This document shows positions 1 to 64,000 of a DNA stretch of 64,000 nucleotides, piece after piece (position 1 is the first letter of the stretch; every line of letters begins with the position of its first letter). Position numbers and translations under genes: made by a program. The notes beneath the pieces were generated by a model. It had not been told where the DNA came from, searched no databases, and saw only the letters and a list, made by a program, of their open reading frames with translations. Origin of the DNA: Candidatus Latescibacterota bacterium (GTDB lineage Bacteria > Latescibacterota > UBA2968 > UBA8231); assembly GCA_965203175.1 (NCBI GenBank), contig OZ241867.1:320001-384000 (forward strand), in the 5' to 3' direction.

Positions 1-175
1 CGATCAGCCGATTTTTGACTTCGCCGGCAAAACCATTCGTCACCGAGAGGATGATCACCAAAGCCGCTACCCCCAAGATTACTCCACCGACGGCCATATA
101 GGCGATGACTGAGAAGAAGCCCTCGCGCTGCTTGGAGCGCAAGTAGCGGCCGGCGACAAACAAGGCAATACTCAC
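1..175 (-). CDS. Lipoprotein-releasing ABC transporter permease (LolC/LolE family), 5' part; runs off the window
   Basis: Manual translation from GTG at 175 gives MSIALFVAGRYLRSKQREGFFSVIAYMAVGGVILGVAALVIILSVTNGF, the typical LolC/E N-terminus. The GTG overlaps the prfB TGA. Confidence 0.85.
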   Translation of the reverse strand, partial: MSIALFVAGRYLRSKQREGFFSVIAYMAVGGVILGVAALVIILSVTNGFAGEVKNRLI

Positions 176-1267
176 GTCTGTCCCTCGGTCAAATAAGCCC
201 GGATAAATCGGTCAATGTCTCCATCCATTACCGCTTGGACATTGGCCGTTTCGCAAGCGGTGCGATGGTCTTTGACTACGGTGTATGGATGGAACACGTA
301 GGAGCGGATCTGCGACCCGAAGTCAATGCTCTTCTTGGTGCTCTCCACCGCGAGTTGCTTCTGTTTCTGCTCGTCCTTGAGGTGCTGATACAGGCGCGCC
401 TTCAGCACCTTAAATGCAGTGGCTTTGTTCTTGAACTGCGAGCGCTCGTTTTGGCATTGAACGACAATTCCGGTGGGCAGATGCGTGACCCGCACGGCCG
501 AGGCGGTCTTGTTCACGTGTTGGCCGCCCGCGCCCCCAGAGCGGTAGGTTTCGACCTTCACGTCCTCGTCGTTGAGGTCCACCTCGATATCGTCTTCAAC
601 TTCTGGATAGACAAAGACCGAAGCAAACGAAGTGTGGCGGCGGCGGCTCGTATCAAAAGGCGAAAGCCGCACCAAGCGATGGACTCCGGCTTCGGCTTTG
701 AGGTAGCCGTACGCGTAATCCCCCCTAACCTCAATGGTTGCGCCTTTGATGCCGGCTTCCTCAGCTTGCTGCAGATCCACAACCGCGCATTCCATGCCGT
801 GGCGCTCGCTCCAGCGCGTGTACAGGCGCATCAACATCGACGCCCATTCGGCTGCGTCCGTGCCCCCTGCCCCCGAGTGAATGACGAGGATGGCGTTTTG
901 GGAGTCGTCCTCGTCGTTGAGCATCGTGCGAAACTCCAATTCGCCAATGCCCTGCATGGCGTGCTCGACCTCGGTCTCGACTTCGGTCAGCGCTTCTGCA
1001 TCGCCCTCTTCGACCGCCATCTGCCACAGTTGGTCCAAGTCTTCTAACTGCGCGTCCAAGGTCTCCCAATCCGCGATGGTGTCCTTGAGGATGCGCGCCG
1101 CCTTGCCGACGGATTCGGCCTGCCGCCGATCGCTCCAAAAGTCCGCGGCCGCCATGCGCTTTTCTAATGCAGCTAGCTCTTCCTTCTTGCCGCTTATGTC
1201 AAAGATACCCTCGTAGCCGCTCTAGCTGCTGCCGCCCGAGTGTCAACTGTTCCTCAATCGTGGCCAT
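172..1267 (-). CDS. prfB: Peptide chain release factor 2, translated through a programmed +1 frameshift
   Basis: GGQ and SPF motifs in ORF 172..1155. The upstream frame MATIEEQ...LRGYL from ATG 1267 ends at CTT TGA C. Confidence 0.97.
1198..1212 (-). promoter_or_regulatory. prfB autoregulatory +1 frameshift site
   Basis: The minus strand reads GAGGG TAT CTT TGA C: internal SD, slippery CTT T and stop. Confidence 0.95.
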
Positions 1268-1781
1268 TGTCGTCTTCCTTGGTTTCGTTGTAGCGATCAA
1301 AAAGGAGGCTTTCGTGCTTGCGTTCAGAGGGGATTTCAAAGAGCAGCTGCCCTTCGTAAACCTCGCCCTTGGTCCCCTGGAGCTCGTTGGTGTGCGCAAT
1401 GAAAAACGGCGATCGCGACAGCGGGTAATAGCGCCGTCCGTGGTCGTCAACGAGTTGAAAACACCTCGGTACAATCGCCCACGCGAGCTGCAAATTCACC
1501 TGCAAACGCACATCGATGAGCACGAACTTGTGGCCCTCATCGGGTGGACCGTGAAAAAAGTGCATGTAGCGCACCCCATCTGGGGGCACCGTCAGGGCAA
1601 CTTGGTTGTTGATGTTGGCGAACAGGTTAGTCAGGTTTTCCAGTTTGTCCGCTGATCCGCCCGTCAAGCTCACCCCAATGTAGATCGGCACGAAGAGGGT
1701 CACGCCGCCCAAGACGAAGCGATTGAGCAGCCGCAGACGTTTGTTGAGCTGTTTCTTGCGCTCGTTTGCTTTGATTACCAT
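1254..1781 (-). CDS. Membrane-anchored hypothetical protein, DUF4352-like Ig fold (tentative)
   Basis: One N-terminal TM segment plus KFVLIDVRL, FQLVDDHGRRYYP and GQLLFEIP patterns. ATG 1781 follows a GAGG SD. Confidence 0.6.
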   Translation of the reverse strand: MVIKANERKKQLNKRLRLLNRFVLGGVTLFVPIYIGVSLTGGSADKLENLTNLFANINNQVALTVPPDGVRYMHFFHGPPDEGHKFVLIDVRLQVNLQLAWAIVPRCFQLVDDHGRRYYPLSRSPFFIAHTNELQGTKGEVYEGQLLFEIPSERKHESLLFDRYNETKEDDNGHD

Positions 1782-1788
1782 GGCTTCC

Positions 1789-3459
1789 TCAAGGGGCGCG
1801 CACAAGGGCAATTTTGCCCAAATGGCTGCGATTAGGCGACCGCAGTTGATAGAAGTAGACCCCGTTGGCCACGGCCCGGCCCGGCGTCCAACGCGGGGCG
1901 CGACCTGGCTGGTCGTGGCTCCCCGGCCACAGATCCCAACGCTCGGCGAACACCAACCGACCAGCTACGTCAAAAACGTTCAACTCGACGAGGCCACGCT
2001 CGGCTAGCTGCACCGGAAAATGCACTACCCCGTCCCGTGCCGGATTGGGAAAGGGTGCCAACAGGCGGTCCTCCTGCGGCGGCACCTCGTCGAGGCCACT
2101 GGCCGCCAGCGCGTTTATCTGCCCCCAGCCATAGACCGTGTCGGGACCGGCGGCCCCCAAGTCCAATGCAGTCGAGCGCAAAGCCTCCAGCACTTGGTCC
2201 GGCCTCCATTCGGGATTTTTTTGCAACAACAGGGCGCAAACCCCGCTCACCAGAGGAGCCGCAAAGGAAGTGCCGCCCCTGCGCACATAGCCGCCGCGTC
2301 GTAGGTCCGCGACTACTACGCCGCTACCGGGCGCGACCACATCCGGCTTGATGCGGCCATCAGCCGTCGGCCCGCGCGAGCTAAAGGAGGCAATCTGCGG
2401 CACGCGCTCGCCACTGCCGGGCACATCTACCGCCCCCACCGCAATCGCGCCATCGGCGTCCGCCGGCATCGTTATGTAGTGCCAATCCCTATTGGCCTCA
2501 TTGCCTGCGGACACCACCACGACGATGCCACGCCGCACGGCCAGCGCCGCCGCCACGCTCGTCAGCGCGGTTTCCCCGTCCAGATCCGCTGGCGAGTAGC
2601 CCGTGCCGTCGTCCCACCGATTGTAGCCCAACGAACTGTTGACCACCTGTGCCCCCAAGCTGTCCGCCCATTCCAAGCCGGCGACCCAGCGATCCTCCTC
2701 CGAGGGCATTTCGGGCATGTTATCGTCTAGTTCGGTCTTGGCCAAGATGTACTCGGCGTCGGGTGCCACGCCGATAAAGTGATCGGGGTGATAACCTGCT
2801 AGCAGGGAAAGCACTTGCGCGCCGTGCAAGTTTTGGGTGCTGCTCATTTCATCGCCCGTGATGGGTTGATCGGCCTCGTCGGTGACGACCTCGTCGTCAT
2901 TGACAAAGTCGCGCTGGGCCACCACGCGAATGGAGTCGAAGGCTGCGTGTTCGGCGTAGTGGAAACCATTATCGAGCAAGGCCACCCGCACTCCAGCACC
3001 CGTAAGACCTTGGTCGTGTAGGGGAGGAACGGCGATTTGGGCCAACGGCTCCAAGGCGAGACCATAACGGCTTTGCAGCAACTTGGGACTGGCAAGTGGC
3101 ACCAGCGGCAGTGGACGGGGTCGCTGCAAGCGCTGCACAGGCCGAGTTTCGACGACAAAGTCCACAGCCTGCACTCGGCGCTGCACCTCGGGCGAGACTC
3201 GCGCGCTGACCGCATTGAGCCAACGCGAGGAGAAGCGCACCACCACCCCCATCTTTCGCAGGCGCTCGATATAGAGTTGGTTGATGGGCATATCCAACTC
3301 TGCGTCCGAATGACCGGCCCCCAAATCCACCCAAGCAACGCGCTGTCCCTCGGCGTCCATTTTGTCGCTCAACAGAATCCAGATATTCTGATCCGCCGCG
3401 ACCGTCAAGGCCCCCGCGTGCACTAGCAAGGCCGCGCACCACCACACCCTCTTATTCAA
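1789..3459 (-). CDS. Secreted S8 (subtilisin-like) serine peptidase with C-terminal T9SS/FlgD-Ig-like domain
   Basis: Catalytic motifs LLDNG, HGAQV and GTSFAAP, oxyanion AGN, signal peptide, and a PFPNP...GVYFY tail. Confidence 0.9.
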   Translation of the reverse strand: MNKRVWWCAALLVHAGALTVAADQNIWILLSDKMDAEGQRVAWVDLGAGHSDAELDMPINQLYIERLRKMGVVVRFSSRWLNAVSARVSPEVQRRVQAVDFVVETRPVQRLQRPRPLPLVPLASPKLLQSRYGLALEPLAQIAVPPLHDQGLTGAGVRVALLDNGFHYAEHAAFDSIRVVAQRDFVNDDEVVTDEADQPITGDEMSSTQNLHGAQVLSLLAGYHPDHFIGVAPDAEYILAKTELDDNMPEMPSEEDRWVAGLEWADSLGAQVVNSSLGYNRWDDGTGYSPADLDGETALTSVAAALAVRRGIVVVVSAGNEANRDWHYITMPADADGAIAVGAVDVPGSGERVPQIASFSSRGPTADGRIKPDVVAPGSGVVVADLRRGGYVRRGGTSFAAPLVSGVCALLLQKNPEWRPDQVLEALRSTALDLGAAGPDTVYGWGQINALAASGLDEVPPQEDRLLAPFPNPARDGVVHFPVQLAERGLVELNVFDVAGRLVFAERWDLWPGSHDQPGRAPRWTPGRAVANGVYFYQLRSPNRSHLGKIALVRAP

Positions 3460-4096
3460 CAGGAGGTTCCCTCGTGTCTAGTACCTCCACCCCTTCGGGC
3501 ACCTGAAAAGAAAAAACCTCGTCGGCTATTTTCTTATTGGTGCGGTGATCCCTGAGCACGTACGCGGTGCGATTGCCATTGGCCTCGCGCTGTTCTACTT
3601 GCAGGAGAAACCACTTCTTGGGATCCACCCAGATCCGCATCTGTTCGATCACAGAGGCTTTGTTTTCTGGTTCCATGATCAACAAATAGCAGGGCCGCCC
3701 CCGCAACGAGCTTTCCTCCACCGCAATGGGCACATAGCGTTCGGTATAGTCGAAAAACACTTCCCAAGGAGTCTTTATTTCCGCTTCGTAGGGACTGATC
3801 ACCACTTGGCCGTTGTGCACGACATACGACCAGACGGCCTCGCCATTGGCCATCACCACATCGCCCCCTTCCAACTCGATGCGAAAGCGATTCGGGCGGC
3901 GCAAATAAATCCGGCCTTCGCGGCTGCGGTACTTGTCCAGCACCGCCCAGTAGAATTGCTTTTCAAAGCGGGCTTCAAACGTCTTGTAACTAGAAAGACG
4001 CTTCTGCACCATAGCAATGATCTGGTCGCCGCTCTGCCCGAGGGCCGCGCTCGTCACTAAGCCCACAGAAAGACTAGCCCACAACCACAGTCTCAT
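3452..4096 (-). CDS. lolA: Outer-membrane lipoprotein carrier protein
   Basis: Signal peptide, FEARFEK, RPNRFRIE, NGEAVWSY and FSFQVPEGVEV. Lies downstream of ftsK, the usual synteny. Confidence 0.85.
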   Translation of the reverse strand: MRLWLWASLSVGLVTSAALGQSGDQIIAMVQKRLSSYKTFEARFEKQFYWAVLDKYRSREGRIYLRRPNRFRIELEGGDVVMANGEAVWSYVVHNGQVVISPYEAEIKTPWEVFFDYTERYVPIAVEESSLRGRPCYLLIMEPENKASVIEQMRIWVDPKKWFLLQVEQREANGNRTAYVLRDHRTNKKIADEVFSFQVPEGVEVLDTREPPVE

Positions 4097-6402
4097 TCTT
4101 CAGCGTACTCCTCTTCCGCGCTTTCGATGAGAATCTCGCGCGGCTTCGCTCCGACGATCGGCCCGACGATACCGGCGGCCTCTAGCTCGTCCATCAAACG
4201 CCCGGCGCGGGAATAACCAACTTTCAAGCGCCGCTGCAAAAACGACGTGGAAGCCTGCCGGTGTTCGGCAACTAAGCGCACGGCGTCGTCAAAGAGGTCG
4301 TCGCGCGCATCGGAAACCGCGTTAATATCCGGCTGCTCGGAAAACACCGCAACTTCCTCGGCCTCGTACTGGCTCTCTTTCAATGCTTCTACCAAGCGCT
4401 CGGTTTCCTCACCAGAAATAAAGGCCCCGTGGACGCGGATTGGCTCGCCTTGGCCGCTCGGCAGAAAGAGCATATCGCCCATCCCCAAGAGCCGCTCGGC
4501 CCCATTGAGATCGAGGATCGTGCGCGAGTCCGTCTTCGACGCCACTTGGAAAGCAATGCGCGAAGGGAAATTGGCCTTGATTACCCCGGTAATCACGTTC
4601 ACCGAAGGCCGCTGGGTCGCCAAGATAATGTGAATACCCACCGCGCGCGATTTCTGCGCCAAGCTCATCAGCGAGGTCTCCACATCGGCGGGAGCCGTCA
4701 GCATCAAATCGGCAAATTCGTCGATTACTATCACGAGGTACGCCAGCGGCTTCTCGGGCTCGACACCCTCTTCCTCGGCCTCGGCCTGGCTGCGCGCCAG
4801 CTTGGCGTTGTAGTCGGACAGATTGCGCACTCCCAGCTTGGCGAGCCTCTGGTAGCGAGATTCCATTTCGGCCACGGCCCACTTCAATGCTTCCGCGGCC
4901 TTCTTCGGTTCGGTGATAACCGGTACCAACAAGTGCGGGATATCGTTGTACATCATCAACTCGACGACCTTGGGATCGATCATGATAAAGCGCACCTCGT
5001 CCGGCGTGGCCTTGAAGAGGATGCTGCAAATTAGGCTGTTCAGGCACACGCTCTTGCCGGCCCCAGTGGCACCGGCGACCAATAGATGGGGCATTTTGGC
5101 CAAATCCGCGGCACACGGCTCGCCCGAAATCGTCTTACCTAGTCCCATGACCAGCTTGGAATCCGACTGGCTGAACACTTCGTCTTCGAGGATTTCGCGC
5201 AAGTACACAGTCTCCCGCTCCTGATTGGCAATCTCCACCCCCACCACGGATTTGCCCGGCACTGGAGCTTGAATGCGAATGCCCTTCGCGCTCATCACGC
5301 GTGCGAGATCGTCCGAGAGCGCGGCAATGCGATTGACCTTGACCCCTGGGGCCGGCTCCACCTCGTAGCGCGTCACCACTGGCCCGGGACTCACCTCCAC
5401 GACCTGACAGGCCACGTCGAAATTGCCCAGCGCATTCTCCAGCATCTTGGCGTTTTCCAGCAAGGCCTCCTTAGAGACGTCGCTGTGGCTAGCTGGCACT
5501 TCGTCTAGCAACTGGGTGCTCGGGATTTCGTAGCGACCACCACTGGCTGGCTTGCGGGCTGGCTCTGCCTTCGCTTGTTGGTATACCGACTCTGGTACAG
5601 CTACATCTTCAACCGCTGGTTCCTTCTTCTTTTTGCGCTCGCGCCGCTCAACTCGCGCTGGCTCCTGCACCCGAGGCTCCACTGCAGCAACCTCTTCAAC
5701 CATTGGCTTCCAAGGGGCCGCATCCTCGACTCGAGGCTCCGCGCCAATCTCGGGTCGCATTTTTCGCACCATGGCGGTTTGATCCCGTTCCCATTTTGCG
5801 GATTTGCTCTTGTGCCTAGCAGGGAGCAGTCTCCGCAGACACCCAAGCCACCGCCAGACCGCCGCCAAACCGGACCCCAGCCACACCAACATCCGCCAGT
5901 TCAGACCGGGGGTCAAAATCACCGCCACCGCAAACAGCGCACACAGCAACACGGCCGACCCCATCCTCCCTAGGTACGGTATGAGAAATTCCAAACTAAT
6001 CTGGGTCCCCAACACACCGCCCAGCTCGTAGGCTTTTTGCGGAGAATACCCGGGCAGGCCCGTCGCGACGCAGATGAGGACGGCCATGAGCAAAAGACCC
6101 ATACTGCGATGCACAGCAGAAGCCATCGGCTCGCAACGCACCCTATTCCAACCCCAGAGCAACAACAGCATGGGCCAGACGTACGCGGCCCGTCCCATGC
6201 CCGCAAAGGCCCCATACGAGACATACGCGCCGATTCCTCCCCCCCAATTCAAACTCTCAGCCACCGACCGGCTCGAATTGGGAGGATCGAGCGGTGAATG
6301 GGACATCAAGCAGATGAGTAAAAACGCACAGAGGCCAATGAGGAGCACACCTAAAACTTGGGGCTTTTTCTCGCCTTTGGGCGGGTGCGAAAACTCGGAC
6401 AT
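4093..6402 (-). CDS. ftsK: DNA translocase FtsK
   Basis: N-terminal 4TM domain, PHLLVAGATGAGKS, IDEFADLM, ATQRPS and a gamma domain (LQRRLKVGYSRAGRLMD). Confidence 0.97.
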   Translation of the reverse strand: MSEFSHPPKGEKKPQVLGVLLIGLCAFLLICLMSHSPLDPPNSSRSVAESLNWGGGIGAYVSYGAFAGMGRAAYVWPMLLLLWGWNRVRCEPMASAVHRSMGLLLMAVLICVATGLPGYSPQKAYELGGVLGTQISLEFLIPYLGRMGSAVLLCALFAVAVILTPGLNWRMLVWLGSGLAAVWRWLGCLRRLLPARHKSKSAKWERDQTAMVRKMRPEIGAEPRVEDAAPWKPMVEEVAAVEPRVQEPARVERRERKKKKEPAVEDVAVPESVYQQAKAEPARKPASGGRYEIPSTQLLDEVPASHSDVSKEALLENAKMLENALGNFDVACQVVEVSPGPVVTRYEVEPAPGVKVNRIAALSDDLARVMSAKGIRIQAPVPGKSVVGVEIANQERETVYLREILEDEVFSQSDSKLVMGLGKTISGEPCAADLAKMPHLLVAGATGAGKSVCLNSLICSILFKATPDEVRFIMIDPKVVELMMYNDIPHLLVPVITEPKKAAEALKWAVAEMESRYQRLAKLGVRNLSDYNAKLARSQAEAEEEGVEPEKPLAYLVIVIDEFADLMLTAPADVETSLMSLAQKSRAVGIHIILATQRPSVNVITGVIKANFPSRIAFQVASKTDSRTILDLNGAERLLGMGDMLFLPSGQGEPIRVHGAFISGEETERLVEALKESQYEAEEVAVFSEQPDINAVSDARDDLFDDAVRLVAEHRQASTSFLQRRLKVGYSRAGRLMDELEAAGIVGPIVGAKPREILIESAEEEYAEE

Positions 6403-6504
6403 AGAGCACGGACTCCGCTAGTAATAGGTTGGAAAGCAATCAGATTTGGGGAGGGGGGTACTAAAAAATAAACAAAAACGCGGCTTTTTGCATCTTGTGG
6501 TGCA

Positions 6505-8646
6505 TCAGATCATGCCGCTGCGCTTGCGCCCAAACCACTCGGCAGCCAACAGGGCAACAGCCAAAAGTGCGGGCCACAGCGGCCCCCATAGCGGCAAGAC
6601 CTCAGCCTCTTCGACCCACCGCTTGCGCGGCGCGAGCTGTTCCAGCATGTCCTCCCAGTCGCCGAGCGAATAGGCGCGTCCTCCACTGGCTCGGGCCAAC
6701 TCGCCCAAAAGCAACGGGTCGGCGTGCAAATCCCCGAGCTCAATGCTGTACTCTTCGACGACAAAGCGACCCGCAACCGCACCCACTACGGTTTGGTCAA
6801 CTGTGGCCCGGATCTCATATTTATACGTGCCGGGTGCCAGCCCACTAGCGACACCTCGGTAGTGCCCGGCTCCTTGCGATTGCAGGTCGAACGCTTCCTG
6901 CCCCGCCAGCGCAACCTGCACGCTTGCTCCCGGCTGCGGCCTCAGCAACTCGTCGAAGACCTGCACCGCGAAAACCACTTCCTCACCCGCCCGGTACACG
7001 GGCCGCTCGGTCGAAGCGCGAACCCGTCCGCCCGGAGCGTCGAGCGCGAGCCACTTGGCGGCGTCGCACCAGAACGTCCTAATGGTCTGCGGCTGGCCAT
7101 CGACTCCACTGCTCATCAGATCGAGCCGCCAAAAGGACGCGGATAGAGCAGCAATGACCTTGCCCTTGCCATACGCACCCGCAGCGATGACCGGCTCGCC
7201 GCCTACACTTTCAACTAGCACAGTGGTACCTGGCCGCTGCTGCGCCGTGCGAAAGTAACCCGGCAGCGGCGGCAACCTAAGCCACGGATCGTCCACACCT
7301 GCGGGCTGGCGCACGACCGGATGGTGCCGACCGGCCGGACTGAGCCGCAATAAAATTTCGCCCGGCACAAAAGGCACAGGACCGGCCACTTGAAGCGGCA
7401 TGAGCGCGACCAGTGGCGAGTCGGGCTGCCAAGCCCGCGCCATCTTGGGGCCACCGACGATGAGCAAACCCGCGCCGGCATACACGTGCTGAACTAACGC
7501 GGAGGCGGGCGAGCTATTGAGCAGCCACGCACCCGGATTTACCAGCAGTACCACGTCCCGGTCTTGCAAAACAGCCGGACTCCACGCGCCTCCGTAAAAT
7601 GCGTCTGGCTCCCGCTGAATCAAGGCCTCGACGACCCAACTCGAATCCGCGCTTAAACTGCGGCGCAAAAAGGCCAAATCCTCGCTAGGGCCTCCGGCCA
7701 GCAGCAGCACCCGCGGGCGCCCTGCGAGAATCCGAGTAAACGCGAGGGCCTCGTTGTCGGCTGTCGCGAATTCCCCTGCCGCAGGATCGACGACCACGCG
7801 AAAAATGCGCGGCCCAGCCTGCTGGGGCGTCACTGCAAACGAGACGCGCTGCACCTGTCCGTCGCCCTCCAACAGCAGGGATTGTCGCTGGAGCGACTGG
7901 TCGCCCTCGTAAAGCCGGACTTCCACGCGCTTTCCCTCGTATCCCCAGCTCCGCACCTCGGCGTCGATTTGCTGACGCTGACCCACGTACCCAGTCTCGG
8001 TCGTGCGAACGTCCACGAGTTGGACATCGACGGGCACCTCTGCGCCCCCTACGCCGAGCGCATATACAGGCACGTCCAGTTCCGCGCTCAGGCGCACCGG
8101 GTCGCGGCCCAAGTTGTGGCCTCCGTCGGAAAATAAGACCACGCCTTGCACGCGCTCCCGCTCGGCGACTGCCTCCAAGCTAGTCGCGAGTGCGCGGCCT
8201 ATATCGGTCGCCTGACCGCGAGTGCTTGCGACCGCGACCGTATCGAGTGCAAGCGGATATGCAGACTCGGCAAATCCCCAAGCGCGGACTTCAGCCTGCT
8301 GCAGGCGCACCGACCAACCTTCGTCGCTCAGCACGGCCACAGCCTGCTGTAAGCGCGTGACCGGCCCCTCGGTCACCCTCATGCTCGGGCTCGTATCGAC
8401 CAATACTAGCACCAGCGGCCGGATGACCTGCTGGTGCCACCACGTCAAAACCGGCTCGCACAACACCATAGCCAGCAAGGCCACGGCCGCGCCGCGCAAC
8501 ACCACGAGCACCATGCGGCGCTTGGGATCAACCTGCGGATACGTCCGCTGATATACCCAATAAACGAATGCGATTAGAAAGGGCAGCAGGACGAGGAATA
8601 CGCGGTGTCCCGCTAGCTGGAGATGGCTATCGGACCACTCAGACAC
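6505..8646 (-). CDS. Membrane protein with a vWA domain and a glutamine-amidotransferase-like domain
   Basis: MIDAS DTSPSM, TDIG and SDGGHN motifs; terminal AAEWFGRKRSG TM typical of this family. Confidence 0.75.
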   Translation of the reverse strand: MSEWSDSHLQLAGHRVFLVLLPFLIAFVYWVYQRTYPQVDPKRRMVLVVLRGAAVALLAMVLCEPVLTWWHQQVIRPLVLVLVDTSPSMRVTEGPVTRLQQAVAVLSDEGWSVRLQQAEVRAWGFAESAYPLALDTVAVASTRGQATDIGRALATSLEAVAERERVQGVVLFSDGGHNLGRDPVRLSAELDVPVYALGVGGAEVPVDVQLVDVRTTETGYVGQRQQIDAEVRSWGYEGKRVEVRLYEGDQSLQRQSLLLEGDGQVQRVSFAVTPQQAGPRIFRVVVDPAAGEFATADNEALAFTRILAGRPRVLLLAGGPSEDLAFLRRSLSADSSWVVEALIQREPDAFYGGAWSPAVLQDRDVVLLVNPGAWLLNSSPASALVQHVYAGAGLLIVGGPKMARAWQPDSPLVALMPLQVAGPVPFVPGEILLRLSPAGRHHPVVRQPAGVDDPWLRLPPLPGYFRTAQQRPGTTVLVESVGGEPVIAAGAYGKGKVIAALSASFWRLDLMSSGVDGQPQTIRTFWCDAAKWLALDAPGGRVRASTERPVYRAGEEVVFAVQVFDELLRPQPGASVQVALAGQEAFDLQSQGAGHYRGVASGLAPGTYKYEIRATVDQTVVGAVAGRFVVEEYSIELGDLHADPLLLGELARASGGRAYSLGDWEDMLEQLAPRKRWVEEAEVLPLWGPLWPALLAVALLAAEWFGRKRSGMI

Positions 8647-9649
8647 GCCAGCTCAGGCGGGGAGCAGCGTCCACAGCGAGACTGTCGCAGACGCCACGGT
8701 TGAGGTAGAAGGCCCCAACAGCCCCCACCATAGCGGCATTATCGGTACACAAATCGTACGCCGGACAATGGAATGACAGACCTCGGCCCTCGACCGCGGC
8801 GCGCAGACGTTGGCGCAGGCGCTGGTTGGCAGCAACGCCGCCCGCGAGGCATACGGTCGCAACGTCTGCTCGATCCAAGGCCAACAGGGTCTTGGCGACT
8901 AAGGCATCCACCACGGCTTCTTGGAAACTGGCGGCAATATGGGCGAGTTGCTGCGTGAGCGCTTGCGGGGAAAGCGAGCGCACGTAGTGCAACACCGAGG
9001 TTTTGAGACCGCTAAAGCTAAAGTCTATCTCGCCCTCGAGGGCGCGGGGGAAGTCAATGGCCTCGGGATCGCCGTCCGCAGCCAGCTCAGCGATGAGCCG
9101 GCCACCGGCCACGGCCCCCTCCCCAGGTAGGAGGTCCAGCAGTTTGGCGACCTTATCAAATGCCTCACCGGCTGCGTCGTCGCGCGTGCGGCCCAGCACC
9201 TCGTATGAGCCGAGTTCGCGCACCAAGATCAACTCGGTGTGCCCGCCCGACACCAGCAGTGTCAGGAAAGGGACCTCGACCTGCGCAGCGACCAAGTTGG
9301 AAAACACGTGGGCCTCTAGGTGGTGAACGCCGATCAGTGGCTTATTGCGCGCCAACGCCAACCCCTTGGCCAGCGACAGCCCCACAATCAACGACCCAAC
9401 CAATCCCGGGCCCCGCGTCGCTGCCACCCCATCCACTTCTTTCCATCCTATGCCCGCAGTCGCTAGGGCCTGCCGCACGACCGGCACCAACGTGCGCATA
9501 TGGGCGCGCGAGGCCAGCTCGGGCACCACGCCCCCGTATGGCGCGTGATCTTGTTGTGAGAAGATGATATTGGAGTGCACGGCGTACGACTCATCGACGA
9601 CCGCCGCGGCCGTCTCATCGCAGGAGGTCTCCAACCCCAATACCAACAT
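8639..9649 (-). CDS. tsaD: tRNA N6-threonylcarbamoyltransferase
   Basis: LETSCDET, HHLEAH, SGGHT, DDAAGEAFDK and CTDNAAM motifs. Confidence 0.97.
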   Translation of the reverse strand: MLVLGLETSCDETAAAVVDESYAVHSNIIFSQQDHAPYGGVVPELASRAHMRTLVPVVRQALATAGIGWKEVDGVAATRGPGLVGSLIVGLSLAKGLALARNKPLIGVHHLEAHVFSNLVAAQVEVPFLTLLVSGGHTELILVRELGSYEVLGRTRDDAAGEAFDKVAKLLDLLPGEGAVAGGRLIAELAADGDPEAIDFPRALEGEIDFSFSGLKTSVLHYVRSLSPQALTQQLAHIAASFQEAVVDALVAKTLLALDRADVATVCLAGGVAANQRLRQRLRAAVEGRGLSFHCPAYDLCTDNAAMVGAVGAFYLNRGVCDSLAVDAAPRLSWRV

Positions 9650-9650
9650 C

Positions 9651-10580
9651 CTAGTCGCTCACCAAATCGACGTATGCTGGCACGATCTGACGCACCTCAA
9701 AAATCGGCGTCTCCGCACTGTACACCGGCAGCGCACTCCCCTGATATTCGGCGTAATCCACGTATAGCTCGATGTCGCGAGTTGGGTCCAGCCCAGTGAT
9801 CACGCCAACCCCGCCGCGCACCTTGACTTGGGCGGTGGCTGGCTCGGGCCGCAGGCGCGCCTCGCCGAGGTGTAGCACGGTAATCGGTACCCCGATTACA
9901 TCGTCTTCGGCCAACATCTGCACGGCAGCGCGCACGCGCACGGTCCCGGGCACGAACGCAAGTTGCGTGCGCTCGGGATGCCGCAAGGACTGCTCTACGT
10001 CCACGTCTTCTGTAACATTCTGCAAAACCAGCGAATCCGTCTCCACATAACGCAATGCGGCAACCTGCTGCTGGGGGCCGATCACCCGGACGAACGCGGG
10101 GTCGGCTTGCAGCGGCGTCACCTGTACGTGGGCATCGGCTACCTCTAACTTCGCTTGCACCCGCACCGATACGTCCCGTTCCATCCTCGGCGCTAGCGCG
10201 ATTTCAATTTCTTTTGGTTCGAGGATTTCCTTGACTTCGACATCCAAGTCGGCCGCCCGTTTGGTGATTTGGGAAGGGGTCAGACGGTGGATCCGATTCC
10301 TACCTTCGGTTCGCAACCTCAGAATGAAAGAGTCGTCGTCCAAGTTAAACAGCAGGTCCTTGCCCCCTCCTGTGACTAAGACGCGAACCGTGGGAGGCAC
10401 TTCACTGGCCAGCACCACATCTCCTTCCGCGCCCTCGCCCGATGGAGGCACTTCGACCCGGAGGCGCACTGCAATTTCTTTATCGTAGTACTTCTCTGTA
10501 ACCGCGTGCAGCCACAGCGCAAAAGATAGGACCAGTGCTCCAGCCCAGATTCCCCAACTGCTTATACTGATGTTGGCCAA
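9651..10580 (-). CDS. YbbR/CdaR-like membrane protein
   Basis: N-terminal TM (LSFALWLHA) followed by repeated P-x-V-x-V-x-G YbbR-type domains. Confidence 0.7.
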   Translation of the reverse strand: MANISISSWGIWAGALVLSFALWLHAVTEKYYDKEIAVRLRVEVPPSGEGAEGDVVLASEVPPTVRVLVTGGGKDLLFNLDDDSFILRLRTEGRNRIHRLTPSQITKRAADLDVEVKEILEPKEIEIALAPRMERDVSVRVQAKLEVADAHVQVTPLQADPAFVRVIGPQQQVAALRYVETDSLVLQNVTEDVDVEQSLRHPERTQLAFVPGTVRVRAAVQMLAEDDVIGVPITVLHLGEARLRPEPATAQVKVRGGVGVITGLDPTRDIELYVDYAEYQGSALPVYSAETPIFEVRQIVPAYVDLVSD

Positions 10581-10734
10581 CGATGGACCCCATAAAGAAA
10601 CTCTGGGGGACTGACGGCTTCAGCCGTTCAGGGGGATAGGAGCGGCCTGAACGACGGGGCCGTAGGCTCCCTGAGTGAAGGACGATTTTAGATAGTTTAT
10701 TGAAATTTACTTATTCCTTTTGTAAGTTATAAGT

Positions 10735-11130
10735 ATGTCAAACAAACGTAAGAGGGTAGGTTGCACCCACATGATTCAATATCACTTGGTTTGGTGCCCC
10801 AAGTATAGGCGCGGCGTCTTGACGGGCGAAATTGCCAACACGCTTGAGCAGCTTCTGTATGAGAAGGCTGAAGCGCTTAGCCTGGAAATTATATCGCTGT
10901 CGATACGGCCCGATCATGTTCACTGCTTTATCACGGGAACGCCTACGATGGCCGTCAACCAACTGGTTCGCCACCTCAAAGGCTTTACAGCACACGAACT
11001 GCGTGAGCGATTCCCGTCTCTCAAGACGCGCTTGCCTTGCCTGTGGAGCCGTAGCTACTATGCAGGTAGTATCGGTGAGGTGTCGGATGCTACGGTTCGT
11101 CGATACATTGAAGCCCAAAAAGGGGTATAA
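10735..11130 (+). CDS. tnpA: IS200/IS605 Y1 HUH transposase
   Basis: YHLVWCPKYRR, HUH motif DHVH, LWSRSY and catalytic YIEAQ. Confidence 0.96.
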   Translation: MSNKRKRVGCTHMIQYHLVWCPKYRRGVLTGEIANTLEQLLYEKAEALSLEIISLSIRPDHVHCFITGTPTMAVNQLVRHLKGFTAHELRERFPSLKTRLPCLWSRSYYAGSIGEVSDATVRRYIEAQKGV

Positions 11131-12288
11131 ATGCAACGGACCTACCAGTATCGTTTGTATCCGACGCCCCAGCAACAGGAGACGCTCAACACCATCCTGC
11201 GCCAGTCGTGCTTGCTTTACAACGAGGCGTTGGAGCATCGTCGGCAGGTGTATAAGCACACCGGCCAGTCGGTGAGCTATCCTGCTCAGTGGAGTCGATT
11301 CAAAGAGGAGCGCAAGGAGCGGGTTGAAGATTTTGGTTTGCTCAATGCTACCTCCGTGCAACAACTGCTTCGCCGATTGGACAAGTCGTTTGCGTCCTTC
11401 TTCCGTCGTCTCAAGGCCGGCGACAAGCCGGGTTTTCCACGCTTTAAGCCTTCGGCTCGTTTTCGCTCTGTTGCATATCGACATCAAGACGGATGCACCC
11501 TCAAAGGGGCTTGTCTGTATGTGCAACACGTCGGCGATGTGCCTATCAAGCGGCACCGCGCCGTACCCGAGGGATGCCTCAAGCAGGTTATCATCACGCG
11601 CAAAGCGGGCCACCGCTGGTTTGTCTCCTTTCAGGGCGACGATGGCCAGGAAACGCGGCCTCTTAAAAGCGGCCAGGCCGTTGGCCTAGACATGGGCCTT
11701 GCGTCCTTGCTGGCCTGTTCGGACGGCACCTTGATTAACAACCCGCGCTGGTTGCGTCGCTCGCTTGGCAAGCTCCGACGCACACAGCGGGCTCTCGCCC
11801 GTAAGACGCGCTTTTCGTCGCGCTGGTGGAAGACCAAGCGCCAACTTGAAAGCCTGCATTGGAAGATCGGCAACCAACGCCGACACTTCCTGCATCAACT
11901 GACCTATCGCTTGACGGATACTTTTGCTCTGATCGCCGTAGAGGGCGTTTCGCCGTCCTTTCTGCTGTCGAACCGACACCTTGCCCTGTCGGCTTCGGAT
12001 GCAAGCTGGCATTTGTTCCGCTCGATGCTTGACTACAAGGCTGAAAGGGCTGGTTGTCTCGTCGTCGAGGTGGATGCCCGCTACACGTCCCAAGCCTGCT
12101 CGGGGTGTGGGCAGATAGAAAAGAAAACGTTGAGCCAACGGTGGCACTCCTGCACATGTGGGACGGAATTGAACCGAGATGTCAACGCCGCCGTGAATAT
12201 ACTTAATAAGGCCCGATGCGGGCCTACGGAGCCTAACGTAGAGGTAGTCAACTCAAGCGTGCTCCGTCAAAAAGCTGACCTGCTTTAG
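11131..12288 (+). CDS. tnpB: RNA-guided endonuclease TnpB
   Basis: YRLYPT N-terminus, GFPRFK, RuvC D/E/D (GLDMG, VEG, NRDVNAA) and zinc ribbon. Confidence 0.95.
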   Translation: MQRTYQYRLYPTPQQQETLNTILRQSCLLYNEALEHRRQVYKHTGQSVSYPAQWSRFKEERKERVEDFGLLNATSVQQLLRRLDKSFASFFRRLKAGDKPGFPRFKPSARFRSVAYRHQDGCTLKGACLYVQHVGDVPIKRHRAVPEGCLKQVIITRKAGHRWFVSFQGDDGQETRPLKSGQAVGLDMGLASLLACSDGTLINNPRWLRRSLGKLRRTQRALARKTRFSSRWWKTKRQLESLHWKIGNQRRHFLHQLTYRLTDTFALIAVEGVSPSFLLSNRHLALSASDASWHLFRSMLDYKAERAGCLVVEVDARYTSQACSGCGQIEKKTLSQRWHSCTCGTELNRDVNAAVNILNKARCGPTEPNVEVVNSSVLRQKADLL

Positions 12289-12307
12289 CCGTCAGTAGCT
12301 TACAAGA

Positions 12308-12338
12308 AGAAGAGGCTCCGCAAAAGGGGGCCTCTTCT
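12308..12338 (-). terminator. Probable intrinsic terminator of the small Zn-ribbon gene
   Basis: AGAAGAGGCTCC...GGGGCCTCTTCT hairpin followed by a pyrimidine run on the minus strand. Confidence 0.5.
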
Positions 12339-12385
12339 CGTGATCTACTACTTCTACCGCGTGCCAAAGGCAAAGATGGGACCGT

Positions 12386-12580
12386 TTACTTAAATGATTT
12401 CTTGAGTTCTTCGCCGATACTCAACTCTCCGTTGTCTATTCTCATATGGTATCCGCAACTCGGATTCGTGCAGGCCCATGCTTTGTAGTGAATGGCTGCG
12501 CCGTCTCTTCCATAGTCGGAAAGCGGAATTAAAACACCTTCCTTGCACTTCAAACACTCAGGAAAATCACCTTTTTCCAT
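12386..12580 (-). CDS. Small zinc-ribbon protein
   Basis: CLKC...CTNPSC in 64 aa, with a GGAGGG SD upstream. Confidence 0.7.
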   Translation of the reverse strand: MEKGDFPECLKCKEGVLIPLSDYGRDGAAIHYKAWACTNPSCGYHMRIDNGELSIGEELKKSFK

Positions 12581-12632
12581 CCGACCCTCCCTTCCGGTTT
12601 TAGCGTGCGACCACTAGGGGCCACGCTTTTAT

Positions 12633-13891
12633 CAGAATCGCCGTAAGCCTGCCTGCTTTAGCTGGCAGATGCAAGGCGTGTTTTGAGTGATGGGCACCTA
12701 GTGCCCGCGAGCGAGAAACATCTTGACAAAGGACACTTTATGCAGAGATTAAATATATGCACAAAGTGTTCAAATATCGGCTGTATCCCACGCACAAACA
12801 ACGGTCTGTGCTGTGCAAGCATCTTGAGGCGTGTCGTCGTCTCTACAACACGTTTGTATGTGACCGAGTCCAAGCCTTTGAGCAACACGGTGAGTCGCTG
12901 AGCATGTATGACCAGCTTGGTAAGCTGCCCTTTCTCAAGACGGACTGGCCCCCTGTGTCGGATGTGCATAGCCAAGTGCTGCAAAACGTCGGCGTCCGCG
13001 TCGATGTGGCGTTCAAGGCGTTCTTCCGTCGCTGTAAGGCCGGTGAGCATCCAGGCTTTCCGCGCTACAAAGGGGAAGGCCGCTACGACAGCCTCACCTA
13101 CCCGCAGGCGACCGGCTTCGCCCTCAAGGGGCGGTATCTTCGTCTGGGTAAGGTGGGGCTGGTCAAAGTGCGCCAGCATAGAGGACTTGAGGGAAATTCT
13201 AAGACCTGCACGGTGCGCCGCAGTGCCACCGGCAAGTGGTATGCCACCATCGTCTGCGACGTGGAAGCCAAAGCATTGCCGGAGAGCACTGAGGCTGTGG
13301 GTATCGACGTAGGACTGGAGAAGTTTGCTACGCTGTCGTCGGGCCAGCAGATAGCTAATCCGCGGTTTTTTCGCCAGGAAGAGCACGAGCTGGCCAAAGC
13401 GCAGCGCAAGCTCTCTCTTGCCGACAAAGGCACACCGGAACGAGCCAAGGCCCGTAAGATCGTCGCCCGCGTCCATGAGCGCATTCGTTTTAAGCGCCAT
13501 GACTTTGCTCACCAGTTGGCTCGTCGGTTGGTCAACCACTACGGCTTGATCTCCGTTGAAGACCTGACTATCAATGGCATGGTTCACAACCATTGCCTTT
13601 CCAAATCTATCCATGATGCGGCATGGTCGCAGTTTCGGCAGTGCCTGTTCTACAAAGCGGAAGAAGCTGGTAGGACGATGGTGGCCGTAAACCCGGCCTA
13701 TACCTCCCAGGATTGTTCCCAGTGTGGGCATCGGCATCGTAAGACATTGTCCGAGCGTATGCATGTGTGTCCTTGCTGTAGCGTCGTCATGGACCGAGAC
13801 GAAAACGCCGCACGAAACATCTTGAGATTGGGTCTACAATCTCAGGCTCCAAGCCAAGAAGCCGCCGCGCTTTAGCCGGCGGAGTAGTCAC
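12633..13891 (+). mobile_element. IS1341-type (tnpB-only) element
   Basis: Follows TTAT at 12629-12632. Left hairpin CTGCCTGCTTTAGCTGGCAG; right end GAAGCCGCCGCGCTTTAGCCGGCGGAGTAGTCAC. Confidence 0.88.
12757..13875 (+). CDS. tnpB: RNA-guided endonuclease TnpB
   Basis: FKYRLYPT, GIDVG, VEDL, DRDENAARNIL and CSQC/CPCC zinc ribbon. Confidence 0.96.
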   Translation: MHKVFKYRLYPTHKQRSVLCKHLEACRRLYNTFVCDRVQAFEQHGESLSMYDQLGKLPFLKTDWPPVSDVHSQVLQNVGVRVDVAFKAFFRRCKAGEHPGFPRYKGEGRYDSLTYPQATGFALKGRYLRLGKVGLVKVRQHRGLEGNSKTCTVRRSATGKWYATIVCDVEAKALPESTEAVGIDVGLEKFATLSSGQQIANPRFFRQEEHELAKAQRKLSLADKGTPERAKARKIVARVHERIRFKRHDFAHQLARRLVNHYGLISVEDLTINGMVHNHCLSKSIHDAAWSQFRQCLFYKAEEAGRTMVAVNPAYTSQDCSQCGHRHRKTLSERMHVCPCCSVVMDRDENAARNILRLGLQSQAPSQEAAAL

Positions 13892-13935
13892 TCAATGTAC
13901 TTGTGCCGTCCTGCTGTGTCAATTCCAACGGGGGA

Positions 13936-14406
13936 TCACATTTGCCCAAGATGAGCGGCATATTCATATACGGCCCGTTCTTGGGCGGCCGTTTCCACCG
14001 AACCGGGGCGCAGGTTCCGAACCTGCGTCAGGGCGTCCGCCGCGCTGCTGCCCATCCTCACCAAATAACTCGCCAACATCGTGCCCGTGCGCCCCAACCC
14101 CGCGCTGCAATGGACCATCACGGGTCGTCCTTGCTTGACCTCCTCATCGACGAATTGAACAAACGCTCGTATATCCCCGAGCGAAGGCGGCTGCATATCC
14201 TGTATGGGTAAGTGCAAATATGCTATATCTCGTGCCTCCACTTCGCCCGCCTGCAGGGGATTTGCAGTCAACGACACAATCGCCTTTACGCCCTGCGCCG
14301 ACAGCAAATCGAGATCGCCCTCCAGCCGCTCGTCCCCTCCCCGACCGCCAATCTGCCCAGCACCCGCCAACCGACCCTCTAATAGCCAACCAAAATTGAA
14401 CACCAT
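13936..14406 (-). CDS. Dual-specificity/tyrosine protein phosphatase
   Basis: HCSAGLGRTG P-loop, general acid in IQD, SVETAAQ. Start ATG is 14406, or possibly 14421. Confidence 0.9.
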   Translation of the reverse strand: MVFNFGWLLEGRLAGAGQIGGRGGDERLEGDLDLLSAQGVKAIVSLTANPLQAGEVEARDIAYLHLPIQDMQPPSLGDIRAFVQFVDEEVKQGRPVMVHCSAGLGRTGTMLASYLVRMGSSAADALTQVRNLRPGSVETAAQERAVYEYAAHLGQM

Positions 14407-14407
14407 G

Positions 14408-14848
14408 CTAGCGGCCTTCATAGGCTGCCTGCGGCCCTTCAACCCAACTCTCACCTCCGACCCCCACTTCCTTCTTCCATATCGGCACGATCTGCTTGAG
14501 CCGATCAATGGCGTACTGACACGCAGCCAACGCCTCGGCCCGATGAGGGCTAGCGACGGCAATCAACACGCTAATTTCTCCGATTTCGAGCTTACCCACG
14601 CGGTGAACCATCGCGACATCTACGACGCCCCACTGCGCCTTCAACTCGTCGCCAATCTCCGCCATCTTCTTCTCGGCCATAACCGGGTACGCTTCGTACA
14701 CCAAGTAATCGGTTTGCTTGTCCCCAGAGTGATTGCGCACCACCCCGGCAAACGTGGCTACCGCGCCATTTTCATCGCGCACCACTCCGGCAAACAAATC
14801 GTCGGGTTTTATTGGGTCTTCGGTAATTTTGAACACGTCAGCCCCCAC
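14408..14848 (-). CDS. moaE: Molybdopterin synthase catalytic subunit
   Basis: GAVATFAGVVR, YEAY, HRVG, SPHR and PIWKKE motifs. Confidence 0.96.
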   Translation of the reverse strand: MGADVFKITEDPIKPDDLFAGVVRDENGAVATFAGVVRNHSGDKQTDYLVYEAYPVMAEKKMAEIGDELKAQWGVVDVAMVHRVGKLEIGEISVLIAVASPHRAEALAACQYAIDRLKQIVPIWKKEVGVGGESWVEGPQAAYEGR

Positions 14849-15083
14849 TTACAGGCGGAATAAGAGCGACCTCATCGCCCGCTTTTAACACGGTATGGTC
14901 CCCCACGTATTCGGCATTGACCGCAACCGACAACACCTGCTGCACGGCCGCCAATTGCGGATACGCGGCCACGAGCTCGCGCTGCAAATCCGCAACTCGG
15001 TAGCCTTCCGCAATCTCCCAGTCGCAGCTCTTGTGGCCGACTGCATCGCGGCAGGACGCAAAAAATAAAACCTTGATTTTCAT
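14838..15083 (-). CDS. moaD: Molybdopterin synthase sulfur carrier
   Basis: MKIKVLFFA start, AVNAEY, and C-terminal DEVALIPPVSGG. Confidence 0.95.
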   Translation of the reverse strand: MKIKVLFFASCRDAVGHKSCDWEIAEGYRVADLQRELVAAYPQLAAVQQVLSVAVNAEYVGDHTVLKAGDEVALIPPVSGG

Positions 15084-15131
15084 AGCCAAGCGCAATAACG
15101 CCGCGACCCGTGCACAACGGGCCGCGGCGAG

Positions 15132-15166
15132 AAAAAGGAAATGGGACCCTTGTGAGGCCCCATTTC
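15132..15166 (-). terminator. Intrinsic terminator after 15201..17255
   Basis: GAAATGGG...CCCATTTC hairpin with a U-tract on the minus strand. Confidence 0.6.
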
Positions 15167-15200
15167 ACTCACTAATTACTGCTGTTGTCCGCTGAGGAAA

Positions 15201-17255
15201 CTACCTGAGCAGCACCATTTTGCGCTTAGCTACGTAGTCGCCAGCATGGAGCAAGTAAAAATACATGCCGCTGGCGACGCTAGCGCCGCTTTCGCTCCGG
15301 CCATCCCATACGGCTTGGTACTGACCTGCAGCCAGCGCCTCGCCGTCAACCAGCTTGCGCACGGCCTGACCCGCGATGTTGTAAATCGTCAGGGAGACGA
15401 TCGCATCGCTGCTCAGAGCGTAGGGAATGGTGGTTTCTGGATTGAAAGGGTTGGGATAGTTTTGATTCAGCGAGTTAGCCAACGGCAGGGCAGCTAGCGG
15501 TTTGGCAGCAGCCCAAGCCGCGCTGAAGTCAATCGCCAAGTTCAGGGCCTTGCCGGCCGCATTCTCAGTATCGGTGCTCGCCGTAATGCTGAGGAAAGAC
15601 ACGAGCTCGGCGTCAACCTCAATCGACGAATTGCCATTGGCATCAGTCGTATTGCGCACGAACGCGCTACCATGGGAGGGAATCGTGCCGATACCGAGCA
15701 CGGACACCGACTCCGCGCTTCGATTGTACACGTCCCACAAGACGGGCTGCCCCTCACCCGGGTCGCCCCAGAGATTGGTGAAATTGACCGAGTACGTGAT
15801 CTCGCCGGGGCTGTCGTCATCAACAGCGCCCATATCGGCCCCAGAAGTCAACGCGTTGCCAACCAGCGGTGCAGTAGCCACCAGCACTGGATCTGGCCGG
15901 TTGAGGTGCATGCTGCGACTCAACAACTCGGTATCCAAGTAATCGCGCACGCCGGACGACGGTCCGAGGGACACGCTGTGGACCACAATATCCGCCTCCA
16001 TCTCCTCGGTAAAGCTGTCCGAGGTGACGAGGGTGAAGGTTCCTAGACCGGCTTCGCCATCTACGACTTCGCTAATAACGACAGCGCCGCCCCGCACCTG
16101 ATTCCCAGAGACTTCTACGGCTGGCGCCGACAGGCTAAACGCAGAGGAACCCGCAAACGTGGTGGCCTCCAGATCAAAGGCCTCGGCTGGCTCCACCGTC
16201 ACGATAACCTCAACCTGCTTCACACCGGCTAGCCCGGTCGCCGACAGCGCAACTGGAATTTTCGCACCCGCACCCGCGACCACTTCGTTGAGGGCCTTGT
16301 CATCGTTATTCAGGGAAACCTGCGAGACGAACATCAACTGATCGACATCTGGCACCGCCCAAGTGGCGTTGAAATCAATCGCCAAGTCGATGGTATCCCC
16401 GGCCGGATTTACAGCGGTCGTGCGCGCTCGAACATCGAGCGAAGTCGCCGCGGCCTTTAAGTTGCCTTCGGCGTCGAACTTAACCACGGCATTGCCAGCC
16501 TCATCGGTCACATTCCGCAGGCATACGTACACGCCGGAGGGAACCTCGCCGACACCGAGCAGATAGACCGACCGAGAGCCGGTATTGGTGATGTCCCAAG
16601 CAATGGTCTGGCCCTTGGCGGGAGCACCATCATCGGTGTAATTGACCGAGAACTCGATCTCGCCGGGGCTGCCGTCCGCGGCCGCACCTGTGCCGACCGA
16701 GGAATAGGCCGGATTAAGGGAGACCGATGAGGTCGCCAACATATTCGGCGGGGGCACGGCCCAGTTGACGATGAACAATCCCTCGGCACCAACGACATCC
16801 CGGTCCACAGACGACGGCCCAAGGGACACGCTGCTCACCACAATCTCGGCCGAGGACTCCCTGCTAAAACTACTCGACATCGTGAGGGTAAAAACCCCCA
16901 AAGCACCATCGCCATCTACCGTCTCACTAAGGGTGGCTACACCGCCTTTGATCTGATCGTCCCCTAACACTTCCACGCCAGACCCAGGCGAAAAACCAAA
17001 AGCAGGGGTAAAGGTCGCCTCCGCTAGATCGAAGGCCTCCGCGGGCAATACCGTCAGAATAATTTCAACCTGTTTTACCCCGACCATTCCAGCGGCCGAC
17101 AGCGGTACCTGCACTTGCTCACCAGCACTGGCGGCGGCATGTTCCCCATCCAGCGAAATGACGACGTTCGCGTTATCCCCAGCGACAGCGGCACCACATA
17201 GTGCGAGCAACAGGGCGATGGCAAGAGGAAATATCTTGCGCACGCTGTTCTGCAT
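15201..17255 (-). CDS. Secreted protein with two cohesin-like/Ig repeat units and a C-terminal T9SS/FlgD-Ig domain
   Basis: Signal peptide. Duplicated unit VPLSAAGMVGVKQVE / IPVALSATGLAGVKQVE. Tail QNYPNPFNP...SGMYFY...KMVLLR. Confidence 0.8.
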   Translation of the reverse strand: MQNSVRKIFPLAIALLLALCGAAVAGDNANVVISLDGEHAAASAGEQVQVPLSAAGMVGVKQVEIILTVLPAEAFDLAEATFTPAFGFSPGSGVEVLGDDQIKGGVATLSETVDGDGALGVFTLTMSSSFSRESSAEIVVSSVSLGPSSVDRDVVGAEGLFIVNWAVPPPNMLATSSVSLNPAYSSVGTGAAADGSPGEIEFSVNYTDDGAPAKGQTIAWDITNTGSRSVYLLGVGEVPSGVYVCLRNVTDEAGNAVVKFDAEGNLKAAATSLDVRARTTAVNPAGDTIDLAIDFNATWAVPDVDQLMFVSQVSLNNDDKALNEVVAGAGAKIPVALSATGLAGVKQVEVIVTVEPAEAFDLEATTFAGSSAFSLSAPAVEVSGNQVRGGAVVISEVVDGEAGLGTFTLVTSDSFTEEMEADIVVHSVSLGPSSGVRDYLDTELLSRSMHLNRPDPVLVATAPLVGNALTSGADMGAVDDDSPGEITYSVNFTNLWGDPGEGQPVLWDVYNRSAESVSVLGIGTIPSHGSAFVRNTTDANGNSSIEVDAELVSFLSITASTDTENAAGKALNLAIDFSAAWAAAKPLAALPLANSLNQNYPNPFNPETTIPYALSSDAIVSLTIYNIAGQAVRKLVDGEALAAGQYQAVWDGRSESGASVASGMYFYLLHAGDYVAKRKMVLLR

Positions 17256-17291
17256 AGTTGCTTCTCCTTCTATTTATGAACCTGTTTTACA

Positions 17292-17337
17292 TAGTGAAAT
17301 GGGACCCCAATTTGAGGCTTGAGGTCCCATTTCACTA
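17292..17337 (-). terminator. 15-bp perfect inverted repeat between the two secreted-protein genes
   Basis: TAGTGAAATGGGACC / GGTCCCATTTCACTA. Confidence 0.6.
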
Positions 17338-17357
17338 ACTCGCTGTGCAGTGGGTGC

Positions 17358-20300
17358 TTACTTGAGCAACAGCATCTTCTTGACTTCGTGGAACTCACCG
17401 CCCGCCTCCAAGCGGTAGAAATACATCCCCGAAGACAAACTGTGCCCGTTGTCGTTCGTCGCGTCCCACTCCACGACGTAGCGACCCGCGCTCTGATGCT
17501 CGGCTACCAGCGTCCGAACCACCTGACCTACTACATTATATACGGTCAGTTCCACGTCCGCCGCCTGCGGCAACGCATACTTGATCGTCGTCGCTGGGTT
17601 GAACGGGTTCGGATAGTTGTTGGCCAGAGCGAACGCCTCCGGACGCGTCTGCAACTGCACTGGTGCCGGCAACGCCAGACGGTTGAAGCCAAACTCGCTG
17701 TCATACGTCTGGTTGTCAGCGATCTCGATGAGCGTGTTCTCGATCTCCGTCGTCGGACGGAACACCAAGCCCAGCGCCACCTCGCCGTCGGAGACCACGT
17801 CCCCGTGAGCGACCACCGTCAAGACACCGGCTTCGTCAGCCAGCACCTGCGGTGTGGCAAACGCGCTGCCACCCAGCGGCTCATCGGTCAGCACCTGGAC
17901 GAACTCCAACTTGTCGGCCTCATACTGAACCTGCAAGCCGTAGCCCTTGATCGCGGCGAAGTCCGCCACGCGCACGTCGAGGACAAAGTCCTCACCCACG
18001 ATGGGCATGGCTGTCCGCGCATCCAGATACATCCGCGCATCCGCATTCAGACCGGCGAACATGGGCACGCGCTTGCCCGCCGCCGCCGTGCTGCGACCGA
18101 AGTTGTCGGCAAAGACGAAGAAATCTTCAAAGTCGATCGTCGCGTTGGGTGACAAATCAAACGCAGGATCAAACCCGGTGTCTTCCGCCGTCAAACCGAA
18201 GCTGTCGGCGAAGATGAAGAAATCGTCGAAACCGATGCGGTTGTCAGTACCGAACAGGCCGAGCAGCGCGCGACCTTCGCTATCCACCGCGATGTTGCGC
18301 ACGGCCATCGCCGTATGCTCGATGTCGGAACCCGTCTCGTTGTCCAAGTCGTAGGGCCGCACCTGATAGGTGTAGCGCACGCCATTGAGCGCTGTCTCAT
18401 CGACAAAGGACGTAACACCTGCATCCACCTGCGCGATCTTGGCGAACTCGTCTTCGCCCGCCGCGCGGCGATAGATGTTGTAGCCATAGACGCCGACGAC
18501 CGGCTCAACTCCGAGCGGGCCAACGGCCCCGGCAACAACATCCTGCAAGATTTGGTCAGACGGTGAGAGCGTCCACGTCAGGGCGATGCGGCTGCCCTGA
18601 TCGTTGGGCGCATCCAACACGCGGAGCGACGGCACGGCCAACGGCGCGATATTGTCGATGGCGCGAACCGGCTCGTCCGTGAAGATCACTTCCGAGGACA
18701 GCACGCCAGCGACCACGTTCAGCTTCGGAGCCACGCCTTGTGCGTAAGCGAGGGCTTCCGGCAGCAGCGAGGCGAACACCGGTGCATCACCGGCTTGAGC
18801 CGCTTCCATACTGGCCATCAGCGTCTCGGCCATCTGCGCGTAAGGCTGGTTCTCAGCACTGACGAACACGGCCTTAGCAGCACCGTGCGTGGTCTGGCCA
18901 CCGCGCTCGGCGGCAATGCCCCAACGGGTGGAGACATTGTCGAGCGTAGCGACGATAGCAACACCTCTTTCCACGCCCGGCACGGCATCTACCATGGCCC
19001 AAGGAACCATTTCATTGCCCAGCACGGGCAGTGCGCGGAAGATGCGATAACCGTCGATCTCGTCGTGATGTTCCGACAACTCCCAAGTCAGCAGGAGAAA
19101 GCCGCCTTGGTCGCCTTGGCCGTCAGCACCTGCGTAGTCTTGAGCCACCAGATTGCTGGGAGCACCCAACGGAGGCGCAATGACCGACACGGGGATCGGC
19201 ACCGAACCGGAAGCACCAGCGGCGTCCACAACCGTGAGGACAACTGCGGCCAGACCAATCTCCGTAGGCGTACCCGAAACCGTCCGCGTGGCCGGGTCAA
19301 ACGACAGGCCCGCGGGGAGCCCCGACACGCTATAGACCTTCGGCGGGGTCCCACCCGGGACTTCTGGTATCGTTAGGCTATACGGCTGGCCAACGACGAT
19401 TTGGATCGCTCCCTCGTCATGCTCAGACGCTGGATTGGCCTTGCCAGCACCAGTGAACGCACCGAACAACCCACTCAGGTCGCCGAAGTCCAACATCGGG
19501 TTGACCGTGATGGAGAAGCTCAGCGTGACAGTGGCTCCGGCACCGTCGGTCGCCGTGTAGGTGACCTCAGTGGTGCCTTCGGCTTCGGGCGTGCCCGAAA
19601 CCGTCCGCGTGGCCGCGTCAAACGACAGGCCCGCAGGCAAGGCGGAGACGCTGTAAGTGATGTCGCCTTCACCGCCCGATGCTGCCGGCAGTTCCATCGC
19701 GGAGACCGCCGTACCAGCAGTGGAGGCTACGTCGTTGATCATAGCTCCTTCGGCGAAGGTCAAGGGATCCATCGGCGGATCAACAGGATCCATCATACCC
19801 TCGGAGATCGTTATGGTCCCCGACTCGACAGTCAAGCCCGCGCTCACACCAGTCAGCGTGATCGTCTCGTTGCCCTCATCCTCGCTGTCGGAATTGGGAT
19901 CGATGATCAGAGCTATCGAACCCGAGATCGAGCCAGCCAGAATTGTGAGGCTCGGATTGAACAGCGCCGCGTAGTCTTCGTCACGCGTGGCTTTTGAAGC
20001 AGGATCAATCGAGATGGTGACGGTCGCGTCTGCGTCCAGCACCTTGCCGTCCAAGGTCGCGGTAACCACAATGTCCGTAACACCGTCGGCCTCGCTTACC
20101 GTATGCGGATCCGCCGACAGCGAGATGGACGTGCTAGCGGTTTCGTCATCGGCGATCTTGATATCCACCGAAGCCGAACCACCAGAGGCTGAAGCCTGCA
20201 CACCAAGGAACTTATTGCCATCCACCGTGGCATCGTCGATAGGCGTGAGAGTCAGAGTCGTACTCGCTTCGGTCGCGCCAGCCTCAATGGCGACGCTACC

Positions 20301-23300
20301 GCCCAAGGACGCGGCGTAATCCACATCGCGGATGGCCTCCGCGCCACTGCTTGGAGCCCCGAGCCGGAATTCGACCGTCTCGGCAGCCGGAGCGGCTCCC
20401 GCCAAGCGGGCTGTGATCGAGATTTCCGTCGTGTCACCGCTTTCGCGGATCGACTTCTGACTCGCTTCCACACTAGCGACTGCAACCGTGGGCGGTGGTG
20501 CCGCAGCAACATCAATGGAGAATTGCGTTGCCGCGCTGTTGCCTTCGGTGTCGATCACCGTGTAAACGACGTTCGCCTTTCCAACCGTCGTCGGCGAACC
20601 GGAAATCACCCGCGTGGACTCGTCGAACGACAGGCCAGCAGGCAGGTTGGCCGAGACACTGTACGTCCGGTCACCTTCACCACCCTCAGCTTCTGGCAGT
20701 TCCATGTTAAACGCAGTGTCTTTCACGCCTTCAGTGTTCCCTGGGAGCGCACTGAACCTAAGCGCACCCGGATCCACTGGCTCCTCAGCCGGATCGGCGT
20801 CTTTCAGCGTTATTGTCGCGGTGCCAACCGTGACGTCCTCGTCATCATCGTTCTTTACCGGACTCTTCAGGGCCTTCACAACGACCTTCTTATCTCCACC
20901 GTTCAAGGCGGTGACAGAGATCGTCGTCGAGCCACGTACTTCTCCGGCCGGGATCGTCAGAGAGCGCAGCGTTGCTTCGTAATCTGTATCGCGCTGCGCC
21001 GTCGCTCCATCAGAACCGTTAGGAGCAAGGACCAAGGAGATATTCACGGGGTCGTCAAATGTGGAACCGTCTATTTCACCGGTCACCGTAATCTCATTCG
21101 CACCCGTGGCCGCCTTGACCTCAGCAGGAGCCACCGACAACGCTATATTGGTGGTAGGCGTCTCGTCGTCAACGATCTTGATCCCTGCTTCGAAATTAGT
21201 ATTCCCAACCCTGGCTCTCACAATGAGACCCAGCGCACTACCTCTCGCGTCGTTGTCAACGGGCGTGAGAGAGAGCGTCGTCGTCCCCTCTGTCGAGCCT
21301 GCCGCAATGGTGAGATCACCCACTATGGCAGTGTAATTCACATCGCGCGAAGCAGCCACTGTGCCGTCAAGGAACGTCGTCACGGCATCAGTGCCGCTCT
21401 CCACAGCGTCCATAATGGTGAACAACACTTCCTCATCATTCGGCAAGGCCGCCGTCAATGTAACTTTCAGCGCGACCTCCGTCTCGCCAGCATCCTCACG
21501 TATTGTACCAGGAGTCGCCGTCAGCCCCTTAATAGAAGCAAGAGGCGTATCCGTTATCTTGATTGTACCGGGATTAACGGTTATTGCGCCGTCGTTGAGT
21601 TCGGGTTCGGATGCCCCGATACCCACCAAAACCGCATCAACCGACTCCCCTCGATCTCTGGACTTAGGATCGATTCTAATGGTCGTCGACCCCGATGACT
21701 TCTTCCTTGGAATTGTTAGAGAAGGCAGCGATAAAGTGGTATAATCCACATCGCGCACCGCCACCTCTTCCTTAGCGTTAGCAGCAGCGGCCTCTCTGGC
21801 GGCCTCTTCGTCAATAACCAAAGCGAAAGTCAGAGCCTTCTTGGTGTCTACCGCTCCATTCAAGGTCGCGGTCACCGTGATATCGATCGGACCTTCTTCC
21901 TCGCTTATGGAGCCCTTAGAGAAAGAAAGATCGATATCCGTGCTTGGCTTGTCAGCGTCAATCAACTCGATCATCGCTGTGCCAAAATCCACGCCAGAAT
22001 TGGCCATGATCGCGATCGTAAGATCAGTATCATCGGTACCTTTCGTGGCGATGGGCGTGAAAGTGATCGTCCCCGATATCTCGTCCTTATCTTTCGGAAT
22101 CAGGAGATTGGGTAGCGTTATGCGGAAGCGCTTATTGAGCTCTGCATCGGATCCCGATGCAAGACTCAAGGCTATATACGTATCCGCCGCCACTTTTGCG
22201 CCTACTTTGGCTTTCACCGTGAGATCGGTCGCACCAGCGTCCTCGCGCACCTTATTACCGTCAGGGCCACCACCACCACTCACCGTCAGGGTGATAGCAC
22301 CCGTCGGCGGGGGCGTGAAGACATCGTTGTCGGTGATCGTGCCCGTCGCGGTCAACCCCCCCACTGTCAGCGTGAAGGTCTCGTCCTCCTCAACACCGTT
22401 GTCGTCCCTGGTCGCCACACGCACCACTGTCGAGGTCGAACCGGCAGGAATAATCACCGTACCCGATGCTCCCGCGAAGTCGGCGAAGTCCGCTTGCGTT
22501 GCCGTGTCGGTACCCTCTAGCGAGATACTGTAGGAGAGATTCTGAGCCACGGTGGACATCTTCGATAGCGTCACCGTGAACACCACAGCGTCACCCTCGA
22601 CCGCGCTCGCATCAGCCACGCTCACCGACGGTACCTCGTCGTCGACGATCGAGCCCGTCGCGGTCGCATCCCCCACTGTCAACGTGAAGGTCTCAGGCTG
22701 CACCGCCTCCTCCTCGGCGTCGTCCACGGTCGGCACAGACACCATTCCTTCTGTGTCACCCGCAGCAATAGTCAACGTCCCACTGGTCGCCGTGAAGTCG
22801 GTTTGCTTTGCCGTGTCGTCGTCTCCAATCGAGGTCGCGTAGTCCAACATCATAGCCTCGTCGTCCGCCACCGACAGCGTCACCGTGAACACCACAGCGT
22901 CACCCTCGTCCGCGCTCGCATCAGCCACGCTCACCGACGGCAAATCGTCGTCTCTGATCGTGCCCGTCGCGGTCGCAGCCCCCACTGTCAGCGTGAAGGT
23001 TTCGTTGAGCTCAACCCTGTCGTCTTCCGCGGTCGCCACAGACACCGTCCTCGAGGTCTCACCCGCAGGAATAGTTACCGTACCCGACGCCCCCATAAAG
23101 TCGTCAAAGTCATCTGGGGTTGCCGTGTCGTTAACCTCTATCGAGATCCCGTAGGAGAGACTCTGAGCTACGGTGGACGTCTTCGACAGCATCACCGTGA
23201 ACACCACAGCGTCACCCTCGTCCGCGCTCGCAGCAGCCACGCTCACCGACGGTACCTCGTCGTCGACGATCGAGCCCTTCGCGCTCGACATGTCGCCCAA

Positions 23301-26300
23301 CATGGCGTTGGCCGACGGGTTCGACAGCGTTACCGTGAAGGTCTCAGGCTCCACCGCCTCCTCCTCGTCGTCGTCCACGGTCGCCACAGAAGCCATACCC
23401 GTGAGCGAACCCGCAGCAATACTCACCGTAACCGAGGTCGCCTCAAAGTCGGCTTGCGTTGCCGTGTCGTCATCCCCAATCGAGGTAGCCAAAGTGACCG
23501 TCACCTCCGCGTCGGCAGCCTCCGACAGCGTCACCGTGAACTCCACAGCGTCACCCTCGTCTGCACTCGCATCAGCCACGCTCAACGACGGCGGCGGCGG
23601 CATGTCGTCATTGGTAATCGAGCCCTTCGCGCTCGACGCAGCAGGATCCAACACGGCGTTCGTCGGGTCCGACAGCGTCACCGTGAAGGTCTCGTCCTCC
23701 TCAATAGCGTCGTCTTCCGCGGTCGCCACAGAAGCCGTACCCATGAGCGAACCGGCAGTAATAGTCACCGTACCCGATTCTCCCATGAAGTTGGCGAAGT
23801 CATCTGGGGTTGCCGTGTCGTCAGACTCAATCGAGACCTCGTAGCCGACCGTCACATCCGCGGCGGCAGCCGCCGACAGAGTCACTGTGATACCCACAGC
23901 TTCACCCTCGGCCGCGCTCCCAACTTCCACGCTCAACGACGGCGACTCGTTGTCGGTGATCATGCCCTGCGCGCTCGACGCAGCAGGATCCAACATGGCG
24001 TTGGCCGAAGGGTTCGACAGCGTTACCGTGAAGGTCTCAGGCTCCAACGCTTCAAGAAGGTTGTCGTCCTCGGTCTCCACAGAAGCCATACCCGTGAGCG
24101 AACCCGCAGCAATAGTCACCGTAACCGAGGTCGCCTCGAAGTCGGCTTGCGTTGCCGTGTCGTCATCCCCAATCGAGGTAGCCAAGGTGACCGTCACATC
24201 CGCGTCGGCAGCCGCCGATAGGGTCACCGTGAACTCCATATCATTACCCTCGGTCGCATTCCCATCAGCCACGCTCAACAACGGCAACGGCGGCATAATC
24301 GAGCCCTTCGCGCTCGACGCAGCAGGATCCAACACGGCGTTCGTCGGGCTCGACAGCGTCACCGTGAAGGTCTCGCCCTCCTCATCGCCGTTTGCCGCAG
24401 TCATCACAGAAGCCATCCCCATGGTCTCACCCACAAGAATAGTCACCGTACCCGATGCTCCCGCGAAGTCGTCGAAGTCATCTGGGCCTGCCGTGTCGTC
24501 AGACTCAATCGAGACCTTGTAGTCGACCATCACCTCCATGTCGGTCGCATCCGACAGGGTCACTGTGATATCCACAGCACCACCCTCGGTCGCGCTCTTA
24601 ACAGCCACGCTCAACGACGGCAAATCGTTGTCGGTGATCGTGCCCGTCGCGCTCGACGGGTCGCCCAACACGGCGTTGGCCGAAGGGTTCTCCAGCGTCA
24701 CCTTGAAGGTCTCGCTCCCCTCAACATCGGTGTCGTCCACGGTCATCACAGAAGCCATTCCTTCTGTGTCACCCGCAGCAATAGTCACCATCCTAGGGGT
24801 GTCCGCGAAGTCGTCGCCAGACTCAGTCGAGATCGCGAAGTCGACCGTCACATCCGCGTCGGCTTCCGCCGACAGGGTCACTGTGATATCCACAGCACCA
24901 CCCTCGGTCGCATCCGCAACAGCCACGCTCAACGACGGCAACGGCGACATATCTTCGCTGGAGATCGTGGCCTTTACGCTCGACATGTCGCCCAACTCGG
25001 CGTTCGTCGGGTTCGACAGCGTCACCGTGAAGGTCTCGTCCTCCTCAACAAGCTCGTCGTTCACGGTCTCCACAGGCGGCACCATTACCGAGGTCTGACC
25101 CGCAGTAATAGTTACCGTACCCGTTCCTGCCATGAAGTCGACGAAGTCAGCTGGGTCTGCCCCGTCATCAGCCTCAATCGAAATCTCGTACTCCACCGTC
25201 ACATCCTGACCGGTCGCCGCCGACAGCGCCACCGTGAACACCACATCCTCACCCTCGGCCACGGCCGCAGCAGGAGCAGACACGCTCAACGACGGCATAT
25301 CTTCGCTTCTGATCGTGGCCTCCGCGCTCGACATGTCGCCTACCATTGCATTATCCGAGGTTGCCGATAGCGTCAGCGTGAAGGTCTCATCCACCTCAAT
25401 ATCGTCGTCGTCCTCGGTCGCCACAGGCACCGTCGTCGAGGTCATACCCACAGCAATAGTCGCCATACCCTCGGGGACCGCCGTGAAGTCGTCACCGCTG
25501 GTTGCTGTGCCGTCCGAGGTACTGTATGTCACCGTCACCGGTGCGATAGCCTCCTTCGACAGGGTCACCGTGAACACTGCATCATCACCCTCGGCCACGG
25601 GATCCGCAGGACCAGACACGCTCACCGACGGCAAGTGGCCCTTGATCGTGCCCGTCGCGGTCGCCGTAGCAGGAGGTAACCCTGGTACCAAGGCATTGCC
25701 AGACGGGCCCGGGTCAGCCAATCTCAACTCGAAGGTCTCGGCCGGCTCATCGATGCCGTCGGCCACGATCGGCACAGACACTGTCTTCTCCGTGTCACCC
25801 GCAGCAAAAGTCAGCGTCACCGACGCCGGTGTAGTTCCAGTTGTAATCGCTGTAAAGTCGCTACCCTCGGTCGCCGTGAGGTCGGTGTCAGTCGGAGTCC
25901 CGACGACCGTGTAAGTTACCGTCGTCTCTATGCTGCTCGCCCCCGTCAGCGACACCGTGAAGGTCGCAAAGGTACCCTCGTCCACGGGATCGCCAGCCAT
26001 CACATTAAAATCTGGAGTAGCGTCGTTGTCAGTGATCGTGTACGTCGTCACCGCCAGCTCCGTGCCCCCCCCAGAGAGTGTTGCGTTCGCCCCCTCAGCC
26101 GGCAGCGTCAGCGTCAATGTGATGCCCTCAGTGTCCACCTCATCGATTTCGTCGTCGATGATCGGCACAGACACTATCTTCTCCGTGTCACCCGGCTCAA
26201 AAGTCAGCGTCCCCTCGGTCGCCTCAAAGTCATCATCACTGGCACCAGTCCCAGCCGTGACCGAGGCCGTGTAATTTACCATCACTACCAGGTCGCTCGG

Positions 26301-26885
26301 TGTCTGCGTATCCGCGGGACCCAGCGTCACCCTGTACGTCGCCGATGCATTCTCCGCCACTGCGGCCGGATCCGCAACCGCAACCATGTTCACCACTACC
26401 GGCTCGGTGTTATCGGTGATCGTGCCCGTCGCCTTCAGCTCCGTGACCCCCCCCGAGAATGTTACGCCATCCGGGTTCGACAGCACCAGCGTGAAGGTCT
26501 CTTCAGGCTCATCAAGAGCATCGGTCAGTGCAGCGATCGTAATCGTCTCCGTCGAAGTCCCACCAGCAGTCCCCGTAATAGTCAACGTGCTCGGTGTCGA
26601 CGTGAAGTCAGTTGCTAGGCTTGCTGGGTTGTCAGCCGAAGCATCAACTACAGCCACGTAGTCCACTGTCGCGGTTTCGGGCGTTCCGTCAACCACTCCC
26701 AACGGGGGCGTCAGCACCACCGTGAAGGTAACATCACCACCCTCTGTGCCGGTCCCATTCCCTACCAATAACGTCGGCAGTTCCTGCGCCGCCGCCTCTC
26801 CGGTCCATCCTAATACCAAACCAACGGCCAACAACCAAGGCATATAGGCCAACCGTCGCACGAATAACTTCGTGTCGTGTATCAT
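17358..26885 (-). CDS. Giant (3175 aa) secreted adhesin-like protein: many Calx-beta repeats, putative Ig (He_PIG) domains, FN3-like, EF-hand/dockerin-like, cohesin-like and T9SS/FlgD-Ig CTD
   Basis: Repeats of EG.A.VFTVTLS...DD..E..ETFTVTL...ATGTI.DND; LPAGLSFD..TR..SGTP units; paired FDDFFIFADSFG / FEDFFVFADNFG; NNYPNPFNP tail. Confidence 0.9.
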   Translation of the reverse strand: MIHDTKLFVRRLAYMPWLLAVGLVLGWTGEAAAQELPTLLVGNGTGTEGGDVTFTVVLTPPLGVVDGTPETATVDYVAVVDASADNPASLATDFTSTPSTLTITGTAGGTSTETITIAALTDALDEPEETFTLVLSNPDGVTFSGGVTELKATGTITDNTEPVVVNMVAVADPAAVAENASATYRVTLGPADTQTPSDLVVMVNYTASVTAGTGASDDDFEATEGTLTFEPGDTEKIVSVPIIDDEIDEVDTEGITLTLTLPAEGANATLSGGGTELAVTTYTITDNDATPDFNVMAGDPVDEGTFATFTVSLTGASSIETTVTYTVVGTPTDTDLTATEGSDFTAITTGTTPASVTLTFAAGDTEKTVSVPIVADGIDEPAETFELRLADPGPSGNALVPGLPPATATATGTIKGHLPSVSVSGPADPVAEGDDAVFTVTLSKEAIAPVTVTYSTSDGTATSGDDFTAVPEGMATIAVGMTSTTVPVATEDDDDIEVDETFTLTLSATSDNAMVGDMSSAEATIRSEDMPSLSVSAPAAAVAEGEDVVFTVALSAATGQDVTVEYEISIEADDGADPADFVDFMAGTGTVTITAGQTSVMVPPVETVNDELVEEDETFTVTLSNPTNAELGDMSSVKATISSEDMSPLPSLSVAVADATEGGAVDITVTLSAEADADVTVDFAISTESGDDFADTPRMVTIAAGDTEGMASVMTVDDTDVEGSETFKVTLENPSANAVLGDPSSATGTITDNDLPSLSVAVKSATEGGAVDITVTLSDATDMEVMVDYKVSIESDDTAGPDDFDDFAGASGTVTILVGETMGMASVMTAANGDEEGETFTVTLSSPTNAVLDPAASSAKGSIMPPLPLLSVADGNATEGNDMEFTVTLSAAADADVTVTLATSIGDDDTATQADFEATSVTVTIAAGSLTGMASVETEDDNLLEALEPETFTVTLSNPSANAMLDPAASSAQGMITDNESPSLSVEVGSAAEGEAVGITVTLSAAAAADVTVGYEVSIESDDTATPDDFANFMGESGTVTITAGSLMGTASVATAEDDAIEEDETFTVTLSDPTNAVLDPAASSAKGSITNDDMPPPPSLSVADASADEGDAVEFTVTLSEAADAEVTVTLATSIGDDDTATQADFEATSVTVSIAAGSLTGMASVATVDDDEEEAVEPETFTVTLSNPSANAMLGDMSSAKGSIVDDEVPSVSVAAASADEGDAVVFTVMLSKTSTVAQSLSYGISIEVNDTATPDDFDDFMGASGTVTIPAGETSRTVSVATAEDDRVELNETFTLTVGAATATGTIRDDDLPSVSVADASADEGDAVVFTVTLSVADDEAMMLDYATSIGDDDTAKQTDFTATSGTLTIAAGDTEGMVSVPTVDDAEEEAVQPETFTLTVGDATATGSIVDDEVPSVSVADASAVEGDAVVFTVTLSKMSTVAQNLSYSISLEGTDTATQADFADFAGASGTVIIPAGSTSTVVRVATRDDNGVEEDETFTLTVGGLTATGTITDNDVFTPPPTGAITLTVSGGGGPDGNKVREDAGATDLTVKAKVGAKVAADTYIALSLASGSDAELNKRFRITLPNLLIPKDKDEISGTITFTPIATKGTDDTDLTIAIMANSGVDFGTAMIELIDADKPSTDIDLSFSKGSISEEEGPIDITVTATLNGAVDTKKALTFALVIDEEAAREAAAANAKEEVAVRDVDYTTLSLPSLTIPRKKSSGSTTIRIDPKSRDRGESVDAVLVGIGASEPELNDGAITVNPGTIKITDTPLASIKGLTATPGTIREDAGETEVALKVTLTAALPNDEEVLFTIMDAVESGTDAVTTFLDGTVAASRDVNYTAIVGDLTIAAGSTEGTTTLSLTPVDNDARGSALGLIVRARVGNTNFEAGIKIVDDETPTTNIALSVAPAEVKAATGANEITVTGEIDGSTFDDPVNISLVLAPNGSDGATAQRDTDYEATLRSLTIPAGEVRGSTTISVTALNGGDKKVVVKALKSPVKNDDDEDVTVGTATITLKDADPAEEPVDPGALRFSALPGNTEGVKDTAFNMELPEAEGGEGDRTYSVSANLPAGLSFDESTRVISGSPTTVGKANVVYTVIDTEGNSAATQFSIDVAAAPPPTVAVASVEASQKSIRESGDTTEISITARLAGAAPAAETVEFRLGAPSSGAEAIRDVDYAASLGGSVAIEAGATEASTTLTLTPIDDATVDGNKFLGVQASASGGSASVDIKIADDETASTSISLSADPHTVSEADGVTDIVVTATLDGKVLDADATVTISIDPASKATRDEDYAALFNPSLTILAGSISGSIALIIDPNSDSEDEGNETITLTGVSAGLTVESGTITISEGMMDPVDPPMDPLTFAEGAMINDVASTAGTAVSAMELPAASGGEGDITYSVSALPAGLSFDAATRTVSGTPEAEGTTEVTYTATDGAGATVTLSFSITVNPMLDFGDLSGLFGAFTGAGKANPASEHDEGAIQIVVGQPYSLTIPEVPGGTPPKVYSVSGLPAGLSFDPATRTVSGTPTEIGLAAVVLTVVDAAGASGSVPIPVSVIAPPLGAPSNLVAQDYAGADGQGDQGGFLLLTWELSEHHDEIDGYRIFRALPVLGNEMVPWAMVDAVPGVERGVAIVATLDNVSTRWGIAAERGGQTTHGAAKAVFVSAENQPYAQMAETLMASMEAAQAGDAPVFASLLPEALAYAQGVAPKLNVVAGVLSSEVIFTDEPVRAIDNIAPLAVPSLRVLDAPNDQGSRIALTWTLSPSDQILQDVVAGAVGPLGVEPVVGVYGYNIYRRAAGEDEFAKIAQVDAGVTSFVDETALNGVRYTYQVRPYDLDNETGSDIEHTAMAVRNIAVDSEGRALLGLFGTDNRIGFDDFFIFADSFGLTAEDTGFDPAFDLSPNATIDFEDFFVFADNFGRSTAAAGKRVPMFAGLNADARMYLDARTAMPIVGEDFVLDVRVADFAAIKGYGLQVQYEADKLEFVQVLTDEPLGGSAFATPQVLADEAGVLTVVAHGDVVSDGEVALGLVFRPTTEIENTLIEIADNQTYDSEFGFNRLALPAPVQLQTRPEAFALANNYPNPFNPATTIKYALPQAADVELTVYNVVGQVVRTLVAEHQSAGRYVVEWDATNDNGHSLSSGMYFYRLEAGGEFHEVKKMLLLK

Positions 26886-27409
26886 TACTTAACCTCCCCA
26901 GGGAAAGCTTCCCTGATTAAGAAAGTGATATAAAAAAATGGATTTACTTCAATCCGACTAAGACTTCGCATTCCTGTTCCTGTTCGTGCGTGTTTCATAT
27001 GCCCCCTTTCGCGGCTTTTTCGCGGATAATACAGACGCATTATCCTCTATAATAGAGTTAATTATACCGAGAAAAAATAGAAGTGTCAAGAATTAATTCC
27101 CCTTTAACTTCATTAGCCAAAATACCTTATATCCCTTCCCTTATATCCCTTCATGTCATCCCTTATTTTCAAGGGCAAAGAGCAATAACAAAGGATATCA
27201 ATTTATATACTGATACCCCTACTTGTCAACATATCTATGCACCGGACGACGATTTTTTGCCAATCACTCCTGTGCCTCGTACGATTCGGTAGCCGCCACC
27301 ACGCGGTCGCCGGTGGCTAATCCGCCTAGGCCGGTCACATCGCGCCACTCTCCATAACAGCCGCCTCATCCAAGGCCGTCGGCAAATATCCCCCATCCCC
27401 AACCCTTTG

Positions 27410-29848
27410 TCAACCATCCCGCTGCCGCCACCACGCCACCACCACGCCCACAACCACCACCAACCCCACCAACACCGCCCCTCGCGCCCAAGCCAACACC
27501 GGCGAAAAGTAGCGAAACTCCACCTCGTGTTCCCCGGCTGGCAACGCCACCCCCTTCCATATATAATGTATACGCAACATCTCGGCCTCCTCCCCGTCCA
27601 CCCACACCGACCAATTCGACTGGTAATTCTCCGACATCACCAACACGCGCGGCCCCGCACTCTGCGTCCGCAGGCGAATCAACCCCTCCTTTGGATCGTA
27701 CGCCAGCCGCTCCACCCGGTCGCCGGCCCGATCCCCCGCGCCATTGAGCCGCACCGCCGGCGCATTCTCCAGCAACGCCACGCCCTGCGGATCCACCCGG
27801 CCGCTCAACAGCCGCCCCAACACGGCCTCGCCGCTATCCAACACCTCCGCTTCCGGCACTAAATAAAACCACGGCAATGCCTGCGGATTTTCGTACAGCC
27901 GAAACCGCGCCCCCTCAAAGCGCAGCGGATAGGCCGCCATATTCAATTCTAGAGGCTTGGGCACAGCCAGATACTTGCCGTTGAGCAAATTCAACAGCGA
28001 TTGAAACCCAGCCGACGGCGCGCCCGTGCGCAGAAACTGCTGCACCAGCGGCTCAAACTCCTTCAGCATCCGGTCGTAGCGCCCTACCGTCAAATCGTGA
28101 AAGCCCGTAATGGACCAAACCCCGTGCAAGTGATAGCCCGGCTCCTCTAGCACCCGAAAGCTAGGCAAGGGCAAGACGCGGAAGAGCGATTCGTCCTTTT
28201 GCAAAAACTGCACCGCGCGCGGATTCTCCCGGCGAATATCCGCATAGCGGCCCGGATCCCGATAGAGCAAATAAACCCGATCAACGCGCCACGTGTCGAA
28301 CAGCGTTACCGCGCACAACCCCCCCACCAGCACCGTCCCCGAAAGCTGCCCCCCCAGCCGCAAATAGAGCAACGCCAAGCCCGTGCCCAAAGCCACCACC
28401 ACGCACCAGCCGCCGCGCGCAATCCAATCGTAGCTCCCAGCCAGCACAGCCCGCTTCTGCGGCGCAATGTCTCCGTAGAACAAATTTATCCACGCATCGG
28501 TCGTCCCCTTCGGAAAAAGCGCCACCAGCAAGGCCAGCGCGGCGAGGATGCCGCCGACATAGGCCAAGCGGCCCCGCAGCAAGGCCCGCTCATCCGCGTC
28601 GGCATCCAACACCCGCTGCAAGCCCAATCCCGCCAGCGCACACCCGGCAAACGCAAACACAAACGCCCCCATGCCAATGGCGCGCTGCACATCCGCCCCA
28701 GGCAGCAAGTGAAACGCCAGCCAATGCACGGGCGTGTGCTCGCCCAACACGTAAGCCAACGCCAGCACAAACACCCCGCCTAACAGCGCCACTTGCGGTC
28801 GTCGCCGACACTCCGGCACCATCAGCAGCGCCAAGAGCACGGCCAACGCGCCAAAGTACTCGGAGTTGATCTTGAACGCATTGCGGCCCCAATAGCGCGA
28901 GCCGCCCTGTACCAGCACATTGTCGTACCCGCCGAACTCCGGCACCACCAGCGAAGCCACTTCCTCGGGATGCAGCGACCAACTCCGCGCATACGCGAGC
29001 TGTTCCTCCGCGGTCTTACCCCCCACCTCATCGCCCGTAGCCCGCTTGGACTCGGCGCGGGTGTACATCATCACCGGAAAAGCCCCCTCAGCCCCCAACG
29101 CCAACCCCAACACCACCGCACCTATAAAATGAATAAAGCGCCGCACCAAGGCGGCCCGCTCGCGGCGCATCTGATATAACTTAAATAGGAAATAGACGCC
29201 GAGGCCCAAGAGCGCGAAGTACGTCATCGGTGGATGAGAGTAAATACACGCGCCAGTCAGCACCCCGACAGCCGCCCAATAAATCAGCCGCCTCTGCGCC
29301 AAAGCCCGTTCCAACGCCCAGATGATCCACGGGAAAAGGGCGATTACCCCCATCTTGGCGTAGTGGCCAGCCAACGGAAACGCCAAAAAGGTCGGCGCCG
29401 ACATGAACGCCACCCCGCCCCACAGCGCGGCACGCCCCCCCACGTGAATTTGCCGCAAGTACGCATACATACCCAAGCCCGCGACGCACATCGTCAGAAT
29501 GTAGCGCCAGCCAATGTAGCGCTGAAAAGTCGTAAAAAAATACAGGACGTATGCCGGGAAGTACTGGGGGCGAATGGCCTCGGACTGGGGGAAGCCGCCC
29601 ATCTTGGGATCCCACATCGGCTGGTCCACAGTCTGCACCTTGTCCCAGAAACTCAAGGCCGCGCCCTTGTGATAGTCCGTGCCTACGTCCATGCCAAAGA
29701 CGATCTTGTCCGAGAGCGGAAACTCGTAGAAGTACAGCAGACTCAGGGCGAGGAAGAAGACCAGCGGAAAAAGTCGGTGATTCCACAGAGGCGGCCTATC
29801 GGCCTTTGCCGGGGCTTGGGTTTTGGCGCGTTTGCTTTTGTTGACCAT
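27410..29848 (-). CDS. YfhO-family polytopic membrane protein (GT-C-like)
   Basis: Many TM segments, WDPKMGGFP, and C-terminal ENYQSNWSVWVDG...GVALPAGEHEVEFRY. Confidence 0.85.
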   Translation of the reverse strand: MVNKSKRAKTQAPAKADRPPLWNHRLFPLVFFLALSLLYFYEFPLSDKIVFGMDVGTDYHKGAALSFWDKVQTVDQPMWDPKMGGFPQSEAIRPQYFPAYVLYFFTTFQRYIGWRYILTMCVAGLGMYAYLRQIHVGGRAALWGGVAFMSAPTFLAFPLAGHYAKMGVIALFPWIIWALERALAQRRLIYWAAVGVLTGACIYSHPPMTYFALLGLGVYFLFKLYQMRRERAALVRRFIHFIGAVVLGLALGAEGAFPVMMYTRAESKRATGDEVGGKTAEEQLAYARSWSLHPEEVASLVVPEFGGYDNVLVQGGSRYWGRNAFKINSEYFGALAVLLALLMVPECRRRPQVALLGGVFVLALAYVLGEHTPVHWLAFHLLPGADVQRAIGMGAFVFAFAGCALAGLGLQRVLDADADERALLRGRLAYVGGILAALALLVALFPKGTTDAWINLFYGDIAPQKRAVLAGSYDWIARGGWCVVVALGTGLALLYLRLGGQLSGTVLVGGLCAVTLFDTWRVDRVYLLYRDPGRYADIRRENPRAVQFLQKDESLFRVLPLPSFRVLEEPGYHLHGVWSITGFHDLTVGRYDRMLKEFEPLVQQFLRTGAPSAGFQSLLNLLNGKYLAVPKPLELNMAAYPLRFEGARFRLYENPQALPWFYLVPEAEVLDSGEAVLGRLLSGRVDPQGVALLENAPAVRLNGAGDRAGDRVERLAYDPKEGLIRLRTQSAGPRVLVMSENYQSNWSVWVDGEEAEMLRIHYIWKGVALPAGEHEVEFRYFSPVLAWARGAVLVGLVVVVGVVVAWWRQRDG

Positions 29849-29868
29849 GCAGTCCTTCCAGGTGCGTC

Positions 29869-30981
29869 CTATTCCATTTCCTCAACCGCCCGCAAATACA
29901 CATCCTCCAAATCCTCCGCCAACCGATCCCAACTAAACCGCCCCGCCCACGTCCGGCCCGCCGCGCCCAAGTCCCGCCGCCTTGAGTCATCCGCAATCAA
30001 CGCCCGCATCCCGTCCGCCAAAGCACCCACATCCTCGGGCGGCACCAACACCCCAGTCTCGTCGTGGCGCACGGCATCGCGCAAGCCGTCAATGTCGGTC
30101 CCCAACACAGCTTTCCCAGCGGCAGCAGCTTCTACGGCCACCATGCACCAACCTTCGTAGCGAGACGGAACGCAGACCACGAGGGCGCGGCGCAAAAGTT
30201 CGCCTTGCTGTTCTTCTTCCACGCGCCCGATAATCTCCACCCGGCCCTCCAATCCCACCCTCCGCGCCAAGCTCCTCACGCTAGCGAGTTGCTTAGAAGT
30301 GCCGCGCCCGGCCAGCTTAAGGCGAATATCCGGGTGCTCAGCGGCGATCTCGGCAAACGCGGCAATCAACAGGTCGATCCCCTTAGTATGAATATCCATG
30401 CGCCCAAAGTAGAGCAAGTACGGATCTTCCTCGGACGCCAGCGCAAAAAAGCGCCGATCAACGCCGCTGTACACTATATCAACCGCCGCGTCGCGGGCGC
30501 GCTGCCGAACGCGCGCTTGCACGCTAGGGGCAATCGTCAGTATCCGGCCATAAGCCCGCAGGGCGCGCCGCTCGCACAGCCACGCCACACCGCCCACGAG
30601 CGGATGTTTGGCAAGGGCGTGCCATCCCATGAAGTGATAGAACAAAAGCAACCCCTGCCGCCGCAGCGCAGCCGGCACGCGCAAAGGCGCAAAGGCCGAA
30701 AACTCGTTGATCCACAAATCCCACTCTAGCCGCTGCAACTGAGCTACGGCCGCGCGGCAATAGCCCACCCGGCTCAGAGCATAGCTGCGGGCCGAGCCAA
30801 CGCGCAGCAGGCGCAGGCCATGCCGTTCGGTCTCGCGCTCGGCCCCGGGAAACAGGCCACTGACGACGGTGATCTCGTGGCGGCTGGCCAAGCGGCGGTA
30901 GAGTTCCATCGCCCGCACCGCGCCACCACCGCCCAACCACGGGTTGGCAATGTCGTCGTACATCAAGTGGCATATCTTCAT
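29869..30981 (-). CDS. Glycosyltransferase family 4
   Basis: GGGAVR, YFGR...KGID, PSRYEGW...EAAAAG and ETGVLV motifs. Confidence 0.92.
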   Translation of the reverse strand: MKICHLMYDDIANPWLGGGGAVRAMELYRRLASRHEITVVSGLFPGAERETERHGLRLLRVGSARSYALSRVGYCRAAVAQLQRLEWDLWINEFSAFAPLRVPAALRRQGLLLFYHFMGWHALAKHPLVGGVAWLCERRALRAYGRILTIAPSVQARVRQRARDAAVDIVYSGVDRRFFALASEEDPYLLYFGRMDIHTKGIDLLIAAFAEIAAEHPDIRLKLAGRGTSKQLASVRSLARRVGLEGRVEIIGRVEEEQQGELLRRALVVCVPSRYEGWCMVAVEAAAAGKAVLGTDIDGLRDAVRHDETGVLVPPEDVGALADGMRALIADDSRRRDLGAAGRTWAGRFSWDRLAEDLEDVYLRAVEEME

Positions 30982-30999
30982 GGGCGGAGTGCCCGCGCC

Positions 31000-31596
31000 T
31001 CAGAGCACGCCCTTGGTCGAAGGAATGCCCTGAACCCGCTCGCTGTGCTGCACAGCCATGAGCAGGGCGCGGGCGAACGCCTTGAACAGAGCCTCAATGC
31101 CGTGGTGGGCATTGTGGCCGCGCACGAGGTCGAGGTGCAGATTCATCCGGCCTTGGTCGGCCACCGCGTAGAAGAACTCGCGCACCAAAGACACATCCAG
31201 CGCGCCGACCCGCTCTTCGCTAAAGGCCGCAGCAAAAACCAAATAGGCCCGGCCCGACAAATCTATCACTGCCCGCGCCAAGGCTTCGTCCATGGGCACG
31301 TAGCTGTGGCCGTAGCGCTGGATACCGGCCTTGTCGCCCAAGGCTTGGGCAATGGCTTGGCCGAGACAGATGCCCACGTCTTCCACTGTGTGGTGAGCGT
31401 CCACGTGCAGGTCGCCGCGGCATTGGACCTCTAGGTCGCACAGGCCGTGCCGAGCCAAGGCGTGGAGCATGTGGTCGAAAAAGCCGAGGCCGGTGTCGGC
31501 GCGGCACTGGCCGCTACCGTCGAGACACAGCGACAACTCGATCTCGGTCTCGGTCGTCTGGCGCACAATCTGCGCCGTGCGGCGGTCTGCGCTCAT
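31000..31596 (-). CDS. hisB: Imidazoleglycerol-phosphate dehydratase
   Basis: RQTTET, FFDHML, HHTVED, PMDEAL, NAHHGIEA and PSTKGVL. The true start ATG at 31596 overlaps the hisD stop. Confidence 0.96.
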   Translation of the reverse strand: MSADRRTAQIVRQTTETEIELSLCLDGSGQCRADTGLGFFDHMLHALARHGLCDLEVQCRGDLHVDAHHTVEDVGICLGQAIAQALGDKAGIQRYGHSYVPMDEALARAVIDLSGRAYLVFAAAFSEERVGALDVSLVREFFYAVADQGRMNLHLDLVRGHNAHHGIEALFKAFARALLMAVQHSERVQGIPSTKGVL

Positions 31597-32897
31597 GGCG
31601 TGGGCTTCTGTTGGCGGATGCGGATGGCTTGCGCGTGGGCCTCCAAGCCCTCGGCCTGCGCCATGCGGGCGATGTGCTCGGCCGCGTGGGCCAAGCGCTC
31701 GGGGGTGTAGGCGATAATGCTCGTCGTCTTGACGAAATCGGCCCATCCCAACGACGAGGCGTAGCGCGCCGCGCCTTGGGTCGGCAACACGTGGTTGGTG
31801 CCGGCGAAGTAATCGCCGACCGGCTCGGAAGAAGCCGCGCCGAGGAACAGCGCGCCGCAGTGGCGAATGGAGTCCACCCAGCGCCACGGGTCGGCCACCT
31901 GCAACTCGGCGTGTTCCGGCGCTAGGCGGTTGAGCAGCTCAATCCCCACTTCGAGGCTAGGCACCACGACAATCGCGCCATATTCTTCTAAAGCACTACT
32001 TATAATTGAATAGCGCGGAAGCGCCGCTCGCTGCGCTTCGATTTCCTCCTGCACGCGGCGCGCTAGGGCCTCGCAATCCGTGATACACACGGCCGCCACC
32101 CCCCAGCCGTGCTCGGCTTGCGAGAGCAAATCCGCAGCTACCAAGCGCGGATCGGCCGCCGCGTCGGCGAGCACCACAATTTCCGACGGGCCGGGCAACA
32201 GCGCGATGCCCACCGCGCCGAAGACCTGCCGCTGCGCGGCCACCGTATAGGGAGAACCCGGGCCGACGATCTTGTGCACCGGCGGAATGCTCTCCGTGCC
32301 ATACGCGAGCGCAGCCACGGCCTGTGCCCCTCCTACGGCGTACACCTCGTCAATGCCCAACAAACACGCGGCCGCCGCAATCGTCGGATGCACCTTGCCG
32401 GTTTCCACCGGCGGCGAAACCACGCAGAGCTGGTCCACGCCAGCCACCTGCGCGGGCACGGCCGTCATCAGCAGGCTCGAAAACAGCGGCACCTCGCCAG
32501 CCGGCACGCACAAGCCCACCCGCTCGATGGGCGTGATTTTCTTGCCCAGCATCACCCCGTCGCCGTCTTCGACAAACCACGAGTTGAGTTTTTGCCGCTC
32601 GTGGAAGGCGCGGATATTAGCTACCGCCGCCTCCATGGAAGCGCGCAGGCTCGGGTCCAGCGCAGCTTCTGCCTCGGCGAGCACGGACGCTGGCACCCGC
32701 AACTGCTCAGGGCACACCTCCACGCCATCGAACCGCTGCGTTAGCGCGCACAGCGCGGCATCGCCTTCTTTCCGCACCTGCCGCAGAATGTCTCGCACCG
32801 CGTCCTCGACCTTGGGGTCGGATTCGGGGCGGCGTGCAAACAGGGCGGCGAGCGGCTCGGCCAGCGGCTCGGAGGGATAGGACGCAATGGGCACCAT
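31593..32897 (-). CDS. hisD: Histidinol dehydrogenase
   Basis: GGAQA, KIVGPG, GPSE, DLLSQAEH, PEH and GDY..GTNHVLPT motifs. Confidence 0.96.
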   Translation of the reverse strand: MVPIASYPSEPLAEPLAALFARRPESDPKVEDAVRDILRQVRKEGDAALCALTQRFDGVEVCPEQLRVPASVLAEAEAALDPSLRASMEAAVANIRAFHERQKLNSWFVEDGDGVMLGKKITPIERVGLCVPAGEVPLFSSLLMTAVPAQVAGVDQLCVVSPPVETGKVHPTIAAAACLLGIDEVYAVGGAQAVAALAYGTESIPPVHKIVGPGSPYTVAAQRQVFGAVGIALLPGPSEIVVLADAAADPRLVAADLLSQAEHGWGVAAVCITDCEALARRVQEEIEAQRAALPRYSIISSALEEYGAIVVVPSLEVGIELLNRLAPEHAELQVADPWRWVDSIRHCGALFLGAASSEPVGDYFAGTNHVLPTQGAARYASSLGWADFVKTTSIIAYTPERLAHAAEHIARMAQAEGLEAHAQAIRIRQQKPTP

Positions 32898-32901
32898 CCG
32901 T

Positions 32902-33170
32902 TCAGTGCTATCGGGGTGTGATGTGTTGAGTCATCGTGAGTTCGAGCCGTTTTAGTCCCTGTGAGGAAGGGTGTCTTATACCTAGGCTGACCACTCGACC
33001 TGCTATTCGTAACGCATCCGGCAGGTATTCGGGCGCAACAAGCAAGCAAGGAAAAACATGAAACCAAGTCAACATAAATCGCCTTTCTCTCAGGGAGCAC
33101 AAGGCCCCGTCGAGAAAGCCGCTCCTATCCCCCCGAACGGCTAAAGCCGTCAGTCCCACGGAGATTATTG
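32902..33170 (-). mobile_element. Truncated non-autonomous IS200/IS605 derivative: left end plus the 5' part of the structured RNA cargo (copy C)
   Basis: 33170-33080 is closely similar to the IS605 left end at 10594-10685 and follows CCAT. 33037-32902 aligns with 36085-36259. Confidence 0.75.
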
Positions 33171-33726
33171 ATGGGCTTGGCTTCGTCTCCTCCCTCGGCC
33201 CCCTCGTTGCCGCTCAGTCCGTTTCATCAGGTGAGGTCCCTGAAATTCGATCTAACTGCCTGTTTTTCCTCGAAATCATCAGTACATCAGCATCTGCTGA
33301 CGATTTTGTAGTACAGCCTGATGGGCAACGGTCGTCTTTCGATCTACCAGCCAGCTCGCGGGCGATCCGTGGGGTGCTCGCTCCATCCCTCGGCGCGGGC
33401 GGTTGTCGGTTCGGGTCCTCGTCGCTTTCAATGCCGTTGAGCCAGAACGCCAAGCCCAAAAGACGGCTTGGCGTTCTGGCTTACAAGCGCGTAGCTCGAT
33501 GCGCTCACCTTCGCCTTGGGTTCGTCTAGGAGTGCGCCAGCGCTTGCCCATGCAAGCCGAACTAACATGTAAAGAAGCAGGCTTAGTAAAAGTGCTCGGC
33601 TTGGGTCAACTGCTCGGGGCAGACCGCTTCGCGGGCCATTATACCATCTGGTCTGGGATCTGGAACTGGAAAGGGAATTATATCTCTGAGTGCCCAATCC
33701 GTAGGAAAAACGAAATCGTATCAAAT

Positions 33727-35024
33727 GTCAACCACTGACGGCTGAAGCGCGTCAGCTTGTCCCTGGCCGTTACCCCGCCGCAGCGGAGTAGACCGAAACT
33801 ATAGGCTCGTTGACAAGAGCCCTTGCCCGGATGTTCCGGGCGGCGTTGCAATCGGCGTGAGCTTGATGTCCACATCGCTTGCAACAAAACCGGGATTGTG
33901 AGGAGCGATTACCGCGTTCGACATGTTCGCACTGAGAACACATCTGAGAAGTGTATTTGGGATCGACGATCTTGAGCAGTACGCCAGCTTGTTCAGCCTT
34001 GTAGCTGATAAACTGGCGAAGCTGATCGAAGCCCCAACTTCCCATGCGGTTACGTTGCGGCTTGCGAAACCGTATCCGGTCGCGGATGCCCTTGAGGTCT
34101 TCAAGAGCAATACCGAGACCGGTGTCTTTGGCCTTCGCAACGAGTCGCTTAGAGAGGGTGTGATTGGTGTTGCGACGAAAGCGTGCTTCTCTATCGGCAA
34201 TGCGTTTGAGCTTCTTGCGGATACGCTTGCGTCGTCGTGCATTGGCAGCCAAGTCGGCTGCCGATTGAAGAGCTTGCTTGAGCGTCTGGCATTTGACGCG
34301 AACTTCCTCCACGTCTTTACCGGTGTGAAGCTCGCCGTCCGAGTCAGTAGCCAGGTTCTCGACACCAAGATCAACGCCGAGAAAGTCGTCGGTATCACAC
34401 GGCGGCTCGGGTTCATGCTCGACACAGGCCATGATAAACCACTTGCCGTCCTTGCGGCGCACCAGTTCGGCAAACTGCTTGACTTGGTCAAACTGGTTGG
34501 CTTGGTAGTCGCCCATCACCATCGGGATGTCATGGCGAACACCATCCGCCGTCTTGATATTAACGGTCGTCAGGCTTTTGTAGCGGAACGAGCCTTTGCG
34601 GTAGGGAATAGCCGCCAGCGGACGAAACGAGACTTGCTTGGACTTGTCCCGCTTGTAGTTAGCCGCCACCTGAGAAAACGTCAGGATCGCAATATCAGCG
34701 GGCAGATCAAACGTCTCACGGACTTCGTAGTAGTACAGCTTGTGCAGCGCATAGCTGTTGGCCAACTGGCGCTCAAAGGCTTTTTCAGCCACCCAATTAC
34801 ACGCGGCATTAAAGCGGCGCATGGTCTCTTCGAGCGCGTTGGCTTGCTCAGCCATAGGAAGGAGCTTGATTTGTATAGTTCGTTTCACAAGAATGAATAT
34901 AGCCATAAGACGGCAGACTGTCAAGCTATGTCGGCCTTCCCTCAGGGACACTGCGTGCCCATCGTTCAGGCCGCTCTCTTTTCCCCTGCCAGCTAAAGCA
35001 GGCAGTCCCCAAGCGAGATTTTTT
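33727..35024 (-). mobile_element. IS1341-type (tnpB-only) element
   Basis: Follows CCAT (rc 35025-35028). Left hairpin CTGCCTGCTTTAGCTGGCAG; right end CAAGCTGACGCGCTTCAGCCGTCAGTGGTTGAC. Confidence 0.88.
33770..34951 (-). CDS. tnpB: RNA-guided endonuclease TnpB (start probably near VKRTIQIKL, ~34888)
   Basis: GVDLG, LEDL, HADCNAARNI and CSQC/CKRC zinc ribbon. Confidence 0.93.
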   Translation of the reverse strand: MSLREGRHSLTVCRLMAIFILVKRTIQIKLLPMAEQANALEETMRRFNAACNWVAEKAFERQLANSYALHKLYYYEVRETFDLPADIAILTFSQVAANYKRDKSKQVSFRPLAAIPYRKGSFRYKSLTTVNIKTADGVRHDIPMVMGDYQANQFDQVKQFAELVRRKDGKWFIMACVEHEPEPPCDTDDFLGVDLGVENLATDSDGELHTGKDVEEVRVKCQTLKQALQSAADLAANARRRKRIRKKLKRIADREARFRRNTNHTLSKRLVAKAKDTGLGIALEDLKGIRDRIRFRKPQRNRMGSWGFDQLRQFISYKAEQAGVLLKIVDPKYTSQMCSQCEHVERGNRSSQSRFCCKRCGHQAHADCNAARNIRARALVNEPIVSVYSAAAG

Positions 35025-35824
35025 ATGGGCTACGCGACACAGAAGCCATTAGCATTATTGGAGCGAATCGTAAAAGCCAGTTCTGACGAGGGCGATGTTG
35101 TACTAGATCCTTTCTGCGGCTGCGCTACGACACTTGAGGCGGCTCATAAGCTCAATCGCCGGTGGATAGGTATCGACATCGCTATACACGCTATCAAGCG
35201 CGTGGCGGCCGTACGGCTCAAAGATCGTCTAGGACTTTCTGAAGGTGTAGATTTTGAGATTGGAGGCGTTCCCAAAGACGTTGAGGGAGCAACATTATTG
35301 TGGGAACGAGATAAGTACCACTTTCAAAAGTGGGCCGTAGAGCAGGCCGAAGGCTTTGTTACAAGTAAGCGTTCTGCTGACGGTGGGGTTGATGGTCGCC
35401 TTTACTTCGAGGGCAATGTACCAGAAGGCAAAGGTCGCCAGAAATTGGAGAGCATGATCTTGGAAGTGAAAGGCGGCCAGAATGTAACACAAGCCGATCT
35501 ACGCAGTCTGCGCGGCGCGTTGGCCGATGATTCCTCTGCGTGTATGGCCAGAATGTAACACAAGCCGATCTACGCAGTCTGCGCGGCGCGTTGGCCGATG
35601 ATTCCTCTGCGTGTATGGCTGGTCTGATTATTCGGGTTCCGTTAGGGCCACGTAAACAGACCAACTTTGAGCGCGAAATGACAAGGGCCGGTAAGGTCCC
35701 AATTAGGGGCCGCGAATATCCTGTATTGCAATTACGAACCGTTGAGCAAATTCTTGCTGGCGATCCTTTTGACACCCCTCCCCCGCTAGGTCGCCATCAA
35801 ACGCCCCAGCAGCTTGTCTTTTAG
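35025..35824 (+). pseudogene. 3' remnant of a DNA N6/N4 methyltransferase fused to a restriction-endonuclease-like domain; 5' part missing and frameshifted
   Basis: GYATQKPLALLERI, VLDPFCGCATT and DGGVDG...LEVKGG. The frame is broken by a 71-bp tandem duplication. Confidence 0.85.
35475..35619 (+). repeat. 71-bp exact tandem duplication
   Basis: GGCCAGAATGTAACAC...GCGTGTAT starts at 35475 and again at 35546. Confidence 0.95.
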
Positions 35825-35899
35825 CTGGATTTAGGATTGAATCAGGTGTATATTTCAGTGGTGCTACCCTCCAACAATAGCACTTTTTTACACAGACAG

Positions 35900-35936
35900 G
35901 AGGGCCGTGCAGTTACCCGCTCGCGGCCCTCTTTTT
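35900..35936 (+). terminator. Intrinsic terminator
   Basis: GAGGGCCG...CGGCCCTC followed by TTTTT. Confidence 0.65.
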
Positions 35937-35965
35937 GCATCAACTTCAAGCCCATAAATTATCAT

Positions 35966-36445
35966 AAAAATCTCCTTTGGAGCCCCCCGTCTTTAGGCGG
36001 GGGAGGAAAAAGGTGTAGTCTCTGCGACAGGCGGCGCAACGCACCAGGCGTTGTGGCGTCCCCGAGCAGAGGCTTATATTAGGTGTGCGCCCGAATGGCT
36101 CCCGGATGCGTACGAGCAGTCTGGCCACAGTATTGTGGCCACATAGGAGCCCGAGCCAACAGCTTAGGCGATAAGGCACCCTCCAAGAGGGGTAAAACTG
36201 TTTAGCCCTTCGGGGCATGCGCTCAGGATGGCTGTTGGCACTACACGTCGATAGCACTGTATGCGTGGATCGAGTGCGCACTGGTAGTTCAGCCAGCCCG
36301 ACAGTGCGTTCCGAATGCCTCGGGGTCTCGCCCCCCAAGTGGCTGCTTGGTGTCAGCAGGCATATAGTTCCGCTGAGTAGCTCAATGTCGCATCCTGCGA
36401 TGTTAAGCCGCGTCCGTGATTCTCCTATTCGCACGGTGCTCGTGT
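35966..36445 (+). mobile_element. Non-autonomous IS200/IS605 derivative carrying the structured RNA (copy A; right end missing)
   Basis: Follows TCAT. Left hairpin CCCCCGTCTTTAGGCGGGGG. Nearly identical to the reverse complement of 42804-43282. Confidence 0.85.
36085..36434 (+). ncRNA. Putative ~350-nt structured non-coding RNA of unrecognised family
   Basis: Terminal pairing, several stems, a cUUCGg tetraloop, G-U-compatible variants and compensatory changes relative to copy C. No credible ORF. Confidence 0.65.
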
Positions 36446-36652
36446 AATGTTTAGGTTGCCTTCCTGTTTCGTTGCATAAGATCTCATGTGGTGTTTGAAA
36501 TGCCAAGCCCTTTCGCGGCCGATGATTGAGCCGATCCATGATGTGTTGTCAGACAGTGTATCGAGGGCCGTGCCTTTGGGCACATACTGGCGAATCAGCC
36601 CGTTGGTGTTCTCGTTGAGTCCGCGCTGCCAGGCATGATAGGGATGGGCGTT
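36446..36652 (-). pseudogene. IS30-family transposase C-terminal remnant
   Basis: The minus strand encodes HPYHAWQRGLNENTNGLIRQYVPKGT and, in a shifted frame, LNHRPRKGLAFQTP. Confidence 0.85.
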
Positions 36653-36843
36653 GAATTCAAGTTTTATTATGATTATGATTTTTTGCCTAATTACGGTATA
36701 ATTGGCCCCGCCAGGGCCTATCGCGCCTCAAATCCCGTTGTATCAACGATAACCAAGGGTATCCCGCATCCTGATGGAGGGCGACCTGCTCGACGGGGCG
36801 CACATCAAGACGGGTACGCTACCGGTCAGTCCCGAACCAAGAA

Positions 36844-37045
36844 GGTCTCCAGCTTGGTGGACCGGGCCAAGAACATCTTCCTAAGCAGCGGCGGAAGGCA
36901 CGACCTCGACCTTGACCTCGCGCTGGACCTGCCCCCAATCATGGCAGACCGATCACGCATCGTCCAGGTCCTGTCCAACCTCCTGTCCAACGCGGCACGG
37001 CACTCGCTGGAGTCGTCCGTCATCCGGGTGACCGCCCTGCGGGAG
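36844..37045 (+). pseudogene. Histidine kinase HATPase fragment
   Basis: DLPPIMADRSRIVQVLSNLLSNAARHS (N-box), truncated before the G boxes. Confidence 0.75.
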
Positions 37046-37188
37046 TACCCTTGCTGGGTATAATAGCGCTGGGAGGGACATAGCACCCTCATAAAGGGTC
37101 ATGCCCAAAGCCGATCCGCCCAGCCGATCGGCGTCAGCAGATACGAGACAGTTTTCTAACTCAACCGCTTCTACAAGGAGCTTTTCTT

Positions 37189-40170
37189 ATGAAGTCATTG
37201 ATGGTCAGTCTTCTCGGCTTGGTGTTGAGTGTCAGCGTTGGTGCCGAGCCCCTGCTTAAGGGTCGGGTCTGGCTGGCGTCGGGGCCGCCAGCGGCTGGGG
37301 TCCACGTGCGGCTGTTCGACCTAACCGACCTGCGCCGCTCCGTGGGCACGACCTCGGACGAGGCCGGGTATTTTGCCCTGCGGCTGGCAACCGTGGGTGG
37401 GCCGGCCCGTCCGCAGGATTTTGCGTTGGGGCAGAACTACCCCAATCCGTTCAATCCCTCGACGATCATTCCCTACCAACTACCTGATGCGACCCACGTG
37501 CGGTTGGAGGTGTTCAACCTGCTCGGGCAGCGGCTGGCGACGTTGGTGGATGGGGAACGGCCGGCCGGGGCGCATACGGCGCACTGGGACGCTACAGATG
37601 CGGCGGGTCGGGCGGTGGGCGCGGGCGTGTACATCTACCGGCTCAGCGGCGGCGGGCATACGGTGAGCCGGCGCATGGTGCTCATCGACGGACAGGCCGG
37701 CATTTCGGCGGGCGGGTCAGGACCGAGGCAGACGGCGGCTGTAGGCGTAAAAACGGAGGGCTCGGTCTATGGGTTGACCGTGGCCGGTGCCGGCTTGATC
37801 GCGTATGTGAACCCGGCGTTTCGGGTCGGGACAGACCAGGTCAATCTGGTGCTTGCACCGCCCGACGGCCAGGCGCGGATGAAGGTGGCCACGGGCGGGA
37901 TTTTGGGAGACGTGAACAACGATAGCCAAGTGGATGAATTTGATGTGCTGTATGTGGCGCTGTACAGCAAGGATCCCTCTATTACGCTGCCGAATAATGG
38001 CGACATTTCTCTCGGCGATGTCAACGGCGATGGCACGGTTGATCTGGCCGATGGCTTGCTCCTTGCTCTATACAAAGTCAATCCGTCTGATCCGACGTTG
38101 CCACCGGGGATCGGCCAACCCGTCGACGGCGGCGGGGATGATCACGGCGATAGCCCGTCGGCGGCGACGGATCTGGCGGTGGGCAGTTCGCAGTCGGGAC
38201 AGATCGAAACCGGCGGCGATGTCGATTACTTCCGCGTGGAGGTCAGTGAGTCAGGGGACTTGACCGTTCAAACGACCGGCCGCCTCGATACGAAGGGGCA
38301 GTTAGAGGATAGTGCGGGCGTAGTGCTGGCCAGCAACGACGATGGCGGCGACGGCTATAATTTCCGCATCGTCCACGCGGTCAGTGCCGGCACTCATTAC
38401 ATCAAGGTCGAAGGCTATAACGCCTCCGCCACCGGCAGCTATACCATTCTCGCCAGTGGCTCCGGCGGCAGCGACGGCGGGACTGTGAACATTGCAGATG
38501 CCAATCTTCGTGCGGTGATCGCAGACGCCTTGGGCAAGGCGCCGAATGCGCCGATTACCCCGGATGAAATGGCGACGTTGACGGGACTTAGCGCAGCCAA
38601 TGAAGGCATTCGCAACTTGGCCGGACTTGAGTTTGCAACCAATCTGACGGGGCTGGACCTTGGTGTAGAGCGGGTGGATGAGAGGTTGGTCAACAGCAAC
38701 GATATATCTAATCTCTCGCCGCTGGCGGGCTTGACCAACCTGACAAGATTGTACCTTGAATCCAACATCATCGCGGACGTATCGCCGCTGGCGGGCTTGA
38801 CCCGGCTGGAATTACTGAGTCTTGAAGCCAACAACATCACGGACGTATCGCCACTGGCGGGCTTGACCCGGCTGGAATTACTGAGTCTTAGCACCAACAA
38901 CATCACGGACGTATTGCCGCTGGCGGGCTTGACCAACCTGAGATGGTTGAGTCTTAGCACCAACAACATCGCGGACGTATTGCCGCTGGCGGGCTTGACC
39001 AACCTGACAAGATTGTACCTTTACGCCAACAGCATCGCGGACGTATCGCCGCTGGCGGGCTTGACCCGGCTGGAATTACTGAGTCTTTACGCCAACAGCA
39101 TCGCGGACGTATCGCCGCTGGCGGGCTTGACCCGGCTAGAAATAGTGAATCTTGAATCCAACATCATCGCGGACGTATCGCCGCTGGTGCGCTTGACCAA
39201 CCTGACCTGGTTGGATCTTCGAGGAAATCCTCTGAGCGTTGCCTCCATCAACGTTCATATTGCGGCCCTTGTACGTCGCGGGGTTGCGGTATTCTTTGAA
39301 TCGTTCCGCCAAGGAGACTTCGACATTGAACTCGTTTTTCTCGATCCCTTCACTGAATTTCAGAAGCGAGTGGTCGAATATGCGGCTAGGCGCTGGATGT
39401 CGATTATCCCAGAGGATCTACCGGACATTGAATTTCCTCGGAGCGTGTCAGGTCCGTGTTTCGATCGGTCGTTTACCATCTCCCGCGGAGAGCGGATAGA
39501 TGACCTGAGGATCTATGTGACCCACGTGCCCAATGGTGTCCCTGACTTTGTAGCTGGGATAGCTGGTCCAAGATTAATTCGTGTGGACTCCGGTCAGACT
39601 ATCGTCGGTTGCCTAGCACTCAGACCCGTCCCCCGTCTTTCTAGGTTCTTTAGAGAGCTAGCACTCCACGAGATGGGGCACGTCTTCGGAGTGGGGACGC
39701 TCTGGAATTATTTTGGCTTCCTTCAGGCTAGGTATGGCGACACGCACTTCAACGGGCCGCGGGCGACGGCCGCGTTTGACTACGCGGGCGGACGGAACTA
39801 CCCGGGGCCGAAAGTGCCGGTGCAGAGGGAAGTTGGAGCGCACTGGAGGGGTTCTGTGTTCCAGACCGAACTCATGATTCCGTACTTGAATGGGCGGGGG
39901 TGGCTGAGCGCGATCACGGTTCAATCCTTGGCCGATCTTGGCTATCGCGTCGATGTTACCCAGGCCGATCCCTATATCCTGCCCAATGCTGCACAGACCC
40001 GTGAGGAGATCGCGTCGATTGATGCTTGGGATGACCGCTTGAGCGAGGGGCTGAGCCTGTCCACCCATGTGGAGTCAAAGCTACAGTGCGGCGTCGGCAG
40101 CGGCCAAGCGCGGGAGTCGATCTATGTGGTCAATGAGCAGGGGGCTATCATCCGCACCCTAGGCGACTGA
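37189..40170 (+). CDS. Secreted modular protein: N-proximal FlgD-Ig/T9SS-like domain, dockerin, PPC, internalin-type LRRs and a leishmanolysin (M8)-like zinc metallopeptidase
   Basis: QNYPNPFNP near residue 82; GDVNND/GDVNGDG pair; DVDYF PPC; 22-aa LAGLTNL..L.L..N.I.DVSP repeats; HEMGH...GAHW...ELM. Confidence 0.85.
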   Translation: MKSLMVSLLGLVLSVSVGAEPLLKGRVWLASGPPAAGVHVRLFDLTDLRRSVGTTSDEAGYFALRLATVGGPARPQDFALGQNYPNPFNPSTIIPYQLPDATHVRLEVFNLLGQRLATLVDGERPAGAHTAHWDATDAAGRAVGAGVYIYRLSGGGHTVSRRMVLIDGQAGISAGGSGPRQTAAVGVKTEGSVYGLTVAGAGLIAYVNPAFRVGTDQVNLVLAPPDGQARMKVATGGILGDVNNDSQVDEFDVLYVALYSKDPSITLPNNGDISLGDVNGDGTVDLADGLLLALYKVNPSDPTLPPGIGQPVDGGGDDHGDSPSAATDLAVGSSQSGQIETGGDVDYFRVEVSESGDLTVQTTGRLDTKGQLEDSAGVVLASNDDGGDGYNFRIVHAVSAGTHYIKVEGYNASATGSYTILASGSGGSDGGTVNIADANLRAVIADALGKAPNAPITPDEMATLTGLSAANEGIRNLAGLEFATNLTGLDLGVERVDERLVNSNDISNLSPLAGLTNLTRLYLESNIIADVSPLAGLTRLELLSLEANNITDVSPLAGLTRLELLSLSTNNITDVLPLAGLTNLRWLSLSTNNIADVLPLAGLTNLTRLYLYANSIADVSPLAGLTRLELLSLYANSIADVSPLAGLTRLEIVNLESNIIADVSPLVRLTNLTWLDLRGNPLSVASINVHIAALVRRGVAVFFESFRQGDFDIELVFLDPFTEFQKRVVEYAARRWMSIIPEDLPDIEFPRSVSGPCFDRSFTISRGERIDDLRIYVTHVPNGVPDFVAGIAGPRLIRVDSGQTIVGCLALRPVPRLSRFFRELALHEMGHVFGVGTLWNYFGFLQARYGDTHFNGPRATAAFDYAGGRNYPGPKVPVQREVGAHWRGSVFQTELMIPYLNGRGWLSAITVQSLADLGYRVDVTQADPYILPNAAQTREEIASIDAWDDRLSEGLSLSTHVESKLQCGVGSGQARESIYVVNEQGAIIRTLGD
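38717..39210 (+). repeat. Tandem 66-bp LRR-coding repeats (~7 units)
   Basis: CGCCGCTGGCGGGCTTGACC recurs at 66-bp spacing. Confidence 0.85.
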
Positions 40171-40307
40171 AATAGCCTAGCGGGGCGCGTTGTATGAAGA
40201 GGCTCTAACAAAAGGGGGGGCAAACAAACCTCCACAGAGAAAAGGGCTACCAAAATAAGATACGAGACGGTTCTCTAACTCAACCGCTTCTACAAGGAGC
40301 TTTTCTT

Positions 40308-51400: not shown

Positions 51401-51835
51401 CGCACAAAGACCTATTCCATCGGCAGCTTGCAAAACGGTGTAGCATACAACGTGCGGGTGCGCGTCCACAACCTAAATCCCGACCCGGAGCTTTCCCTCA
51501 GTGCGTGGACCACTGCCACCGCTACCCCCACCGAGGACGCGGCGGCCAAACAGGCTGCGTCTTTTGAACTCGCCGCTGCGTATCCCAACCCGTTCAACCC
51601 CTCCACTACCATCAGCTACGCCTTGCCGCAAGCTGCCGACGTGCGCTTAGACATCTATAATGTAATGGGTCAACGAGTGCGGACGCTGGTCGCCGCCCAC
51701 CAACCCGCCGGTTACTACGCCGTCGAATGGAAGGCGACTGACGACAGCGGCCACACCCTATCATCCGGCGTGTATTTCTACCACTTGCAAGCCGGCGCGT
51801 TCCGCGCCACGAAGCGGATGCTGCTAATGCGCTAA
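45464..51835 (+). CDS. Giant (2123 aa) Calx-beta repeat secreted protein with He_PIG, two FN3 domains and a T9SS/FlgD-Ig CTD; paralog of 17358..26885
   Basis: Near-identical signal region and first ~800 aa; Calx-beta repeats; P..PT.LT...W.EP FN3 units; AYPNPFNP tail. Confidence 0.9.
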   Translation: MIHHAKLFVRRLAYMPWLLAVGLVLGWTGEAAAQELPTLLVGNGTGTEGGNVTFTVVVSPPLGVVDGEAETATVDYVARVEAGNTASLATDFTSIPMTLTITGAAAPGTSTATIDIAAVDDALDEPDETFTLELSRPSGVTFSGGGTTLTATGTIEDNDGPVTVNVAATATPAVVAEGPNTEAQFTVTLGTGDAPTPSGQVVMVDYEASASTGASADDFVATEGTLTFAVDETSKIVPVPIVDDDIHEVSTEGITLTLTLVEAPAVGNAALGTATATVTITDNEETPEFNVMAGDPADEGTFATFTVSLSGASSEQTTVNYTVVGTPTDTDLTATEGTDFTATTTAATLNFAAGETSKTVSVPIVADGIDEGDETFELRLADPAAPGGTLVPNLGDMATATGTIRGHLPSLSVFAPAEAVVEAEGAMAEFTVTLSKEATADVTVTYNTSLEPGDTAEQADFTAATNLTATITVGETSTKVSVTILDDDDIEENETFTLTLSNPSAGAMLGDMASAQATIADDDKPSLSVFAPAEAVAEGEDVVFTVALSDATGQDVTVEYEISIEAEDSAHPDDFENFMSETGTLTITAGQTSVMVPPVETVNDDLVEDDETFTLTLSNPSGAVLGDMLSAKATISSEDMSPLPSLSVAVADATEGGAVDITVTLSAEADADVTVAFDISTESGGDFATTSGMVTITAGDTEGMESVATVDDNDVEGSETFKVTLSNPSANAVLGDPSSATGTLTDNDLPSLSVAVGSATEGGAVGITVTLSAATDVEVTVDYKVSIESDDTAGPDDFDDFSEASGTMTIAVGETTEMVSVMTVDDDLLEALKPETFTVTLENPMNAVLDPARSSAKGSITDNELPLLSVAVAGATEGEAVGITVTLSAATDVEVTVDFAISTASGDDFAATPRTVTIDAGSLTGMASVMTVDDDDVEGSETFTVTLENPMNAVLDPAASSATGTLTDNDLPSLSVAVGSATEGGAVGITVTLSAATDVEVTVDYKVSIESDDTAGPDDFDDFSEASGTMTIAVGETTEMVSVMTVDDDLLEALKPETFTVTLENPMNAVLDPAASSAKGSITDNELPLLSVAVADATEGEAVGITVTLSAATNVEVTVDFAISTASSDDFETTSGTVSIDAGSLTGMASVATVDDDDVEGGETFTVTLENPMNAVLDPAASSATGTIADNDLPLLSVAVGSATEGGAVGITVTLSAATDVEVTVDFEVSIESDDTASPDDFANFREASGTVSIAAGSLTGTASVMTAPDDIIEPDETFTVTLSNPMNAVLNPIASSAQGTITDNDLPLLSVADGSAVEGEDVEFTVTLSVATDEAVTVNYATSVEDDDTATQADFKATSGTLTIAAGATEATVSVETVDDAEEEEPETFTLTLSDPSNAELSATMSSAQGSITDNESPTPSVSDASAVEGEDVEFTVTLSKASGVDQEFSYGISIEADDTASPDDFVDFVGGSGTLTIAAGATEATVSVATRDDNRVEEDETFTLTVGGLTAQGTITDNDVRVPPPTGAITLTVSPASVRENAGTATEVSVTASVDSPTDAAVTVSLALSGTAKEGTDYTISGTQSITIAAGETSDKTALTFTPINDAVYEGDETILITGTGTGYTSGSTRVTLIDDDEPSTPVSSGGGGGSPPPPPPPPSPSFDDKTIAAQFYIQGTAIDPLVFPIAQDGTKPLTYGLSQTSTAQAAIDPLTGLPDSLAFDPKTRTLTGTPATPLPATEFSYTVIDADGRTASLCFDITIYALIGPPTPPTDLTVAFDADGKLVLHWKEPARNGGYDLTSYEVQYQKTTSASWRRLAIRVPANHPTKTYTIGSLQADAEYNVRVRAYNLNPLPELSVGEWAMASTDETAMPDEIAAGTGEPAAAGAVCKPGLGDLLATEDAGDGEPSGDGDDGEPTAPSAPGAPTNLTATPGDGKLLLRWKEPTQTGGFDLTFYDLQYQKTTSTSWISVAIRIPANYRTKTYSIGSLQNGVAYNVRVRVHNLNPDPELSLSAWTTATATPTEDAAAKQAASFELAAAYPNPFNPSTTISYALPQAADVRLDIYNVMGQRVRTLVAAHQPAGYYAVEWKATDDSGHTLSSGVYFYHLQAGAFRATKRMLLMR
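47691..49030 (+). repeat. Near-identical 666-bp tandem duplication (two Calx-beta units) inside the gene
   Basis: CGCTCACCGACAACGATTTGCCG begins at 47691 and at 48357. Confidence 0.85.
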
Positions 51836-51857
51836 AACGCATCGTCCCGTACACCGC

Positions 51858-51891
51858 AGGCCCTCCCGACGCAGCCGTCGGGAGGGCCTTT
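51858..51891 (+). terminator. Intrinsic terminator
   Basis: AGGCCCTCCCGACG / CGTCGGGAGGGCCT 14-bp stem followed by a short T run. Confidence 0.7.
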
Positions 51892-52112
51892 GCGTTGGGG
51901 CAATGGCATGGGGCCTTGACTGGATGCGAAGGCCCCCCCCGCCGAGCGGCCGGCCGCCGACAACGCCCAAGCAGATCGGCCCGCCCCGACCGGGAACTGT
52001 ACAGGAGCGGAGAAAGAGTACTCCCTATTGATCGCCGATGCTCGATACTCCCGCGAGCAAGCCGCCGCCGCCGTGGAAGAGGCCACCCCCACGACCAAAG
52101 ACGACATACTAG

Positions 52113-52212
52113 GCGCGAAGGCACTCGTCAGTAAACTGACAGTTTCGGCCTAACTCCGTATCGGCGGGGTAGGTCAGGGACAAGCCGTCTTCTTTAGGGG
52201 ACGGTGGTTGAT
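52113..52212 (+). ncRNA. Orphan TnpB right end / omegaRNA scaffold remnant
   Basis: Aligns with the 3' end of the 33727..35024 element (AGTTTCGG.CTA.CTCCG...CGGCGGGGTA..G.CAGGGACAAGC...GTGGTTGA). No tnpB upstream. Confidence 0.75.
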
Positions 52213-53102
52213 CAATACACGACCTTGTTGAGCGGGTATTCAATGATGCCTTCGGCCCCGAGCCGCTTGAGCTGGGGAATCAACTCGCGCACCACGCGCT
52301 CGTCGGCGACGATTTCCAGCGCCACCCACTCGTCGTCCATCTGGCTGGAGACCGTGGGCGTGTGCAGGGCCGGCAGCCGGGCGATGACGCGGTTGAGCTG
52401 GGCGCGCGGCACGTTCATCTTGAGGCCGACCTTGTGCTCGGCTTCGAGCGCGCCCTTGAGCAGCATCAGCAAGTTCTCGGCCTTCTCCCGCTTCCAGCCA
52501 TCGGCCCACGCGGCCTTGTTGGCAATGAAACGCGGGGTCGATTCGCAGACCGTATCGACGATGCGCAGCCGGTTGGCCTTGAGCGATGCGCCCGTCTCGG
52601 TCGCCTCGACGACGGCATCCACCAGCCCGGGAATGCCGGCCTTGACCTCGGTCGTGCCCCACGAAAACTCCACCTCAGCCTCCACGCCGCGCGCCTGCAA
52701 GAAGCGGCGGGTCACGCCGACTAGCTCGCTGGCGATGCGGTGGCCCTGCAGGTCTTCGACGCCTTGGATGGGAGAATCCTCGGGCACGGCAATGACCCAG
52801 CGCAGGGGCCGCGCCGTGCTCTTGCTGTAGGTCAACTCGCCGACTTCGACGACATCGGCCTCGCTTTCGAGAATCCAGTCCCGGCCCGTCAGGCCCACAT
52901 CGACGACGCCGCGCGCCACGTACTGGGCAATTTCCTGCGCCCGGAACATCAGGCCCGCAAGCTGGGGGTCGTCGATGTCGGGCACGTACGAGCGCGGCGC
53001 GAGCCGCACCCGATAGCCAGCGCGGACAAACAGGTCAAACGTGGAGTCCTTCAGACTCCCGGACGGGAAGCCGATCTTCAATTCCTTGGGATTCATATAC
53101 AT
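52212..53102 (-). CDS. hisG: ATP phosphoribosyltransferase (long form)
   Basis: PSGSL, RAQEIA, DVGLTGRD, GTTE, ETGASLKANRL and the C-terminal regulatory domain (PTVS...GAEGII). Confidence 0.96.
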   Translation of the reverse strand: MYMNPKELKIGFPSGSLKDSTFDLFVRAGYRVRLAPRSYVPDIDDPQLAGLMFRAQEIAQYVARGVVDVGLTGRDWILESEADVVEVGELTYSKSTARPLRWVIAVPEDSPIQGVEDLQGHRIASELVGVTRRFLQARGVEAEVEFSWGTTEVKAGIPGLVDAVVEATETGASLKANRLRIVDTVCESTPRFIANKAAWADGWKREKAENLLMLLKGALEAEHKVGLKMNVPRAQLNRVIARLPALHTPTVSSQMDDEWVALEIVADERVVRELIPQLKRLGAEGIIEYPLNKVVY

Positions 53103-53121
53103 GCCTACGCAGTATATCTTT

Positions 53122-54266
53122 CTATGAAGTAAGCACTTCTAGTGAAGCGCCTAGTTTGACATATCCTCCCTTCATCTCGGCACTCATCCCCGCCGAGTCA
53201 GAGGCCATTCCTCTGTGAAGGATATTGACGGCCGCGTTGAGTCTCGGTCTAAGGCCATACCACAGGCGTAGCAATGATACATCCTCTGGTCGAGCCCCAG
53301 TTTGTCTCGCGGCATAGCACCGCAGCCGGAGCACTGCTGCGTCGTATTGCGGGGATCTACCTTGACGACCCACCCACCAGCACTCTCGGCCTTGTAGGTG
53401 AGACAATGCACAAAGTAACCCCATTGCTGCTCCACGATGGATCGAGCCAAACGGCGGTTCTTCACCATATTGGGGATCTTCAGGTCTTCTACTACAAATC
53501 GGCAGGCGTGATCCTTGACCAGCGCAGCGGTTATCTCATGTACCTTGCCCTGCTCCCGCTCCGTCACTCGCTGCCATGCCTTGGCCAACAGCCGACGCTT
53601 CTTCTCCCGATTGTTAGACCCCCTCTTGGCACGAGACAGGATGCGCTGGCGTCGCTTGAGATTATTACGATCCACCATGTTTTTGGGAACCTTGTAGCCG
53701 TTAGACAGCGTAGCTCTGTCCTTAACACCCAAGTCGATGCCCACAGGAGGACGAACATCCAGCACCTCGGGGGCCGCCACCTCCATCACAAACTGGAGCT
53801 TGACGCGCCGCGGCGTACGGACCACCCGAACCACCTTGACTGTCCCCTCCGGCAAAGCGTCTCTGAACTTGAGACGACCGATACCTTTTACCTGGTAGGA
53901 GTAGTACCTACCTGACGACTTCACCTTGGCAGGGGCAGGATCCTCAAAAGAATGGATGCCATTGTGCCAGCTCTTGAAGCGAGGATAGCCTCCCCGCTTA
54001 AAAAAATGCTGGTAGGCCCGGTCAAGACGCTTGAGGATAGAACGTTGCACCCGCGCAGGAAAACGGCTCCATTGAGGATCCTCGCGACGCTTGGTCAGCT
54101 TGGCCTGTTGCTGCAAATACGTGACAGAGTGCTTCTCCTGCTCCCAAGCATCTCGACGCTCAGCCAGACTCTCGTTATACAGATGCCGAGCCTGATCGAA
54201 GAAGTCGTCGAGATGGGCGTGTGCTGGCCTGCTCAGATAGGCTTTCCTGATGTATGTCCTCAGCAT
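53122..54266 (-). pseudogene. tnpB: TnpB with a single-base frameshift right after the RuvC-III Asp
   Basis: GYPRFKS, GIDLG, VEDL and zinc ribbon. DRD continues as LNAAVNILHRG only in another frame (break at ~53240). Confidence 0.85.
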
Positions 54267-54269
54267 CGC

Positions 54270-55178
54270 TTAACACTTCTTCTTAGCCATCGCCTCGGCG
54301 ACTTGGGGGCTTAGCTTGTACAGGGCTAGCCGCGCCGCGATCTGGTCTTTTTCCGTTCCCTCCCTCATCAGCCGCTGCAAGTGCGGCACGGCCCGCTTAT
54401 CGCCCACCTCGGCGAGAGCGTGTATGGCCTTGTCGCGGATGCTCTGCAACTCGTCGGCATCGAGGGCGACCAGCAGGGCCTCGTAGATGGCGTTACGGGC
54501 GGGCGGGCCGAGCGGCGCGTGGCCAATCTGGCCAAGGGCTTGCACGGCCACGTAGCGCACCTCATTTGAAGGATCCACCGACATGCGAATGACCTCTTGC
54601 ACCGCGTCGCGGTACCCGTAGGCACGCAAACTCTGCAAGGCGGCGACTCGCCACTTGGGCTTGGGCGCGCGCAAGGCGCGGCGCACCACGCGGAAAGCCG
54701 AGTCGCTCAAGGCCGGCTCAGCCTCGTACGAATGGCACGGGCCGAGTGCGCCGAGTACGTATTGGCGCACTTCTACCGTGGGGTCGCGCACGTACTTGAG
54801 CAGCGGGGCGAGCGCGGTGGGCGAGCCGATCTGGCCCAGCGCCCACGCAGCCGCAGCCGCCACCCGCGGCGACTTGTCTTTTAGGGCCGCGATCAAGGTC
54901 GGCACGGCGCGCTCGTCCTCAAAGCGGCCCAACAGGTGCATCACCTCAAACCGCACGCGGATGTAGCCAGAGTCGGCCTCCTCAATCAGCAGGGGGACGA
55001 CTTCGTCGGCGTCGAAGCGGATGAGCTGGTTGGCAGCTTTGGTGCGCTCGGCTTTTTGCAGGCTTTTGAGCTGGTAAATGTACTCTTCGGGCGAGGGGCC
55101 TCCACACGCAATGCCCAAGCCCGCGCACAGCAACAGCGCGCTGCCAAATTTTTGCTTTTTAAAAAAAATACCAGCCAT
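54270..55178 (-). CDS. HEAT-repeat lipoprotein
   Basis: Lipobox GIAC; repeated L.D....VR..A..ALGQIG units. Confidence 0.85.
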   Translation of the reverse strand: MAGIFFKKQKFGSALLLCAGLGIACGGPSPEEYIYQLKSLQKAERTKAANQLIRFDADEVVPLLIEEADSGYIRVRFEVMHLLGRFEDERAVPTLIAALKDKSPRVAAAAAWALGQIGSPTALAPLLKYVRDPTVEVRQYVLGALGPCHSYEAEPALSDSAFRVVRRALRAPKPKWRVAALQSLRAYGYRDAVQEVIRMSVDPSNEVRYVAVQALGQIGHAPLGPPARNAIYEALLVALDADELQSIRDKAIHALAEVGDKRAVPHLQRLMREGTEKDQIAARLALYKLSPQVAEAMAKKKC

Positions 55179-55332
55179 ACCGCATTCTTTTGTTTAATTA
55201 TATACGGCAACGTATTAAGATACGAAGATAAAGGGAGCCTGTAACCTCGTCCACTGCACCCGTTCCCCCGTTTTTGACAACGCTCCTAGTGAATTTTATA
55301 CTTTTCTAACCCTATTCCACAGGAGGTTTCCC

Positions 55333-55566
55333 GTGAACTTGGAACTCGTTTACTGCTCTGCTTGAGGCTACGAAAACAGAGCCGCCAGTTTGGCGGAACA
55401 GCTACTCGTCGCCTATAAGAAAGACATTGCTGCCTTCTTGCTAGTGCCCTCAGACCGAGGGAAGTTTGAACTTAGCCTCGATGGCGAGCTAGTCTTTTCC
55501 AAGCTGCAAGAAGGCCGCTTCCCCGACCACGGCGAAGTCGAAGCCCTGATCGACGCCCGCCGTTAA
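55333..55566 (+). CDS. SelW/Rdx-family selenoprotein (CxxU); absent from the ORF track
   Basis: AGGAGG SD, then GTG...YCSA-UGA-GYENRAASLA...GKFEL..DGELVFSK...GRFP. In-frame TGA at 55363-55365. Confidence 0.88.
55382..55396 (+). promoter_or_regulatory. Candidate bacterial SECIS apical hairpin
   Basis: CCGCCA-GTT-TGGCGG, 16 nt after the UGA, with GU opening the loop. Confidence 0.55.
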
Positions 55567-55609
55567 ACGCCCGCCACGCCTTTGCTTCTTCATACGAGGA
55601 GATCTTGCT

Positions 55610-56668
55610 TTGAAGTACTGCCGCTTGCTCAGTCTCGCCCTCGCGCTTTTGAGCGCCCCGGCCCTCGCCCAGTCGCCCGAAGCCCTCGACTACTTTCGCG
55701 TGGGCTACGACTTGGTCAAAAAGGGTAGCTACCGCAACGCCGTCATCGAGCTAGAAAAGTCCGTGGCGGTCGATGCTTCCTACGGAAACGCCCACTACGT
55801 CCTCGGCATTTCCTACAAGGCCCTCAACGAGTACGACAAAGCCATCCGCAGTTTTGCTGCGGCCCATGCCCTCGGCACCAAGCCGGAACAGGCCGCTAAG
55901 GCTCTAGGCCAGCTCTATCAAAAAGCCGCCCTCAACAGCTTTCGCCAAAAGAAATACCGCGAGGTCATCGACTATTTTACTAGCGCGCGCGACTACGGCC
56001 CGCAAAGCGCCCAAGCCCTCTACGTCATGGGCCTTTCTTACAGTGGCCTACACGAGAAAGACAAGGCCAAAGTGGCCTTTGCCGAGGCCATCGCAGCCGA
56101 TCCCACCGACGCCAGGCCCTACAATGCCCTCGGCGACATCCAGCGCCTCAGCCGCGACTACGGCAAGGCCATTGTCACCTACCAGCGTTCCATAGAGGCC
56201 GACCCCACGTACATGGAATCATACGGCGACTTGGCGCGGTTGAAGTTCGATACCCAAGATATAGAGGGCGTCGTACCGCTTTTGCAAAAGGCCCTAAAGA
56301 TCGACGACACGTACCCCGAAGGGCACCGCTTGCTCGGCATTGCGCTCAACCAGCTCGGCCGTTTCCACGAGGCCATCGCCCCGCTGAACAAGGCAGCCGA
56401 TCTAGACGACGGCTACTGCGAAACGTACTACCGGCTCAGCGAGGCCCACTACGGCATGGGCAATTTCCGCCAAGCCATTGAGTTCGGTCGGCGCGCCACC
56501 AGTTGTCAGGACGACTACCCAGCCGCCGAGACGCTGCTGGGCGACGCGCATTTTCAGCTCGGCCAACGACAGGAGGCGCGGCGCTGGTACAACCAAGCGA
56601 TCAAAGACAGCCGTTTCAAAGACTACGCGGCGAGCAAACTCGCAGAGCTTGACAAACCTCCCCAATAG
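55610..56668 (+). CDS. Secreted TPR-repeat protein
   Basis: Signal peptide and about 9 TPR-like units (AHYVLG..Y..L.EYDKAI). Confidence 0.88.
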   Translation: MKYCRLLSLALALLSAPALAQSPEALDYFRVGYDLVKKGSYRNAVIELEKSVAVDASYGNAHYVLGISYKALNEYDKAIRSFAAAHALGTKPEQAAKALGQLYQKAALNSFRQKKYREVIDYFTSARDYGPQSAQALYVMGLSYSGLHEKDKAKVAFAEAIAADPTDARPYNALGDIQRLSRDYGKAIVTYQRSIEADPTYMESYGDLARLKFDTQDIEGVVPLLQKALKIDDTYPEGHRLLGIALNQLGRFHEAIAPLNKAADLDDGYCETYYRLSEAHYGMGNFRQAIEFGRRATSCQDDYPAAETLLGDAHFQLGQRQEARRWYNQAIKDSRFKDYAASKLAELDKPPQ

Positions 56669-56673
56669 CCGCG

Positions 56674-57276
56674 ATGGCGCTGCTTCTGGCCTCGAACAAC
56701 CCCGGCAAGCTGCGCGAAGTCCGCGCCCTGCTTGCCGATGTCGAGGTCGTTGCGCCAGCGGCGCTGGGCCTTGATCTCGACGTCGAGGAAAGCGGCCAGA
56801 CCTTTGCCGCCAACGCCCAGCTCAAGGCCCGCGCCTATGCCGCGGCCAGCGGCCAGATCGCCCTCGCCGACGACTCCGGCCTCGAGGTCGATGCCCTCGG
56901 CGGCGCGCCCGGCATCTACTCGGCCCGCTACGGCGGCCCCGGCCTCGACGACACCGGCCGCTGCCAACTCTTACTCGCCGAGCTTGCATCCCATCCCGAG
57001 CCAGCGCAACGCCAGGCCCGATTCCGCTGCGTCCTCTGCGCAGTAAGCCCCGACGGCCGCCAGTGCCATGCCGAGGGCACGTGTGAAGGGCTGATTGCCC
57101 CGGCCCCGGCCGGGACCAACGGTTTTGGCTACGATCCGGTCTTTTTTGTTCCCGCCTACGCCAAGACCATGGCCCAGCTCGACCCGAAAATAAAAAACCG
57201 CCTTAGTCACCGCGCCCAAGCGCTAGCGGCCGTGCGCCCGCTGCTGGCCAGCACCTTCCCAGAACTCGGCTTCTGA
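56674..57276 (+). CDS. rdgB: dITP/XTP pyrophosphatase
   Basis: ASNNPGK, ADDSGL, GFGYDPVF and SHR motifs. Confidence 0.95.
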   Translation: MALLLASNNPGKLREVRALLADVEVVAPAALGLDLDVEESGQTFAANAQLKARAYAAASGQIALADDSGLEVDALGGAPGIYSARYGGPGLDDTGRCQLLLAELASHPEPAQRQARFRCVLCAVSPDGRQCHAEGTCEGLIAPAPAGTNGFGYDPVFFVPAYAKTMAQLDPKIKNRLSHRAQALAAVRPLLASTFPELGF

Positions 57277-57277
57277 A

Positions 57278-59014
57278 ATGTGGGGCCCGTTCGCTCAATA
57301 CGTCCGTCCCTATCGGGGCCGCATCCTGCTTGGCGCACTCTGCATCGGACTGGGACAGGCGGCGACGGCGCGCATCCCACTGCTGGTGGGCGATGCCGTC
57401 GATGCGGTCTCAGCGCCGGAAACCGCCTCCGCACAAGTCGAGACCTACGTCTTCTACATCCTCGCCTACGCCTTGGGCGTGGCCGTGTGCGGGTACGCCA
57501 TGCGGATGTTCTTGGGCCGCGCTGCCAACCGCATCGAATACGACATCCGCATCGCGTACTTTGCCCACCTACTCAAGCTGCCGCTGTCGTACCACCAGCA
57601 GCGCCGCACCGGCGACCTCATGGCGCGGGCGACCAACGATCTCCACTCTGTGCACATTTTTTGGGTCTATGGCATTCGCGGCATCGTCGATACCGCCTTG
57701 GGGCTGACCTTCACCCTCGCCTGCATGTGCCTGCTCGACTGGAAGCTGGCCCTGCTGGTGCTGGTGCCCATGCCGCTTTTTAGCGTCGTGATGATCCGCA
57801 TCGCCGCAGTCATCAACACCCGCTACAAGGCCATCCAAGATTACTTCGGTCGGATTAGCACCTTCATCCAAGAAAACCTCTCCGGCATCCGCGTGGTCCG
57901 GGCCTACACCCAAGAGCCCGCGCAAAACGCCGCGTTCGACCGACTCAACTGGGCGTATCTCGAAAAAAACCGCGCCTACATCCGCACTCGCGCCAACTAC
58001 CGGCCGCTCTCCTACGTTATCGCCTCACTCTGCTTGGGGTTGAACTTGTGGCTAGGCGGGCGCGCGGTCATCGACGGCGAACTCAGCTTTGGGGCCTTCG
58101 TCGCCTTCAACGCCTACCTGACCCAACTGATCCGCCCGATCATGTACGCCGGCTGGGTCATCGACCGCGCCCAGCGCGCCCTCGTGTCCATGCAGCGCAT
58201 CAACGAAATCCTCGCCGTCGAGCCTGAGATCCAAGACCACGCCCTGCCTCCGGCTAATCCGCGCCCAATTGCCGGCCACGTCGCCTTCCGCAAGCTCAGT
58301 TTCTCCTACGGCGGGGAACAAGTCCTACATCAGATTGATCTCGAAATTCCCCAAGGCACGACACTCGGAATCATCGGCCGCGTCGGCTCGGGCAAGACGA
58401 CGCTGGCGCGCTTGGTGCCGCGCTTGATTCAATCCGGGCCGGGGCAACTGCTCATCGACGGGGTGCCGATCGAGGAATGGCCCCTGACGACCTTGCGCGA
58501 CGCCATCGGCTACGTCCCGCAAAACCCCTTTCTATTTTCCAATACCCTCAATGCCAACCTCGCCTACGGCGTGGACTCTGCCGCAGAGGCCCAGATCCAC
58601 GCCGTGGCCGAAGAGGCTCAACTCAAAAAGGACATCGACCAATTCGACGAGGGTTTCGACACCCTCATCGGCGAGCGCGGCGTCACCCTGTCCGGCGGCC
58701 AAAAGCAGCGCGCGACCTTGGCCCGGGCGCTCATTCGCCGCCCGCAAATCCTCATCCTCGACGACGCGCTCTCCGCGGTGGACACCCACACTGAAGAAGC
58801 CATCCTCGATCACCTGCGCTCCCTCATGCAGGGCCGCACCACCCTGATCATTGCCCACCGCATTTCGACCCTGCGCCACGCCGACCACATCGCCGTACTC
58901 GAAGACGGCCGCATCGCCGAGCAGGGCACCCACGACGAACTGATCAACAGCGGCGGCTTCTACGCCGAACTGTACCAGCGCCAGCAGCTCAGCGCCGAAC
59001 TGGAAACGCTGTGA
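57278..59014 (+). CDS. ABC exporter, fused permease/ATPase (MdlA-like)
   Basis: TMD plus GRVGSGKT, LSGGQKQR and degenerate Walker B ILDD. Confidence 0.92.
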   Translation: MWGPFAQYVRPYRGRILLGALCIGLGQAATARIPLLVGDAVDAVSAPETASAQVETYVFYILAYALGVAVCGYAMRMFLGRAANRIEYDIRIAYFAHLLKLPLSYHQQRRTGDLMARATNDLHSVHIFWVYGIRGIVDTALGLTFTLACMCLLDWKLALLVLVPMPLFSVVMIRIAAVINTRYKAIQDYFGRISTFIQENLSGIRVVRAYTQEPAQNAAFDRLNWAYLEKNRAYIRTRANYRPLSYVIASLCLGLNLWLGGRAVIDGELSFGAFVAFNAYLTQLIRPIMYAGWVIDRAQRALVSMQRINEILAVEPEIQDHALPPANPRPIAGHVAFRKLSFSYGGEQVLHQIDLEIPQGTTLGIIGRVGSGKTTLARLVPRLIQSGPGQLLIDGVPIEEWPLTTLRDAIGYVPQNPFLFSNTLNANLAYGVDSAAEAQIHAVAEEAQLKKDIDQFDEGFDTLIGERGVTLSGGQKQRATLARALIRRPQILILDDALSAVDTHTEEAILDHLRSLMQGRTTLIIAHRISTLRHADHIAVLEDGRIAEQGTHDELINSGGFYAELYQRQQLSAELETL

Positions 59015-60795
59015 GCACCGAACTCAACAAAGAAGAAGAAATCCAGGAACGCGCCTTCAACTTGGGGCTGACGCTGCAACTGTTGGGGTATCTCAAGCCC
59101 CACCGCGGGCACGTAATCCTCGCCTTCGGCACCATTGCCCTCGCCGCAGGCTTCGGCCAGATCGGTCCCTATCTAACGCAGGTGGCGGTGGATGACTACA
59201 TCGCCGTCGGCGACTGGGTGGGCTTGCGGTGGATGATCGCGGCCTTCTTTGGCAGCGTTGCCGTGCAGTACGGTGCCCAATACGCCCAGACCTTGGTCAC
59301 CGGCATGATCGGCCAGCGCGTCATGTACGACATGCGCCGCGATCTCTTCGCCCATCTGCAAAAGCTGCCGCTGCGCTACTTCGACCGCACGCCGCTGGGC
59401 CGGGTTATGACCCGCGCCACCAACGACATCGACGCCCTCAACGAGTTTTTCAGCGAGGGCGTCGTCTCGGTCTTTATGGACCTGTTCACCCTGCTGGCCA
59501 TCGTCGGCTTCATGGCCTATATCGACATCGAGCTCGCCCTGATCTGCTGCACAGTGGTTCCAGTCATCGCCGTCTCGACCTTCTACCTGCAGGGCCTAGC
59601 CATGCGCGCCTATCGCGAGTTGCGCACGCGCTTGGCGCGGCTCAATGCCTATTTGCAAGAGAATATCACCGGTGTGGAGGTGGTGCAGCTCTTCAACCGC
59701 CAGCAGCGCAATTTGCGCGACTTCGACGCCGAGCACCTACCCTATCGCCGCGCCGAGGACCGCGAAATTCACTGCTTTGCCGTCTTCTTTCCCCTCACCG
59801 AATTACTCGGCACTGTCGGCATGGTGCTGGTGCTGTGGTACGGGGCTTCGGACGTGATCGACGGCCGCATTGAGCTGGGGGTGCTGGTGGCCTTTCTCCA
59901 GTACATCCGCCGCTTCTTCCGCCCGATTATGGACATCTCCGACCGCTATGCCCTGCTACAGAGCGCCATGGCCGCGTCCGAGCGCATCTTCGAACTGTTG
60001 GCCGTCCCCGGCGAACCCACCGGCGGACCGCGGCGCAATCTGCCCGTGGCCAGCCGAGGCGGGCAGATTGAATTCCGCAACGTGTTCTTTAAATACGATC
60101 CAACAGCCGAAGACTGGATTCTCAAGGATGTCTCGTTTGAACTACAGGCCGGGCAGAGCATGGCATTGGTCGGGGCCACTGGTTCGGGCAAGACCACCAT
60201 CGTCAACCTCCTCTGCCGCTTCTACGACATCCAGCGCGGAGAAATCCTCGTCGATGGCCGCGACGTGCGCCAATGGCACGCCGCGGAATTGCGCCGTCGC
60301 ATCAGCATCGTCCAGCAGGAGGTCTTCTTATTTTCTGGGAATATCAGCGGCAACATCCGCCTCGGGGAGGACGCCATCGACGACGCCCAAGTCGAGCGCG
60401 CGGCCCGCTACGTCAACGCCGCGCCCTTCATCGAACGCCTCCCCCAAGGCTACGCCCACGCCGTAGCCGAAGGCGGCTCGACCCTATCGGCCGGCCAGCG
60501 CCAATTGTTGGCCTTTGCCCGAGCCTTGGCCTTCGACCCGGAAATCCTCGTCCTCGACGAGGCCACCTCCAGCATCGACACCGAGACCGAACAACTCATC
60601 CAAGACGCCATCGCCAAGCTGATGAGCGAGCGCACCTCCATCGTCATCGCCCACCGCCTCTCTACCATTCGCAGTGCCGACCAGATCTTGGTGATGCACC
60701 GAGGCGAAGTGCGCGAGCGGGGCCGCCACGAAGACCTCTTGCTCCAAGACGGCATCTATGCGCGGCTCCACCGCCTCAACTACGGCCGCTCTTAG
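59011..60795 (+). CDS. ABC exporter, fused permease/ATPase (MdlB-like partner)
   Basis: GATGSGKT, LSAGQRQ and LDEATS; overlaps the stop of the preceding gene. Confidence 0.92.
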   Translation: MSTELNKEEEIQERAFNLGLTLQLLGYLKPHRGHVILAFGTIALAAGFGQIGPYLTQVAVDDYIAVGDWVGLRWMIAAFFGSVAVQYGAQYAQTLVTGMIGQRVMYDMRRDLFAHLQKLPLRYFDRTPLGRVMTRATNDIDALNEFFSEGVVSVFMDLFTLLAIVGFMAYIDIELALICCTVVPVIAVSTFYLQGLAMRAYRELRTRLARLNAYLQENITGVEVVQLFNRQQRNLRDFDAEHLPYRRAEDREIHCFAVFFPLTELLGTVGMVLVLWYGASDVIDGRIELGVLVAFLQYIRRFFRPIMDISDRYALLQSAMAASERIFELLAVPGEPTGGPRRNLPVASRGGQIEFRNVFFKYDPTAEDWILKDVSFELQAGQSMALVGATGSGKTTIVNLLCRFYDIQRGEILVDGRDVRQWHAAELRRRISIVQQEVFLFSGNISGNIRLGEDAIDDAQVERAARYVNAAPFIERLPQGYAHAVAEGGSTLSAGQRQLLAFARALAFDPEILVLDEATSSIDTETEQLIQDAIAKLMSERTSIVIAHRLSTIRSADQILVMHRGEVRERGRHEDLLLQDGIYARLHRLNYGRS

Positions 60796-61046
60796 GCCGC
60801 CTCTTCCTCCTGTGGGGCCTTCTTTTCGAACCGCGCCGTCACCCCGTTCACAGCCTTCACCACTTGGTCGCGCGTTTCTTCGGCTTGGTCCTTGATCAAG
60901 CGCCGGGTGTCCTCGCCCTTGTTCGGGGCCAGTAACACACCCACGGCTGCGCCAACCGCGACGCCAGCCACAAAACCGGCCAAGAGACACGTCATGCCGT
61001 CGGTCGCGGTCGAATTGTTCCTCGGATAAATTTTTTCGTAGAACAT
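60792..61046 (-). CDS. YtxH-domain protein
   Basis: GFVAGVAVGAAVGVLLAP..GEDTR motif; GGAG SD upstream. Confidence 0.85.
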   Translation of the reverse strand: MFYEKIYPRNNSTATDGMTCLLAGFVAGVAVGAAVGVLLAPNKGEDTRRLIKDQAEETRDQVVKAVNGVTARFEKKAPQEEEAA

Positions 61047-61184
61047 GTCAAAGCTCCTTTAGCTTATGGATGTGATTGCTATCTATCAAAGAAAATAAAG
61101 TGTGTTGAATAAAACCAATGCTATTTTTATACTCTAAGGCTAAATCCTTCCCTCTTCCCCCCCGCCAACGCTGAGAGGACTTCC

Positions 61185-62666
61185 ATGGCCCAAGTCCTGA
61201 GCACCCCTTCGCACAGCCTCAAAGAATTTCGCATTCTGCCTGGGTACACGCCCACCGACGGCAACGCGCCCAACGCGTCGCTCAAAACCCGGCTCTGCCG
61301 CAAGGGGGACGACTTTCTCTATCTGCACGTGCCCTTTCTCAGCGCCGCCATGCAGGCCGTAACTGGCGGCGAAATGGCCATTGCTTTGGCCCAGCTAGGC
61401 GGCATCGGCATCCTGCCCGTCAGCCAGCCCATTGACGAGCAGTGCGCCAAGGTCGGCCAAGTCAAGCGCTTCAAGGCCGGCTTTCAGACCGATATTCTCA
61501 CCTTGGCCCCTGAGCAACCCATCGCCGAGGTCGTCGAGATCATCTACCGCACCGGCTATACGACCTTCCCGGTCACCACCAGCGGCCAGTTCCACGACCA
61601 GCTCCTCGGCATCCTCACCGACAAGGACTTCGACGAGCGCCGCGACCTCGACTGCCAAGTGGCCTCCCGCATGAAAACCGATGTGCAGGCCGGCCGCGAA
61701 ATAAGCGACCTCAAGGCCGCCAACGAGCTGATGATCCGCTATGGCCGCGGCTTCCTGCCCATCCTGTCCAAGGGGGGCGTGCTACAAGCAGTCGTCTTCA
61801 AAAAGGACCTCGACAAGCACCTGCGGCATCCCAACGAATCCATCGACGAAAAGAAGCGCCTGCTCGTCGGCGCGGCCGTCTCCACCCACCCGGAGGACCG
61901 CGAGCGAGCCGAAGCCCTCATCGCGCAAGAAGTGGACGTGCTGGTCATCGACGCCTCCGACGGCCACACCGAGTACCAGCGGCAGATGATCCAATTCCTC
62001 AAGGAGCGCACCGACGCCCCAGTCATCGGCGGCAACGTCGTCACGGCCGAGGGATTTCGCTTCTTGGCCGAGGCCGGTACCGACGCCATCAAAGTGGGCA
62101 TGGGGATCGGCTCGGGCTGCATTACGCAGGAAGTCAAGGCCACCGGCCGCGGCCAAGGCACGGCCTTGATGGAAATCAACGCGGCGCGCAACCAGTGGCA
62201 GCAGGATTGCAACGCGTACTTGCCCATCATCGCCGACGGCGGCATCTCGGGTCCAGCCGAGATCGCCGTGGCCATGGCCTTGGGTGCCAACGCCGTGATG
62301 ATGGGGCACTTCTTCGCCGGCTACACCGAAAGCCAAGGCAACCTCGTGCGCACCGCGGCTGGCGATGTTGTCAAAGAGTACTGGATGGAAGGTTCGCTGC
62401 GCGCTCACAACATGCGGCGCTATGCACAGACGCGAGAGAATTTCTTCGAGGAGGGCATCTCCGGTTACGTGCCCCACATCGGTTCGATGCACGACAAATT
62501 GCCGATCCGCATCCAGATGCTGCGCGCCACCCTTGCCACGGCTGGTTGCCGCACCATCGACGAGCTACACGAAAAGGCCGTGCTCGAAATGCAGTCGCCC
62601 ACCGCGCTGATGGACAGCCAGATCCACGACATCGTTCCCACCCAGACCGACCAGCAGGTCCTCTAG
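61185..62666 (+). CDS. guaB: IMP dehydrogenase with CBS subdomain
   Basis: SAAMQAV, GNVVT, catalytic loop GIGSGCIT, ADGG and KEYWMEGS. Confidence 0.93.
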   Translation: MAQVLSTPSHSLKEFRILPGYTPTDGNAPNASLKTRLCRKGDDFLYLHVPFLSAAMQAVTGGEMAIALAQLGGIGILPVSQPIDEQCAKVGQVKRFKAGFQTDILTLAPEQPIAEVVEIIYRTGYTTFPVTTSGQFHDQLLGILTDKDFDERRDLDCQVASRMKTDVQAGREISDLKAANELMIRYGRGFLPILSKGGVLQAVVFKKDLDKHLRHPNESIDEKKRLLVGAAVSTHPEDRERAEALIAQEVDVLVIDASDGHTEYQRQMIQFLKERTDAPVIGGNVVTAEGFRFLAEAGTDAIKVGMGIGSGCITQEVKATGRGQGTALMEINAARNQWQQDCNAYLPIIADGGISGPAEIAVAMALGANAVMMGHFFAGYTESQGNLVRTAAGDVVKEYWMEGSLRAHNMRRYAQTRENFFEEGISGYVPHIGSMHDKLPIRIQMLRATLATAGCRTIDELHEKAVLEMQSPTALMDSQIHDIVPTQTDQQVL

Positions 62667-62669
62667 GCT

Positions 62670-63359
62670 ATGCGCGTACTCATTACCAACGCCGCTACCT
62701 CGCTCGGCCAAGCCCTAGCCAATGGCCTCGGCGACGAACACCAACTGCGCTTGACCGACCCCGAGCCTAGATTCGAGATTCAGTGCGATCTGGGGCACGA
62801 CTCAGAGACCGACGCGCTCGTCAAAGACATCGACATCATCGTCCACCTCGCCTACGCGCCGCGCGACGGCGACGGCGAGATCACTTGGCTGGACCGCAAT
62901 ACGCGCGGCACGTACAATCTGCTCTTGGCCGCGGCCGCCGCGAAGGTCGAACACGCCATTCTCTTGAGCACGCTCGACCTTTTTGCCCCATACGAAGACG
63001 ATCTCACTGTTGACGAGACTTGGAAACCACTACCCTCCTGCGCGCCGGCTGTTCTCGGCGCTCACCTAGCCGAGTTTACGGCCCGCGAATTTGCCCACAG
63101 CCACGAACTCCACATCACCATTGCCCGCCTTGGCCACCTCGTCCGCGCCGAAGAGGTCGCCGACCAGCCCTACGATTCCATGTGGCTCGACGAGCGCGAC
63201 GCCGTCCAAGCCGTGGCCCAGATTGTGCAAAAGGGGCCAGCCGGCCAGTACAACGCCATCCACATCCAGTCCGCGGCAACGCGCGCCCGCTTTTCCGTTG
63301 AGCGCGCCAAGAGCCACCTAACGTTCGATCCCCAATACAACTTTGAGGCCAACCCATGA
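62670..63359 (+). CDS. NAD-dependent epimerase/dehydratase-like protein with degenerate motifs
   Basis: MRVLIT..., IIVHLA and N..GTYNLL.AA. The Gly-rich and YxxxK motifs are altered. Confidence 0.75.
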   Translation: MRVLITNAATSLGQALANGLGDEHQLRLTDPEPRFEIQCDLGHDSETDALVKDIDIIVHLAYAPRDGDGEITWLDRNTRGTYNLLLAAAAAKVEHAILLSTLDLFAPYEDDLTVDETWKPLPSCAPAVLGAHLAEFTAREFAHSHELHITIARLGHLVRAEEVADQPYDSMWLDERDAVQAVAQIVQKGPAGQYNAIHIQSAATRARFSVERAKSHLTFDPQYNFEANP

Positions 63360-64000
63360 AAGTTTTGCTCCTCGGTGGCAATGGCTTTCTCGGCCCGCAC
63401 GTGGTTAGGCAACTTCAGGACACCTACGAGTTGCGCATCACTGACATCGTGCCAATCGACAGCCCCCACGAGACCATGCAGGTGGACGTCTCCGATCTCG
63501 ACCAAGTGCGTCGCGCCACCGAAGGCACCGACGTAACCATCAACTGCTCAGTACTGCGCCACGACCGCAAGATCGCCTTTGACGTCAGTACCACCGGCAC
63601 GTACAACGGCATCCGCGCCGCCGTCGAGAACGGCCACACCCGCTTCGTCAACACCGGGCCCCACTTTACCCAAGCCGGGCCCTCGTACGAGCACTACGAT
63701 TTCGACATCAACGAGGAAGTCCCCCTGCATTCGGGCGTCGGCCTCTACGCCCACACCAAATCGCTCGGCCAAGAGATTTGCCGCGTATTCGCCGCCAACC
63801 ACCCCATCCACGTACTCACCACCCTCTTTCTGAGCTTTCGCGACGCCGAGCCGTCAGCCGAGCAACTCGGCAGCGGCACCAATCCCTTTTCCGTCACCTT
63901 TCCCGACGCCGCCCGCGCCCTGCAAAAGTGCCTAGAGGTGGACTTGGCGTCCCTGCCTTCGCGCTGCGAGATTTTTCACATCACCACGGACACACCCCAC
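63356..64000 (+). CDS. NAD-dependent epimerase/dehydratase (uronate dehydrogenase-like); runs off the window
   Basis: MKVLLLGGNGFLG start and YAHTK (YxxxK); ATG overlaps the previous TGA. Confidence 0.85.
   Translation, partial: MKVLLLGGNGFLGPHVVRQLQDTYELRITDIVPIDSPHETMQVDVSDLDQVRRATEGTDVTINCSVLRHDRKIAFDVSTTGTYNGIRAAVENGHTRFVNTGPHFTQAGPSYEHYDFDINEEVPLHSGVGLYAHTKSLGQEICRVFAANHPIHVLTTLFLSFRDAEPSAEQLGSGTNPFSVTFPDAARALQKCLEVDLASLPSRCEIFHITTDTPH

Follow-up and report, generated by a model that had tools for sequence, protein, structure and literature searches.

Introduction

IS200/IS605 insertion sequences (IS) transpose in a single-stranded DNA form, in which subterminal DNA hairpins are used. 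PATEs, and stand-alone ω-RNAs that are used in trans, have been described (bioRxiv 10.1101/2023.03.14.532601; PMC10691335). As far as the available parts of these accounts go, the PATEs/OMEGA of Geobacillus stearothermophilus ISGst have ends in common with resident TnpB/TnpA IS and no ORF, and the scaffold of stand-alone ω-RNAs ends at the right-end (RE) boundary, so that the flank is the guide, with TnpB and TnpA supplied in trans. For HEARO/IscB ω-RNAs, the accessible portion of the first of these sources gives as the rule a location at the left end (LE) and a guide outside it (bioRxiv 10.1101/2023.03.14.532601). In the excerpted account of the ISDra2 TnpB cryo-EM structure, the ω-RNA has a UUUA loop at −20 to −17 and a pseudoknot of nucleotides −5 to −3 with nucleotides −103 to −105 (PMC10097598). 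IStrons, according to the part of the report available, combine a group I intron, an IS605/IS607 element and an ω-RNA, and an interplay between the two RNA parts has been proposed (bioRxiv 10.1101/2023.11.20.567912).

We analyzed a stretch of 64,000 nucleotides from a Candidatus Latescibacterota bacterium (the window; positions are those of the window unless marked as genome positions) in which a repeated sequence, copy C, lies directly in front of hisD. The repeat is a protein-less IS200/IS605 derivative of the PATE type that carries a ~415-nt structured RNA. Like the ISGst elements, in so far as the consulted excerpts describe them, it shares its ends with resident TnpB/TnpA IS and encodes no protein; like the stand-alone ω-RNAs of the same partial accounts, it has a scaffold that ends at the RE boundary, a flank in the position of a guide, and a TnpB and TnpA that would act in trans. 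It differs from PATEs as described in those excerpts by the size of its RNA, ~415 nt, to which a ~225-nt 5′ domain and a ~65–90-nt scaffold insertion contribute. The likeness to the ISDra2 ω-RNA, again within the excerpted account (PMC10097598), extends to a pseudoknot just 5′ of the guide with a segment about 100 nt upstream, a UUUA-loop hairpin at −20 to −17, and the same orientation and right-end position. Unlike in ISDra2, whose scaffold of 116 nt overlaps the tnpB ORF, the RNA here is stand-alone and has large additions; the two have no detectable sequence similarity, and TnpB binding here is a model prediction.

The element class, PATE or stand-alone ω-RNA, is thus already described, and the accessory RNA domain is the new point. 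We consider it probable that the repeat is a PATE-type element whose RNA consists of an accessory domain and an ω-RNA scaffold, and that copy C is a dead copy fused to hisD.

Results

Copies and layout of the element

BLAST and nhmmer searches found four copies, A to D, and no others in the genome (6.58 Mb, one contig). These, and the copy in a related genome (G032), are as follows:

35966..36445, plus strand: copy A, with LE, spacer and RNA, without the last ~55 nt
42746..43282, minus strand: copy B, a complete ORF-less element of 537 nt
LE 43282.., 5′ accessory domain ~43161→42937, ω-RNA core 42936→42746, minus strand: parts of copy B, with right end GGTGGCTGAC
33170→32898, minus strand: copy C, without everything past ~150 nt of RNA
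genome 5935750–5936314: copy D, complete, 565 nt
L008:1271–1833 of G032: copy of 563 nt

Copies A and B are 98.8% identical over 488 nt; copy A has neither a right end nor the 3′ strand of the pseudoknot described below. Copies B, D and G032 have a common layout, in which a YCAT flank is followed by an LE with a subterminal hairpin, a variable A+T-rich spacer, ~415 nt of conserved sequence and a right end of the form GGCAGGGACAAGCC-hairpin-GGTGGCTGAC. Element sizes range from 456 to 565 nt. The LE and RE types are common to the TnpB-only IS copies and the tnpA+tnpB IS of the same genome, and TnpB-only IS with the same end types lie just upstream of copy C (35024→33727) and at genome 1225860–1227170. 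The ORFs within the elements have no Pfam match and show no conservation from one copy to the next. The repeat therefore has what defines a PATE: the ends of a resident IS with both subterminal hairpins, no protein gene, and several copies at YCAT sites. Where the first-pass annotation had proposed an old or recurrent link between the RNA and IS200/IS605 ends, the link turns out to be intrinsic, since an ORF-less IS200/IS605 element carries the RNA as its cargo, and the RNA ends in that element's right end.

The YCAT motif flanks copies A, B, D, G032 and E and the TnpB IS copies. Copies D, G032 and that of a third genome, G039, are antisense to a neighbouring gene and adjoin its start codon. 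The flank “guides” of copies B and D have no second genomic site at ≤1 mismatch. A 28/31 match of copy D to a membrane-protein gene at genome 927179 lies within coding sequence and was judged to be due to chance.

Two resident IS of the window provide candidate partners:

33727..35024, minus strand: TnpB-only IS upstream of copy C (tnpB 33770–34951, 393 aa; Pfam Cas12f1-like_TNB and OrfB_IS605)
10595..12305, plus strand: autonomous IS200/IS605 (tnpA 10735–11130, tnpB 11131–12288; Pfam Y1_Tnp, OrfB_IS605 and Cas12f1-like_TNB)

The former lies within a DNA methylase gene, behind a CCCAT, and its last ~125 nt are an ω-RNA region. The latter is a possible source of TnpA in trans; one more tnpA is located at genome 4688201, which makes two, and full tnpB genes of the cognate group number six in the genome as a whole. 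Full elements occur in G000 and G032, both with close TnpB homologues, and for the copies with decayed ends in G039 and G053, only a TnpB fragment or TnpBs of 41–49% identity were found with this query. This co-occurrence, a comparison of two genomes with two that carries no statistic, is consistent with dependence of the element on TnpB.

Anatomy of copy C

Copy C and its surroundings comprise the following features, in which R1 denotes a covariance model of the 5′ core of the RNA:

33171..33175, minus strand: target/TAM CCCAT flanking the left end of copy C, read from the sequence
33082..33170, minus strand: LE of copy C, with subterminal hairpin GACTGACGGCTTTAGCCGTTCGGGG and a ..GACGGGG..CTCCCTGAG.. 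block
33041..33081, minus strand: AT-rich spacer between LE and RNA, the presumed promoter region of the RNA
32998..33036, minus strand: conserved 5′ lead GCGCCCGAAT and stem P_a (ACCTGC/GCAGGT), with a loop holding CGGATGCG
32923..32997, minus strand: CGAG, helix H2, hairpin H3 (CCCT/AGGG) and motifs TAGG and TAAAAC, from the R1 alignment
32985–32994 and 32923–32932, minus strand: 5′ and 3′ strands of H2 in copy C
32895..32918, minus strand: helix H4, with invariant loop CGATAGCACTG at 32903–32913
31593..32897, minus strand: hisD, histidinol dehydrogenase, 434 aa, followed by hisB (Pfam PF00815, E 1.3e-155)

The LE of copy C is 83% identical over 94–100 nt to that of the tnpA+tnpB IS at 10595 (10595–10688), a resemblance pointed out before, and 85% identical over 61 nt to that of copy D. 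The distinction of a CCAT-type end in copy C from a TCAT-type end in A and B did not hold up: YCAT is a flanking target motif, and copy D combines an LE of the copy C type with a TTCAT flank. The spacer is A+T-rich and non-conserved in all copies, and a σ70 promoter scan of 32700–33800 returned 0 sites.

Read on the minus strand from 33036 to 32994, copy C is GCGCCCGAAT-ACCTGC-CGGATGCGTTACGAATA-GCAGGT-CGAG, and the corresponding part of copy A (36087, plus strand) and copy B (43161, minus strand) is GCGCCCGAAT-GGCTCC-...-GGAGCC-CGAG. By chance, 0.03 matches to the underlying 24-nt pattern would be expected in the window; there are three, a number reached in 0/100 shuffles. As the first-pass annotation had it, the 6-bp stem P_a differs between A/B and C by three pairs changed on both sides; copy D, with ACCCGC/GCGGGT, adds a fourth compensated pair, bringing the perfectly paired versions of the stem to three. 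In alignment A4, all 24 cells of P_a are paired and 4/6 pairs are changed on both sides; when the partner strand is slid by 1–3 columns, pairing drops to 25–50%. The P_a hairpin is restricted to the clade of copies A–D, and G032 and G039 have another 5′ hairpin, TTCGG(T)/(A)CCGAG. The blocks TAGG, CACCCT, TAAAAC and CGATAGCACTG are conserved, likewise as claimed. The optional inner hairpin of 26 nt, TGGCCACA..TGTGGCCA, is cleanly missing from copy C and, as we find, from copy D too. An nhmmer profile made without copy C recovers it at E 1.8e-18.

Further down the RNA, copy C is less intact. In full copies the P_a loop CGGATGCG has a potential pairing partner ~300 nt downstream, CGCATCCG, which copy C is missing. 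H2, in which 88.7% of cells are paired and 7/9 pairs are changed on both sides among seven sequences, is paired at 7/10 positions in copy C when read by eye. H4, with 94.3% of cells paired and 3/5 pairs changed on both sides, has one C·A mismatch in copy C, where its 3′ strand GGATG includes the hisD ATG; the junction with hisD is between 32898 and 32897.

The 3′ part is predicted to be a TnpB ω-RNA scaffold

In alignment A7, five RNA elements, each represented by its last 120–170 nt, were set against the right ends of six TnpB-only IS from this genome. One shared frame, GTCA(A/G)C..GC.TATAGT(T/C)TCG ... AGGGACAAGC-hairpin-GTGG(T/C)TGAC, runs through it, and its three helices are paired in 96.4% of 225 cells, a level reached in 0/500 shuffles and compared with 21–50% when the strands are slid. 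The pseudoknot GUCARC/GYUGAC has six pairs that are paired in 100% of cells in 11 sequences, two of them with two-sided changes; the exchanges are between AU and GC with GU intermediates, plus one from CG to AU. The 3′ strand of this pseudoknot consists of the six bases that immediately precede the transposon boundary. In copy B, these last six bases pair with a segment ~150 nt upstream, and TTTA is found at −20 to −17.

R2, a covariance model for which these six TnpB-IS right ends were the only training data, had matches over model positions 1–124 in copy B (44.5 bits, E 5.5e-10) and in copy D (43.1 bits, E 1.3e-9); it matched the G032 copy (20.9 bits, E 0.001) over positions 47–115, and it gave 145.6 bits with the TnpB-only IS at 33727..35024, a member of its training set. 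Copies B and D have an 89-nt stretch in place of a 24-position stem of R2. The model had no match for copies A, C, G039 and G053; G039 and G053 are without the right-end hairpin and have kept the internal helices. Local alignment of the RNA with the 3′ 420 nt of the TnpB IS was significant over the last ~50 nt only, and the case for an ω-RNA therefore rests on structure and short anchors.

The homology of the RNA continues up to the GGTGGCTGAC boundary in copies B, D and G032, as expected if the flank is the guide; this boundary is absent from copy C, where the 3′ part is missing, and from copy A, which lacks its last ~55 nt. By the helices and anchors of A7 and the R2 matches, the 3′ ~190 nt of the RNA is homologous to the ω-RNA region in the right ends of TnpB-only IS, and it is predicted to be a TnpB ω-RNA scaffold. 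A HEARO/IscB ω-RNA was considered and rejected, as there was no Rfam match and the RNA is spaced from the LE and ends at the RE.

A conserved 5′ domain absent from TnpB-encoding elements

Upstream of the scaffold, the RNA has a ~225-nt 5′ domain, and the scaffold itself has the ~65–90-nt insertion; both are missing from TnpB-encoding elements. The 5′ domain consists, in order, of a lead GCGCCCGAAU, P_a, CGAG, H2 enclosing H3, the motifs UAGG and UAAAAC, H4 with the invariant loop CGAUAGCACUG, and a long hairpin H5. Of 125 cells in the 5′ core, 90.4% are paired and 13/18 pairs are changed on both sides, with the qualification that fitting the alignment (A8) to the model biases the count towards the structure, and that its seven loci, two of them (A and B) nearly identical, come from four genomes of one genus. 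Pairing as good was reached in 0/500 shuffles, and sliding the strands left 29–53% of cells paired; the comparison with shuffled controls, one that the first-pass annotation had named, came out in favour of the structure. RNAalifold run on MAFFT alignments of full copies independently gave the same helices, with 21/94 pairs compensated among four sequences and 36/86 among five.

Folding energies gave no such signal: the whole RNA of copy D was not better than shuffles (z = −1.02), and single-sequence z values of four 5′ domains, +0.89 (copy C), +1.18, −1.48 and −0.13, were not significant. The proposal that the RNA structure is under selection is borne out for the family, in which the helices covary, and not for copy C itself.

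Two long-range contacts may link the 5′ domain to the 3′ part. CGGAUGCG in the P_a loop and CGCAUCCG ~300 nt downstream can form 8 bp in copy B, with wobbles in A and D; the counterpart in G032 and G039 is TTCGG/CCGAA, G053 has none, and no two-sided change was seen in this helix in the copies compared. More tentatively, the H4 loop AGCAC and the H9 pentaloop GUGCU are paired in 24/25 cells, including one compensated pair (in G053), a result matched by 102/500 shuffles. Since both long-range partners sit in the insertion that TnpB-encoding elements do not have, our reading is that this insertion and the 5′ domain make up a single accessory module. The loop CGATAGCACTG and its complement have 5 and 3 exact occurrences in the genome, against ~1.6 expected per strand; four of these are the copies, and the count is at chance level.

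Could the covarying stems be hairpins of single-stranded DNA, for TnpA or for replication, rather than RNA? The LE and RE hairpins of the element are of this kind. The covarying helices, though, are internal and up to 300 nt from the element ends, and G039 and G053 have lost their end hairpins and kept the internal helices. Many of the pairs are of the G-U type when read on this strand, where the opposite strand would have C-A, and copies A and B carry a C(UUCG)G hairpin insertion with its UUCG tetraloop; both features argue for RNA on this strand, as does a pseudoknot geometry that equals that of a solved ω-RNA. We regard the DNA-hairpin explanation as very improbable, and take the conserved helices as those of an RNA.

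Rfam searches, of the window at gathering thresholds and of 32500–44000 and copy D at E up to 10, matched no family on the elements. This bears on a further explanation, that the element is a miniature IStron, with a self-splicing intron (group I or other) in front of the ω-RNA. Its appeal lies in the succession of LE, structured RNA, ω-RNA and RE, which is that of ORF-less IStron derivatives in the portion of the IStron report at hand (bioRxiv 10.1101/2023.11.20.567912): in both, a large structured RNA lies upstream of the ω-RNA in one IS200/IS605-type element. Unlike IStrons, the elements gave no match to Intron_gpI or any other intron at E up to 10; they end in ...TGAC, with a terminal C rather than G; and D, G032 and G039 are antisense to neighbouring host genes, unlike a sense insertion. 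An IStron in the proper sense is accordingly the most improbable of the explanations that we weighed. As an analogy, the IStron layout is still the nearest parallel to the accessory domain, with the defining IStron features absent. In the parts of the literature available to us, we found no description of a conserved 5′ accessory domain of this kind.

Distribution

The RNA was found at seven loci in 4/31 genomes of one genus, four of them here and one in each of three other genomes. R1 added the divergent members G039 (58.6 bits) and G053 (21 bits, E 0.14), the latter a weak match that was accepted only after its sequence had been read and that is recognisably homologous from end to end. At E ≤ 1, R1 had matches in 4/76 genomes of the family, and at E ≤ 0.1 in 3/151 genomes of a phylum sample, all from the same genus (g1), with G053 unmatched at these settings. 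With lax filters, the search of the genus returned weak matches (E 0.03–5), of which the best, in G026, is inside a coding gene and the others were taken as noise. A strict pattern, CGATAGCACTG..GTGTCAGCAGGC, occurred among genome contigs only in the G032 contig already known, gave one chance match in an unrelated AT-rich spacer in metagenomes, and none in viral contigs; blastn against plasmids and phages found no match.

The hisG/hisD junction

Copy C had been thought to stop 4 nt before the hisD ATG. The homology reaches the ATG itself: the join reads ...CGATAGCACTGAACGG followed directly by ATGGTGCCC, that is, by ATGGTG. Among the relatives listed, most align from hisD base 1, so the ATG and the codons after it are the native start of hisD; the rest align from base 3, 19 or about 80. 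The ORF that follows hisD matches IGPD (PF00475). A public contig covers 32763–33824 without differences, so the junction is no artefact of the assembly; the run behind this contig may, though, be the one from which the assembly was made.

In 9 of the 11 relatives of the genus that were inspected, the hisG stop and the hisD start overlap (GTGTATTGATGG). The remaining two (G043 and G050) have an antisense IS left end exactly at the junction, after CCAT, the reverse complement of ATGG. The place where copy C is fused to hisD is thus a hot spot of IS insertion. The RNA is absent upstream of hisD in all 11, contrary to what a native his-operon leader of the attenuator or T-box type would give. In the window, hisG (PF01634; HisG domain at 52455–52943) ends at 52212–52214, and it is followed at once by the reverse complement of an IS remnant that marks the far edge of the block between hisG and hisD:

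52096..52212, plus strand: solo right end/ω-RNA remnant adjoining the hisG stop codon (R2, 65.2 bits, E 1.8e-15)

The two genes are separated by a 19.3-kb block (32898–52212) that contains copy C, a TnpB IS, copies A and B, a DDE transposase, a group II intron fragment and a giant Calx-beta gene. The sole real Rfam match was to a group II intron domain, at 43732–43816. GATGG, a microhomology that H4 shares with the hisG/hisD junction, may have been the means by which the deletion arose.

Having no scaffold, pseudoknot, right end or guide, and with H2 degraded and H4 mismatched at one pair, copy C is a 3′-truncated relic that cannot serve as a guide RNA. A role of the fragment as hisD leader is plausible: it lies directly against the ATG, hisD has lost its ancestral translational coupling to hisG, and the hisD–hisB transcript would then have to carry the fragment or start in it. 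In this respect, copy C resembles IS-derived promoters and leaders, as an IS fragment immediately 5′ of an essential biosynthetic gene cut from its operon; unlike in the usual cases, what was left here comes from a guide-RNA gene, and its promoter role is putative.

An opposite reading would make the 5′ domain an autonomous RNA (ribozyme, sensor or regulator) that rides in the element, and copy C a selected stand-alone regulator of hisD. The strongly conserved and covarying 5′ core with its invariant single-stranded motifs would suit such an RNA, no known Rfam family being matched by the domain; P_a is perfect in copy C, whose H4 would sequester the hisD ATG. Yet at all six loci other than copy C the 5′ core is accompanied by the ω-RNA part, and both of its proposed long-range partners are in the 3′ part. 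Copy C itself, moreover, has three unpaired positions in H2 and one in H4, its minimum free energy is not better than that of shuffles (z = +0.89), and the domain precedes hisD in 0/11 relatives. We therefore hold an autonomous RNA to be improbable, and continue with an accessory domain that belongs to the ω-RNA.

Discussion

On the reading that we prefer, a PATE-type element with an accessory domain joined to an ω-RNA scaffold, the RNA would be transcribed from the spacer in the direction LE to RE and past the right end into ~16–20 nt of flank, which would be the guide. A resident TnpB could use this RNA in trans and re-cut the emptied site, thereby keeping the element, a mode of action already proposed for PATEs and stand-alone ω-RNAs (bioRxiv 10.1101/2023.03.14.532601; PMC10691335), and TnpA would be supplied from the two tnpA genes. 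The accessory domain may dock on the insertion via CGGAUGCG/CGCAUCCG and perhaps the loop–loop contact, and the docked domain might stabilise, mature or gate the guide RNA.

A bolder and much less secure proposal is that the accessory module is a new device that controls the TnpB ω-RNA, through pseudoknot gating, 5′ maturation or TnpB loading, and that, once truncated, it was co-opted as the leader of hisD–hisB, which it would now drive or tune; we consider this unlikely, though a little less so than an autonomous RNA. If it is true, the module would be an RNA-level counterpart to the interplay of intron and guide RNA in IStrons, built from an undescribed fold. The value of the finding is limited by its narrow distribution, one genus. 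Within these bounds, a guide RNA ~3x the usual scaffold length, with a covarying extra domain, could reveal how guide RNAs are regulated, and the extra domain could offer a compact natural add-on for TnpB tools. For the organism, the locus is a case in which IS200/IS605 insertion at start codons, where YCAT is the reverse complement of ATGR, breaks an operon junction and a fragment of a guide RNA is left behind as the leader region of a gene that has, in this way, a new one.

Other mobile elements and duplications in the window

Besides the IS200/IS605-type elements, the window carries further mobile sequences, a gene disrupted by a TnpB IS, and a giant repeat gene:
43732-43816, plus strand, match to domain V/VI of a group II intron (RF00029, 61.8 bits)
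44394-45152, minus strand, DDE_5 transposase gene
34758-35558, plus strand, N6/N4 DNA methylase gene, split by a TnpB IS
45464-51835, giant Calx-beta repeat gene with a type IX secretion sorting domain

No reverse-transcriptase ORF was seen beside the intron match. The TnpB IS entered the methylase gene after CCCAT, within the conserved ..TQKP..DPF.G.. region. Large inverted near-duplicates (22268-26912 versus 45437-50081; up to 1097 nt at 90%) are shared by two giant Calx-beta repeat genes, one of them that at 45464-51835, and RNA element copies A and B are themselves mutually inverted, 6.3 kb apart, on either side of two LRR/dockerin/PPC-domain genes.

Divergent RNA copies in related genomes

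Two genus relatives, G039 and G053, carry divergent copies of the RNA:
L054:1324-1779, copy of G039
L055:1498-1820, copy of G053

The right-end hairpin has been lost in both, and in G053 the left end as well. Both retain the pseudoknot with compensated changes (in G039, GTAAGC/GCTTAC), and no tnpB gene lies next to either copy. These copies are immobilised relics or else domesticated RNAs.

In copy D, which lies outside the window but in the same genome, the region of the H2 3′ strand (genome positions 5936033-5936063) is identical at 28 of 31 positions to 927179-927209, within the gene for a conserved membrane protein (coding sequence). Six further genomes of this genus show the same match. 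We judged this identity to be a coincidence.

Insertions at hisG and hisD

The solo right end beside hisG (52203-52215) terminates in TTGAT, where other right ends usually have TTGAC. It is exactly this T that restores the hisG TGA stop codon, which the insertion would otherwise have destroyed.

In G050 (locus L068), a mosaic of IS pieces occupies ca. 330 nt upstream of hisD. Since it includes a sense-orientation right end (GTGGCTGAC) and a fragment similar to the RNA's H9 region (CCTCCCTAAGCCGTGGTGCTCATGCTA), the sequence suggests that the common ancestor of G000 (the genome of the window), G043 and G050 once had an RNA element at the hisD hot spot.

Left ends at start codons

Read on the opposite strand, the target motif of the IS family, YCAT, becomes ATGR. 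Target sites were located as follows:
33171-33175, 35025-35029 and 43283-43287, window
L006:5745-5750, copy D locus
L008:1266-1271 and L054:1319-1324, loci in genus relatives
L065 and L068, immediately upstream of hisD

The start codon of an opposite-strand gene directly adjoins the left end in copy D, G032 and G039, and at hisD in G043 and G050. In several copies, e.g., D and the truncated copy C before hisD, the left end, in reverse complement (AAAATCTCC), places GGAG ca. 7-9 nt 5′ of the ATG; no GGAG is found at the equivalent left-end position in G043, G050 or G039. Taken together, the nature of the target motif, the left ends at start codons and the GGAG in several copies indicate that start codons may be favoured as insertion sites by this IS family, which may occasionally supply a ribosome-binding site.
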